From contig QPGO01000051.1 of the NCBI GenBank assembly GCA_008632985.1, positions 248,001 through 312,000 of the forward strand: a stretch of DNA of 64,000 nucleotides, in the 5' to 3' direction. The stretch's first letter is position 1; every line of letters begins with the position of its first letter. Made by a program: the position numbers and the translations under genes. This document shows, in pieces, positions 1 through 64,000 of the stretch. Source of the stretch: Psammoneis japonica. Its lineage: Eukaryota. The notes beneath the pieces are model-generated. The model was not told where the DNA came from, ran no database searches, and saw only the letters and a program-made list of their open reading frames with translations.

Positions 1-257
1 CAGCTGCATGGTGCCGTCAATGCCCGTGAGAACCAGCCGGACAGCAAGATGTTGTGTGAGCATGAGCTTGAATGGCCACAGAAGGGTGGCTCCAGCTGGT
101 GCTGGTTGCAGTGGAGTCATCACACAAAATTTTTGAATCTTGGGCTGGATGGCCTGTGCAAGCCAAAAAACATGTCATTTTGTGCCTCTCTTTTCCCCTG
201 TGGTTTTTGGAGACAAGGGTCACCAGCAGAGTGGGTGTTTGTGCACGCTTCAGATTC

Positions 258-280
258 AGAGAGAGAGAGAGAGAGAGAGA
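258..280. repeat. (GA)n microsatellite
   Basis: About 11 AG/GA units read directly. Confidence 0.95.
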
Positions 281-292
281 TGGGTTTCATCT

Positions 293-432
293 TGCTTTTG
301 TCCACAGCATGCACTGAGCAGCAGTGCCTTGCTGATGTGATCAAAACAAATGCTGCCATTTTCAGGTGCTTTTGTCCACAGCATGCACTGGGCAGCAGTG
401 CCCCGCTGATGTGATCAAAACAAATGCTGCCA
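293..432 (+). repeat. Two-copy tandem duplication, period 74 bp
   Basis: tgcttttgtccacagcatgcactg...gatgtgatcaaaacaaatgctgcca at 293-358 and 367-432. Confidence 0.9.
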
Positions 433-1367
433 CAGCATTGTCTCAGCTGTTTGGCACCCCAGAGTGTGCAGTCATTTTTGAAGAAGCAGTTGACAGGTCT
501 GCGCTGACAAGTCTCCTTGACAGCACACAAAGCACCACTCAGGAATTTCTTCTTCTTTTTCTGCAGCAAATCGTGCTAAATTTGGCCATTTTGCCACTTG
601 TTGGCTTGGTTTGGCAGCTTCAAAAATTCTCATTGCCTGGCACTTTTGCTGTTTGTCAATTTGGGTGTCAAGCACTGGCGGTGCTTTCACCCTGCTTTCA
701 TTTGTTGACCTGCCCCATTCAGCCCACAGCAAGAAAGAAAAATTCCATGCTTGCATCTTGGACAGATGTCAGTTGTGCCCCCCCCACAAACTTTGGCCAA
801 ACCAGAGGCATCACACCACATGATGTGCAAAGGGCCGGGGTGTCTGGCTGCAGGCATTGTGGGGGCAAAGTTCTCAGCAACACAAGCAAATGACTTTTGT
901 TGATCTCAGGAGGAACAGCAGCAGATTTTGAGCCATCTTTTGCCAAATCTCTTTCTTGGAGTGTGCCTGCACTGCTTTTTTGCAATGCAGATCAGGAGAA
1001 TGTGCGGGGCCATTCACAAAAGTGCCGCTTGACGCACCCGGGCATGCAGCGGCAGGTTGAGATGCAGCACCGCCAAGGGAAAACCAGTGTCGTGCTGGCG
1101 GTGCTCGAACACAACATTGTCAAAAGTTGAAAGAAGGCGAGCTCTTTTGTGCACAACTTGGCACTTCTCCCTTGTGGTCCCCACATTGAAAGATGTTGAA
1201 AGTTGCGTCTTTCAACCAAAACGTTGTTGAAAGTCATTTGGCGACAAACACTGCGATGACGCTCTGTCAATGTGTCAGAATGCTGAGTGCGTGCCAGCGC
1301 GCTGCGCATTGAAGTGAGTGAAGCATTTCATTCGTGAGTGAGTCGTGAGGCGACTCCCGCGCAGTCT

Positions 1368-1445
1368 CAAGTCGCAGTAGAACACATTTCTACCAAGGAC
1401 CATCAGATCGCGGGCATGTTCACAAAGCCATTGCCAAAGGATCAG
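1368..1445 (+). mobile_element. Ty1/Copia RNase H C-terminal remnant
   Basis: QVAVEHISTKDHQIAGMFTKPLPKDQ resembles the Copia pol terminal motif (QIADMFTKPL). Confidence 0.75.
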
Positions 1446-1611
1446 CGTATCAAATTGCACATCATTAAAAGCGAGTCGAAGATCGCGGCGAACTGCAGAT
1501 CGCGAGGTTCCTGTCGATCACCTCACTTCCTTTATTATCTCCTCTCATTTTACCACAATCTGAAACTAGTGCACTTTGCTTCACTGCTCTTTCAAACAAA
1601 CACCATGTATC

Positions 1612-3171
1612 ATGACGCCGTCTCGATGGGTTGCGATTTTCATTGGTCTAGTCATCCTTGGAGTCGCGCAATGGATACTGTTGTTCTCGGCGTCCGCATA
1701 CCGCACTTTTAGCTCTCAGTTCGAGTACTCGAACGCTTACTCATCCACCGCAACTAGGTCACATAATAAAAGAGTGAACGCAGGATCTCTTCCTATTGAG
1801 GACAAAAACTGGCAATTTGCACCAGCCGAAAGCAAGGCAATTCGTAAATGGGGATGTGATTGCACCGAAACACCGTTTGTCTTTGTTCACATTGGAAAGG
1901 CCGGTGGAGGGAGTGTGAGGGGAAGACTAGCGGCAAGTAGTCACAACTACACAAGAGAAAGGCCCATGCATCCAGATATGGCTTACTATCCAGTTCTGGA
2001 GGAAGGCACGCACGGGAATGGAACAACCACTATTCGAGCACGTTTTTTGTAACAGTTGTTTTACTCATCGTCGACCAGTGGAAGAAAAGGCATACGAAGG
2101 TACACTACTCTGCCAGGCTTCCACTCCAATTGGACAAGCCATTGGTTGTCCGGAAGTAGTCTCAAGGTATCAACAAGGACTTGAGCAGTATCCATATGCA
2201 TGTGGTCTGGATAACGATCGTTGTGATCTGGTGTACCTCGGCCACAACTTGTTTGGTGCTGAAATTCATTGGCTTCCCGGACCGTACCTTGCAAAGTGGT
2301 GGTCAGCTCGGTGGGGAACCAACAACACCGTGACTTCACTCTGGGATCGTATAGACGAAAATAAAACATGGTGTCCCCTTCACGACATGGAGAGACCGCA
2401 ATCCTTACGCGACTACTTGATGAACTATGACAAGTGCTCTGTCCCAATACAGAATCACGTGGATGTGCAAGCAACTCTGACGCTTTCCCCTTTCCTTGCT
2501 GGAGCTCAAGGCCTAGAGATTAAATCATGGTCGCCCATTTATGCATCCATGCCGGTTCTTCGTGCAGTTTTGGTTCGAGATCCCTTTGCCTGGCTCTTGT
2601 CGAAATACATGTGGCACCACAAAGTGAGCGACACAGATAATCCCCCGCCAAAATGTGACGATATCGAAACAGCGGTGCAGCGCGGCATCAAGATTCCCCC
2701 AAAGAGAACGGCATGGATGTTCTTAAACCAGGGTGGCTTTGTCGCATGTCACTCGGGTACATTATGTATCTGTGCGGAGAAGACTGTATTGTACGATATG
2801 CTTCCGGCACGGCTGCTCTGGAAGATTTGGAACTACAAGCAGAGGGTAACTTGCGTCAGGGTTTTGCAGTGGTGGGACTGCTTGAGGATGGCGATCGAGT
2901 CTTTTACGACATGGTTTCCGCCCGTGTACAATACATTGACACGTCGCTCAACTCTCATATTCAGGGAGATCATCACGCTTCCCGGAAAAGCAAGGAAGGG
3001 TCAGCGTGCCGTCAGTTGTATGAAGATCCATCGTTTCAACAGAAATTGATGGAGGCGTCACCAGAGCTAGCGGTCCTCGACCGATTGTATAAAGTTGCAA
3101 AGGAAGTTAACAGATTCCAACGAAAAGAGCTAGAAGGGTGTTCTCAAAAGTCGTTCATTTCGAAAAAATGA
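1612..3171 (+). CDS. Membrane-anchored sulfotransferase-family protein (two homopolymer frameshifts, about 2045 and 2698)
   Basis: N-terminal TM segment; 5'-PSB motif FVHIGKAGGGS; 3'-PB-like VLVRDPFAWLLSKY; C-terminal FAVVGLLE...LDRLY. Three overlapping ORFs join after single-base fixes in a T6 and a C5 run. Confidence 0.75.
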
Positions 3172-3692
3172 AACACGGAAGCAGAAAAAGTGGCGGCTTG
3201 GGACTACAGACCCTATAAAGTCGATAAATTGTTGGTAGGTTTGAAGGTACAGGAATTACTTTCAACACAATGTAGAATACCGTATTGTAACTGCTCTCGA
3301 AGCGTGAAACTGTTGTGGAGATGATTGCTTCTTTTGCGTTTGAGGCCGTTTTTCTGAGGAATTGGTACAGCTGGAGGCTCTACTAGTAGAAGGGAACAAT
3401 AATCTTTCCGCCTAGATTGTCTAGCCTTTCACAGCATCAAAAAATGATTCCGTAAAACTCGCGATATGGACTCTAGCATGATTTTCCAGACGACCATCCA
3501 CTAAACTATACTGTAATTGAGGCACGAAAAATAACTTCAAGAACAAACTAAAGGACACTAAAATTCATCAACACAACATTCATGGATCCCCCCCATACTA
3601 TATATACTGCGGCACTTTTCACTGGTAATCAGTTGGGGAAGCAATCAGTCAATCGACGCGTTACTTTCGACTTGAGGGTGAAAATTCTGTCT

Positions 3693-4032
3693 CTACATGA
3701 CACTGCAGCAACAAAATCCGCCTTCATCATCCCAGTTGTCTTCGTTGTAACCGAGAACTTTCGCCGCCTCCTGCTGTTCCTTGGTTAAATCCTCCCAATC
3801 TGCAAAATGAAAATCAAAGAAAGACAAAGACCGTGAGAAGACGTACCGATATATTGAAGACAGACACGGCCCATCTTGACCACACTTTTTTATGCTTACC
3901 AGATTCGTCCACCAATTCGGGCTCTTCGTCTTTGTTCCACATTCTCTTGTCGTATCCAAGGACTTTAGCCGCCTCCTGTGCTTCCTCGGGGAGATCGTCC
4001 CAGTCTTCATCCTCGTACTTTGACTTTGTCAT
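3693..4032 (-). CDS. Small acidic two-repeat protein (W-x-x-L...AAKVLGY...W) with C-terminal CCCSVM; intron 3899-3800
   Basis: GTAAGC...TTTGCAG intron gives MTKSKYEDEDWDDLPEEAQEAAKVLGYDKRMWNKDEEPELVDESDWEDLTKEQQEAAKVLGYNEDNWDDEGGFCCCSVM. Confidence 0.8.
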
Positions 4033-4803
4033 GATGAGATAGAGAGTTGTTGCGGTTCAGCCAAACGTGTATGGGCGACAACACAAATAATGACAACCGA
4101 TCACCTACTCAAGATGGATGTCCTCGTTGAAAAATGAAAAATTGTTGGTCCGACAAAACACGTGGGGTCGAATCGGCATGTGACAGCGTTGGACCGTTGA
4201 AGGAATCCGTTGAGCCTCTATTTGATCGATACTAACTCATTATGATGATATATTATGTATGTAAGAGACAATAATAAAGATGTATTTGACACCCATAACC
4301 CGTTTCAGTGGAGTCGTCGTCGAAAGTCGATGTGGCAATGACGTGAAGATGCGTCCCGTAGTGCGAACTGCAATAGACAATGAATGCTTATGGTATCGGT
4401 CAACGTCTTCAGACAGGAGCCTTTGTAATTTACCCCGACAGTGTATGATAGATACAATGGGTGGGGGGAGTAAGGAAAGAGCATATGATATCGGTCAAAC
4501 GGACAACGCTTTGGTAAGAATCTGTCATTCATCATCTTCATCTCGAGTGAAACAATAAAAACGCTGTCTGTTCCGTAAACTTGTATATAAATAGCTTAAC
4601 ATCATTTCTAAAGCCTTTATCACTTAAAACAACTAGTGCATAAGCCAAGGATCACTTTCAGGACTTGTTCGCCTACAAGAACGCTCAGCCATAAAGATGA
4701 GAACCACACGTCTTCTTCTTCTTCTCGCCCGTCATAACATCCTGTTTCTCTTCGCCCAGAAAACCATCCACTTGACCCATACTGCACAGCTCCAACTCGT
4801 CTT

Positions 4804-5009
4804 CTAATCGTCTTCCCAGTTGCCTTCGTTGTAGCCAAGGACACCGGCGGCGGCTTGCTGAGCGGGCGTAAGGTCTTCCCAATCACTCTCCTGGACCAAC
4901 TTTGGTTCCTTGTCCTTGTCCCATAACTTCTTGGTGTATCCTAGGACTTTGGCTGCCTCTTGAACCTCCTTTGGAGCTCGTCCCAGTCGTAATCGTCGTA
5001 CTTGCCCAT
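4804..5009 (-). CDS. Intronless tandem paralogue of the small acidic repeat protein (1-bp frameshift near 4973)
   Basis: With one C restored it reads MGKYDDYDWDELPKEVQEAAKVLGYTKKLWDKDKEPKLVQESDWEDLTPAQQAAAGVLGYNEGNWEDD*. Confidence 0.75.
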
Positions 5010-5318
5010 GATTGGCTCTTGCACAATCGCCGCTTTTTGGGATTGTGTGTTGCGTTTATTGCGTGTTTGGTGTTTGCGCTGGCGTTGTGTTTTCGTTCGC
5101 GTTCGGCGATGCAGCGAAAGATACGCTATATTTAAAAACATCAGAAAGTGTATATTTTTACTATGTTGCAAAACGTGCCGTTCGCATGTCTGTCGTCCAC
5201 CTTTTTGCTTTTTTGCTTTGCTTTCTGCATTGTTCTTGCGAAGAGTGAAAACAGTATAATAGAAAGCATGCTTACTTTTAGCCTACTACTGTTGGAGTAA
5301 ACCGGACAAACCACCACG

Positions 5319-7418
5319 ATGACGAGTAGTATTGACGAGATCAAGTGCCCATGTTGCAACAATCCATGGGCTCGCGCCACTGAGGGATTCTTTGCCGGGT
5401 CAGGAGTAGTGTGTATGACATGTGCAGTCGATTCCAATCAAGATATGGATCTTTCGGTGGATCCGGCGAAGAACTTTTTTCAGTATGCCAACGGAGGTTG
5501 GATGAAGAACAATCCCATTCCTCCCGGATATCCTTCGTGGAATACATTTACGGCTCTCCATGTCAAGTCTCAAGAGAATCTAAAGGAACTGTTGGAAGAA
5601 CTCCTTGAAAAAGACAATCTCAACGAGAATGAAGCGAAGCTAAAACTCTTTTTCCAAACAGCCATGGATGAAGCTGCGATTGAGCAACATCGACTGACTC
5701 CTTTGAAACCGTTACTTAACAGGTGTGAAGAGATTGCTACAAAACAAGGCAGTGACTTGTCCAAGAGTTTGGGTGAAACTTTCTACAAGTATGGCATTTG
5801 TCCGTTTGTGCGTGTTAGTGCCAGTCCCGATTCAAAGCATTCCATGCACTCTATTCTTCAAGTATCACAGGGCGGCCTAGGATTGCCCGACCGGGACTAC
5901 TACTTTGACGAGGACAAGGAAGAAATTCGTAGTCAGTACAAATTTCACATTGCCAAAATGCTTCAACTTACATGTGATGACAAACAAGCCGTCGTCGACA
6001 CGACCGACATGGCAGAAGAGATTTACAAGTTGGAGGAGCAACTTGCAGAGGCACACATGACCAAGACAGAGTGCCGCGATCCTCAAGCTACCTATAACAA
6101 AATGACCAACGTAAAGGAACTCCAAGACATGATCAGCGGTAATACCAGCTTTGACTTTTGTGCCTTTCTCATGGGCGCCACGGGCGATAGTCTTTCGGAG
6201 GAACAATTGGGCGAAGTGAATGTTCGCAACGTGGCAGCGCTGGAACGCGTAGCTCAAGTTGTCTCCCAACTTGAATCAAAGATTCTACAGTATTATTTGC
6301 ATTGGCACATTGTCCGTGCTACGGCCAAATACATGTTTGATGATTTGGTACAGGAGAGCTTTCGTTTCAACGAGCAAGTCTTGGCGGGTACCAAGGAAAT
6401 CAAGCCGCGTTGGAAGCGTGCCATGCAGTTTGTCGAGGACGCCTTGGGTGAAGCCCTGGGACAGTTGTACTGTGCGCGGTACTTTGATGAATCAAACAAG
6501 GAGCGAGCTCTCCGTATTGTCGAACATGTACGTCAAGCTCTTGAAGACCGTTTGAGAGAAGTCGATTGGATGACGGCCGAGTCAACGCGAAAGAGCGCTT
6601 TGGAAAAGATGAATGCCTTTGGTGTCAAGATTGGATATCCCGATAAGTGGATTGATTACTCTGATTTAAAGTTTGGCGCGGACGATGCTCTTGTCAACAT
6701 GGCATTGGCTGCCGATGCGTTTGAGGTTCGGCGCATGGTCAAAGAGGACGTCAACCAAGCCACGAACCGCGACAAGTGGTTCATGACTCCGCAAACAGTC
6801 AACGCTTACTATCACCCCAACTTGAACGAGATTGTCTTTCCCGCTGCCATTTTGCAGGATCCGTTCTTCACCAAGGACGAAGTCACCAATTATGGAGCAA
6901 TGGGAGCCGTTGTGGGTCATGAGATGACTCATGGATTCGATGACAAGGGACGAAAGTTCGATTCTTCTGGAAATATGGTGGATTGGTGGACGGAGAAGGA
7001 TGGCGACGAGTACGAACGCCGAGTCAAGGTCATGGTACAACAAGCCAATGATTACCAAGTTTATGGTCAGTCAGTCAGAGGTGAGTTGACATGCGGTGAA
7101 AACATTGCCGATTTGGGTGGACTCCGCTTGGCGCTGCGAGCACTCATGGCGCAGGAGGATCTAGTCAAGACGGATGAATCCAAGGAGGATAGTGCCTTTA
7201 CACCGGTACAGAAATTCTTTTTGGGGTGGGCGCAATGCTGGCGTCAAAACATTACCAAGGAAAGATCTTTGCAGCTGTTGACGATTGATCCGCATGGTCC
7301 CAATGAGATGAGGTGCAATGGTCCGCTCTCAAATATGCCGGAGTTTCATGATGCCTTCAAAGTTGCAGAGGGATCGCCCATGTACAAGCCAGCCGATCAA
7401 CGTGTTGATATCTGGTAG
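5319..7418 (+). CDS. M13 family zinc metalloendopeptidase (neprilysin/PepO-like)
   Basis: 699-aa intact ORF; NFFQYANGGW, GLGLPDRDYY, VNAYY, HEMTH (HExxH), GENIAD, DPHGP motifs. Confidence 0.95.
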   Translation: MTSSIDEIKCPCCNNPWARATEGFFAGSGVVCMTCAVDSNQDMDLSVDPAKNFFQYANGGWMKNNPIPPGYPSWNTFTALHVKSQENLKELLEELLEKDNLNENEAKLKLFFQTAMDEAAIEQHRLTPLKPLLNRCEEIATKQGSDLSKSLGETFYKYGICPFVRVSASPDSKHSMHSILQVSQGGLGLPDRDYYFDEDKEEIRSQYKFHIAKMLQLTCDDKQAVVDTTDMAEEIYKLEEQLAEAHMTKTECRDPQATYNKMTNVKELQDMISGNTSFDFCAFLMGATGDSLSEEQLGEVNVRNVAALERVAQVVSQLESKILQYYLHWHIVRATAKYMFDDLVQESFRFNEQVLAGTKEIKPRWKRAMQFVEDALGEALGQLYCARYFDESNKERALRIVEHVRQALEDRLREVDWMTAESTRKSALEKMNAFGVKIGYPDKWIDYSDLKFGADDALVNMALAADAFEVRRMVKEDVNQATNRDKWFMTPQTVNAYYHPNLNEIVFPAAILQDPFFTKDEVTNYGAMGAVVGHEMTHGFDDKGRKFDSSGNMVDWWTEKDGDEYERRVKVMVQQANDYQVYGQSVRGELTCGENIADLGGLRLALRALMAQEDLVKTDESKEDSAFTPVQKFFLGWAQCWRQNITKERSLQLLTIDPHGPNEMRCNGPLSNMPEFHDAFKVAEGSPMYKPADQRVDIW

Positions 7419-8945
7419 AGAGAGGGAGACACAAATCTATCGTGTGTTTAAGATTTCTTCCTGAGAGAGTTACTTGTTGTATCCTGATCTACTCTTTGTT
7501 GTAAATCGATTTCTCTCTCGAACTCACTTCGCGCTCGACAATCGTAATATTGGAGAGATAGTAGCTTGGGAACTAGCAAATATCTTTATCCAAACATAGA
7601 TCTAAATAGATACACAATTGCATTGGGCGATTGGCGTGTCTACTCGCATCTCGGGTTTGTGCCGGGCATTGATGGTTGATGTTCTTTCTCTGTTTGGCGC
7701 GTGTTTACCCCTCTGTCATACCGGTACGCTCACTCATCAGTGAAACACCACGCCTCCGCTTCGACGTGCTTCAACTGAATTACGTCGTCATCGAGACACG
7801 GTGATTATCATGTGAGCGCCACTTCGTGTCATTATCAAGAATGCTTTGCAATACCTTGTCTTGGCGATCGCTGGATGACGCCCAGCCAAGTCAGGAATCA
7901 ACGGAGCCGTTGTGGCTTTTTGCGGTAGGAGGGTTGAAGTGGAGACCAATGCATCCGCCACGACACATTCACGTCACCATCCTTCGCGTAGTGGTCACCG
8001 GATCCATCCCTTTGAAAGTATTAACTTGGGAAAAGCTGCTGGCTTGGAGTCACGTGGTGCTAACAACATGCCAGAGGATCGTCAAGACAGGCCAATTTAT
8101 CCACTCGTGAGAATCGCCGTGACGTCCATCTTGACCAACCTACTCCATTTGATCGGAGCAGCACTTCGAGAATCGGTTGCAGGACTAACGCCAATCATGC
8201 GACAAACCGCGACTTTGAAATTCAGATTTTGAAGGGGTGGCGGGGCGTCGACCTCTCTTGCCTCGGTGGAACTGTACGATTTGAACCTCCTTGCCGTCAG
8301 GGTTGTGGCGGACTTAGGCGCTAAGGACAGGAATGTCTCAAGTATGACGCAGTGAATGCTAATTTTCAAAAGCGCGAGCATCGTATAAAATGCATTGAAT
8401 ATATTTTTTGTTTGGTTTTCATAATCATAATCTGTCCGGTAGGCCTAATACTCTACACGGTAAACTAACTTATTCCCTCTCGAGCCCCAGTAACCCCTGC
8501 CCGCGATGATAAATCCGACAACCCATGAGCATTTACGACGCACGAGAAGTCTGTATATAACACTTGCTTCTTCTTTCTCATTCTCTTTCGTCAGCGCCAC
8601 TACGCTTTTTGACTTGAAAACTGGAACAAGTGCTGCTGCTGTTCAACAATAGGTTTCAGAGGTGGACTAGATCTCGAGTTTTCTTCTGCCGGTGTATCTG
8701 CACAAAACCGGTTCCGAAACGGCGGCCGTCTATCACATGTCATTAATGACAATGCGCGCCGGAGTGTGATCTAGAAAGCTCTTCCTATATCATATCGCTG
8801 CTGCAGTGTAAACTTGAGTGCCAAAATGACAAGTGCTTGCGCACAACAAGCTGACATCTGAAAGGTCTGAACCAAAAATAAGACACAAAATCACGGACAA
8901 ACTTCTCCACCTGCAACAGCAAAAAGGCCAGCCTCATCGAATACC

Positions 8946-10236
8946 CTACAACTCGGGATCAGAAACTTCCTCCAAATATTTGTCAATCGTCTGCCTCTCG
9001 CTCCCATCCATGCATCGGATATCGTAGAATGCAATGTAATGGTCGTCAAAGTCTTTGGCCATCACACGCTTGTTGTTGCGGCAGTAGATCACGTCCTGCC
9101 CCTCCTTGTACTTGGACGTTGGTGTTTTTTGGATGGGCAATAGATTCTTTTCAACCGTCTGCCTCTCTCTGTTATTAGAGAAGAGGATAGTGTAGTATGG
9201 ACTTTTGTCGTCGCGGTGAATACTAATGATTTTGGCAGAAGCGACATGGTTCGTATTGTTGTTCGTGTACATGACGTTCTCGCCGACTTTGTACTGGTGC
9301 TTTGGAGCGCTCGGCTTGGGAGGCGATGCTTCGATGTCGTCTTTTTCTGATTCCGATTCGACTGACGTTAGGGAGGTGTAGGTTGAAAACTGCTGTGAAC
9401 TAACGGTGGGGAGGTGTAGGTTGAAAACGGCTCGTGAACAGCACCACTGTTGCAACTAATGCCGTGATGAGGAGAGCTGAACACAAGAAAAGGAAAAGAA
9501 CGAATGTAACGTTAGAAAGAAGCGTCATTATGATGGATGGTGGGTAGCACAAGCAACAAAAGTAACAAAAAACTTACGATACAATCGGCTCCTTGTCTTC
9601 AAAGGTCAAATCGGTCTTCGAATCCTCGTCGTAACGATACGTCTTGCCTTGCGCCTCGTGGCTGCGACGCGTGATGGGAGGCTTCTGTGTTTCAGAACGA
9701 TTCCACCACAGCTGCTTGTACAACGCCTCAATTTTATCCGCAAGGACAAGAAAAAGACAGACAAGAAATCCAACGAAAAAAAAAACAGACATTGATGTTC
9801 ATCAAAATGATGCACACGTTCCTCAAAGTGAAGCACGCTACGAGCAAGACAAACTCGACCCGCACAAGCTCACCAGGATCCTGACGCAGGCAGGACACGG
9901 ACTGGCCATCGTCACCAAGGAAAAACACGGCATTCAAGATGACAAAAGTGTACAACATGGTGATATTGTCGATGCGATACTTTACTTTCTTGCCAGAACT
10001 GCGATTGTGAGACGACGAAAGCACGTGGCAAGGTGCGTGCTTGCGTATTTCAGATTTTCGCGTGTAGGGAATCGTGTCCGCGAAGTGGCAAGTTGGTTTT
10101 GACACAATTTAAACCGGTGCTGGGTTTGATCCAAGTAATCATCTCGATCCAAACTCGGAATACCGCTGCAATCCTCATCGTCATGGCCGAACACAGCGTT
10201 GCTGTAGTCCGAGTCCGAGGTTGTTTCTGGCGGCAT
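8946..10236 (-). CDS. Hypothetical protein with TM segments and two C-terminal repeats (YKxGxxVxY...ERQT); frameshifts near 9985 and 9780, intron about 9577-9477
   Basis: ORFs 9982-10236, 9734-10105, 9574-9792 and 8946-9455 chain via A-run indels and a GTAAGT...CAG intron; the repeats YKVGENVMY...RERQT and YKEGQDVIY...SERQT. Confidence 0.5.
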
Positions 10237-10420
10237 GTTGGTGCTGCGCTAGCCAGCCTTCTTTCGGCTTGGTTCCGGCACACTGGAATGGGATTCCAGC
10301 CGAAGCCGGAACAGACGCGCTGTGGCGGTTGCTGCCGTCTGAATCCTGACGGGGGTGATTGCGTTCGGCCATGGTGATGTTTTGTTGACGACAGTGAGAC
10401 TGTGACGTCGATCTTGCCTT

Positions 10421-10530
10421 GAGAAAAGGGAATAAATCTACCGGTACGCATGTGATGAGAAAAAGGGAATCTAGCTACGCATGAGAAAAAGGGAATCTAC
10501 GCATGAGAAAAAAGGGAATCTCTACTCATG
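10421..10530 (+). repeat. Imperfect tandem repeat, 4 x GAGAAAAAGGGAATCT(..)ACGCAT
   Basis: Four units read directly, sitting at the left edge of a TpA-depleted block. Confidence 0.85.
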
Positions 10531-11740
10531 GGATCGGGAAACCCAAAAACCATCTGCCTGTTTTTGCCAAGTTTCACACCGGCAGCACCGTCCATGAATG
10601 GCATTTGCAAATTGTTTGTGAATGCAGCACGTCAATGCAACAGAAAAAGCACATGAATTGTGCCAACGGCAGCCATTGAAGCAAGATCGCCAACACATGC
10701 AGCGCGTGCACAAAGCTGCAGAGTGAGCAGGAAAAAAATGCTGTTTCGACAATGGCGCACCTTCGACGCAGCGAGCCCCTCCCAGACACCCACTCATCGA
10801 CTTTTTGACATCACTCGACAAACCACATTTTAGCTGGAACATGTGTGCTCAATTTTTCAGCCGTTGACTCGTTTTTGGTGCCGTGGAGGTTGCTTTGTGG
10901 TGGGAAGGACAAAACAACAGCATGAGGTGCATTTTTCGACGACTCGTTCACACCGGTGCCAGCATCTTCTCAATCAGCATCATGTTGTTTTGGCAGGATG
11001 ATGTTTTTGCACGACTTTTTCGAAAGTCTGGACAGCGGGAGAGTCAAAAAGGCCGCGAAGATTTTCAGCTTCCCGCCAGCAAGAGACTTCAATGTGAGGG
11101 GCAAATCAAAATCAGATGTGATTGACCACTGGCACGCATTTGTGATGCAGTTGACATGCCTCTCCCAGAGTTGGTGTTTGACCCAGAAGCATCAGGAAAG
11201 CAGTGCACCAGGGGTGATGAGCCAACTGGGGTGCGTTGAAGCAAAGGCAGAGAAGGACTGTGGGTGCATGGATGGTGGTTCTGATGATGAGCATGGTTGA
11301 CAGGATGTTCTGCCAAAAGGGGGCAACATTCCGAAAACATCTGGAAGACAAAACAGCATGTTCAGTGTAGAAAACCAACAGATTGAACTGCTCCAGAGAG
11401 CTGACGCTTGCCTCCATCTTAATCGCACTCTGTCAAACCTCCCAGCGGTGGGACTGCAGTGTGTCTGAACAGGTGGCACTTCCAAGATGGTGCTCCCTCC
11501 AATCCCATGCCCGTGGCACAAATGACTGTGAAACAGTTTGGGTGCTGCCGTTCGCCGCCACTTCAATTTAGCATGCAATGCCTCAACCAACGGATGTTGA
11601 TTGTTGGGAGGAACAGGAAATCCAAGCGATTCGTTTGACAACCACCAGCAGATGGCGAAGCACTGCACTCTCAGTGGCATTCTCAGCATGTGTTGATGCG
11701 ATGAAGGATCATCCCAGTGCAATGATGAGAGTCCCCGTCG
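10530..11740. mobile_element. Degenerate TpA-depleted repeat block
   Basis: About four TA dinucleotides in 1.2 kb; Cys/His/Trp-rich spurious ORFs; no recognisable intact domain. Confidence 0.55.
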
Positions 11741-11920
11741 TGTCTAGCAGATTGAGGAAGAAAGTTTAAGATCATGCTGATCAAACGTGCGACTCCTCGT
11801 GATTGGTGGTTGGATCAATAGGATTCATCTTTGTCACTTTTGCTGTAATTGTGTAATCCCTCTTAGAGTATAATGCTTTGAAGTCACGTCAAAAATTTCT
11901 TAAAGTCTCTATCGTAGGCA

Positions 11921-13971
11921 CTACTGAATGATTTTCTTTATCCGTCGAACGCGTTTCATAAAGAACTCTTTTGCAATGCGCATCATTACACGACGCCATC
12001 CAACCGAAGTAGCCAAGTCCCAGTATATCCTGCGCTTTCTGTATCCAGTCAACAAAGACCAGTCATTCAGCAGCGTCATGAAACGAACGGGGTCAAACAA
12101 CCTCGTCTCTGGCGAGCGACAAATTTCCAGAAAGGTTTCCTCAGCTCGTTTCGAGACTTTTGGGTTTAGCATCAAGTGATTGATCGAATATGGGTAAATC
12201 ACACGCAGAATATTAAAGTTGGGATCGAGTTTCAAGGCAATGCCCTCCAACGTAGCGAGAGTTCGGACATTGTTTAGAAAGTATGGCGGAACCGAAAACT
12301 CGAAACTTGCAATGAGTTCCGAAAGTGACGCTAGTGCATGATCAAAGCGCACTCGCGGCAGTTCTGTCAGGCGTCCTTTGTATTCCGTGGCCAGACAAGC
12401 ATGTCATCCAAGGCTTGCTTCAATGCATTCACAAACTCTTCTCTATCCTCGGGTTCCTTCAGCTGCTCCTCGGGCAACAAACCAAGGTCTACACAAAGGT
12501 CGGCAACTGCATCAATGTTGCGAGCAAAGACAAGTTGACAGGTTGCACAAACAATGCCATCCTGAAATCGCTGAGGAACGGAGCTGACCAATCCAAAGTC
12601 GAGATAACCCAACTCGGTTTTGCCAGAATCGGTGCGAACCTTGAGAATGTTTCCTGTATGGGGGTCCAAATGGACGAGGCCCGTGGTCAATAGCTGAGAT
12701 AGGGATATCTCGATTGCTTTCCGAATTAAATTCAGGTTTTCTTCTAGCTCTGCCTCGGGATCACCGCAATCAAATGACCCACATATATCGGTCAACTTTG
12801 TGCCTTTGATCCACTCCATGACAATGACTCGGTTGGTGCTTAGCTCTGGAATAAGTTCTGGGACAACAATTTTCACGTCCGGTGCGGTACCGCGCTTGTG
12901 GCAATACATGTCGGCAAACAATTTCATATTTTTCGCTTCTCGCTCAAAGTCCATATCCTCCAATACGCGAGCAGTAAACTCGTCAACCGTTTTGACAAAC
13001 TGTGCGGATTTGAAAAAGGGCTCGCCCGGGACCAGAGGGAACCAGTTTGGCCACTTTAATTGCTCCAACCAAATTGCCACTGAGTGAAAGAGGGTAGCAT
13101 CTTTCTCGACAGTCTTTCGGATTCCGGGTCGCTGAACCTTGACGGCAACGTCGCCGTATCCGGGCAATCTCGCTTTGTACACTTGTGCAATACTGGCAGC
13201 GGCAATGGGCTGCGCTGAGAAGCTATTCAAGAAGGCATCGAAATCATCAGTATTTGTCAAGTAAAGCTGGTTCTTTTTCTTCAACCTAATTTTCATCATT
13301 TCACGTCGAATTATTCTCTTGGCAGTATTATTGTCGAACGGAAGCATGCTGTCTTGCAAGTTGGCAAGTGCCTCTGCAAGCGGCGGGTGGAGAATGTCTG
13401 GCCGTGTCGCTAGAGCTTGACCGAGCTTCACGAATGTCGGGCCCAGTGTCGGAAGGCCTTGAGCGACTCTCTGAGCATTCGTCAACTTTCCTCGTGTAAG
13501 TAGCCAGAACTCATCCCAGTCTCGCGAGCTTGCTGCTAATTGAGGACCTTGCCTCACAAAGCTGCAAACAAGCGGCCGGACGATTTTGCCGCTGAGGACT
13601 GTAGTAATTTCCATCAAACGTCGAAACGTCTTTCTCTTCCCCACCGATTGATGGAATTGAAGATACTTTTCATGAGCCGTTTGATCACTGAGATGCAAAG
13701 GCCCAAGCCGATTGAACGGTTTTCGTGTCGGATTCCTTGCGAGAACACTACTTGTTGAGAACGACCTGCAATGTTGCCAGCACACTACAAGTAGCAAACA
13801 TAGTAATCTTGGACGTAAGTTTTGCTTTTCCATCGTTAGTTTCATTGCTAGAATTCGGACGGGAACGATGATTCGAACAGCCAACGCGAAGAAAAACGGT
13901 GTCATCATCATCGCACTCCGTTCTTGTTTTCCCGCTCGAAAATCCATCCGCGTTCCGAAGAGTGACGTCAT
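11921..13971 (-). CDS. ABC1/UbiB-family atypical kinase, likely organelle-targeted (frameshift near 12389; true start probably internal)
   Basis: LGPTFVKLGQ, AAASIAQVYKA, VAVKVQRP, HLDPHTGN, YLDFGLV; restoring one C joins to ...VPPYF...LEGIALKLDPNF. Confidence 0.9.
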
Positions 13972-14069
13972 CGGTGTCGATACGCGCGATCTATCTTCAA
14001 GTCTGTCGTGTTCGCGTGTCCGCCTCTATCTACTGTAACTCCATCAGAACAGCACTGCACAAGCTTCTA

Positions 14070-14215
14070 AACTCTCTCTACTCTCTACTCTAGCTAGCTA
14101 GCTACTTAGTAGTAGTATTAGCTAGCTACTAGTAGCTGGCAACTCTAGAGTAGAAGCACTCTACTCTCTAGAGAGCTAGCTAGAGTAAAGCCCTTTAGCT
14201 AGCTATTAGTAGATA
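14070..14215. repeat. CTAG/TAG-rich low-complexity intergenic tract
   Basis: tagctagctagctacttagtagtagtattagctagctactagtag...ctctagag...gctagctagag. Confidence 0.8.
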
Positions 14216-14782
14216 GAAGCAGACATGATCAAAGATCAAGTCTAAGCAAATCCAGAAACGCTTCTTGTCTAGCCTGTGAAACATGTGAACTAATGTTTCG
14301 GATCTCTAGCTGTTCATGGCAACATGATGTAGACAAAAGAAGGGGAGAGACAAGCTCATGGGAATCGTGGATAAAGCAAAGACGATCCAATGAACCAGGT
14401 AACATTCTATTCTAGAGAAGCAGATATCAAGGCGAGAAACGCAACTGCGTACACTACGTCCGGTTTCTTCTCCTCGAGAGCGAAACAATAGGAGAGCAAG
14501 ACGTGGAACGAGAGACTCGCCAGAGACTCGTTTTGAAGAAGGCAAGCGAGCCATTTTCCGATGGAATCGAAACATGCAAGACGCAAAGAAAGTGAATGTA
14601 TATTATTACATATGTCCATCGAACCCTCATGTATGGTTCAATAGCTTGAGCACAGCTCCCACAGAACTTCTCTACAACCACCACCGTTTGTTCCACTCTC
14701 TAGTAGAGAGGTTTTTCCGGCGTTGTTGGCTTTTCGTGTTCCTTGGTCCATGCGCAGAAGTACGTACGCAATACAGTTGTTG

Positions 14783-17700
14783 TCATCTCTGAGCTGCCTC
14801 CAACCTGCTGGTTTCGTCCTCTTCGGGGATCTTTGAAATTTGCTCACCAGCGCCTTCATCTTCTGCCAGCTGCCCAATGACCTCTAGCTGGGCTCGAGAT
14901 AGCTCCGTTCCATTCGAAAGCTCCAAATTCCGAAGAGACTGGTCGAAGAACAACGCGCAAGAGAGAATAAGACGAATGCATTTTCGGAGAGAAAGGGAAA
15001 AGAGGCCGTGTACTTCTACATAGAGAACTCTGACGTACCCTTGGATTGTGTGTAATTCGGATACCACCGGCTTCTGGTTTGTCTGATTTCAACGCGCCAG
15101 ACAAACCAAACCGCGACATCCTCCCGGAACCTTTCTTTCCTCCGATAGGACGGTTTTTCTTGGATGAGCTAGATGCTCTGCCGAGATAACGACTAAAGGA
15201 ACCGCCCCCATCGACCTTCATCGACAAGGACTGGGCTGCAACACGTGTCGTATCATCCGCAGAATGCCGATGATCTTGTGCCACGTCGTCATGGTTTCCA
15301 TTTAAATGAATCCCTTCATCACACGGCGCTTTAAATTCAGACGAATTCATCTTTTTTTCTTCTTCAAAATCAGAATGGGCTTCGTCTTCAGGCAACTCCT
15401 TGATCTCCCCTGCGACAGCAGCTGCGGCAGTAACACCACCCGATGGCTCTTTAATGGAAAGTCCCCAATGTGACGCAACCGCCGGGTTGGAGCGCTCTTC
15501 TTCTTCAGCTACAACAGCTGCAGCTGCGGCTGCCACAGCGGAAGCAGCCATGGCGGTGGCTGCAAGCGTTTCAGAATCTTCATATTCCTCTTCATTCTGG
15601 AAGCGTATTCGGTGCTGTCGGAAAGACTGAAGCTTGGAATCTTCGATTGCGCTCTTGAATTCCTTTCGTAAAGCGCGAATCTTGGGGACAAAAATGAGTA
15701 ATAGCACTGCCAACGCCGTAACAAAGATAATACCTGATTGTACGTAAAACTTGGCCTGAGGCTGGTCCCACACCACAATCAAAATCGGAATACCCATGCA
15801 CCATGCCTGCAAGAAAGCAGCCATGCTAATGCCAATGTACCGACTCTCGTTGTATTCGGTTTCAATGTTACGCGACTTGTAGGATTGAAAGTTGGCAACG
15901 ACAAGAATGCCCATGTTTACCACCAACATGGTGATAACAAATGGCAAAGCATTCTCGTTGCTGCAAGTCGCATAAGACTCAGTGTCCCTATTAAACATGT
16001 CCACGGATCCATCAATAACTCGGTCCCACTCCAACGGAGCCACTAGAGTCCATGCAAGCAAAATGACAAAGTTGACACCAAACAGTGCTACAAAAGTAAT
16101 GAAAAAGTCGAATGGCGTGACGAGAATTTTGTCCAACGCTGGGTCCTTATATGCCTATCAGAAATGTAAGAAAGGAAAGCAAACTGCCGTCAACACCGAG
16201 ATTCATGCCGTTGAGACTTAACAACGACAACAAAAAACAGCGTACCTTGTAAATTCCTCGTGTCTTTGCAAACAGAGCACTAAAGGCAATACTGGCACCC
16301 GTCAGGTAGACCCACGGGGACGCCATACACGCTGCATCCAAATTCTCGACAGGTTCTTCTAGACTAAGAGGAATAATGGTGCACGCCATGACAAAGGTCC
16401 CAAAGCTCACCATGATCAAGAAGAGCTGTTGAGATTGACGCACTACCGCCATGTCGCGGTAGCATACCATCCAGATAAACGACACGATGGAACAAAACAT
16501 GACAATCGCCATGAGTGTGTATCCCACCGCCTGTCCAACTGAACCGATCAAATTCATATCCATGTTGACTGGTGGCAAACCCAAGGGAGCAGTGGTAGTT
16601 CCGTCGTTATAAACATACGGACTTCCCTCGATCTCCTTCCATCCCTCCTCCGAGAAGGAGTGAGTAGGAACAAACTTGAATTGAACACGGCCATCATCGT
16701 CAAGCTCCTCATAGTCCTGAACATTCCACACAGTGTAGGTTAACGTGTTGTGATCCCTCGTCCCTGTATCAGGCTTGATTAGGACATTGCCCGACGCGCC
16801 TTCAAAATCAAGCTCAGAAAAGATTTTGTAGACCTCTTCACCTGCAAAAAAGTCCTCTTGTGCCCCACACATGCTTACACCTAATGCAATGATGGCATCA
16901 TAGACGAGCGGGCTAAAAGATCCCGGTTCAGGTGAAAAAGGGGCTGTCCGATCAAATCCACTGACATTCTCCAATGACTCTGGGAGACGGGATCGAACAT
17001 AGTCGACAAATTGTTGATCTTGTACCGACCTACGCCACAAAACTCGAAATTGTTCATAGGACGATTCAGGATTTTCTTCAAGCGGAAAGCCTTCGTTTGC
17101 ATTTGGAAGAATCGGTTTCAGGACGTTCCCTCCTGAGAACCCAACCATGCCGATACCCCGCGTCGCTTTTGCCAACGGCGAGTCTGAGGATAGAGAGGGT
17201 TAAAACGAAAAGATATGTAAGAAAGCATTCACCATACCATTGTACAGAAACGACACTACAAACGTAATGACAAAGCAGCATCAATCGTATACTGACTCAC
17301 TTGGCTCAAACGCTGCGTTTCGTTGAAAGGTCTTTAATTGAAATGCGGGAAAGTACCACAAAAAGTCTTCCCCAACTATTCCTTCTTCCAGTGCTGCCGT
17401 CATGATTGGTTTGTAATGGTCTTCAAAGGCAATGGCATAAAAGACTCTGATTTGTGTATTCTTGAGAGACTGAATTGCAGTTTTCATTTCCGCTCCGTCT
17501 GGATCGGCCGAAAAGCTAAAGGCCACCGACTCGGTGAGTAGCCCTTGTTCTGCAGCTGCATCTTGGAAAGCTTTTTGCAAGGCTGATCCATAGGCATCCG
17601 TCACAAACAAGACAGCCACATGGGAATAATTTGTGGCTTGGGTGAAAAAGTCCACCGCCACTTGTGCGTCTCCTACCGAACTCGAGCAGACTCGACCAAA

Positions 17701-18357
17701 GGTGGGATATTGTTCAGTCACATCAAAGTCTGATGATGTAGACCCATAAGAAATTTGCGTCACATTGTTGACCCCACTGAGAATTGCCAAGGGTGACGTA
17801 GTGGCGGACCGGTATGCTCCCACCACGGCTGATGGAAGCGGTGTCTCGAGAGAATGATTTCTCTGCAATATCTGCGTCAAGATTCGTGTACTTGTAATCG
17901 GATTAAAGGACGTATCAAAGAGCTCGGTCGTCAATCGCACATTACAATCCTTTGGTATAAGTCTCCCTACATCTAACGGATGCGAATGGTGCGGATTATT
18001 GAAATTCCACGTGGCCAACATGGCTGCAAACGCATCGTTGTTGACGTCTTCTCGTATAAAAGCACGTTCGTCTGTCCCGTTGGAGAAGGGCAGAAAACAA
18101 GAAATATCCACCAATCGAAAATCACGATTGTCGTAATCTTTAATATAAAACACATTGCTGCTGCCATTGGAAGCCTCGACGGTGGTAGATCTATCCAACA
18201 AGAAGTCGCTGCGAATGTCATCGTAGTAGGAAAGTGATGTATCGTTCGGCGCAACAGCAGAACAGACGTTTGTTATTATTGTCACGAATATCAGCACTGC
18301 ATAAAAACATGAAAGCGATACTGATGGCTGTTTATGATGTTGTTGTTGTCGTGTCAT
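14783..18357 (-). CDS. Class C (GABA-B-like) GPCR with Venus-flytrap/ANF-receptor domain and 7TM; introns 17300-17184, 16245-16155, 15038-14939
   Basis: Signal peptide; VVGAYRSATTSPLA and QISYGSTS binding-domain motifs; 7tm_3 features (VVRQSQQLFL, ALFAKT, EYNESRYI, LIFVPK); three GT-AG introns keep the frame. Confidence 0.9.
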
Positions 18358-19016
18358 GGTTCTGGTGTTTCAAGGAGTAGGTGGAAAGGATGTGGGTGCT
18401 GTAATTCACAACATACCGCTGCTCATGGTTGTGTCTGCGAAGTCCTGATGATTGAGAATGCACGATCCCTGCGCTCTGCTTCTCAGTAGCTCTTCGTATA
18501 AAAGCTTCGTAGGGAGGACATGCGTTAATCGTTGCTTCGTCATTCAAAGAAGATGTACAGCCCTATCAATATTCGGCTGTCTTACCAAACCACATGGGCA
18601 GAATCGACTCCAAACATGGACAAAACTACAAGCAGACAAAGTTCTGCTGACGCAAAAAGCGCGGGAACTTCTTCGAATTCATGAACTTTATTCAGAAACG
18701 AATAAAGTGAGTGTTTGTCTGCTGACACTCGTTTTTTGTCACACTCACCACTCGTTGCTCTCCATCATGCACAACACGCACCTGGCTCATTATTTTCTTT
18801 TTTGTTCTGAAGTGGTCGTTGCTGCTACTATTTTTGTTGTCAGTGATTGTTCTTACACAATCTTGGAGAATCTTGACACGTTATTGAATCATCCATTGCT
18901 ATTGCTATTTTGCTACGCTCTGACTCTCCCTAGTCATAGCACCCTCCTATTCGGCCTCTCGTTGCCGAAATCATTATTCTTATTCCAGACTTCTTGCACT
19001 ACATAAGCATTGCCCC

Positions 19017-22000
19017 ATGGCGTCTTCTTCTTCTTCTTTACAAGAGAACGACGAACAACAAGTCGTTCTGGATGACTTTTCGTACGATGGAATTCCTGAA
19101 ACAGATGCGTCCTTACCATCTCGATTGACCTTTTTCTGGATGAGACCCATGTTTCGTCGAGCTGCATATTTGCATCGTCATGGACAAGCACTGGAGCACG
19201 AGGACTTGTTGCCACTTCCAGAAAAAGATCATGGTGCAACAGTACAGCCTATTTTCGACAAGGCGTGGGATGAGCATAACGCAAAAGCAAAAAACATAAA
19301 CAAAGTTGACGATGATTCAGCATCCTCGTGGAGCTCTACGCGAGTACTGAGAAAGTCACTGTGGTCCGTCATTGGGAAGAAAATGATTGGAGCTGGGTTT
19401 GTGAAAGTCTTTAATACAGCCCTGCAGTTTGGGTACCCGCTATTGCTAAATGCCATATTGAAATTCATTGAAGACATGCAAGCGGGCAAGCTCGACGAGA
19501 GTGAGCAAAACCGAGGCTACTGGTTGGGAGCGCTCTTGTTTTGTATCATGGCTCTCAAGGCCATGATGGAGAACCTTTACTTTCAAACCGTCTATCGCGC
19601 CTCATTTCAAGCTCGTGTCGCCGTATCGTGTGCCGTATACGAAAAGGCACTCCGCATGGCCAACTCGGAGCGACAAGGAACGACGCTCGGAGAGTTAGTG
19701 AATCTCATGCAAGTCGATGCAACCAAGATTGAAATGTTTATTCCACAGTTTCATGTCTTGTGGGACGGACTTTTGCAAATCGTTGGGTACATGGTAATTC
19801 TGTACACTCTTATTGGCTGGCCGTGCTTTGCCGGCCTCATTGTAATGATGCTCTCGGCGCCCGTCCAAACCATGCTCATGGGGAAGCAATTTGCTCTCAA
19901 CCGCCACATGGTGCAGTACACGGATTCTCGTGTAAAAAGCACCAATGAAGCACTGCAAGGGATTCGCTGTGTCAAAATGTACTCATGGGAAGAGTCCTTT
20001 TTCCGCTTGATTGCAAAAAGCCGAGACATGGAAATGGGTGTAGTCAAGGAGACCCAATATCTCCGTGGATTCTCAAGGGCATATATGGAAGCGTTGCCTG
20101 GAATTGTGGCTGTAACATCGTTTGTTGTTTACGCCCTTGCAACAGATAATGCCAACATTTCGGCATCCACACTGTTTGCGGCATTGGCCGCCTTTGATCA
20201 ATTGCGCTTCCCGCTATTGTTTTATCCCATGACCTTGGCGCAGTTGGCTCAGGCGGCTGTGAGTGCCGTTCGCGTAGAGAAGTTTCTTCAGTATCGCGAA
20301 GTTGGGAGCGTCTCGGACGATGAAGATCACAAGGGAGGGAGCTACACGAGAAACCAAGAAGGCTCCAAGGGCGAAATCCGCGTGGAGGAAGCTACTATCT
20401 ACTGGCAAGATCCAGATGTTCCAATTGCCTCTGTTAGTCAGCATAGTAGCGTTAGTATGAGTGCCAAATCAGTCTCCAAGTCCGTTGATGGGGACAGCAA
20501 GTCTGTCGCTGACGAGCAGACAGCCGACGTGGACGAAAGTGGATCGGATCATGCGTTTAGTGAGGAAGAACCCATCAAGAACTATCCCAAGCCCATTCTC
20601 AGCGACACATCGCTCAATATTGCACCCGGTGAGCTCTGCGCTGTTGTGGGACGCGTGGGATGCGGAAAAAGTACTCTGTGTAATGCCATTCTCAACGAGA
20701 CTGTCCTTGGCGGTGGTCACATTGCGCTCAACGGCAGCGTTGCATATGCGGCGCAGACGCCTTGGGTACTCAACGCCACTTTGAGAGACAATATTCTGTT
20801 TGGGATGCCCATGGACAAGGAAAAATATGACAAAGTCATTGATGCATGTCAGTTACGACATGATTTATCGCTTTTGAAGCACGGTGATCTGACCGAGATT
20901 GGGGAGAGAGGCATCAATCTCTCTGGTGGCCAAAAGCAGCGTGTCAGTGTTGCTCGTGCGGCTTACTCAAATGCCGATGTGGTCATTCTCGACGACCCAC
21001 TGTCGGCGCTGGATCCCGCTGTGGCGATGCAATTGTTTCATGAATGCATCGTCAAGTTCATGAAGGGGAGAACGAGGCTACTGGTTACGAACGCGTTGCA
21101 ATGTGTCCACCTTTGTGATTCGATCGTCGCTCTTGGTCACGGTAGAGTAATCGAGAAGGGCACCTACGAAGAGCTTAGCAAGAATGACGGTGGAGAAGTT
21201 CAGAGACTTTTGCAAGATTTGAAGAAGAAATCGTCGGGTGGGGACAAGAAAACCGAGTCCGATGACGATGAAACGGCCGAAGAAGCCGGAGACGACGAAG
21301 AAGACGCTACTGCTACAGAGCAACAGACAACTGCGCAAAAAGATGATGCCAAGCTTGTCACCAAAGAGGAACGAAATATCGGAGCTGTGTCGTGGTCAAT
21401 TTACAAGCGGTACTTTGTGTCGGGAGGTGGTTACGTGGCGTTTGCTTTCGTGTTCTTCTGGTTTATTCTGTGCTCTGCTAACAGCCTGATGAACTCGGTT
21501 TGGGTAACACTTTGGACGAGTGACTCTGACTACGAGCGCCAGTCCCAGGGGTTCTACCTTGGGTTGTATGGGTTGACAGCAGTAACCCTTGGAGTGTTCA
21601 CCTTCTTTCGGACTGCTTTTCTATCGCGCTTCGGTGTCAATGCATCGACGCGCTTGCACGAAAACCTTCTTTCTTCCGTGCTGCATGCCACCATGGCTTT
21701 CTTTGATACCACCCCAACAGGCAGAGTCCTGTCGCGATTCAGTAAAGATATGCATTCGATCGATCAAGAACTGTCGATTCAAATGGATTTCTTCTTTTTT
21801 GCGGCGCTGACCGTGATGGTCGCTCTTGGTACCATTTTGTTTGTGACGCCATGGTTTGGAGTTGCCGTTGTTCCGATCATGTTTGTGTACTACAAAGTCC
21901 TCAACTACTTTCGCGAAGTTTCGCGAGAAACAAAACGCCTTGAGAGCATTTCGAGGTCTCCTGTATATGCTCACTTTTCTGAAACCCTAGGCGGTCTCCC

Positions 22001-23443
22001 AGAAATCAGGTATGAGTTTTTCGCAACGAGTCTAGATGTGGATTATCGACTTTGAATCTCAGTCATCTTCATTTTATTTTTCTTTGGTTTGCTACGCAGA
22101 GCTTATGGTCAAACTACTAGATTTTTGGACAATTTCGAGGGCAAGATCGATCAGAACACGAGGGCAAACTACTGCAATAAGTCTGCGGATCGTTGGTTAG
22201 CTGTTCGCCTCGAGACAATCGGCGCTACCATTGCCAGTTGCGCGGCTATTTTCGCTGTTCAAGTTGTTGTATCGGACGGTGCTTCTGCTCAGAGAAGCGA
22301 CGATAACTTTGCGTCGCTCGCTGGACTCTCCCTGACGTATGCAATCTCCGTCACTTCATTGTTGAATTGGTGTGTACGGACATTTGCGCAACTGGAGGCG
22401 GCAATGAATTCATGCGAGCGTGTCTTGTATTACACTGACGAAATTGAGCATGAGGCGCCATCTTCGTCCAAAGAGCTACAGGACCACGTCGACTCGTTGC
22501 AATCCGATAAGCCAGACAAGTCTGATCCATCCGCTTATGCAGTTGTAGCAGCCGGCGGCACGATCAATCCGCCGCCTGAGTGGCCGACGCAGGGTGCAAT
22601 CACGTTCAAGAATTTGTTTATGCGTTATCGTCCTGAAACCCCTCTAGTATTGAAGGGCTTGAATGTGGCAATCGCAGGTGGAGAGCGCGTTGGAGTTGTG
22701 GGAAGGTAAGCAATGCTTTTCCTCCTCGTTACTTTCCATCACTTTCTTGTTCTCATCGTTGTTGCTAACCGCCACGCCATTATTTTGCTCTTCATAGGAC
22801 TGGAAGTGGCAAGAGTTCCCTTTTGCTGAGTTTGTTGCGTATGGTTGAGCCAGACTTATCCCAAACAGCCAATGACTATCAACCTCCCCTTCAGATAGAT
22901 GGTGTTGACCTATTACGAATCGGACTGAGGGATCTCCGAAGCAAGCTTGGGATCATCCCGCAGAACCCTGTTCTATTCTCTGGAACTGTCAGGAGCAACA
23001 TTGACCCTTTTGACGACTACACGGACGAGCAAATCTGGAGGGCTCTTGAGCAATGTGCCATGAAGGAAGCTGTTGAAGGCATGCCAGATGGGCTTCTAGC
23101 CCCCGTTTCAGAGTACGGAGAAAATCTGAGTCAGGGCCAACGGCAGCTGTTGTGCCTTGGTAGAGCAGTGCTGAAGCAGTGCAGCGTACTGCTGTTGGAC
23201 GAGGCTACGTCTAGTGTTGACTATGAAACGGATCGCAGTATTCAGCAAACACTGCGTAACGCTTTCCCGGGAACTACTGTGTTGACCGTTGCACACCGAG
23301 TGAACACAATCATGGACAGCGACAAAATTCTTGTGATGTCAGATGGTTTGGCTGTTGAGTTCGCACCTCCGACAGAGCTTCTTAGCAAGGAAGATTCAAT
23401 TTTCTCCGAGATTGTTCGGCATGCCGAGGCGGAGCGCAACTAG
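19017..23443 (+). CDS. ABCC/MRP-family ABC transporter; introns 22010-22099 and 22706-22797
   Basis: TMD-NBD-TMD-NBD layout; Walker A GRVGCGKS and GRTGSGKS; signatures LSGGQKQR and LSQGQRQ; Walker B ILDD and LLDE. Confidence 0.95.
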
Positions 23444-24207
23444 CTACAAGCGAGAGATAGATTAGCTACCACCCTATACACGGAGTAAGAATAAATACCA
23501 ATATGTTCAAGTTTTCTGTAACCGCCAGGGCTTTTTCGTTATTCGTCTGACATCGCAACCTTTAGTGTTGGATCAAGCGATTTCTTGTTATCATAATAAT
23601 TGCCTATCCACGCCTGGATGCGGTGCGGTAACTGGGAGACTTTTGTCTCTTGCTGCACAGTTCTCAATACCAGTGTGTACGAGAAAAGTTCAGTGCAACA
23701 TCTGGTCTTTGCAACAGGAAGTGACACCATCATGACGCATGATGAATTATGATTAATTACGATAGGAAAGAAGAACACAGTCGTCAGCTGCTACACTCTC
23801 GAGAGAAAGAGAGGCACTTCGAATTTGTTGGAAGAAGAAGATGCGAGAGAGGGTAGCAAGATCAAGCTCACGATGTCGTAAAAGCCTTTCTGTACTCCAC
23901 CTATTTTTAGGTTAAGCTCTCTAATTTGCATGATCAGAAATCTCGAAGGAGTCGAAAGATAAAAGTTCGGGATCTTCGGAGCAAGGGGACAAGCGTATGA
24001 TGGATTTGATTCACCCCACGTCACTTACGAAAAGATACCAACAAGACTTACTTAGCTCTAGAAGTCAAAATTAAAAGATGCTTTATTTCTTTAGTTTTCG
24101 CATAGAGCTATTAGTAGCGTTAGTTGCCCTAGCATACGAATTCAAATCCGATTTTCCAGAGTAACCGCAGGTGGTCAAACTGTGTCTCGATGAGGAACGG
24201 TCACACC

Positions 24208-24837
24208 TTAGCTAAGGTTTTCGATGATTCCCTTGCCGTTCACAAGCTCCTGGGCCATAAAGCCAGCAGCAGCAAGCATGGCAAGACGTCCGTGCTGAAG
24301 TTCCTTGGTGGCCATGATATCGAACTCTTCGGGGTCCTCCGGTTTGAGTCCCAAGGGGTCAAATCCAATGTCACCCGGGTAGTAGTCTTCCTTGAGGAGA
24401 CCAGGCTGGTCGACCGGGACATCAGCGGGGTCGACCCATCCAATCTCGGCACGCTGCTGTTCGGCGGCACCAATTCCGGTGATAAGCAAGGCCCAGAAGA
24501 GCGGAGGGACCTGAGCAAGGTGGGTGATGGCGGGTCCGCTGATTTGGGCATCAAAGAGGAAGGAGGATCCCTCCACCTTCTCTCCGACCAAGAATCCAAC
24601 AGCAGCAAGCATGGCCACACGTCCATGAGTGACCTCGGCTTCGCGGTAACGCTTGAGGGTGTTGGCGTCGGCCTTCTCAGCGAACCCGAGAGGATCGAAG
24701 AAACCAGCCGGGGGAAGAGCGCCAGGCATGTTGTCAATGGAGAAGGCATTGAGCGAAGTGGAGGACCTGGACACAGATGCAGGAGCAAAGGCGGCGGCGG
24801 AACCGGCAAGGGCGAGGACGGAGGCAGCGAACTTCAT
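24208..24837 (-). CDS. LHCX: Lhcx (LI818-like) fucoxanthin-chlorophyll protein, Lhcx1-like
   Basis: Presequence MKFAASVLALAGSAAAFAP; FFDPLGF, REAEVTHGRVAMLA, SFLFDAQISGPAITHL, GWVDP, KELQHGRLAMLA. Confidence 0.92.
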   Translation of the reverse strand: MKFAASVLALAGSAAAFAPASVSRSSTSLNAFSIDNMPGALPPAGFFDPLGFAEKADANTLKRYREAEVTHGRVAMLAAVGFLVGEKVEGSSFLFDAQISGPAITHLAQVPPLFWALLITGIGAAEQQRAEIGWVDPADVPVDQPGLLKEDYYPGDIGFDPLGLKPEDPEEFDIMATKELQHGRLAMLAAAGFMAQELVNGKGIIENLS

Positions 24838-24966
24838 GATTGATGTATGGGGACGAGTGTTACAACTTTGGTAAATTGCAAAATATGATGAGGAAAGTGC
24901 GAGAAGTGTGGGCGAGAATCTTTTTCTTTCTCTTTTTCTCGTAAAGCGTTCTGTGTTGGATCGCGA

Positions 24967-24998
24967 TGACGTATGTTTTGTCACTTGACGCATGACGT
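24967..24998. promoter_or_regulatory. Two TGACGT motifs (bZIP/aureochrome-type) upstream of Lhcx
   Basis: TGACGT at 24967-24972 and 24993-24998, 130-160 bp upstream of the ATG. Confidence 0.45.
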
Positions 24999-25165
24999 GG
25001 CAGCCGAACGAAAAGGGAACAAAAGCAGAATACGGTACGGGAATACCGTACTGACTGTAGTACAGTATGTACAGTAGATAGACTACGTAAGAGAGATATG
25101 TATGATAAACATCAACATGCACGCACAGGCAGACAGACCTTTGCCATGATCGGAAAATTTTTTTT

Positions 25166-25257
25166 GGACGCGGAGCGTCCCTGGAGCAGGGACATTTGTC
25201 CCGCGGAGCGGGAGGGACGCGCGAAGCGCGCCCCCGAGGGACAGGGTGTCCCTCGGG
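25166..25257. other. Cluster of five GC-rich mini-hairpins, probably a mobile-element terminus
   Basis: GGACGC-GGA-GCGTCC, GGGACA-TT-TGTCCC, CCCGC-GGA-GCGGG, CGCGC-GAA-GCGCG, CCCGAGGGACA-GGG-TGTCCCTCGGG. Confidence 0.75.
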
Positions 25258-25447
25258 TCCCTCGCAAATCGGCCGGAAATCGTCGGGTTGAGCCGCCGAC
25301 CAGACCGGTCACCCTAGACGGACGACAGACGGTCCGACCACCGCACTGCCGCCGCTCGCTCGTTGCTGTTGTTGCACTGTGGCCTCTAGCTAGCTAGAGT
25401 CTACCGTTTTCATTGCGATTGTTGCAATTCGTTGCAATTGGACTTGT

Positions 25448-28400
25448 ATGGCATACGCTGTCGGCATCATTTGTCCACAATGCCATCTCTCATCAATGAA
25501 AAAGATGCTCCAACTGCACAGGCCCAGGACGGGTTGGAAGTTGGAACCACCAGCAACCACTGCAGCAGGCACAATCTTCTGCTCGCATCACAACAATCCA
25601 CACAAGAAGGACAAGTCCAGTGACGAGCCGAGCGACGAGGCAAAAGCGAGTGAGGTGGACCACGTCAATCGACTTGCCACTGAGCTTGAGGCCTCCTTTT
25701 GGAAGACTCAAATGAGGGTGAGGCAGAAGAGCGCGAAGACAGTCCATGATGCTCCAAGCATGCGCAGAAATGCAAGACAAAGCAGACCGAACTGAAGATG
25801 GCTACAAGACAGCGGTTGCAGCATTTGACGTTTTTGCCAAAAAAAGGACATCCACCAGTCCGTCAGTTGGAACGAAAGCATCTGCGTGGAGAAACTCTCA
25901 CTGTGCCGAACTGCAGCAAATTGATGAGGCAATTCTATGCTTTCTCAATGGAGCACAAGATTGAACGCAAAGGTGCTCACAAGGGGACTCATTGGAAGCC
26001 CAAGTCACAGGCACAATGTGGTTCTGGTGTGCACATGGTGCTCAAGAAGAAGTTGGGGCATGGAGCACTTTACAAAAAATCCAAGCATGACGAACTCAAC
26101 AAATCTCTAAAAGCAAGGGCCCGCGTGCACTGTTTGCAAGTGAGGAGAAGGAGTGTCTCAATGGCAGCAATCGTCCTCAAAAAAAGGATGATGACAACTG
26201 CATGGCTTGGTGGGACAGGGCTTGCAAGACATTGAAGTCCGTGTCTCTCAAGCATGTTTTTAATTTGGTTGAGCAGCACAACAAAGCCGCGCCCTTGTGC
26301 AACAAGCTGGTTGATGAAAAGAAGGCAGCATCAACTCGCAGCTTCAAAGCTGGCACAAGTGAGGAGAGGAAGGTTGTTGATGGAAAATCCAAATTGGAAA
26401 ACAAAGTGGGAGCTGTTGTTTCGGCATTGGAAAAAACTGCAAACGATGATGAACAAGATTGAGAAAGAGGGCAAGAGGGCGGTGGCTTAAAAACTCCAGT
26501 CACATTGACAGCAGATTGGCGTGCTGTTTGCATCACCAGTGTTCATTGCAAGAGTCTCAAATTTGACAACCTAACATGCTCTGTCGTGCGACGCCACTGG
26601 CAGTTTCGGGTCGACGGCAGATTGGCTTGCTGTTTGCACCACTGGCATTCATTGCAGGAGTCTCAATTTTGGCTGCTGCATCATGTGCTCCATCACATGT
26701 CACACGACATGTGATGGTGTGACACTGCCAACAGTTTCGGATCGACCATTGGGAATCGAAATGCTGCACAACCTGCATCCTTTGCACACGCTTTCCCCAG
26801 TGTGTGCTTCTCCAAATTTGAAATTGCTGCATGGTTTCAAACAAAACAGAAATCCACAATTCACAATGACACACATGGAGTCAAAGTCATTGGATGCATT
26901 GTGCAATTTATGTTGAGAATGAAATGAGCAACGGGAAAATCGGTGAAAGCATCATTGAGACATCACGCCGTAAAGTGGGACACCGGCGGCTCGCATCATT
27001 GTGCTGCTGCAGTTTGCTGCGTGCAAATTGACTTGGCGAAACTTTGTGAGGGTTTCGTGTCCCTTGGAAATTGTGCGTGTTGTGTGCGATTGATTGTGTG
27101 TCTGTGCATGGCACTTGCATGTGTGTCGTGTCCCTCAGGAATTGGGTGCACTGTCCCTCTGAGTCGGTCTGACACAGAAAATTCTGCAATTTCCCTCCGT
27201 TCTCAACAGGCTCTATCTCTGCACTCAGTTTTGTGGCCAATTCACTTGGCTCTCCAAGCGAGGCTGCCTCCCGGCTGCTGAGCGAAAAATCTGCAAATTC
27301 ACAGATTAATTTGTGAAGGCAAATCTGAGTGCTTCATTTTCGCTTCAGACAAGCAAACGTTGCAGTTTCAACAACTGTGAGTCTGCACTTGATGTGAAAC
27401 AACAAACCAGTTGCGTGTTTGTCATTGCAACAAAGAGCCATGTTGTGTTTTGTTTGTGAGAAAAGGCAGTGCAATCGCCCAAAAAGGGTGGCATTTTTGT
27501 TGAAATCTTGCAATGCATCGGCATGAGTTGCCATCACAAGAAGGCAGTTTCCTTTGAAAATGACAACTTCTTGTTGTTTCTTGTGCATCATGTCATTTTT
27601 TGTCAACCAAAGCAGAAAAAATGCCTGCACCTTGAATTGCACCAGAGGGTGCTGCCCCCTCATTGCAACAACGATCTTTGAGGGTGACAAACGTCGTGTC
27701 TCGCAACTCTCTGTGCAGTGGCTGTGTGGGGATTTGGAGTTTGTTGCAAATTTTTCAATGTCACAAATTTTGATTTGGCAGTCAGTTGCCATGATTGGAA
27801 AATTCTGCTGTTTCTCTCCGCTCTCAATGGGCTCCATCTCTGCACTTGGTTTTGCAGTCAAACTCACTTGGCTCCAAGCAAGGCTGCCCCCCAGAAACCT
27901 GAGAAACTCTCACTTTTCCACAGGAGCTTGCTCACAATGCAAAGTCCAAAGCAGCTGGCCCACTGGCTGACAAGCATTGCATTTTTCTTCTGGCCTCCTG
28001 CAGCTCCCCCACCTGCTGCAGCCAAAGTCACAGAGACAATCACCCCCCCCCCCCCTGGCATTCCAGACTGCTGCTGCCAAAAAGCACAGGTGCCCTCATG
28101 TTTATTTGGCAAAGCTTTGGGACACACCTTGCAATTGTGGCACTCCACTTTTGCTGCAAGTGGCGGGAGGGCACGTGCTCCATCACAGCTGGCTCTGAGC
28201 AGCTGTGCACATGTGCAGCATCTCTGGGTTGGAGATGTGTGGCTCTGCAAAAAAGCAAAAACATCCTGCCAAATGACAGCCCCTTGGGCACAATGAAGAT
28301 GCTGCATCAGCAGCCTGCAAAATCAGCCCTTGCAACAAAAAATTCAAGTGTGTGACCTCAAGCAACATGGTGGCCAAGTGGGTCCATGAGGCAACAACAG

Positions 28401-31300
28401 TGCTGGGGCTGCTGAAATGGGGCACAGACGCGTTCCAGGTCTAGGTGGGACCTCGCACTACTGAACTGTGACATCGATAGTTTTTTGAATCACGTCGTAT
28501 GTCGCGCACGTAGATTTCTACGTGATTTTTTTGACATTTTGTGTCATTTTACGGTACACTTATTGAGCGATCCGTCCAACAACTTTTGACATTTTTTGTT
28601 ACAGCGCGATTCTATAATGTCTTAAGAATCGCGTAGGGCAGGTGCATTTGCAAAAACGTCGAGTGGTAAGAGGCATAATTGTACCACAAACTTGGCCGTT
28701 TATTTGATGTTGAAGATAAATGTATGCATTAATTAAATTCTCGTACTACGGAGCTCGCACGTAGAATTCTACGGGCCCAATGTCACACGGAGTCCCACCT
28801 AGGGCTGGAACGCGTCCACAAAACTGCTGACACAAGCTCCCTTGTGTCCTTCCTTTCACATGGCTGTCCACAAAAGCAAGCCAGCCATGGCACCACTCAC
28901 AAGTGCACCAGCAGGCACTGGTCCAGCAGCATCATGCCACTCAGGTGTGCCCAACAGCAGCTGGTGGGTGCCGTTGACAATGTCGCCTCAGAAGCCATGT
29001 TGGAAGCACATTTCTTTCTCAACTTGGCAGAGGACAATGAACAAGCCATCACCCCACCCACCATCCAAAAGATGGCCAAGGCTTTGCAGCTGGATGTGGC
29101 TGCACACCAACCAACTTGCCTCTGCACTTGTCTTGTCAAAGCATGCACAGAGGAGCAGACAGCACTGTGGATCCCTGCTCCAAGCCTTGCAAAGTTTTGC
29201 ACGAGAAGCAGGCAGTTGTTGACAAAGATGTGAAAAAAGCCATTTCCAAAATTGCGCCAGCACTCCAAGGCCGTTGGTTGGAGAACCTCTCATGCATCAA
29301 AGCCACTTTCAAGACCTTTGCTTGGTGTGCTGACAAAGGGTTGCCATTTGGCGCAGATCTGTTGAATGACAAATGCATTGTTTGGCTGGCGCAAATCATC
29401 TCACATTGCTCAGGCTCCCTTTCTTCCCTCTGAGCAATGCCAGAGTTTCACAAAGAGCAAACTGCCAAGCAGTGGAGACCCACTTGCACCAAAGGAAAAT
29501 GAAGCAGTTTGTGCAAGTGTGTCTTCATGGCCAACAGTGTTTTCAGGCAAAGAGATGCCCCAATGTTGTTGCACTTGCAGGAGCTCCAAAGATTGGAGGT
29601 CAATCATGCTGTCATGATCTTGCCATTGGCCAGCCATGCCAGCTGTGCAGCTGACCAACATGTTCCCCAATGCACTGAAGATGCAGCAAGAACAGCACAA
29701 AAATCAGCTGGGTGTTTGTGGCCTGAACAGTGCTGGGTGCTGGGGGGCCTTGGGGCATTTTTGAGCCAAAATGCCATCTTCTTGCAGGGTGCATCTTGCC
29801 CAGAAAGAAAGCCTGGGAAGCTGCAAATTGCAGCATGCATGCAGACAAAAGGTCATTTTTGTCACGCCCTTTGTGACATTTAAAGGCTGCAACACATCGC
29901 CGCGACACATTGACTCTTGTTGGCAGCTGCATGTTGCGCTCCTCCCCATGTGTCACGCGTCCATGCGGCTCTTTACTGACGTGCACTGACACTGCACAGT
30001 TTTGGCAGAACAGTGTGGGTGTGTGCGAAGGAACACACAGAACTGCACAGAGTTTTGCGCGTTCGACAGTGATCAACGTTGCTGCGGACAACTCCCACTC
30101 AGGGTTTCGAACCCCTGGCCTCCTGCCCAATGGTTGCGATGAACCACTCCGCTGTGAATTCACAACGCAGCATGCGTGCAGACAAAAGGTTGTTTTTGTC
30201 ATGCCCTTTGTGACATTTAAAGGCTGCAACACGTCGCCGTGATGCGCCTGACTCTTGTTGGCAGCTGTGCACTGCAAAATGGATCAAACATGTGCATGGC
30301 ATGCAGCAGTGCATCTCTGGCAACAACCAAGTCGCGCATGCTTTGGCAAAAAAAGGCACGCGTGAAAGCCTTGATGCACTGTGAGCGATGGAGGACAATC
30401 ATCTGTGTGGAAAGCAGTTGGCGCAGCATTTGAAAAAAGCAACAAATGTGCAGAAGTGTTTTGTCTTGAGGATCAAAGAAACAAGACAAGAAAAATGTGA
30501 GAATGTCTTGGGAGCAAAATTGCACAGAGAAAAAGCGTGACCAGCTGGGGCAACATCGCCAAGAAAAGAGCCACCATGATGGTGACAGCACTTCCAATTA
30601 AAGGCAAAATGGAGTGTCATGCCTTGCACCACCCTTGGCATCTTCATCATGTTGCAAGCGCCTGTTGCTCCAAAGTGCCGTGGCAGGTTGGCACTGTGAG
30701 CAGCAGGCAGTCAAACACAATTTCGTTCACAGCATTCCCAACAAACCATCTCTGCCATTGGCGCATGCCATTCAGCAAGGAAATGAAATGCTCTGCTCAG
30801 TTTGGACAAGGAAATCAGTGTTTTTTCATCTTTTTCTCAACCCTTCACTGTCTCTCTTGTCTTCCACTGTGTTTTGGTGCTGATTTGTCACTGGAAATTT
30901 GAAATGGGATGGCTCAAAGGTGGCACACCCATGCTTGGAATCCACTTTTGGGATGGTGATTTGTGTCTAGAAGGTGCTGAGCCAAAGGTGGGAGCCATTG
31001 GAGGCATTTGCAGATGAATCATCTATTGTAAATGAGATGGGGCCAAAGTGGTGCAGTCTGTTCCTCTGCTCGTTGCAAGCTTTCTCTGGAAAGGCACCCT
31101 CTGCCCCCCATTGGCAAGAGAGCTCGGATCCGCTAATTCTTTTACTGAAGACATTGTGCCAGGTCAAACTGCATGATGCACAAGAAAGACATGATGAAGC
31201 TTCGTCTGATGGCTCGACTCCCTTGAAGGAGCTTTCCAGTTGAACAGACAAATCAGGTGAAGCCGTGGAGCGGTGTCTTGCGGAGTGGACCGTGAAGGGA
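25448..31300. mobile_element. Composite TpA-depleted repeat block between the two Lhcx genes; left part may be a Crypton/tyrosine-recombinase N-terminal remnant
   Basis: Very few TA outside the MITE; frameshifted TEDGYKTAVAAFDVF...LMRQFYAF...HWKPKSQAQCGSG segment; internal ~100-bp duplications (27180-27281/27801-27903; 29830-29929/30167-30267). Confidence 0.55.
28427..28816. mobile_element. MITE copy 1 (390 bp, ~25-bp TIRs, 4-bp TSD CACA)
   Basis: gacgcgttccaggtctaggtgggac ... gtcccacctagggctggaacgcgtc, flanked by caca on both sides; homologous to 50418-50813; retains many TA. Confidence 0.9.
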
Positions 31301-31557
31301 AGAAAGACGTGTGGCACCCTTCATATGAAAGCACAACAGTACTCTCAACCTATACTTTGAAAATATATTCTGATTAAACGTGAAATGCGCAGTAAGACGA
31401 GGCAATGAACAGTGCTGAAATGCGAAAGGAAGAGGCTTGCTACCTGACTTGTTTGTAATGGTTACTATAAGGAGAGGGATCGGTCTCTCCAGCAAATGTA
31501 TGTTTGTTCTAAACCGAGGAATGGTCATCGCTTAGAATGCTCCACTTCTCCAGAACC

Positions 31558-32277
31558 CTAAGGAAACTGGACGGGGAGGGTAGACGGGTCGAAACGGTCA
31601 GTAGCGAGACCCAAGTTCACAAAGATTTCCTCCCCATTGACGAGCTCCTGTGCTACCATGCCGGCAATACCAAGCATGGCAAGACGGCCGTTCTGCAACT
31701 CCTTGGTAGACATCTCCAGGAATTCTTCGGGGTCCTCGGGTTTGAGCCCAAGAGGGTCAAAACCAACGTCACCAGGGTAGTAGTCTTCCTTGAGAGTTCT
31801 GCCAGTTCCCAAGACGTTGCCAGGATTCTCCCATCCTTCGATAGCTCGGTTGAACTCGAGACCTCCAATCACCAATGCCAGAAGCTCGAAGAAGAACGGC
31901 GATACTGCTCGAACCTCATCAAGGTGGCGGATCGCCGGGCCGATGTCTTTGTTCCAGGCTTCAAAGAGAGGGTGATACTCAATGGGCTCCTCCGTGACGA
32001 GCAAGCCGATGGCAGCCAACATGGCAACGCGGCCATGCTGCGTCTCAGCCTCGCGGTAGTTCTTCATCGTCTCGAGATCGCAATCGGTCGCAAAGCCAAA
32101 AGGATCAAAGTCCTCGACCGGAGGGAGGGAACCTGGGAGGCCCCAAGCGAACTTGCTTCCATCCGGCACCCATCCGTTGAGCTCCGCGTTGAGAGAAGTG
32201 GAAGACTTGGATACCGTGGAAGGGGCAAAGGCAGCGGCGGAACCGGCAAGGGCGAGGACGGAGGCAGCAAACTTCAT
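31558..32277 (-). CDS. LHCX: Second, divergent Lhcx-family light-harvesting protein
   Basis: Same presequence; FDPFGF, REAETQHGRVAMLA, GPAIRHL, YYPGDVGFDPLGLKP, KELQNGRLAML. Confidence 0.88.
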   Translation of the reverse strand: MKFAASVLALAGSAAAFAPSTVSKSSTSLNAELNGWVPDGSKFAWGLPGSLPPVEDFDPFGFATDCDLETMKNYREAETQHGRVAMLAAIGLLVTEEPIEYHPLFEAWNKDIGPAIRHLDEVRAVSPFFFELLALVIGGLEFNRAIEGWENPGNVLGTGRTLKEDYYPGDVGFDPLGLKPEDPEEFLEMSTKELQNGRLAMLGIAGMVAQELVNGEEIFVNLGLATDRFDPSTLPVQFP

Positions 32278-32380
32278 GGTGGGGAGAAAGATACGTTTCG
32301 CCTTGGAACACCAATCGAATTTGTGAATAGAGGATGCGGATTTTGCGAAGAGCAAAAGCGTTCTAAAGATATCGATGACG

Positions 32381-32395
32381 AACGTCACTGACGTT
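32381..32395. promoter_or_regulatory. Palindromic pair of TGACGT motifs upstream of the second Lhcx
   Basis: AACGTCA-C-TGACGTT, about 105 bp upstream of the ATG. Confidence 0.45.
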
Positions 32396-32612
32396 TGCGT
32401 ATCTATTGTATCTTGCGTGTTCCATGCCTACTCGAGTGTACCGGTACCGGTTATGTATGGTACGTATGTACTGCTGCGCCGATGTCACCGCTTGAGTCAC
32501 ATGCAGATAAAAGATTCCTTTACATGCTTCGTTGTCATGAAGGAAGAACGTTGATCGTAGAATCTCACCTTTGTTCGTTGTTCTCAGCTATCGGGCAGGC
32601 CACCATACAGTA

Positions 32613-32940
32613 TGGTACTACAAATTGCAAAACAATTGCGCGATACACGTGCCCGAAGCTCGAATATCGTTGCCCGAAGCAACATTCTTCCTTCGCGCAG
32701 ATGTCCTTTCTACATAGCATATGGTATTGAAAATCTAATTGTAGTCGCATGAGTCGTTGAAGTAATTTCATCAATGACCTCTGTGGTACTGTGCTACGTG
32801 ATCTACACAAATCGGACATTCTGGAATGCTGGTATATTTTCTACGGACTCTACGTGCGCGAAGCTCGAATTTCGTGCCCGAAGCAACAATCACCCTTCGG
32901 GCACGTGTATCGCGCAATTGTTCAGCAATTCGAAGTACCA
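32613..32940. mobile_element. Foldback/MITE-like element with ~46-bp inverted repeats
   Basis: Perfect 28-bp inverted repeat aacaattgcgcgatacacgtgcccgaag (32631-32658) / 32895-32922, extending outward with 4 mismatches; internal direct repeat cgaagctcgaat...tgcccgaagcaaca. Confidence 0.75.
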
Positions 32941-33321
32941 CCCGCCATGGCGCGCGACGGTTTCTGACAGTGGCACTTGGTGACACGCACGCCCCAGTAC
33001 AGTACGAGTACAGTATGACAAAACGAGAATAGGGAAAAATGACGTGGACATTGTGAGGATGTCAACATCTTGGTCATCATGACGTGTATCAACCTCTTAG
33101 CATAGAAGGCGGTTGTGCTCTACTAAATCAGTTGTTTCAGATTTCAGATCAGATCAGATCAGAGGAGAGGAGAGAGGAGCGATCCCTTTTATTGTTTCAC
33201 TACTTCCATCCTTTTAGTCGACTTGCCATACGTCTGACGGTACGAGAGAATGGACTAAACAGAAACAATATTACAAGTTTTTTTTTTAAAGTACCGCAGC
33301 AGCCTTCTTTCTCGATTGAGC

Positions 33322-34329
33322 ATGTTGGATGGAGCCTCCCTTTTTCATGCGGCATGCGCAATTTTGCTCGCGACAAAGGCCCCGACGATGAATCGAGAAT
33401 TCCGTTTTGTGCCGTACGGCTGCTCTTTTGACGAATCAGACAACCGTCCCACCGTGTCGTGCGATGGCCGCATCCCGGGAGGCGTTTCCCTGGAGCTGAC
33501 GCACTGGACAGACAATGAAACACCAGACGACCTGTATGCAGACACATCCACCGAAATGGCTCTCATTTTAGCCAAACAATCGTCAGCAAGACCTGAACTC
33601 GACAACGCTCTGATTCTAAACAATCATTACGATACTGACGGTGTTCTTAGTGTCTGGGCTTGTCTTGAACCGAAACAAGCTCTTATGTACGCAGACTTGT
33701 TGATTCAAGGAGCCGAGTCGGGAGACTTTGGAGAGTGGACTTCGGATGAGGGAGTAAAGCTGGATTGTATTTTAGGATCCATCCTATGCCAGCACGATAG
33801 CGAAGAAGTAGCATTCAAGAGTGCTTTCAAAGAACTACCAAGGATTCTTGAGGATCTAAGAGAAACCGGTGGGGAGTCCTATAAGGATTTGTGGATGGAT
33901 GGATTTGCAGCTGCCATGGACGACTGGCAGGATATTCAAGACGGCAAAGTGTCTTTCGAAAAGAGCAATGACAAAATCGTTACTGTGAAGGAGACGACAA
34001 AGCGTCTGTCTCCATACGCATTGTATCGAGGGTTAGTTGAAACCGACACATGGAAACAATCGACACGGGTCTTAAGAGTATCGCCCGACCAAAAGTACAC
34101 GTACGAGAAGATTGGTCATGGATGGGTTCAGAAACTCAAGCAACGACACATGGTACCTTCTGTGGACGTTGAATCGCTAGTGTCTGGACTGAATGGCGAG
34201 TATGGAGAAAACGTGTGGACACCAGGTGGGCCCAGCGGCTTGGTTGCGATTTGTCGTACGACAAGGGCTTTGAAAGAATCGCCGGAGAATATTGTAAGGT
34301 CCCTTCTAAAGTTTGATTCCGGCTGCTGA
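33322..34329 (+). CDS. DHH-like / DUF6687-type hypothetical protein
   Basis: Intact intronless ORF; SCDG...LELTHW...TP...ADTSTE and NNHYDTDG...GDF motifs. Family assignment is from memory, not a search. Confidence 0.65.
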   Translation: MLDGASLFHAACAILLATKAPTMNREFRFVPYGCSFDESDNRPTVSCDGRIPGGVSLELTHWTDNETPDDLYADTSTEMALILAKQSSARPELDNALILNNHYDTDGVLSVWACLEPKQALMYADLLIQGAESGDFGEWTSDEGVKLDCILGSILCQHDSEEVAFKSAFKELPRILEDLRETGGESYKDLWMDGFAAAMDDWQDIQDGKVSFEKSNDKIVTVKETTKRLSPYALYRGLVETDTWKQSTRVLRVSPDQKYTYEKIGHGWVQKLKQRHMVPSVDVESLVSGLNGEYGENVWTPGGPSGLVAICRTTRALKESPENIVRSLLKFDSGC

Positions 34330-34727
34330 ATGTGCTGACGAGCGTATGTAATGCAGATTCAGTAGTGTCAAGATTCGTGAATCAAGCTTCTCTAAAGAGT
34401 CAGGCGCAATCTCCGGCTACACTTTGCGCGTATTGACAAAGGAAGCTCTAACATAGTATGCTTAGTGCTTCGCAACTAGTGGGGCTTCAGTTCAAACTTA
34501 AGCAGTACCTTGCCACTTGTCTCACCAAAACCGAGGGTTAGTTGTCCGTCTTAAGCTAGTAGATTGAGATGCAGGGCTCTAGTAGTAGATGCCAAAGGAG
34601 GACGAGTATAATCGCAGTTACGACAGATATCGGACACAACACAAATCTACTAGAGTAGAGTTGTCCATGCAGTTCAAAAAACCCTTACAAGAAATCGCAT
34701 ACAAATGACAAGGCAGTACCAACATCA

Positions 34728-36944
34728 CTAAAACTCTGCACCATCAAAGTCTTCTGAAAACATTCCAAACGCTGGATCGTTTGCAGCCTTGTTGGTCCAC
34801 TCGGCCGCTGCCTTTTCCAACAAGCGTACAATATCCGAATGATTGGAAGCCCTTGCTCGGTCCATGGGGCTTTCTCCATTTCCATTGAGCAACAAGACAG
34901 CGGCGGGCGCTGCCTTGAGCAAGGGCAATATTGTATCCGTGTTGGAACAATGGGCCGCAGCAAAATGAAGCGGCGAGTCTTGAGACCGATTCTGCATGGA
35001 GGCACCGTCGGGCCATGCCTCCAATAGCATCAGCACCACCTCGTCGGGTGCTTCATAGGCCGTGGCACAATGCAATGGCAAATTGCCGTGCTTGTTTTGG
35101 ATGTAAACCGCGTCAGGATAGGCCTTGAGCAAGACCTTCACGACAGCCGCATCTCCCTTGTACTTGGAAGCATCGTGCAATGGCGTGTTGTTGCTCTTGG
35201 AACGTGCCTCGGTTCCCTTGGGATAGGCTTCAATCAATGCCTGTACTACTTCCTCCTTGGCTTGTGACTGCGCCGCCAAATGGAGTGGTAAATGACCACG
35301 TTGTGTTTTAATGGCTGCGGCTTCTGGATTGAGTTCTACCAAGTATTCAATGACATCTCGCGTCGCATGAATGTTTTGTGACGCGACATGAAGCGGTAAA
35401 CGTTTGAGCCGATCAGGAGTGGCGGCCGCCTCCTTTGTTCCCAAGGCTGTAATAATGTCTTTGGCTCCATCGGGTTGAGCCGATGCCAAGTGCAAAGGAG
35501 TGGCACCAAAATCATTCTCCATGCTGGCGGCACGTTGCGCATCAGGTCCCGTCATTAAATGCCGTGCCAGGGCAGGAGGTGGCTCAAAAAAGGCGCAACA
35601 ATGAAGTGGATTCAAGTTTTCATTATTGGTGGACGTCAAGGGAGTGTCCAGATTGCTGCTGCTGCCGCCCTGATGAGTCTTGCCCATGAAGAGGTCAATG
35701 ATTTGACACGTTTTGGGATCCAAATCTGCACCCTTCTTGACGTCCAGAGACGAAAAGGCATTTGCCACCAACATGTGGAGAGGCGTATCATCATTGACAG
35801 TACCCTCAACGAGTCCGTCGGGATTGGCTTGTACGAGTTGTCTAACAAAGTCTGGCGACATGTAATCAATACGAGCTCCAGCATAGTGAATGGGAAGCAT
35901 ACCCGCTTCATCGGCAATGGTGGCGGCCATGGGTGCTTCTTCCAAGAGTTTGGCTAAAATACTCTCGTGCGCACCATGAGCAATTGCGACATGCAGAGGT
36001 GTCGCTCCCGATGAATCTTGCAAGATGCGTGTCTCGGCCAAGCTGATATCCATTAGATACGTCAAGACCGAAACAGCCGATTGCACCACGTCTTCCTTGG
36101 GGTCTAGTCCACGCAATGCTTCACAGCACGCCTTGCTGGATACAAACATGTGCAGGGGTGTATCTCCTTCCATGTTTTGAACCGATAAAGCACGCGGTGC
36201 TCCCAAGACGAGTCTCTTGAGTACAGACGTCTCACTACTTGTTTCCAGATTGGCACACCACAAGTGCAACGCCGTGTTGCCATTCGGGTCTTGCGTCAAG
36301 AACAATTGACGCGTCTCATCGTTGCGGTCCTGCTTGAGCATATCCAGCAAGATTCCCACAAGTGGTGGCGGTGCCTTCCAAACCGCTGTATGAAGCAATG
36401 TAGAGGAGGTATCGTTGGGCGTCGGTGATGCCAATCCCCCATTCATAAAGCACACCAACTTGTCTTGAATCGAAAGACGTTCGACATTCTTCAAATGCTG
36501 ACAAAGAGACGCCCAGTCTGATTCACGTAAGGCCCGAGCCATGGGAGATTGGACCTTGCCTCCGTTGTTATTGATGTTTCTGTTCTGACCGTGTTCTTGT
36601 TGATTATGTTGCTCCTCTGGCTGAACAAAAATATACGCAGGAAAGTTGGCAGGCAGCATACTGTTGGGATCACGAGCCGGTGGACGTTCACTTCCTGCAT
36701 CACCCGCATCATAACCCAAGCGATGTGACAGTCGAGAATCACGACGATTCTGCATACCACCGAATCGATCCGGACTGAGACTGTTTCGTTCGACTTGTTG
36801 GTCTTCGTCAATACGACCCGGGCGAACCGCTTCAGAACGACCAACAGATTGACTACGACGAGAACGACGAGTAGGAGTGTTTGATGCAGCAGCAGCGGTT
36901 CTGCCCAAATCGTTGGAACTAGCACGGCGTTGGGCGGCTCTCAT
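34728..36944 (-). CDS. Ankyrin-repeat protein with disordered N-terminus (start uncertain)
   Basis: Many GNTALH/GDTPLH/GATPLH/LPLH ankyrin motifs in a long intact ORF. Confidence 0.9.
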   Translation of the reverse strand: MRAAQRRASSNDLGRTAAAASNTPTRRSRRSQSVGRSEAVRPGRIDEDQQVERNSLSPDRFGGMQNRRDSRLSHRLGYDAGDAGSERPPARDPNSMLPANFPAYIFVQPEEQHNQQEHGQNRNINNNGGKVQSPMARALRESDWASLCQHLKNVERLSIQDKLVCFMNGGLASPTPNDTSSTLLHTAVWKAPPPLVGILLDMLKQDRNDETRQLFLTQDPNGNTALHLWCANLETSSETSVLKRLVLGAPRALSVQNMEGDTPLHMFVSSKACCEALRGLDPKEDVVQSAVSVLTYLMDISLAETRILQDSSGATPLHVAIAHGAHESILAKLLEEAPMAATIADEAGMLPIHYAGARIDYMSPDFVRQLVQANPDGLVEGTVNDDTPLHMLVANAFSSLDVKKGADLDPKTCQIIDLFMGKTHQGGSSSNLDTPLTSTNNENLNPLHCCAFFEPPPALARHLMTGPDAQRAASMENDFGATPLHLASAQPDGAKDIITALGTKEAAATPDRLKRLPLHVASQNIHATRDVIEYLVELNPEAAAIKTQRGHLPLHLAAQSQAKEEVVQALIEAYPKGTEARSKSNNTPLHDASKYKGDAAVVKVLLKAYPDAVYIQNKHGNLPLHCATAYEAPDEVVLMLLEAWPDGASMQNRSQDSPLHFAAAHCSNTDTILPLLKAAPAAVLLLNGNGESPMDRARASNHSDIVRLLEKAAAEWTNKAANDPAFGMFSEDFDGAEF

Positions 36945-37233
36945 CGTCGTCGCTGTTGGATGGAGTTGGGTGCGTTTTTTTATTTCAGAGACAGAAAGTG
37001 TCATTCGGTCTTTTTTGCGATGACCCACAAATGTCCCAAATGTCCCGTGCGAAAAAATTAGAAATACAACATTCAGAATTGAAAGTAAATTATGTTCAAG
37101 TGCGTTTTTCCCTCCATCGCGAAAAATGAAAACGCTCGCCAGAAAATGAGAACTGCGATCATCATCACGCATCACGCACCCATCAAACATCAAACATATA
37201 ACAACCCTTGCTGATCAGCAGCCAAAACCAACA

Positions 37234-39446
37234 ATGGTTCTATCTCTTCGTCGCCTCTCCATTGCGAATCTTCTTCACTTTTGTCTCTTTTTATTCACGT
37301 GTTTGAATGTGACTGCCTTTCTTCCTCATAGCAGCACAACGAGCCATTGTTTCATCGACAAAAAATACAATCATCAACGCATCAATTACAATCCCAAAAG
37401 AACTATGAATATTCAATCCTTTCAATTCCCATCATGCTCCGCTTCTTCGTTGTACGCTTCGGTAATCCCTTCGTCGTTTTCCTTGTTTGCAACACCCTCC
37501 ATGTACTTGGTTCGGATTGTCTTTTTACGCAGTCTGGCCCTCGTTTATGCGGTTGCCTTTTTGGTGGCTCGCAATCAGAACAAGGCCTTGATTGGCGACA
37601 ATGGAATTACGCCAGCTCGTAATGTACTGAGACAAGCCTATGAACGCGGTCGAGCTACTCGACAACGACGAGAAGAGTGGTTGGAAATTCAAAAACAAGC
37701 AAGACAACAACGACGAATGCGTCGCAAGAAACGAAAAACACGGTTCTTGCGATTGCTTTGGAGTAATCCCATTCGAGCCATTGGCGATTCCCTCAATCAA
37801 ATGGAATTTATAAAGCCATACGAGAGAAATGCTGGGATCGGTCGGATCGAATGGGACGACCCGTTACGACGTTGCTTTGGTTTGCACCCGACAAGTACGA
37901 ATTGAATCCGTGGTTGGATGGGATTGCCAACGCGGGCCTCGCCCTGGCGGCAGCTGTGTTTGTCTTGGGCTCGGCCAATGTCCCATTGTTACTGGGACTA
38001 TGGGCATGCCAACGATCACTCATGGCGGTTGGCGGACCGTGGTATGGATACGGATGGGAACCTCAGTTGGCCGAGCTCGGATTTCATGCCCTCTTTCTCG
38101 TTCCACCGCTCTCGCTCAATCCATTTCATGGCAACGTTTCGACAGTCGCCACGTGGGCCATGCGGTGGTTCTTGTTTCGAATCATGATGGGAGCCGGACT
38201 GATCAAACTCAAACCACGTTCGGATAAAAAGTGGAAAGACTTGACGGCCATGAATTACTTTTATGAAACACAACCCGTTCCCAATCCATTCACGAGATAC
38301 TTTCATTGGATGCCACAATTCTGGCATAAGTTTGAAGTGCTCACCAACCACTTTGTCGAAGTTGTGGCACCCTTTTTGCTCATTTTGCCTGGCTTGCCAA
38401 CCAGCTTGAGACGAGCCGGGGGATTGATTCAATTGATTTTTCAATCCGTGTTGATTTCTTCTGGGAACTTGAGGTAAGTCAACGTATTTGTCTCTGCATT
38501 GGCGTTGGGGTGGTGTATGGATGTAAAAGAATTGTTTATTCGTTATGCGTGTAGTCGCTTCAGTATTCTAACTCTTGCCTGTCTGTTTCATAGCTTCCTC
38601 AATTGGTTGACCATGGTAGGTTCTGGAAAGTGTAACGACAAGGAATCCGCTCACCGGACAAATGACAACTAACCTTTTGTTTCACTACTTTTGCCAACAC
38701 AACAGGTACCTGCATTATTTGCGTTGGACGACGGGTTTCTTGGAAAATACTTTTCGGAATCATCGCGGACGGCCGCAGCAGCGGCTGCGTCCGCCAAAAC
38801 CTCCTATCGCCTTGGGTGGGTTCGGAATGCAGTTGACATTAGCTTTGGTGTTTTAATTGCGTCCCTGAGTGTTGCAATAGTCAAGAACTTGCTTGCAAAA
38901 CAGCAAGTGATGAATGGTTCCTTTGACCCGCTGCGACTCGTCAATACCTACGGGGCTTTTGGATCTGTCAATGAAGATCGATACGAACTCGTCGTGTCGT
39001 CAGCCAACAGTGTTGTCGGTCCCTGGCAAGAATACGAATTCAAAGTGAAACCTGGAAGTCTTGACAGGTCTCCCAAATGGATTAGCCCTTACCATTATCG
39101 ATTGGATTGGCAACTATGGATTGCATCTACAGTTGGATCGATCGAAGCAAGTCCGTGGATGTATTCTTTCTTGCAAGAGATTTTGCTAGGAAACAAAGAA
39201 GTATTGGATTTGCTGGAAAATGATCCATGGTCAAACGAAGAACGATACAACTCACAAACAGGAGAAATCATGAAGCCAAAGTATATTCGTGTCGACAGAT
39301 ACCGCTACAACTTTCATAGGAAACAAAAGGGCAAGTTTCGCTTCAAGCATCCCTACTGGGACCGCGAATACGCTGGAAGATTCTTCCCCAGACAAGGAGT
39401 GGCAACTTTGGAGGATCTAAAGGAGTTTACGAAATCTAACCGCTAG
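37234..39446 (+). CDS. Lipase maturation factor (LMF) family protein; frameshift near 37808, introns 38474-38593 and 38616-38705
   Basis: LIGDNGITP, WYGYGWEPQLAELGF, FRIMMGAGLIK, YETQPVPNP, SGNLSFLNWLT, VNTYGAFG, SPYHYRLDWQLW. Confidence 0.9.
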
Positions 39447-39539
39447 CTAGTATATTTTTTTAAACTTTTCGGAACGTGTCCGGGTGTCTTCAATCTTTAT
39501 CGTGCTCGGCATTACTCGGCATGAACAGGACAGACTGAC

Positions 39540-39720
39540 TTGTACGGTAGTCTAGTTAAAACCTGCTTCACGCTCTCTCTAATCACGAGATGAGATAGTA
39601 GAGAATAGTACCGTAGCTCAAGCTCTACGCTCTCTAGCTCTAGGGAGTACCGAACGCACAACGTTAGGGCTAGAGAGTAGCTCTAGAGTAGACTAGACTA
39701 GGGCCCTAGCTCTTTTAGAG
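39540..39720. repeat. CTAG/TAG-rich low-complexity tract between convergent genes
   Basis: ctctagctctaggg...gctagagagtagctctagagtagactagactagggccctagc. Confidence 0.75.
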
Positions 39721-40029
39721 AGCGCTCCCAACATGGGAGCGGTCAATCTGTGGGGAGACAACAGAGATGTGTCTACACCTCAACCAGTCGGTCAGGCAGA
39801 CGGCGCAGACACCTTCAATTTTGATAATATGTCCTACGACACTGAGGACAGATCATTCAACGGAAACATGAGACACGATTGGCCAACGAGGGTGAGGAGA
39901 AGCTTCAAAGCATAACTGTTTAGTTCTTCCCATTTTAATCCAACGTTTACATAATTTAGCTATTGCTGTAATTTGGACCCCGACTTTTCTGTACTCTAAC
40001 CCGGTTTAGTTTGTGTAAGATGATTTTTG

Positions 40030-40904
40030 TCATGATGAAATACTCATTCTCGCTTTAAAGATCCGAAGCCTTGGGCCTCTAGCATTTTTCAAATCTTGAT
40101 TGATAGACCCATGTGCAACGCCATCATTCGACACAGCCAGGTCAAAATCATCCGTAGATGACACGGGGGATACCTGTGGGCATTGGGCTGCCATAGCGGA
40201 CACATGCCGTTGCTTGACCTTTGTCGTTTTCTGCTTCTTTCGCGGCGGAGAGACTTCGGCACAAACTCGTTTGGTGCTCCCTTCAGTTTCAATCAAAGAT
40301 CCAGTGGAAACGCATGGAACTACACGAAGCTCAGGAGCTCCTTCTCTTAGCGCTTGAGACGTTTTTCTCGCGCTTTTTTGTTGCCAACGTCTCGATACGT
40401 GTTGGTAGCAACGTCCTTTTTCAAGAATCGTCCGCCCATTCTCCGTACCGCTTGCACAATAGAGCGAGCAATGAGCGGCTTGTCTCGACGCTTGGCTTTC
40501 AGGTATGCCGGTTGCTCTTTTTTGACCAGTTTCCGATACCACACATTTCCCGAGTTGTGATTGGTCTCTCCGCCACGGCCGCAAAGAACATCGTATTTGC
40601 CCACTTTTGTAATCACTTCATCGGGTGGAGGGACTGAATAGGTCGGCTCCTTGCTCTGCTTTAGATAAGAGCTGTTCAGCGTATCCGACTCGTATCCTTC
40701 ATCGGAGGAGGCCGCATCTGGCAGACAAGTCGAATGATCGAGAGATACGATTCGCGGACCCGTGTTTGATTCTGCCGTTTCAGCCCCATCACGCAGCCCA
40801 AGAGTTCTGGGACGTGGTATGGGAGGGACGTGTTCCTCGCTACTAGCGGTAGAAGCCTGCTCTTCAAGGTGGCTAACCGCGAGAGCAATACTCTCCAAAC
40901 CCAT
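40030..40904 (-). CDS. DUF6824-domain protein (diatom-expanded family); frameshift near 40365
   Basis: DVLCGRGGETNHNSGN...IVQAVRRMGGRFLKK...KAREKTSQALRE, which needs one A restored in an A-run. Confidence 0.85.
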
Positions 40905-41450
40905 GGTCAAACTACGATTGCTTTAGTCGTGTGCCATGCAATTTTTTTGGCTAAAATGTTGACAAGTGCGTGGCTTCTCGCCGTGACTCTCTTCCTGTGT
41001 CGTGTCGTGTTGCGCTTTTTGTGCGGTTCAGCGAGTCCGTTGGCCTCGCGGGACTGCACGGCATGTGCTTCCACCTCCAGTATGTTCGTACGTGAGCTCT
41101 ACGACAAATTGAAATTTCGCGTCAATTTTGACACGTCTGGATGATGTCACGACTAATTATGTTGCCGTGACACTGCGCGGTTCTCAGAATTCAGTCACGC
41201 GAATCATCATCCTTTTTGCCCTTTTGCCATTCAACCCACATTTTCAATTTGCCTTGAAAGCGAAATAGCGGTGCTGTTTGGTGACAGGCAACACATCATG
41301 GGATCTCTAGAGCTCTAGCTAGAGAGAGAAGACCATGAGGCGGCACCTAGCGTTAACTAGTAATTATTGCGTTGGATCCTATGTCTAGAATCACCCTTGG
41401 ATATTGGGAGATGAAGATCATTGCATTGAGCCGGAATTAACGGTAACTCG

Positions 41451-43258
41451 TTACGTTTGTGGGGCCTTCTTCATGAGAGAAGCAAAGGTGACTGGCATTC
41501 TTGTGGACCCACCCATCAAAGGGTTGTTCGTGGCACCGACGGCTTCTGCTCGATCAACAAGTACCTCGTCGTCCTCGGACTCTTCAATTTCACTCAAAAG
41601 GCCCTCGTATTCATCGTCGTCGTCGTCTTCACTGAAAGAGCTTTGGATGTTTCTCGATAAACTTGCGTCTTGATTAGGCACTGCTGGGGAGGGCAACAAG
41701 AACTGTTTCCAAAAGAGAGAGGAACCATTGTCAGAAATTGGTTGATTTTGCTTGAATGATTTCAATTCCAATTCATGAACATATTCTTCGCTTTCATGCA
41801 AATCGGGTAATTCTTTGGAGGCATGGTATGCGCAGTATGCCAAGAGTGCGGCCAACAAGTAAGGCCATCCCGGAAGAGCCGAATGTTCACTGAGAGTCAT
41901 GAGACTACCAAGTACGAGCGGCCCAATTCCTTCAGTCAGGGCCTTGATACCATTAATCGCACCCAAGGCTTCTCCAACGGCCTGAGGCTCAACGTTCCCC
42001 GAGACCAAGGAACTGAGTGACGGATAAACCAGGTTGCCCAGCAACGAGAATGCTGCACAGACAAACAGGTGCCACGGCTCAAAGGCAAACCCCAAAATGA
42101 TGCACTGCATCACAAAACTAATCAATCCCATTTGCATTGACTTTAATTCACCAAACATTGGAACCATTATTCGAACCAAGACCGCTTCGGCAATCATAGT
42201 GGACAAACCCAAGGCCGACATTAACTCTCCCAGTCTTTCTGGACCGAGATGAAAATGTTGGGCGGCATAGAGAATCAAGGTAGAAATGACGGCCCACAGG
42301 CGGTGTAGTAGAAAAATGCCACCTTGCCGACACGACGCAAGAATGGATCAATCGAGATGAGAGCCAAGCTCTCAAACGGCGAGGACCACGAGAGAGACGT
42401 TTGATCTTGCTGCTGTTGTCGTTGAGGATTACTCTCGGGTAGTATGAAATAAATGTATACCAAATCCAATAATGTGAGAGTTAGCGAGGCAGCAAAGACA
42501 TGCCGTGTCTTGCCCGCATTGGCGATATATCCTCCGGCCATGGGTCCAATCGTAAAGCTCAACCCAAAGGTTGCAAGAGCCAACCCATATGCTGCGACAC
42601 GATCGTTCCGTTCAGTCACTGTATCAGAAATGTAAGCAAAGACCAGGGTAAAGGTCGAGCTGAAAACACCACTAAGTGCCAACAAGACAACAAACATGGT
42701 AATAGCTGTCGACGAGAGAGTATCATTGATCGTCGCAGGGTTGCTTTTGTCGGAAAACATGGGAAACGCCCAGGTATCTTCTTCTCCCTCCGATAACATC
42801 GTCACATTGTTGCCATTGTCAGTTGCTTGCTGTTGTTGAGAGGCAGTCAGGGTTGTAAAAGACATGACAGCCAAGGAACAAACCGGAGCACAGGTTCCAG
42901 CTACAGTAACGAATAAACATAAACGTCTTCCAACGACATCACTGAGCTTGCCGAAGAGCGGGCAAGCGACAAAAGCGAGCAACCCTCGTACACATTCTGC
43001 GACTCCCATTACCAAATAAACATGCGACGACCCATATTGTTGTATTAAGATTCCTGGTAACACCGCGCGAGTCAATGCCAATGCTAAAAACTCCATCAAC
43101 AACACCGGTAGCACGTACAAGTGCTGTTGCTGCTGCTGATTATTCTTGATGGATGCATGGTGTTGTTGATTCTCCGATGAAAGCTGTGCTAAACGAGGCG
43201 GTGAACCATAAGCCGATGATGGAGCAGTTTCCATCATGCGTGGAGAATACAACGACAT
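41451..43258 (-). CDS. MFS transporter, HIAT1/MFSD14 (TetA-like) type; frameshift near 42300
   Basis: Motif A GKLSDVVGRR, FAYISD, FGLSFTIGPMAGG, GEALGAINGIKALTEGIGP; one C restores YYTALWAVISTLILY. Confidence 0.88.
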
Positions 43259-43329
43259 TGTTTTATGGGGTCTTTTGTTGTTATTGTTGATAAAAACTCA
43301 TTGGAACAAAACACAACGGCATGACGAGG

Positions 43330-44245
43330 AGCGAGGTGTGCAAGGTTTTGTGTCCTTTTGAAAAAGACCTTTCTCGCAGGCATGCTTGTTGGTTTGTCTG
43401 GATCAATGCTTGAGCTCCACAACTGGGGTCCTGCTCCTAAATCAAAATGCACAGCTACACTGATGTGCAACCGATGTGCCTTTGATGGTGTGATGTGTGA
43501 TGTGCCATGGCAGTTGCGGAATCAAAACAGTTGACATTGCTGTCATTCAGAGTTGTTGATCTCTCCCGACACACAGGGTGTGCACAGGCTTCACTCGTCA
43601 TCAAAGCCGCTGTCATTCTTTTTTGCACACACACAACAATGGGCACCAACGGCAGCTTGCTTTCAGAGCTGGCACACATTTTCTTGGCATCAGCAGTGCT
43701 GAAAATGCAGAGTCCAGTTACAAGCTCCTTTTGAGACTGTGCTGACATGGCTGCAAAGACCCACCAGTGCTTCTTGCACGTGGCCTGCCTCCTCTGCTGC
43801 ACGAATTGAGAGGCAGCAGAGAGCACTGGGGCTGTGCCCTGGTGGAAAAGGTGCAGCAAACAAAACATCACTGCAGGAAAAAGGAAAAAAGGTTCCTGTG
43901 TGCAGATCAGACAAGCAAGAAGGGCTCGTGGAAAAAGACAAGAAAAGAGGATTTTTTCAAGCAGGAAAGAGATGGTGGTGTGGAGGCCGGGGCTGGCCGG
44001 GAACCTTGTCAGAAAAGCAAGTGTGGCTGTGCTGTGCATGAGGGCTCTCTCTGCCCAGGCCACATTGTCAGTGTCATGCCAGCAAATGAATGTGTGCTGG
44101 GTTCCCCACGACAGTGGCATGTGCGCGGACATTGCGTTGTTGGAGAACAAGAGAGACAAAGAACAAGTGTGCGCTTTGTTTTCGCGCTTCTTTCTGCACC
44201 CTTGCACCACAGCACGCGCACTGTGCCCGCATCGTTTTCTCTTCG
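43330..44245. mobile_element. Degenerate TpA-depleted block next to the YR retrotransposon
   Basis: About three TA, all toward the MFS gene side; Cys/His-rich spurious ORFs. Confidence 0.5.
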
Positions 44246-44691
44246 GGATTCGATGATGTGAGATGCCGATCCGCATCCGACAAAAGTCCTAGACTGCCAG
44301 CCCAAGAACCACTGAGAAGAACCTTGGCATTGGAATGCTTGGGAGTCTCATGGAGTGGAGCTCTCGGCAACACTCTACTCCGCACAAGGGGGGTTGGGCA
44401 AAACCCACACCCTCCGCAGGGTCTCGAGTAAAACTCGAGGGCTCGTGATCAGGAACCTCTAGGATCTGCTCATGGCGCTTCCAGTCGAGACCAGTGGGAG
44501 GTGCCTCCGGCATTTCGCAACGTCGGAACCCCACACCAGATGAATCTCAGACTTGGAATCGAAGATGATGCCCGATGCTGTTCCTGTGACTTCGTAGCTG
44601 ATGCGTCGTCTAAAGCAGATCGTCAAGGAACCTGGTCCAGACTTTGCAGGTAGACTCCCGTGGTCCAACAGTGAAGTTGAGCGCAAAATCC
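44246..44691 (-). repeat. Split direct repeat B2
   Basis: ~445-bp copy of 44963-45407. Confidence 0.95.
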
Positions 44692-44710
44692 AGGGAGTGG
44701 TGGGTGGGTG

Positions 44711-44959
44711 CAAAAAATCGCTTTTCCAATGCTTTGGAATGATCCAGTCACGTTGATCAGGGTTCCTGTCTCAACAAAGATGGAAAAGTGAGAGCAACAA
44801 AACGCTGACAGGTTTGACCGGTCTCCGTGACCAGTCATCTTGGAGACCAGTCATCTTGGGCCAGAAGTGCCCGCTTCTGGAAGAGGCACAAGTCTTGGGA
44901 CATTTTCCGATGAAAGGTCTTGCATCGCACTGTTCGTCTCCATCTAAACTTGGGTGCGA
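44711..44959 (-). repeat. Split direct repeat A2
   Basis: Copy of 53531-53763 with a 16-bp internal duplication. Confidence 0.95.
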
Positions 44960-44962
44960 GGA

Positions 44963-45407
44963 GGATTCGATGATGTGAGATGCCGATCCGCATCCGACAA
45001 AAGTCCAGACTGCCAGCCCAAGAACCACTGAGAAGAACCTTGGCATTGGAATGCTTGGGAGTCTCATGGAGCAGAGCTCTCGGCAACACTCTGCTCCGCA
45101 CAAGGGGGGTTGGGCAAAACCCATGCCCTCCGCAGGGTCTCGAGCAAAACTCGAGGGCTCACGATCAGGAACCTCTAGGATCCACTCATGGCGCTTCCAG
45201 TTGAGACCAGTGGGAGGCACCTCCGGCATTTCGCAACGTCGGAACCCCATGCTAGATGAATCTCAGACTTGGAATCGAAGATGACGCCCGACGCTGTTCC
45301 TGTGACTTCACAGCTGATGCGTCGTCTAAAGCAGATCATCAAGGAACCTGGTCCAGACTTTACAGGCAGACTCCCGTGGTCTGACAGTAAAGTTGAGCGC
45401 AAAATCC
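44963..45407 (-). repeat. Split direct repeat B1
   Basis: Copy of 44246-44691. Confidence 0.95.
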
Positions 45408-45493
45408 CCCCCGATGAGAACTCCCAGGTGGTGGCCACCTGAAAAAAGAAATCTTGAGATCCAACGAAGAAGAGGCAGGTGGTGAAGCTTGTC

Positions 45494-47024
45494 TCACATT
45501 TCCTGTGTGCATCTCAGGAAAGAGGGAAGGAGGAGAGAGATGTTGGCACAGTGTTGCCTCATCTTGTGTGAGGGCCGAGCGGCCCCAGCTCGCTCCTTCC
45601 TTTTCCATTGATTCACTGCATCGATGTCGTCTTCCGACACACTCTGGGAAACAGCTCGCGAGTCAGACCCACGATGGAACGATCGGCTCACATCGCACTT
45701 CTCTTGATGTCGCCATGAGAAGTGATGTCGGCACCAAACAGAGCCGGGTGGTCGTTGAACAGTTCACCCAGAACAAGATGGAGAAGGGTGTTCAACTCCC
45801 AAGTGGTTGCAACCTTCCCTCCAGGGTCTGATGCAGCCGGCCCTCTAGCACGTCCTTTCGAAGCTTGCAAGGACACAACAGCTCGGGTCCATCCACGGAT
45901 CTGATGCCGGAACCTGTCACATTTACGCTTGGCAGAAGGTGCTGCCGCTCACCGTGTTCTCCCCCAACTCGTCGAGCAAAGGGATCACAACACACGAGTT
46001 GTGGAGTGGGAGGTGTTCCCGCAACGCCCCCAAATGATGAGCAATCCCTCTGGCCCACAAAGGGACAGGGTGAAGCTCACTGCAAAACAGAAGCCCCCGG
46101 CCAGAAACCCAAACCGATCCCCGGCGTTTGTGGCTTGAAGAAACTTGTCTTCAAGCCTTGGCAGCAGATGTTGCACAATTTGAACAGAAATTGCCCTGTC
46201 CGGCCTCCAATCCTGGCCCATTTGTCTCTTGCATCCAGTCACAAACCTTTGAAACCACAAGGAGGCACACGGGTCCTCGCATGTCTGAAGGTGTTGCTTG
46301 CCTTCAAGATCCGCCAACGCAAGGGCCCGAGAGTTGGCGGAGGCTGATGCCCTGACCTGGTTTGAGCAAGCTGTTCGAAGCTTCCTGACGGTGTCAAACT
46401 GGGAGTGCGAGCCTGAACAGTGACCGGGGGGTGTGATGCCAAGACTGTCTGCATTGCCACCTCATGTCCACAGTGATCATGCGGAGGCAAGGGGCCTGGT
46501 TCCAGATGAGGGCCATGAAGACCAAGACGATCCAACAGGGCCAATCCCTGAGCCACCTTGGACGCGTTGTTCTCCACAGTGGAACTTTCTCTGCTCCAGA
46601 ATGCACCCAAATTGATCTGCCTGATGCAAGCCAATGCCACCTCATCACGTGGAGAAGTCGGGATAGGGTCTCTGCGATGCAACTCATGAAAAATGCAAGT
46701 GTCGCACTTGAAAGCCACCATTGGATGGTCCCCAGCACGAGCTTGGAAGAACTTGTTCCTGTCCTGGGGCTTTCGAAACCAAATGTTGTCTTCAATTTGC
46801 GCCGCATCCTCACCTGGCTGGGCCCCGTCATCGTTTTGATGGTCGTCCGGGAGAATCCCGCCCAAGTGAAGGTGACGCTTGCGCTCGAAGCATGACACCC
46901 TGGACACCACGCTCTGCGACACGGAGGCCAACCTCGGACACTGTGCACAAAATTTGCGCAAAATGTCCCTCGCGTCCACTTCAGCCTCCTCCCACACTTT
47001 TGCAACGCCCGGTCCATGGAGCAC
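45494..47024 (-). pseudogene. Tyrosine recombinase of the retrotransposon (frameshifted, catalytic residues mutated)
   Basis: AFWSRESSTV; SLCGPEG (expected SLRGxE); SRSFHRGS...VNQW...MRQHC (expected RSxRRG...W...HY). Confidence 0.8.
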
Positions 47025-47063
47025 ATCTTTGGTGTCCCTCGGAGCTGCTGCGGACTGTGAGAG

Positions 47064-50061
47064 ATGAAGGGGAAAACAAGACCGATGAGCAAAGGTTCGA
47101 ACATTTCTTCAGGCCAGAACGCCCCAGCTCCCGCCGGCACCAGAAAGACGAGGTCCGCTGCCTCACACAATTGTTTCTGCCACTCCGGAGTCATTGGGTG
47201 CGGACAGACAAAAATGTGGAACGATTTCTGGCGCTTGAGGTGGGCAATGCAGAGTTCTTCGAGAGCCGTTCTAGCCGCGGCGGGCGGTGGGGCCCAGACC
47301 CAAGTGCCTGACCGGAACACTGGCATCTCAACCGCTTCGCAGGGCGGGCAGTGCCACTCAGATGTGTCGCGGCCCTTCTGGAACCAATCGACAGGAGAAA
47401 GGAGTTCGGCCGTCAGTGATCCCACCCAGGAATGGATCCAATCGAACAGCAGAGGTGCCCGCTCAGTCGCTGCCAAGTGCAAAGGAACAAACGAGAGCAT
47501 CTTGGCCCCATTCAAGACCCCTTCCACAAGATGCCTCGAAAACCCCATCTGTGCCTTGGGCTGTCATGCGTTTGCCCGAGACATGAACCAAGTGGAGAAT
47601 GAACCCGCACTTGGCCTCGAGCACCCGCAACCGTGTCACCTGCTCCAGGAGTTTCAGATTCGACGAGGTTTTTGTAGACTGCAATCTCTGAGACTGAGTT
47701 GTCAGTGAAAAAGCAGAGAGTGGTGCCATCCATTTCCCCCCGACTCAGCCAGCTCCTGGACTGCATCGATTGTGCTCGAAAGTTCCTTCCAATTTGAAGA
47801 ATTGGATTGATCATCGTCGCCCCAGATCCCAATCCGAAACACGATCGCCCCGTCCTTAGTCTGGACGGATGAACCAAGGCCCTTCCCAGACGCATCAGCG
47901 AATCCGCACAGGACCACCACAACCTTGGAGGAGCAGACAATTCCAGCAGCAGGCTCATCCGGTTCCACAATCCGTCGCAAAGCCCGCAAGTCAGAGAACA
48001 ACTGAGGCACTGCACGCACGGTCTCGGGGTGCTTGCCGTCCCGAAGGTTCTCACCAAGCTCACACGGATCAGCACTGAGCTTGTCGGCCTTGTGATGGAT
48101 CCATGCTGTGCACTCCTCATCTGACACAGCCCACCCATCCGCCTTTCGGTTTGGGCGCCAACTGTCCAGTGTCAGGTGAATCCCTTTGAGGAAGGGCATC
48201 AAAAAGGGGCAAGTCATGGCGGCATGGACAAGAAACCCACGCTTTCGTTCGAGGTCCTTAAAGTTGCACTCGGGAGGCCGAGTCATCCATTCCATCGCAT
48301 GACTTAGAAGGGACTCAATCATGCCCTTGCCCTTGTCCCACTTGGCCTGTGAAAGAGATTGGGTGACATTGCGGGCAAGCACGCGGAAAATGGCACCAGC
48401 CCAGGCACCCATCTCCTGCTGGGATGGGGGCTGAACTTTGCGCGGGGCGTTCTGGAGTCCAAGACACTGAAGCCTGGCAGCCATCTGATGTGCCACTTGC
48501 CACGCCTCTTCTTCACTGGCTCCCATGCCTGCAAGTCATCTGCGAAGGTTTTGATGTCTCCAGCGATGATCTTCAGGATGGAGTTCCATTTGATCATGAG
48601 TGGGTCTTGAACCTTGCAACTGGGATCCCCTGGGAGGTTAAAAAGAACTTTGTCAAAGCCCGCGGGGTTCCCCGGACGGCTGGGATCCCCTCGGGCCACT
48701 TCGTCAGCCCAATGATGCGTCTGCACCGCGTTGCAAGGGCTGGGCTTCATTCCCATAAACAGACGGTTCCAACGCTCCATGCCAACAGGAGATTCAGTCG
48801 GCAAGGGCCGTGGGAGGTGGTTGCGGAGCGGAGTGAGATCAACACCGGCAAAGGGTCGAATCCGTGGGTCCATGAAAAAATTGAGAAACATGTCCCCCAG
48901 ATCCAAATCAACAGAGAAAGTTGATTCGGTCATGCACCCTAACACCGACGCTGCAGTTGGAAGGAAGAAAGAAGGAGCCCAGAGAGCGTCGTTTAGACCG
49001 GATGAAGTGCCGTTGTGCACCATCCGGATGTCCTCGACTGCTTCCTCCATCCTCCCGTCAGACCTCGGGACCAAAGACACAGCCTCAGGGACCCAGAAAC
49101 AGTCTGCAAGACTCGAAACTGGAGCACGCTCAATGCATCCATGGTCCCGGACCTTCTGGATTTTGGTTGCCATGCGCTGCACTTCGTTTGCAGAGCCGCA
49201 AACCCGTTGCCACTTGCGGTTCCTGGGTGGCGTGCCTCTTGCGAAAATCGGAAGACCATCGCGTGCTCCCTGGCGTTGCTCAGGCGAGGGCCTGCGCCAG
49301 AAGAAAAGAGAAGAGCCCCGGCCCCAGCTCCACCAGGAACTTGGCAAAGTTTGAGTTAGAACGTCAGTGCCAAGATTCCCGTCCAACAGTGACGCTGGGA
49401 GTGGTGGGTCTCGATGCAAGCCCCCCTGATGACTCAACAGAGAGTCCCCAAACCATTGTCGCAAGCGCAGCAGCTGAGGAACCCATTCCCACCCGTGGCA
49501 TCGACTCATGTGCCCCAAGAACGAGCGAGTCAAACGGCGGTGCCACCACCAAAGAGCCATCACACGCAAAGCTGGAAGGACAGGCCCAAACATGGGAAAC
49601 AAAAGCGCAATCCGCTTGTCCCATGGACGAAAAGGCGGCAATGCCGAATCCCCTTTTGCCGCCTTGGCAGTGACAAGGGACAGGTTGATCCATTCGTGAG
49701 GCAAATGCCGACCAAGCCGAGGCAGCCAAGTGGCCACAGCCGGCTCAATGGCAGGTTCCGAAGGACCCAAAGATGGGTCGAGGACCGCCGGCCGGGTGCT
49801 GGTGGAGCGCTGCTCAATGACGTGGTCAATGACCGAGGCAAGTAGATTCAGTGGGATCAACTGACTCCACACCTCCCCAGAGAGCAAATCCATCATCTCC
49901 CTTGTCCGGAATCGAAGTGGGAAATCCCACGCAGCCAGGAGTTCGTCGTCACTCAACTCCCTGAGGATCCACCCCGCATGGGACCGGTGAGACTGATGTG
50001 ACACTGGCCGGTGAGTGACTTGTGGGCTCACACGATCGCCCTCCCTGTGACACACCCCCAA
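47064..50061 (-). pseudogene. Reverse transcriptase + RNase H + MT-like region of the retrotransposon
   Basis: DIRMVHNGT, DLDLGDMFLNF, MGMKPSPC, FADD; RNase H CGFADASG...SSNWKEL...FFTDN; WVWAPPP...FVCP...W segment. Confidence 0.85.
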
Positions 50062-50417
50062 AGGTTCTGAGGGGCACGGCTGTCCCGCCAGTTTGCAGTC
50101 AATGATGTGGCCAATCGTGCAACACAGGCCCCCCCTGAACTCTGGGAGAGAGCCCCCGACACAGAAAAGGGTCGTTCAAAAGGACGTGACGCCGCCAACC
50201 ACTGAATGGGGTGGGCCAACGTGACACAAGTGCTGAAGCCCTTTCAAGCCACGTCTTGACATCTTGCCGACCGGGGCCAAGTGCATCGGAACATTGCACT
50301 CCAATCGAGAGATCCTCTCCAAGCATGCCGGGTCCCCAGACACCAGTGCCACATCGCCAGCAGGCGCCAAATTGCCAATCCCTGAGAATGGCATGCGTTG
50401 AAGAGATGCACCCTTCT

Positions 50418-50813
50418 GGCGTGTTCCAGCTCTAGGTGGGACCTCGCACTGCTGAACTGTGACATGATTGTTTTTTGTCATCCGTCGCATGTTTCGCACG
50501 TGCATTTCTACGTGTTCTATCATAAAAAATTGTTCCACACTGCCTGTTTTGCGAAGCCAAAGGCTTTCTGTTGTCTGCACTCATGTCAACAAAAATGTGC
50601 TGGGTGTGTTCTTTAATGTCTAAAGAACATGCCCGGGCATGCTGTAAAGAATGTGCTTCAAGTGTGGAGGAGGAGATGCGTTCGCAAAATTGCCTCTTTT
50701 TCTGTTGGCGATCATTCATGCATGCATTGCTCAACAATTTTACTGCGGAGCTCGCACGTAGAATTCTGCGGGCCCAATGTCACAAAAAGTCCCACCCAGG
50801 ACTGGAACCCGTC
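50418..50813. mobile_element. MITE copy 2 nested in the retrotransposon
   Basis: ggcgtgttccagctctaggtgggac ... gtcccacccaggactggaacccgtc; flanks ttct/tcct; homologous to 28427-28816. Confidence 0.88.
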
Positions 50814-51037
50814 TCCTGACCCTCGCAGAGGTGGATGACAGCACACTCCAACAGGGTGGGAGGATCGTTCACACAACACAATGCGACACGAGGCCACTCA
50901 GATGGCCTTGACGCCAGGAGCCAAATGGGGGGGGCGGTGGAAATGATCAAGCAAGACCCATGGAACAAAAACAATTTGCGACCGCGGATGACAAGCCCCA
51001 CATTTTCGAACACAGGTGAGTCCACCCCCTCCGAGTT

Positions 51038-53215
51038 TCATTTCTTGGATTCTATCGCTTTCAGACACCCATTGACCTCTTTGAGTTCCGTTTTCAGTTT
51101 GTTCACCTCCTGGTGCGCCGTGTCAGCTCTGGCCTGTGCCGACTTGGCTTCGGTTCCAGCATTTTTTGCCTTTTCCGTCAGCATTGTCACTGCAGCTTGC
51201 AATGCAGTGACAGCTTCAAAGCCGGAGTTCGTAGCCAGAAATTTCACATGCTCCGATGCCATGGAGGGGTGGTCCCTGAAGTTGTGAGCTGTGTGCTCGG
51301 CCACAATGTCGTGAGACCGAAAAATTGCCCAAAGAATCTGGCTGCACACAGCATCCAGATCTGTCCCCTCGACAGACGTGAAGATGCCGGAGCGAACCTG
51401 ATTGAGATCATCGAAGATTCTGTGCACCAATTTCGAAGTCAAGGACCACGCCTGCTTTTGAGAGAACTTGCTCAGTTGCACCAGGTTCTTGCAAGTTTCA
51501 TCCACAAACTGAATCAAACCCCGAATAAATGCTGCTGACTTCGACAGGGCATCTCGAACCACCTGGCCTTCAAACGACCCCCCCGGGATTCGCTGAGCGA
51601 TGTCGTTCAAAATGTTTCGCTCGATCGTCCCAATTTTATCCATGATAAAATGCTTGGTCCCTGTTGAGCCAGTGGACCAGTGATCATGGGAGGCCATCTT
51701 GTCCAAGAACGACGGGTGAAGGCCCGCCGACTGCGCTCCTTTTGCCGAGCCCGAATCCAAAATTCTCGGCATGCCATGCTGAAAACTCGCCAGAGTCCTT
51801 GCATCCTCCTCCGTGCTGATCTTTGGGTCCATGCGCTTAGCCAGACCAGCCAAAAAATGGTGCAAAGCCGCTGGTTCCGTGCCCGCGATTCGATCCAACA
51901 ACAAATTTGCATCTGTAAGGCAGCCATGCACCCTGGAGGAAAAATGTTGTGCCACCCATGCTTGACATTCTCCAAAAGACGAGACACCGACCCCAGAGAA
52001 CTTGACAGCCGAAGTGTCTGACTTGGACTTCAACTCGTTCACCGCTTGGCTCAGATCCCGCATCTGTCGGTCCACGGAGCTCGAGCTTCCGACTCCTGTA
52101 AACCCCAATCCGCTGCCAGATCCAATCGCGCCTCCAAACGAGGCTCCCGCATTTTCAAGATTCTGAACTCTGCCAATCAACTGGTTGCAAACTTCAAGCA
52201 TGACTGTCCTCAGAGAGTCCATGTCACGCTCAGCTGCCAACCCAGAAATTTTGTTTTGCAAGTTCTGGATGGCGGCACTCACATTTGATGCCAGTCCATT
52301 GGAGCCGGCACGAACATTCGACTCCTGTGCCAAATCTACGGACAAGTCTCTGGGAGGGCACTCGGGTGAGCCGACTGTTGACAGACCAGCAAGTGTTCCC
52401 CAAATCGCAGGGGCTTCCACTTGCTGATCGAATTCCGGTGGAGGAGAACCGAGGGTTGCATCCAGCTGCTCCAACTTGCGGCTGAGGACGCTGACTGAGG
52501 AGTTCGATTCCTTGAAGTGCGCACATGCCTTGTTGCCCATCTCCACCACCGTGTTGCCGGTCTCCGTCAAGTTTCTTTCCAGGGACTGAACAACTCTAGC
52601 CAGGGCCGCAGGACTTTTGTTCGCGGCCAGAAATTGCGCCAGGGTGGTGGAAATCACCCGCTGGTGGGGTGTGAAGTGTCCGAAAAGTGCCCCAGGAAAT
52701 TCCTCGCTGCGGGGATCTTTGCCCTTCACCAGCGTCTTGTAAGCCGCAGCGACTTTGTGCTCCTTCAAAGACGCCCCACATTCTTCCTCCGTAGGACAGC
52801 GAGTGTCGCTGTTCCCGAGAGCCAGAAACTTCTGATGCCACCCTGCCAAAGTGTCGGTGTTCCCTTCCCACCTAACCAGCACCTCCGCCAAGACAAACGA
52901 GCCGTCCAAAGTGGGCTGGCAAAAAGCCGTGTCTGGTGTCTTGAGAATCGACACCATGCCGTCCGAAGGAATGACCTTCTTCGAGCCCTTGTGTTTCACC
53001 TTGCAATCCCCAGCTTTCTTGAAACAGAACGTGGCTCCACCCCCGACAACCCCAAGGCAACGGGAGTTGTCGGCACCTTCGATCCAGGTGACATGAAAAC
53101 GAGGTGCATCAGACGAAGGAGACGTGCCTTCCTCCATCGAGCCAGATGCACCTCGAGCCGCTCCCTCATCCTCCACTGCGAAAAAATCAACGCGGGGAGC
53201 GCCGTGATTTGACAT
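51038..53215 (-). CDS. ORF1 (gag-like, coiled-coil) of the YR retrotransposon
   Basis: Long open frame directly after A1; C-terminal coiled coil; only one Tyr in the 732-aa track ORF. Confidence 0.7.
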   Translation of the reverse strand: MSNHGAPRVDFFAVEDEGAARGASGSMEEGTSPSSDAPRFHVTWIEGADNSRCLGVVGGGATFCFKKAGDCKVKHKGSKKVIPSDGMVSILKTPDTAFCQPTLDGSFVLAEVLVRWEGNTDTLAGWHQKFLALGNSDTRCPTEEECGASLKEHKVAAAYKTLVKGKDPRSEEFPGALFGHFTPHQRVISTTLAQFLAANKSPAALARVVQSLERNLTETGNTVVEMGNKACAHFKESNSSVSVLSRKLEQLDATLGSPPPEFDQQVEAPAIWGTLAGLSTVGSPECPPRDLSVDLAQESNVRAGSNGLASNVSAAIQNLQNKISGLAAERDMDSLRTVMLEVCNQLIGRVQNLENAGASFGGAIGSGSGLGFTGVGSSSSVDRQMRDLSQAVNELKSKSDTSAVKFSGVGVSSFGECQAWVAQHFSSRVHGCLTDANLLLDRIAGTEPAALHHFLAGLAKRMDPKISTEEDARTLASFQHGMPRILDSGSAKGAQSAGLHPSFLDKMASHDHWSTGSTGTKHFIMDKIGTIERNILNDIAQRIPGGSFEGQVVRDALSKSAAFIRGLIQFVDETCKNLVQLSKFSQKQAWSLTSKLVHRIFDDLNQVRSGIFTSVEGTDLDAVCSQILWAIFRSHDIVAEHTAHNFRDHPSMASEHVKFLATNSGFEAVTALQAAVTMLTEKAKNAGTEAKSAQARADTAHQEVNKLKTELKEVNGCLKAIESKK

Positions 53216-53530
53216 GCTTTCTGCCCTCGAGAGCAAGGCATCGAATGCAGAATCTGGGTCAGGGGAAATGACTTCCCCAATTCCGCACGCTCAATGTCCG
53301 AATGTCCCATGTCGCCAGTCATTTCTTCAAGATTTGAGCCCCCAAGAGAGGGGCTCAAGCCTTCAACACCCCCCTGATGACCCACCGCAGAGGGTGGGGC
53401 CCGAGAAGCAGGCGACGCGGGAGACTGCACCAAAAAAGGAGAAATGACATTGGACTCTCACGTTGACGAAGGCACCATCATCGATGCCAGAGGAGAAGCA
53501 GTCGGACATGGTCGGGAGAGGGAGAGGGAG

Positions 53531-53763
53531 CAAAAAATCGCTTTTCCAATGCTTTGGAATGATCCAGTCAAGTTGATCAGGGTTCCTGTCTCAACAAAGA
53601 TGGAAAAGTGAGAGCAATAAAACGCCGATAGGTTTGACCGGTCTCCGTGACCAGTCATCTTGGGCCAGAAGTACCCGCTTCTGGAAGAGGCATAAGTCTT
53701 AGGACATTTTCCGATGAGAGGTCTTGCATCGCACGGTTCGTCTCCATCTAAACTTGGGTACGA
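53531..53763 (-). repeat. Split direct repeat A1 (5' end of the element; retains its TA dinucleotides)
   Basis: Copy of 44711-44959. Confidence 0.95.
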
Positions 53764-53995
53764 TAGGAGCGCCAAAAAATTGTGCGTTCTCAACGGTCGA
53801 AGAATCATCCCCTCCTTTTTTCGCCTTTCCCTTTCTCACATCATTTTTGTATCGGCCACGAAGTTGAATCAGCGTAGCGGACTGCCAACGGACGTTTGCC
53901 CCAACGGCTCAAACCATGCTCATGCGCAATGTTCCTCTGCTCTTGCTCTACAGTGCTGCTACTAGTAGAGTAGGAGGCCACAGCGTTGAGCCATC

Positions 53996-55630
53996 ATGAG
54001 AAATGGGGATCGGTTGAATGCAAGTGATGCTAAGCGACCACTGACACGGCGACACTCTGTTGGCATCGTCTGGTCAGGGTTCGCCCTTGCTTTCCTTGTA
54101 GCCGATACCTTTCTTTCTTCCATGTCGATGCAAGAGCTCAAATCGGTCCTAACCTACCAGGAATCCCATTCGGCACTTGTTGAACAAACGGTAGAGTTGC
54201 AAGCAAACGATCCATTTCCTCGGTGGGGTGATTCCAGAGGAATTGACATTGAAGCGATTGTAGCATTCTTCAAAACGTGGAGGTCAAAGACCAACAAGAA
54301 TCTGGATTTTCTGGATCCTCATGACACGTATCCTATTGGAAACACCGTCGTATTGTTTGGCCCACCCACAGACCCCAATGAAAGCAATTCTAGTAGTGAA
54401 GAAACAGATCCAAAGGCTTGGGTAGAAATCTCCGCAAAAATTACTCGACAACTCATCCCAAACAGACTAGTTCCAGGAGAAAAACTGCTTGTTGATGCAC
54501 TGGAGATGCTCCGTAAGTCCGTTTCTCTCAAATGGAGTAGACTCAAGCAGGTTGCACTGAGGTCTGGGCTGCCAATCATTATCAACTATGCAGACTATCG
54601 AGGATGCAGCAAGGAAAATCTCCTTTTCAATGGAACTACCTACAGTGTTCCAATCTTTTCCCTTTGTTCTGCATTCAAGGCAGAATCGTGCAATTACACA
54701 TTTCCATTACCGTCATATTTCGCTATTGAGCATGCAATGGGCAGTCCCGACGAGTGGGATAATGTTTTTAGACAACAAGATTTAAAGTACCATTGGGAAA
54801 ACAAGACGAAACTAGCGGTATGGAGAGGAACGAATACGGGGTTTCCCAGTCAGAAGGACTGTCTTCGCTATAGAATGGTCCAAGAAGCATCCAAATACCA
54901 AGACCAACTTTTTGACGTTGCATACGCCGTAAGATGGGCAGGAGCGAACGTTCGTCGTTCCCGGATTCCCTTTGAGGACTTTCAAAACTACAGAGCAATA
55001 CTTGACGTGGACGGGAACTCGTGGTCAGGTCGATTTGTCAAGCTTCTGTCAATGAATTCTGTCGTACTAAAGGTGGAGCCGGAGTTTACTGATTTCTTTA
55101 TGCCACAGCTTCAACCTTGGGTTCACTACGTACCAGTACGGGCCGACTTGTCTGATCTTGCTAATATTACAAAGTTCGTCCTGGCAGATGAGAATGCACC
55201 AAAAATGAGGGAAATTGTTCAGAACGCACGCGATTGGTCCAGAGATTTTTCTGTCTACAACAATGTGGTGGAATCGATCCTCTCCATCTTGTCTTTTTAC
55301 GTGGAACTGCTTGACAGGAATAATCCTCATTGGGAAGACGTGTGGCGAAGAAACCTGCCACATCTAGTGAAGCCGGGGTTGAATTGGGTTGCGATTCGTT
55401 CGACCAAGGGACGAGAGATCATTAATTGTGGATGCCCTCAAACTTGTAACAAGGACGCACGAAGCAAAAAGAGGAACAATCTTCCCTTTACTTGCCAGCA
55501 ACGTGTCCACTACATGATGTCCACACATGGAATGTCTCAAAATGCATCGTGTATCCATGCAAGCAATCCAGATTCTGGTGCGTGTGGGCCCGAGTGCGAC
55601 CCTAACCTCTGCACAGCAACACAAACTTGA
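53996..55630 (+). CDS. Glycosyltransferase family 90 (CAP10/POGLUT-like) with C-terminal Cys-rich domain
   Basis: N-terminal TM segment; AVWRGTNTG, YRAILDVDGNSWSGRF, LQPWVHYVPV..DLSDL. Confidence 0.9.
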   Translation: MRNGDRLNASDAKRPLTRRHSVGIVWSGFALAFLVADTFLSSMSMQELKSVLTYQESHSALVEQTVELQANDPFPRWGDSRGIDIEAIVAFFKTWRSKTNKNLDFLDPHDTYPIGNTVVLFGPPTDPNESNSSSEETDPKAWVEISAKITRQLIPNRLVPGEKLLVDALEMLRKSVSLKWSRLKQVALRSGLPIIINYADYRGCSKENLLFNGTTYSVPIFSLCSAFKAESCNYTFPLPSYFAIEHAMGSPDEWDNVFRQQDLKYHWENKTKLAVWRGTNTGFPSQKDCLRYRMVQEASKYQDQLFDVAYAVRWAGANVRRSRIPFEDFQNYRAILDVDGNSWSGRFVKLLSMNSVVLKVEPEFTDFFMPQLQPWVHYVPVRADLSDLANITKFVLADENAPKMREIVQNARDWSRDFSVYNNVVESILSILSFYVELLDRNNPHWEDVWRRNLPHLVKPGLNWVAIRSTKGREIINCGCPQTCNKDARSKKRNNLPFTCQQRVHYMMSTHGMSQNASCIHASNPDSGACGPECDPNLCTATQT

Positions 55631-55795
55631 CGCAGGACGTAGCCTACAAACTAGTTCAGTCGGCGAGAGTTGTAGCATACACATAATTTTCAGTCGGCAA
55701 GAGTCGAGAGGGTGGTGACTGTCGACGTCTACAATAAAATGTGTTTTACAAATTAGTAACGAAGCAAAGTAAACCTAAGATTCAGAACCGCACTA

Positions 55796-56928
55796 CTACT
55801 CAATGCTAGCATCGTAGTAGAAAAGAGGAAGATAAACCCATTGACCAATGCTGTTGGCTTCACAGATCATTGCCCCGTCGAGTTCATGGTCGCCCACCTG
55901 TGCTGGCATAGATGCAGCCGTTGCTGTTCTCCTCTGGCTGCTCAAGTTCTGAGCGCGTCGAAACCGAGCGAGTTCTGCCTGACATCGAGAGGCGTCCTTG
56001 GCCACCTGAACGAGAACTTCGCCAAGGACAGAGGGGTGCTGGAGCTTGATAGTGGCAACATCATCCACATTGACATTGTTCCAGTTTTCAACAAGCACTT
56101 GAATGCAGCGCTTCTGGAGGGAAGTCTGACTGGTGTGGCTTGGTTCAACGATTTTGCGTTCAGCATCCAACAGGCGAATGGCTGCATCTTGATGAACTTG
56201 TGGCAAGACACCTTGGGCTGTCAGGCCATTGAAACTGGCAGCGTCCATTTCAACGTTTTGAAACAATTCTGAAAGAAGACAACTCATGTGACGGCTCGAT
56301 TCTCTCCCCTGGGGCATTCCTCTCAGCAACAAAAGCCAAAAGTCCGGATCATTGACATGCACAATCCGAGAGGAGGTGTCAATGTCTAGAATGTTTTCCT
56401 TGAACATTCCGAGAGCAGCGTTCAATGCCTTTTCTTCATTCAAAGCCTTTGCATGTTCAATGCATGCACCGCATGTGTTGCTGCTGATGTCTTGAGTCCA
56501 GAACTTCTTGGTCTTCCAACGCAAATGTTGAATGCCAAAATGCTGAGAGAGGTGGCAAAGCGATGTGGCATTCTGAGTGTCAATGTCAAGAGCATCATCA
56601 GCAGCATGGATGTGATCCAACAAAGCAGGAAAGGCTTTCGCAGCAAGCTCTGGTGGCTCAATCTTGCTCGTCTGAGTTTGCTGTTCAGCAAACTCATTTT
56701 GAAAGAGCGAGCAGTGACAATCGCTCTTTCTTGCTCCCACGACAAGCACAATCTCATGCACATGGCAGTCCTTGCTTTTCAGTTCGTCGGACGAACAGTC
56801 CTTGCAGCTTGTCTGCACGCACCAGTCACTCAGACTCTGTTCCGGGTCAATCCTCCAGCTCAGTTCGGGGTGTTCTGGTTCTTGGTCAGAATCGAAAGCA
56901 TCCTGAACCGCGTCCGGGTCATTCGCAT
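55796..56928 (-). pseudogene. Diatom-type BTB/POZ-domain gene eroded by TpA mutation
   Basis: LSWRIDPEQSLSDW...CHVHEIVLVVG...AFPALLDHIH...LCHLSQHFGI; Tyr occurs only in the last 14 codons. Confidence 0.75.
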
Positions 56929-57006
56929 GCTGTTGTTTGCTGCGGCAACTGTCCCTTGAAGATCAACGAGACATTGCCACCAAAATGATCCACTCCAATC
57001 CGACCA

Positions 57007-60000
57007 TGGAAATGAGCTAGATGACAGCATGAGCTGGGGCAACAACCATCTAAAGCAGATGTGTGTCAACAGCGACCACTGTCAAAGAGATTCTGATCCT
57101 CGTGAAAGTCAAAATCCGCAAGAAGTGAGAGAGAGCTTCAAACCAAAAGTCTGAAGAGAGCAAAGAAGATGCCGGTTTGGCACTGGATTCCACGAGAAAG
57201 GAAGTGGATCGGACAACCCAGGAACCAAAAGGCCATCAATGGACCAAACCACTCAATGAGAAAAACCCAACAGTCCTCAATCAGACAAAGAAGCCAAACG
57301 CTCATGAAAGTCAAGACAGTGAAGTCCCATGCGAGACCTGCCAACTCCCGTGTGTGACCAACCCACGTCATAGATCAGAAACCGCAACTCTCGTTGCTTG
57401 CTCTCCCTCTCGAGAAGACGTCGACTGCAAGACGTCAGATCGCCATTGAAAAAAATTCAAACGAAGTTCGCACCAAAACACAACCCATCATGCAATGATG
57501 CGACACCACATGCAGAGATGTGACAACCCCAGTCATCACACCTGATTGCCATCACCCTTTTCATGTGCAACACATGCATTCAAACTTGAATCAACATGTG
57601 CACAAAGTGAGTCCACCAGCTGCCTGCCACCTCATCAACTTCTTCCGCAAATGCCAAACTTTTCCTGAACCAAACCCTTTGCAAAGATGTCTGCCAACTG
57701 TTCCTCACAAGCAATCTTTTGAATGTAAATCAAAGAGTCAGGCCTTGCAATGCGAGACACCTGAAGAAATGACACTTGACCGCGACATGCTTGGCACGAG
57801 AAGTCATCTTCGGCATCGTGGCCAGCGTCAAAGCACTGTTGTTGTCCTCAAAAATGGCAGAATGGAGCAACATTTCATCATCCCAATCAATGCTCATTGA
57901 AGAAGAAACTTCCTTGATGAGTCTTTTCATGGGCAGCAGGACTCTCATCACCTGAGACAAGAGGTGACATGCTCCACCTCGAGCACAGACAAAGCAATCT
58001 TGGTCTGCAGCTTGGAAGCCCATGTCAAGGGGTTGCTGCCAATGGTCAACAAGCAACCAGACCAACTCTTGACACACACACAGAATCCTGTGGGTCCTCA
58101 TGGTTCCAAAGCCCAGTGAAATCCATGTCACAACAACAATCCAACCTTGAGTCATCGAAGACGTCACAGCAAAAATGACACTGCGATCCTTTGTGCCTTG
58201 AAGATGCCTGGCAATCCACTTGGCAGCTTCCTCATGGCTCTTCTTGGGATTGTGCATGAACCCAACACAGCTGCAAACCACATTTTGAATGTTGGGCCTG
58301 GCACTGGAAGCCAGATGGAGCATCACACCAATGGCACTTGCACAGCTCCACGATTCAACTCGTTTGGATCCGTCGGCATCGGTGGCCAAAGGAGATGAGC
58401 TGGCAGGAGTCTTCTTGACATGACAATCCTCCACATTTGCAGCAGCAATGATCTTCTTGACAAGACCCTTTTGAGTGAGATGAGCAGTTCCAGCCTCATC
58501 ATCCCCATCATTGTCAACGCCAAGAAAGTCATTTGCATCGTCAGAAACATCAAGTTCATGACTGCTGGTCTTGAGCTCACTCACGATGTCATCGATTCTC
58601 ACAAGATCCTTCACAAAGAATGAACAATCATCAACATGTGCAAGGCAAACAACATCTTTGCCGATGAACAAACAAGGGTCGCTCTCACCAGAGTGCAATC
58701 CAACCTCTTCCAGACCCTTGGACAGGTGCTGGAACCATGCAGTCACTGCTTGGCGCAAGCCGCAAAGGCTCTTGTTTAGCTTCAGTGTGCAGTCTCCCTC
58801 ATGTTTCATCTCAAAGAGCTTGGGTGATTCAACACAAACACCCCTTCAAGAATGTCTGCCTGAGCAAAAGCGAGGGCATGATCCACTTGACGTGACACCA
58901 ATCCACACAGGTTCGACAGACTCATGAGCAATGAGCAACCACACTGAACCATGCTCTGCTGGACCACCGGAGCATCCGTCGGGGCATCTCTTGATTTTAA
59001 ATGCCCAAGTGCCAGTCAAAACATTGCATTTGATGGCGCCGACTCGCGCAGCACGGAGCAAATGAATTTTGTTGCGTTGGGTCATTGATTTCAGATTGCA
59101 TGGCCTTCTTGAACTCTTCTGCATGCACCCTGCCATTGCTTCATGATGTAAAGGGGGGCACCAGGATCGCGAGTCTTCTTGCTTGCAAAAGAATCCAACA
59201 GGCAGGGTGACAATGGACATGCTGAATTGACACCATCACCATCGAGATCAGCGAACATTGCACGCATCTTTGCAAATTCCACTGTTCTGCAACCAGACTT
59301 GAGCCAACAAGTTAAGTTGGAGATGAAAGAGGCCGCGCCTTTAAGAGCATGCCCATCACAACCATGGTGTTTGTCGGAACCTTCACAACCATGACAATCT
59401 GGAGGATGAATGGTTCTTCCAGAGCATGTCCAAACCGGAGTTGGGTCACTTGGAGCTTCTTGGAAATGGCCGTCATTGTTGACAATCAAAGGCATTTCTT
59501 GAGATCTTGGGATTCTTGAGTCTCCCTCTGGAGGCTCGGACACATCAGCTGGAGCCAAAGGAGACTCAATGCTCAGAGGAGCAACTTCGTCATGAATGAA
59601 ATTGGGAGAGGACAGAGAAAAAATGCCCCTGACAGATTAATTTTGACCCCTCACAGATCAGTCGTAAAATGGGAATCCACGACTAAAACAACATGCACCG
59701 CTTCGCCACTTCTGCATCCCAGAATTTAGAAAAACAGTTTTGCACGGTCAGGGTTGGGGTTTTGCATGGTCAGGGTTGGTTTTTGGGGTTTAGGTTGGGG
59801 GGCAGGGAGTGGGACTTTTGGCAAACTCCAGTTTGTGAATGAGCAAGATTCCACAAAAAAAGTCAATCTATGACAGGACCGAGCCAATCTGTGAGGAGTT
59901 GGCACCCAAGGACAGAAGACCTGGCAAAACATCTTCAGAACATGGAACACTTGACCATCTGGGAGTGGCAGAACATCCTTGGGAAGAAGACGGCACCCTT

Positions 60001-63000
60001 GGAGATCTGGGCATTCTTTCCCTCTGTTCCGTTGGTGCTGACCTGTGCTCATCGTTGCCTTCACAACTCTTCCTGTTGGCACGTTGATCACATGATTTCT
60101 CAGCAGCAAGCCAATCATCTGACAATGGAGGCAATTCTAAACCATCATCAGCATCCACATGATTTCTCAAAGCAGTGAAAAGATCCAGCCAGTTGCGTGG
60201 TGGCATCCGTTCATCATCCAAGTGAACCACCTCAAACCAATTGTCACAAACAACAACATGGAGTTGAGGCAACACAGAACCACTCTTGAGATTCTGCATT
60301 GAACCAATGTTGCTCGCATGGTCAGGCAAATGACCCACAAACTGTCCCCTGCAGCTTCAGGCTTTCCAATGAATCATTTTCTTGCCATCTTGCAATGTTG
60401 GATCCAACACGTGGGTCGGGCATCCCCAAACAGCCAAATTTGTGAGGGTTGATTTTGAAGAAACTTTCACTCCCATGAAGACTTCTTTGGGACATGATCT
60501 GTTGAAATCCATTTGTGGGGTCAAGTTCCATGAGTGGACAGAATGACTCATGGCCATGGGCCACAAATCCATCTCTGCTGCATCTGGCCATTGAACTGCT
60601 GCAGCATGAAACACCACAGATCTTGCACATGTTGCTTGCTTGGCAATGGCGTTCTGATGGTGCGCACCTTTCTCCTTGAGTTCCATGAGGAATTCTTTGC
60701 TCACAAAAATCCTGTCATCCAATTGACATGCTTGGACAGAGACACCAGCAGAAGCAGCCTCCCTCTTGAAACTGATTTTGCTCTTGACAGTCTCGAAGGC
60801 ACTGGACAAAACTTGATGATGAACTGACACCTTGCCAGATGCAGTGTCAACAAAAACAGTTCTGCCGCCACATTTGTCTGCCTCTTTGGTCTTCCCATGG
60901 GATTTGAACAGACGACCTTGAACAGAGGATGCACGCTGGCCTGCAGCAACAAGTTGTCCAGGATGAAGAATGTCAGTCTTGAGAGATTGATCCCAGCTGG
61001 GAACCTTTTCAGCCCACACAGCTCCGGTCAGACGAGGAGTCATTTGACCATGTTGACATGCAGCGCACTTGGGATTTTTGACAGCAGTGGAGCTGATGGT
61101 TCTTGCAGCATGCTGAACATTCAATGTGATCAAAGCCAAGATGACCAAGGCAAAAGTGCCACTGCAAAAGTCTCTTTTTTGCTTCTGAAACAAATTTTGG
61201 TTGAATTCATCCATCACACACACGTGTGGATGCATTTCTTCTGGTTCGCTGCTGAAAAAGGATTCCTTCCAATCGCAGCAGGGAGCCTGTCAGTTTCATG
61301 ACAAGGCACAGCAACAGTGCCACCGTCACACCAATGAAAGAAAGCGAGGTCCTTGGAGGTGTTGACATTGAGGAGCCTGCAGCCCAAGCTGCTGCCACAT
61401 TTGTCGTCCCCACAATGAGCAACACTCAACAACTTCACAGGAGAAGTCGGAATGCAAAAGCACTCTGTGCGGACATGTTGTTCACGTCCGGCATCATCAA
61501 ATGCCATCCATTCAACAACACCCACACCCTCTGACGACATCAACATGACCTCCAACATGAAGGAAGTGGCTCAGTTTGTCAAATGTTTGAAAGTTTCAAA
61601 GGTGCAAAGTCTTCCTTGTCAAAGGCAGAAGTTGCGTTGGCCCCAGAATTGAACAAGATCTTGAGTTGCTTGTCGTGAGGGGACAAAAAGGACATCGGAA
61701 GATGGCTGACTTGTTCCCTCAAATCAACATTCACAAAATGGTGCGCGAGCATGCACGATGCAACATTTGGAAGTTGGAAGGTCCGAATCATGGTTTGTGA
61801 TCTCGTGAATCGATTTGTCACAACAATGATGACAACACTTGAAATCAAAATCTGGCACTTGATCATGCAGATGCTTGATTTCTTGAAGAGTCATGTGACG
61901 TTTCTTGGAAGAGCTTGGCCACAGAGCTGGGTAAATCCCAACAAACATCAAAATGATCACCAACACATGAATCAATTGATGATGGAATGTTGAACAAAAT
62001 GTTGTCCGTTGAGCCTTCTGGAACAACTGTGGCTCAGTTGAGACTTCAGGATTGGGCAGCTCCTTCTTCTTGGGCATCTCCACATCATGTTGGACAAATC
62101 CTGGCATCCATTGGAATGCACATGGATGACATTTGCAGACTGCAAAGCAGAGCATCACAAAAGACCACATGGATGTCATGCTGCATGCCGACAAAATGCA
62201 CAAGGCTTCTGGATGCACTTCCAATGCCACTCGGATCTGAATCTTCTTTTGCATCAGTTTCCCTCTGATGATTGGTTTTAAATGGGACAGGACTCTTTGT
62301 GAATGACAAACCAACAATCCACTGGCCCATTGGTTCAACAAGTTGCACACCAAAGCACAGCCCATGAAGATCCGATTCGATGCACTCTGGGCCAAAGTGC
62401 ACTCTTGAGAGGCTTGGGCAGTGCCAGAACCTTGCACAGAAGCATCCCAAGATGTCATTGGCATTGGAAGTGCAACTCTTGGATTGGCTTTGAGCAGCAG
62501 CAGTGGCACTCTGAGTGTTTGCATCGGCAGCTCCCTCTGGAGCTGAATGATTGGCAGTTTCATGAGTGGCCCAGCACCCACATCTGCCACACCAATGCTT
62601 GGTCACACCATTGGAGACTCAAGCATGAGATTCTCCATGTCTCAGAGGAATCTCACAAGGATCCCTTTGAGTTCAAGCAGCCTGGCATGGCCAGCAATTG
62701 CAGCAATCGCCACGACCACAACCACCTCCACCCCAATCTCCATGACCACCACCACGTCCACCATGGCCTGGGTTTCCACATCCACTGCCACCACCTTGAC
62801 TGTTGTTGTTCCGGGGTTGAGGGCAGCTTGGATGGATGTGGCCTCATTGACCACAGTTGCAGCAAACACAATTGTCTGCGCAGTTTAGAGAAGTGGCAAA
62901 TCTGGACTTGCCTGCATTTGAAGAAGTTCATTCTTCACAATCATCCACCAAACTTGTGTGTGACTTGTTTGCATGCACAGTGAGATTGCCGTGCATGCAT

Positions 63001-64000
63001 CTCATCAAATCCACATCAACTTTGTTGAAAGAGAGTCACAAATTGAATCTAAAATGACTCGAGAACTGTTGATGTTGCAAGACCACTGCAAATGATCAAA
63101 GCAGCATCTTCGGGAAGCTTGTGATGGCCTTCTTGGCATCTGCACAATTCAACAACCTTTGCAGCACAGTTCTTGACATTCTCTCCTGGCTCTTCCTTGA
63201 GTTTCACAGCCTTGAGTTTGTCCACCACCATGCACAGAGCCCACTCAGTTGATGAATGCAACTTGTTGGCAGTGACAAGCTTGCAGACAACGGGCCCATG
63301 CGTGGGTCCACCAATGTGCTTCTGGGTGTCACCGTGTGGGGTGACAACCAACCAAGTTTAGAAAGAACTGTTTGGGCCAAAGCAAGTTTTGATGATCACA
63401 TTGGCCACCCATTGTGAGCGACTCTTGCAGATCCGACAAGCTGCAATCCATCACGAGATTCAACTCTTGAGGTGCCCCAGTCCTCGGGTCTCTCCTCTGG
63501 ATGCAGAGCGCGGAATCCGTGCCACTCATGAGAACACATTTGCCAACAGAGTTGGTCCAACTGATGAGAGTCACCTTGCAATCCTTGCCAGTGTCAATCT
63601 TTGACTCCAAGCCTTTGTGACAGCAAGAGACAATTGTTGTTGTGTGACAGAATGACATCGGACGTTGACATCTAGGTCCACAAGCCATGGCATGTGGACC
63701 AGTGATTCTCGGACCATCGGTCCAAGTGATGTGCCTCAAGAAGTGGAGAAGTGACCTTGAGATTGATCCCCAAACTTGGCACTTGAATCATCTGACGTGT
63801 CATTGTTGCCAAACAAACTGGCGTCATGCCGACAAGAGTGTTTCTTGATCCTCCAGAACAATCACTCATTTCGGAGAATCAGAGGTCTTGCTTCATGTCA
63901 ATTTGCAGACCAGTCAATTCAAAGCAATGACAACACTTGGGCTCACAACCACGGAAGTGAGCTAGATGACAGCATGAGCTGGGGCAACAACAACTGTCCA
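57007..64000 (-). mobile_element. Ty1/Copia (CoDi-like) LTR retrotransposon, degenerate; 5' LTR runs off the window
   Basis: Order gag, PR (61214-61558), IN (60357-61235, GAHHQN, WGCP..VLDP), RT/RH (57730-59220, SLCGLRQA, HVDD, KHVAVKCHFFR); LTR-end match 57003-57046 vs 63948-63991. Confidence 0.9.
63938..63950 (-). other. Primer-binding site, half-tRNA-iMet type (mutated)
   Basis: Minus strand GGTTGTGAGCCCA next to the LTR end; the Ty5/copia-type PBS is GGTTATG(A/G)GCCC. Confidence 0.65.

Follow-up and report, generated by a model that had tools for sequence, protein, structure and literature searches.

Dead transposons of the host have lost nearly all of their TA dinucleotides to TG or CA in the 64,000-nt window, the whole stretch of DNA analysed here. 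This depletion is mutational: it took place in DNA, on both strands and after duplication of the copies, it is confined to repeat blocks, and the loss of a TA depends on the flanking bases at positions ±1 and ±2. On balance, we lean towards a two-strand mutator that would act on TpA after integration, likely by adenine deamination and with a footprint of about 6 bp, and that would hit transposon-derived DNA.

TA depletion in transposon-derived blocks

Depleted and undepleted DNA were separated with a two-state HMM on TA density over the whole window, and the HMM-undepleted part (37,399 bases, 1490 TA) was used as the null. Depleted DNA comprises six blocks with sharp borders, which together hold 104 TA in 26,601 bases (Table 1). 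Dinucleotide odds over these blocks were 0.01–0.10 for TA and 1.3–1.9 for TG/CA, compared to a TA value of 0.58 elsewhere, and give the direction of change as destruction of TpA with gain of CpA/TpG. In block 55834–64000, for example, the odds were 0.05 (TA), 1.70 (TG), 1.64 (CA) and 0.41 (CG), with background values of 0.58 for TA and about 1.0 for CG. The loss is limited to TA, with AT odds in depleted DNA of 0.7–1.1, and host genes between the blocks have normal TA odds of 0.57–0.59. These host genes are long and intron-free, and one encodes a light-harvesting protein 73–81% identical to named diatom proteins.

Table 1 Features of the window, with positions counted from its first letter
Feature	Coordinates	Strand	Remarks
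TA-depleted block	1..1377	.	1 TA, in YTAR context
Short TA-depleted block	10524..11744	.	4 TA: 3 YTAR, 1 RTAR
Hypermutated repeat block	25455..31323	.	21 TA; interrupted by unmutated island 28442–28800
Unmutated copy of ~400-bp very-high-copy element	28442..28800	.	26 TA; TA odds 0.87
Second large hypermutated element	43292..53617	-	52 TA in 10.3 kb; TA odds 0.10; internal and terminal repeats
Partly mutated copy of ~400-bp element	50412..50813	.	Nested in the 43–53 kb element
TA-depleted Copia flank with BTB frame	55834..57002	-	HMM block; BTB frame 55799–56962
Copia-type LTR retrotransposon, truncated by window edge	57003..64000	-	Hypermutated; 23 TA in ~7 kb
RT/RNase H frame without tyrosine	57730..58809	-	0 Tyr in 359 aa
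Nested insert absent from other Copia copies	59609..59915	.	6 of the 23 surviving TA: 4 YTAR, 2 half-sites

The Copia element carries a terminal repeat (57003–57046 versus 63948–63991, 95% match), and its RT frame matches RVT_2 (E 2.4e-13) within a region, 57733–59154, that is spanned by 16 RT homologs in tblastn. While 12 homologs contain on average 16 tyrosines, this frame has none; the five columns that are Tyr in all 12 homologs read C, H, C, H and H (codons TGY/CAY), and HVDD stands in place of YVDD. A further ORF of the element (60360–61289) had a single homolog in the protein search. In the adjoining flank, the BTB frame (BTB-domain match, E 8.9e-6) retains Tyr solely in the part outside the depleted block. 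A similar erosion was observed in the second large element, where a 750-aa ORF (51041–53290, minus strand) has 1 Tyr, whereas 19 homologs average 11 over 600 aa; its family has 885 relatives, and no name for it was returned by Pfam, PDB or Atlas. The RT and BTB frames gave the Pfam matches named above, 19 further frames from depleted blocks gave none, and the frames of block 25455–31323 were likewise without a Pfam match. ORFs of at least 90 aa numbered 129 in the 26.6 kb of depleted DNA versus 101 in the 37.4 kb of background. Because the process is stop-free and erases tyrosine, long frames stay open in dead elements and are missed by Pfam, and genome annotation has to reckon with such persisting frames.

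Comparison of copies resolves individual conversions. In eight copy pairs within the window, 21 sites read TA in one copy and TG/CA in the other, and 13 read TG in one and CA in the other; repeats within one integrated element carry different, independent conversions, and Tyr-to-Cys and Tyr-to-His changes are both present within one reading frame. Alignment of the unmutated ~400-bp island, taken as an ancestral-like partner, with its mutated copy at 50412–50813 revealed seven TA-to-TG/CA differences. Contigs from a public sequencing run (X1; one sample, one study) gave a summed depth of 92,158 over 50436–51052, and one contig joint skips 400 bases at 50412–50813; another bridges 59609 to 59915 with 5 other letters in place of the nested insert. 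By summed contig depth most depleted blocks are multi-copy, yet the Copia flank (55834–56605) is depleted at a depth of 58–78, with the single-copy level at about 54. At 80% likeness, the X1 contigs include thousands of paralogous pieces in which transitions dominate (40 of 2157 differences listed), and adjacent CA/TG swaps occur among these contigs. Contigs of depth ~54 match the depleted sequence with 1–7 differences per 600–940 bases. Possibly, this run was made from the sample behind the assembly, so the agreement is not independent.

Flanking bases and TA survival

The initial annotation had counted the TA left in the Copia element by eye and claimed a context bias among them, and its count proved exact. 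The 23 TA in 57007–64000 comprise 17 YTAR sites (CTAA 4, CTAG 3, TTAA 5, TTAG 5), six half-sites (GTAA 4, ATAG 1, CTAT 1) and no RTAY, compared to 277 YTAR (19%), 756 half-sites (51%) and 457 RTAY (31%) among the 1490 background TA (chi-square p 1.3e-10; binomial p 1.2e-8 for the YTAR excess; P 2.2e-4 for the lack of RTAY). All six blocks taken together gave the same picture (104 TA: 55 YTAR, 49 half-sites, 0 RTAY; chi-square 87, p 1.3e-19), and the bias was significant in each of three disjoint subsets. Since the background is enriched rather than depleted in RTAY, the survivor bias is no general habit of this genome. Survival over the NTAN contexts, compared between depleted blocks and undepleted DNA, is non-uniform, which confirms the claimed bias. 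The copy pairs, which require no ancestral proxy, agreed: the partner was converted at 3 of 10 YTAR sites versus 18 of 21 other TA (Fisher p 0.0038). Protection of YTAR is incomplete, as had also been noted, with CTAG/TTAG conversions at 28800 versus 50797, 45253 versus 44537 and 53700 versus 44896. Survival was estimated at 0.09 for half-sites and 0.28 for YTAR; these rates lean on undepleted, mostly host-gene DNA of the window as proxy for ancestral TA contexts, and the flanking bases may themselves have mutated.

The effect of flanking bases extends to the second position. Position +1 had a strong effect on TA loss (LR 96, p 9e-21) and +2 added to it (LR 74, p 7e-16), while no effect was detected for +3. 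Scored strand by strand, a purine at +1 was present in 77% of survivor half-sites versus 44% in background, and A at +2 in 56% versus 27% (chi-square 87). TA followed by R-A is a protected, nearly immune half-site carried by 84 of the 104 survivors, and survival fell from 0.74 for TARA paired with TARA to 0.23 for TARA with TAY, 0.027 for other TAR with TAY and 0 for TAY with TAY. Per-strand loss was equally good for C (1.91) and T (2.31) at +1 and followed the order T > C > G > A at +2, with values of 1.67, 3.02 and 2.15 for CG, CC and CT at positions +1 and +2. A multiplicative combination of the two flanks (nll 33.35) fitted better than an additive one (nll 52.69), which predicted 9.4 RTAY survivors where none was seen. 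The two flanks thus act synergistically, with an optimum of about RRTAYY and a refractory site TYTARA, and this synergy implies that the recognised stretch is about 6 bp long (roughly RRTAYY) and not a trinucleotide.

Strand choice and candidate chemistry

The survivors had been read as the trace of a TAY target preference. Of this reading, the graded order RTAY >> half-sites > YTAR stands strongly, and a 3' pyrimidine indeed goes with loss; the strand rule, by contrast, is modest, +2 is as informative as +1, the flanks are synergistic and the likeness to TadA is limited. Survivors cannot separate a pyrimidine at +1 of the target strand from a purine at its position -2, because YTAR is also the only context that lacks a purine 5' of the T on either strand; the two are separated only by the direction of conversion at half-sites. 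In the copy pairs this direction agreed with the TAY reading by 11:3 (p 0.029). Conserved Tyr codons (YTAY; Tyr-to-Cys versus Tyr-to-His) gave 4:3, non-significant alone, or 4:1 without columns backed by fewer than three homologs, so that the pooled strand choice was 15:6 (p 0.039) or, without the thinly backed columns, 15:4 (p 0.0096). Conserved Ile columns (Ile-to-Met versus Ile-to-Thr) contributed just one informative codon. An adenine with a 3' pyrimidine is therefore favoured by about 2–3 to 1, with no absolute rule. Over 37 directional events, the log-likelihood was -32.0 for the full 3' model, -49.2 for its mirror image and -25.65 for an unbiased strand model; as the unbiased model fits better than the full 3' model, a large share of the flank effect may belong to the duplex site and not to one strand. 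The predicted half-site products (RCAR+YTGY) were in no significant excess over the others (RTGR+YCAY): the ratio was 1.28 in depleted DNA and 1.11 within the Copia block, compared to 1.21 in background, and both CpG decay and the unknown base composition of the ancestors confound this test.

In the favoured mechanism, the mutator would convert A:T to G:C only at TpA, on either strand and after integration, and would have removed some 95–99% of TA from transposon-derived DNA. Most likely, an enzyme would deaminate adenine in DNA, and the resulting hypoxanthine would be read as G. Loss is fastest where purines lie 5' and pyrimidines 3' of TA (RRTAYY, core RTAY) and almost nil where both strands read TA-R-A (TYTARA); of the two adenines of a half-site, the one with pyrimidines 3' of it is hit about 2–3 times as often as the other. 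Physically, an adenine stacked between pyrimidines may flip out easily, and one before a purine-adenine stack may not. Adenine as the modified base, a deaminase as the agent and a role in genome defence are what we infer from these patterns, and sequence does not distinguish an attack on A from one on T.

This ambiguity leaves room for thymine chemistry, in which a modified (e.g. hydroxylated) T in R-T-A would mispair with G and become C, so that the other strand reads A-to-G in TAY. Modified thymines of some protists favour TpA, and such a process fits every context, pair and strand count as well as adenine deamination does. It is favoured by no result here, no such modification is documented here for the lineage, and the one publication on the signature puts forward adenine deamination, as a hypothesis; we therefore regard it as improbable. 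Somewhat less improbable, if still unlikely, is two-step recognition of a ~RRTAYY duplex, e.g. by a methyltransferase-like adenine mark in RTAY followed by deamination or misrepair, with an essentially random choice of strand. The palindromic optimum, the multiplicative flanks with no RTAY survivor against 9.4 expected for independent strands, the best fit of the unbiased model to the 37 directional events and the product test without strand bias all speak for it. Against it stand the 11:3 ratio of the copy pairs towards the 3'-pyrimidine strand (p 0.029) and the fact that half-sites and YTAR are still mostly lost (survival 0.09 and 0.28), which resembles a graded, deaminase-type preference and not a strict site; TpA adenine methylation, moreover, is not documented here.

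Two further explanations were rejected. Copia replicates through RNA, and A-to-I edits made in its transcripts by an ADAR- or ADAT-like enzyme could be fixed by reverse transcription and reintegration; U at -1 is common to known RNA editors in the sources available in part. Such editing does not account for changes on both strands within a coding frame (Tyr to Cys as well as to His), for repeats of one integrated element that differ by independent conversions, or for hits on a BTB gene fragment of nearly single-copy depth and on a small element that is non-autonomous, and protection by +1 purines is the opposite of what these sources give for ADAR and fungal editing. RNA-level editing is thus very improbable and close to refuted by its failure on strand, timing and the +1 base. 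An origin without any mutation appears more improbable still. Some viruses can natively show an extreme dinucleotide bias, and base modifications can give systematic miscalls on some sequencing platforms; the versions considered were foreign DNA that natively avoids TA and an artefact of sequencing or assembly. No protein, though, can natively lack Tyr at all invariant positions, copies differ at precisely the TA sites, and the X1 contigs, possibly from the assembly's own sample, reproduce the depleted sequence; Tyr loss at invariant columns, copy differences and contig agreement led us to discard both versions.

Comparison with known systems

To our knowledge, no natural enzyme is established as a genome-reshaping DNA adenine deaminase, and the adenine editors in use were derived by evolving the RNA enzyme TadA. 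Our literature search found no natural DNA adenine deaminase serving as genome defence and nothing relevant on a TpA signature or dinucleotide hypermutation of transposons in diatoms. The flank rule (±1, ±2, synergy, TARA immune) provides a fingerprint for in vitro enzyme screening and can also be used to re-read published de novo mutations. DNA hypermutation by a deaminase with a short 5' rule (TC or CC) is known from APOBEC3 and from DddA-type dsDNA toxins; unlike the process described here, these deaminate cytosine, and APOBEC3 marks one cDNA strand only.

Assignment of the agent to any named enzyme family would remain putative, drawn as it is from sequence patterns. The initial annotation had likened the preference to TadA more than to ADAR. 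Like TadA and ADAT2-ADAT3, the mutator needs T/U 5' of the target adenine and accepts C at +1; the available text of PMC10027721 gives the TadA motif as UACG, and here G at +2 is not favoured and T at +1 equals C, so that the likeness goes no further than T at -1 and C at +1. Natural TadA also differs in working on an RNA hairpin loop. The contrast with ADAR was drawn correctly: the same text reports G or A enriched at +1 and G disfavoured at -1, whereas here +1 purines protect (77% of survivor half-sites versus 44% in background). ADAR hyperediting shares clustered A-to-G changes in repeats and, in that text, disfavour of G at -1, but here DNA itself has been altered, on both strands and after integration. 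For amphioxus ADAT2, the one eukaryotic ADAT2 with demonstrated A deamination in DNA, the available part of PMC10354150 gives a preference for GAA, which does not match the preference here.

Fungal RIP is likewise a DNA-level, transition-only, dinucleotide-specific decay of repeats in sharply bounded blocks (established knowledge and, for the part available, the Discussion of bioRxiv 10.64898/2026.01.13.699255). RIP, however, changes C to T at CpA and thereby creates TpA and stop codons, whereas here TpA is destroyed and, as no stop codons are created, frames stay open. RIP is triggered by sequence duplication; here most depleted blocks are multi-copy by contig depth, and a near single-copy stretch is affected as well.

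TpA-to-TpG/CpA hypermutation itself is already in print, in one 2026 preprint on the rhizarian alga Bigelowiella natans, a chlorarachniophyte. The available text of this preprint (Mettrop et al., bioRxiv 10.64898/2026.01.13.699255) describes de novo TpA-to-TpG/CpA mutation of integrated viral DNA at about 6e-7 per site per generation, with 231 de novo TpA mutations in mutation-accumulation lines, and proposes an A-deaminase; transposon-like DNA is affected too. As here, the changes are exclusively TpA to TpG/CpA, mobile or foreign blocks and RT frames are affected, and TpA depletion goes with CpA and TpG enrichment in blocks; in our window, too, A:T to G:C change at TpA alone is confined to mobile or foreign blocks beside normal host DNA. 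The two cases differ in that the host here is diatom-like and in the extent of loss, with TA odds of 0.01–0.10 compared to the Rho of 0.45 given in that text for the B. natans viral region. A flank preference is not described there, as far as its main text goes, which lacks the words 'context', 'trinucleotide' and 'flanking'. The signature is close to saturation in LTR retrotransposons of this diatom-like host, which suggests that a defence system of this kind is more widespread. Tentatively, and with more doubt than for the mutator itself, diatoms may share with B. natans a natural dsDNA TpA-adenine mutator of ~6-bp, near-palindromic footprint, which would serve as a RIP-like defence against transposons and invaders and form part of a deaminase system widespread in SAR.

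Extent of the TA depletion and the elements it covers

Per-kilobase dinucleotide counts across the whole window revealed stretches with 0–9 TA per kb (odds 0.01–0.14), in which TG and CA odds rose to 1.3–2.0 and CG odds fell to 0.2–0.7, whereas the rest of the window showed TA odds of about 0.4–0.8 and CG odds of about 1.0. A two-state HMM on TA density, run with rates of our choosing (0.04 versus 0.003 TA per base, switch rate 1/2000), called six depleted blocks comprising 26,601 bases with 104 TA, compared with 1490 TA in the undepleted remainder of 37,399 bases. CpG odds were 0.35–0.67 in the blocks and about 1.0 outside, as would be expected were cytosine methylation to affect the elements as well; CpG depletion is a second source of TG and CA, which leaves some discordant pairs ambiguous and blurs product counts.

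Coordinates of depleted blocks and associated features
Feature	Position	Strand	Basis or remark
Depleted block 1	1–1377		HMM
Depleted block 2	10524–11744		HMM
Depleted block 3	25455–28441		HMM
Depleted block 4	28801–31323		HMM
Depleted block 5 (43–53 kb element)	43292–53617	−	HMM
Depleted block 6	55834–64000		HMM
Light-harvesting gene	24211–24837	−	flanks repeat block 25455–31323
Light-harvesting gene	31513–32388		flanks repeat block 25455–31323
Repeats of the light-harvesting genes	24217–24396 / 31615–31794; 24746–24838 / 32186–32278		77–87% alike
About 400 bp element	28429–28816; 50412–50813		two copies
Internal repeat copy, 43–53 kb element	44798–44955		TA lost
Last ~150 bases, 43–53 kb element	53618–53763		TA kept
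750-aa frame	51041–53290	−
BTB-domain frame	55799–56962	−	TA-depleted from 55834 on
Terminal repeat, 44 bases	57003–57046 with 63948–63991
RVT_2 match (ORF)	57730–58809	−	Pfam
RT homology	57733–59154		16 RT homologs aligned

A minus-strand LTR retrotransposon of the Copia type occupies the interval 57007–64000 and extends past the window end. In one public run, 3727 contigs at least 80% alike matched 45.5–64 kb, with a summed depth of 140–560 versus about 54 in single-copy pieces, marking this stretch as highly repeated. Contig differences were mostly transitions, with the four types about equally frequent (A>G 423, T>C 373, C>T 409, G>A 421; each transversion 54–79). The 750-aa frame has 885 relatives at E ≤0.001, many of them about 750 aa in length, which form a large unnamed family: Pfam gave no match for the five members searched, nor did PDB or Atlas for P0141.

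Host genes between the blocks retain long uninterrupted frames (M13 peptidase, ABC1 kinase, ABC transporter, class-C receptor, ankyrin repeats, chlorophyll-binding protein), and the two related light-harvesting genes are of the fucoxanthin-chlorophyll type. The chlorophyll-binding protein is 73–81% identical to diatom-named proteins, including those of Pseudictyota and Seminavis; judging from shortened names, other diatom matches are most likely Proboscia, Nitzschia and a Thalassiosira-type genus, and a further match, "Kry", is possibly Kryptoperidinium, a dinoflagellate with a diatom endosymbiont. The host is accordingly treated as a diatom or a near relative rather than as Bigelowiella.

Mutational origin of the depletion

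The Copia RT/RNase H frame contains no Tyr in 359 residues, compared with a mean of 16 in twelve homologs. Five columns with Tyr in 12/12 homologs read C, H, C, H and H, encoded by TGY or CAY, and the YVDD motif has become HVDD; likewise, the 750-aa frame has one Tyr, whereas 19 homologs average 11 over 600 aa. In eight paralogous segment pairs in the window, TA stands opposite TG or CA at 21 sites, and TG opposite CA at a further 13. Such TG/CA discordances also appear among the listed public-contig differences (e.g. 46176/7, 51533/4, 53205/6). Repeats of a single integrated element took opposite, independent outcomes at one ancestral dinucleotide, and Cys and His outcomes occur within one reading frame. 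Taken together, these two observations exclude both a route through RNA of one strand and native avoidance of TA. The depletion is mutational, arose on DNA, affected both strands and followed duplication.

No stop codons are created by this process, and the dead elements are rich in long open frames (stop-to-stop frames of at least 90 aa: 129 in 26.6 kb of depleted versus 101 in 37.4 kb of background DNA). A Pfam search of 19 long frames from depleted blocks gave zero matches; the RT and BTB frames did match in a separate Pfam search.

In the BTB-domain frame beside the Copia element, Tyr occurs only among the last residues, beyond the border of the block; on visual inspection, the usual Y-I-Y stretch has become H-I-H. 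Contig depth there is 58–78, near the single-copy value of about 54, so that the mutator may act independently of repeats or spread from the neighbouring element. The element of about 400 bp is very high-copy (summed contig depth 92,158): its copy at 28.4 kb, in a heavily mutated block, is unmutated (26 TA, CG odds 1.53), whereas the 50.4-kb copy is mutated in part and absent from other copies of its host element, which suggests episodic rather than constant activity at a locus. The edge of the 43–53 kb element is spared, its last ~150 bases keeping TA, including two GTAC, that the internal repeat copy has lost.

Flanking bases of surviving TA

TA contexts were grouped by whether TAY occurs on neither strand (YTAR), one strand (RTAR or YTAY) or both (RTAY). 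In the interval 57007–64000, the tally in the initial annotation was exact: the 23 TA comprise 17 YTAR (CTAA 4, CTAG 3, TTAA 5, TTAG 5), six RTAR or YTAY (GTAA 4, ATAG 1, CTAT 1) and no RTAY, compared with 19%, 51% and 31% in undepleted DNA of the window (chi-square p 1.3e-10; P of no RTAY 2.2e-4). Its suggestion of context-dependent survival was borne out by NTAN counts in depleted versus undepleted DNA and a fitted context model, with 55, 49 and 0 sites across all six blocks (chi-square 87, p 1.3e-19) and significant bias separately in three disjoint subsets of depleted DNA. The pattern is thus genuine and lies well outside what chance would give, and the interpretation offered in the initial annotation is partly right. 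Without an ancestor proxy, copy pairs agreed, the partner being converted at 3/10 YTAR versus 18/21 other sites (Fisher p 0.0038). On the plus strand, surviving RTAR outnumbered YTAY 7 to 1 in the Copia block (55834–64000), with the opposite skew in 25455–28441 (1 versus 6); coding-strand composition or a transcription-linked bias could account for this.

Reading each strand from the adenine in the 3′ direction, we found effects at +1 (chi-square 85.7) and +2, where A occupied 56% of survivor half-sites versus 27% in background (chi-square 87), and no effect at +3 (p 0.65). In a Poisson model, +1 gave LR 96 (p 9e-21) and +2 added LR 74 (p 7e-16). Per-strand loss was about zero for AA and GA, and the dinucleotides kept the same order of loss when TA was normalised to same-flank TA+TG+CA within blocks.

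Loss and survival of TA by flanking context (survival takes undepleted window DNA as proxy for ancestral contexts; TAR-other, TA followed by a purine and any base but A)
Context	Per-strand loss	Survival
+1,+2 = RR	−0.17 to 0.82
+1,+2 = RY	1.13 to 2.73
+1,+2 = YR (TA pair left out)	1.42 to 1.83
+1,+2 = YY	2.05 to 3.02
YTAR		0.28
RTAR or YTAY		0.091
RTAY (~325 TA expected if undepleted)		0 (95% bound 0.009)
TARA + TARA		0.74
TARA + TAR-other		0.32
TARA + TAY		0.23
TAR-other + TAR-other		0.11
TAR-other + TAY		0.027
TAY + TAY		0

At least one TARA half-site was present in 84/104 survivors (81%) versus 26% of background TA, and the half-site pair pattern was unchanged without the two nested insertions (89 TA remaining). 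With seven parameters each, a model in which flanks multiply fitted far better than an additive model with independently acting strands (nll 33.35 versus 52.69). RTAY survivors numbered 0, where the additive model predicts 9.4 (P of none 8e-5) and the multiplicative model 2.4. Uneven exposure among blocks would act against this synergy. Effects at +1 and +2 together with multiplying flanks thus define a footprint of about six base pairs, with an optimum near RRTAYY and a refractory site TYTARA.

Strand choice and comparison with known systems

In the survivor classes, a 3′ pyrimidine and a 5′ purine on the target strand are inseparable, as each complements the other; the discriminating data are conversion directions at RTAR and YTAY. 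Copy pairs favoured A in TAY, the substrate proposed in the initial annotation, by 11:3 (RTAR to CA 6 and YTAY to TG 5, versus RTAR to TG 2 and YTAY to CA 1; p 0.029). Conserved Tyr codons after a pyrimidine gave Cys 4 and His 3, or 4:1 without two His calls backed by a single homolog, yielding 15:6 overall (p 0.039) or 15:4 (p 0.0096) without those calls. When the complete +1/+2 context was used, the 3′ model (log-likelihood −32.0) surpassed its mirror image (−49.2) but was itself surpassed by unbiased choice (−25.65); only 12/18 strongly polarised events agreed with the 3′ model, and a tetramer product test was flat. These data, small in number, favour the 3′ reading over the 5′ one, but the preference for one strand is no stronger than about 2–3 to 1; +2 matters as well, and the flank effect is in large part a property of the whole site.

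Among the editors compared from PMC10027721, the signature shares its T at −1 with TadA (target UACG), fungal editing (U at −1, A/G at +1) and ADAR (G disfavoured at −1, G/A favoured at +1), but not with amphioxus ADAT2, which deaminates A in DNA at GAA (PMC10354150); C at +1 is shared with TadA only. The proposed likeness to TadA thus holds at −1 and for C at +1 but fails at +2 and in the acceptance of T at +1. No report of a TpA signature in diatoms was found in the literature searched. For Bigelowiella natans, a 2026 preprint (bioRxiv 10.64898/2026.01.13.699255) counts 302 de novo nuclear mutations, of which 231 fall in two integrated viral regions; apart from one, these 231 are A>G or T>C changes in a TpA dinucleotide. 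The preprint also describes clusters depleted in TpA and enriched in CpA+TpG that contain reverse-transcriptase and DDE domains, and suggests a deaminase resembling ADAT2. The terms "context", "trinucleotide" and "flanking" are absent from its main text (as distinct from figure 2B and Table S2), to which the flank rule is an addition. We group the signature with processes of the B. natans type rather than with any enzyme family; one 64-kb window thereby provides a second lineage, in a host other than Bigelowiella, for a very recently described process.
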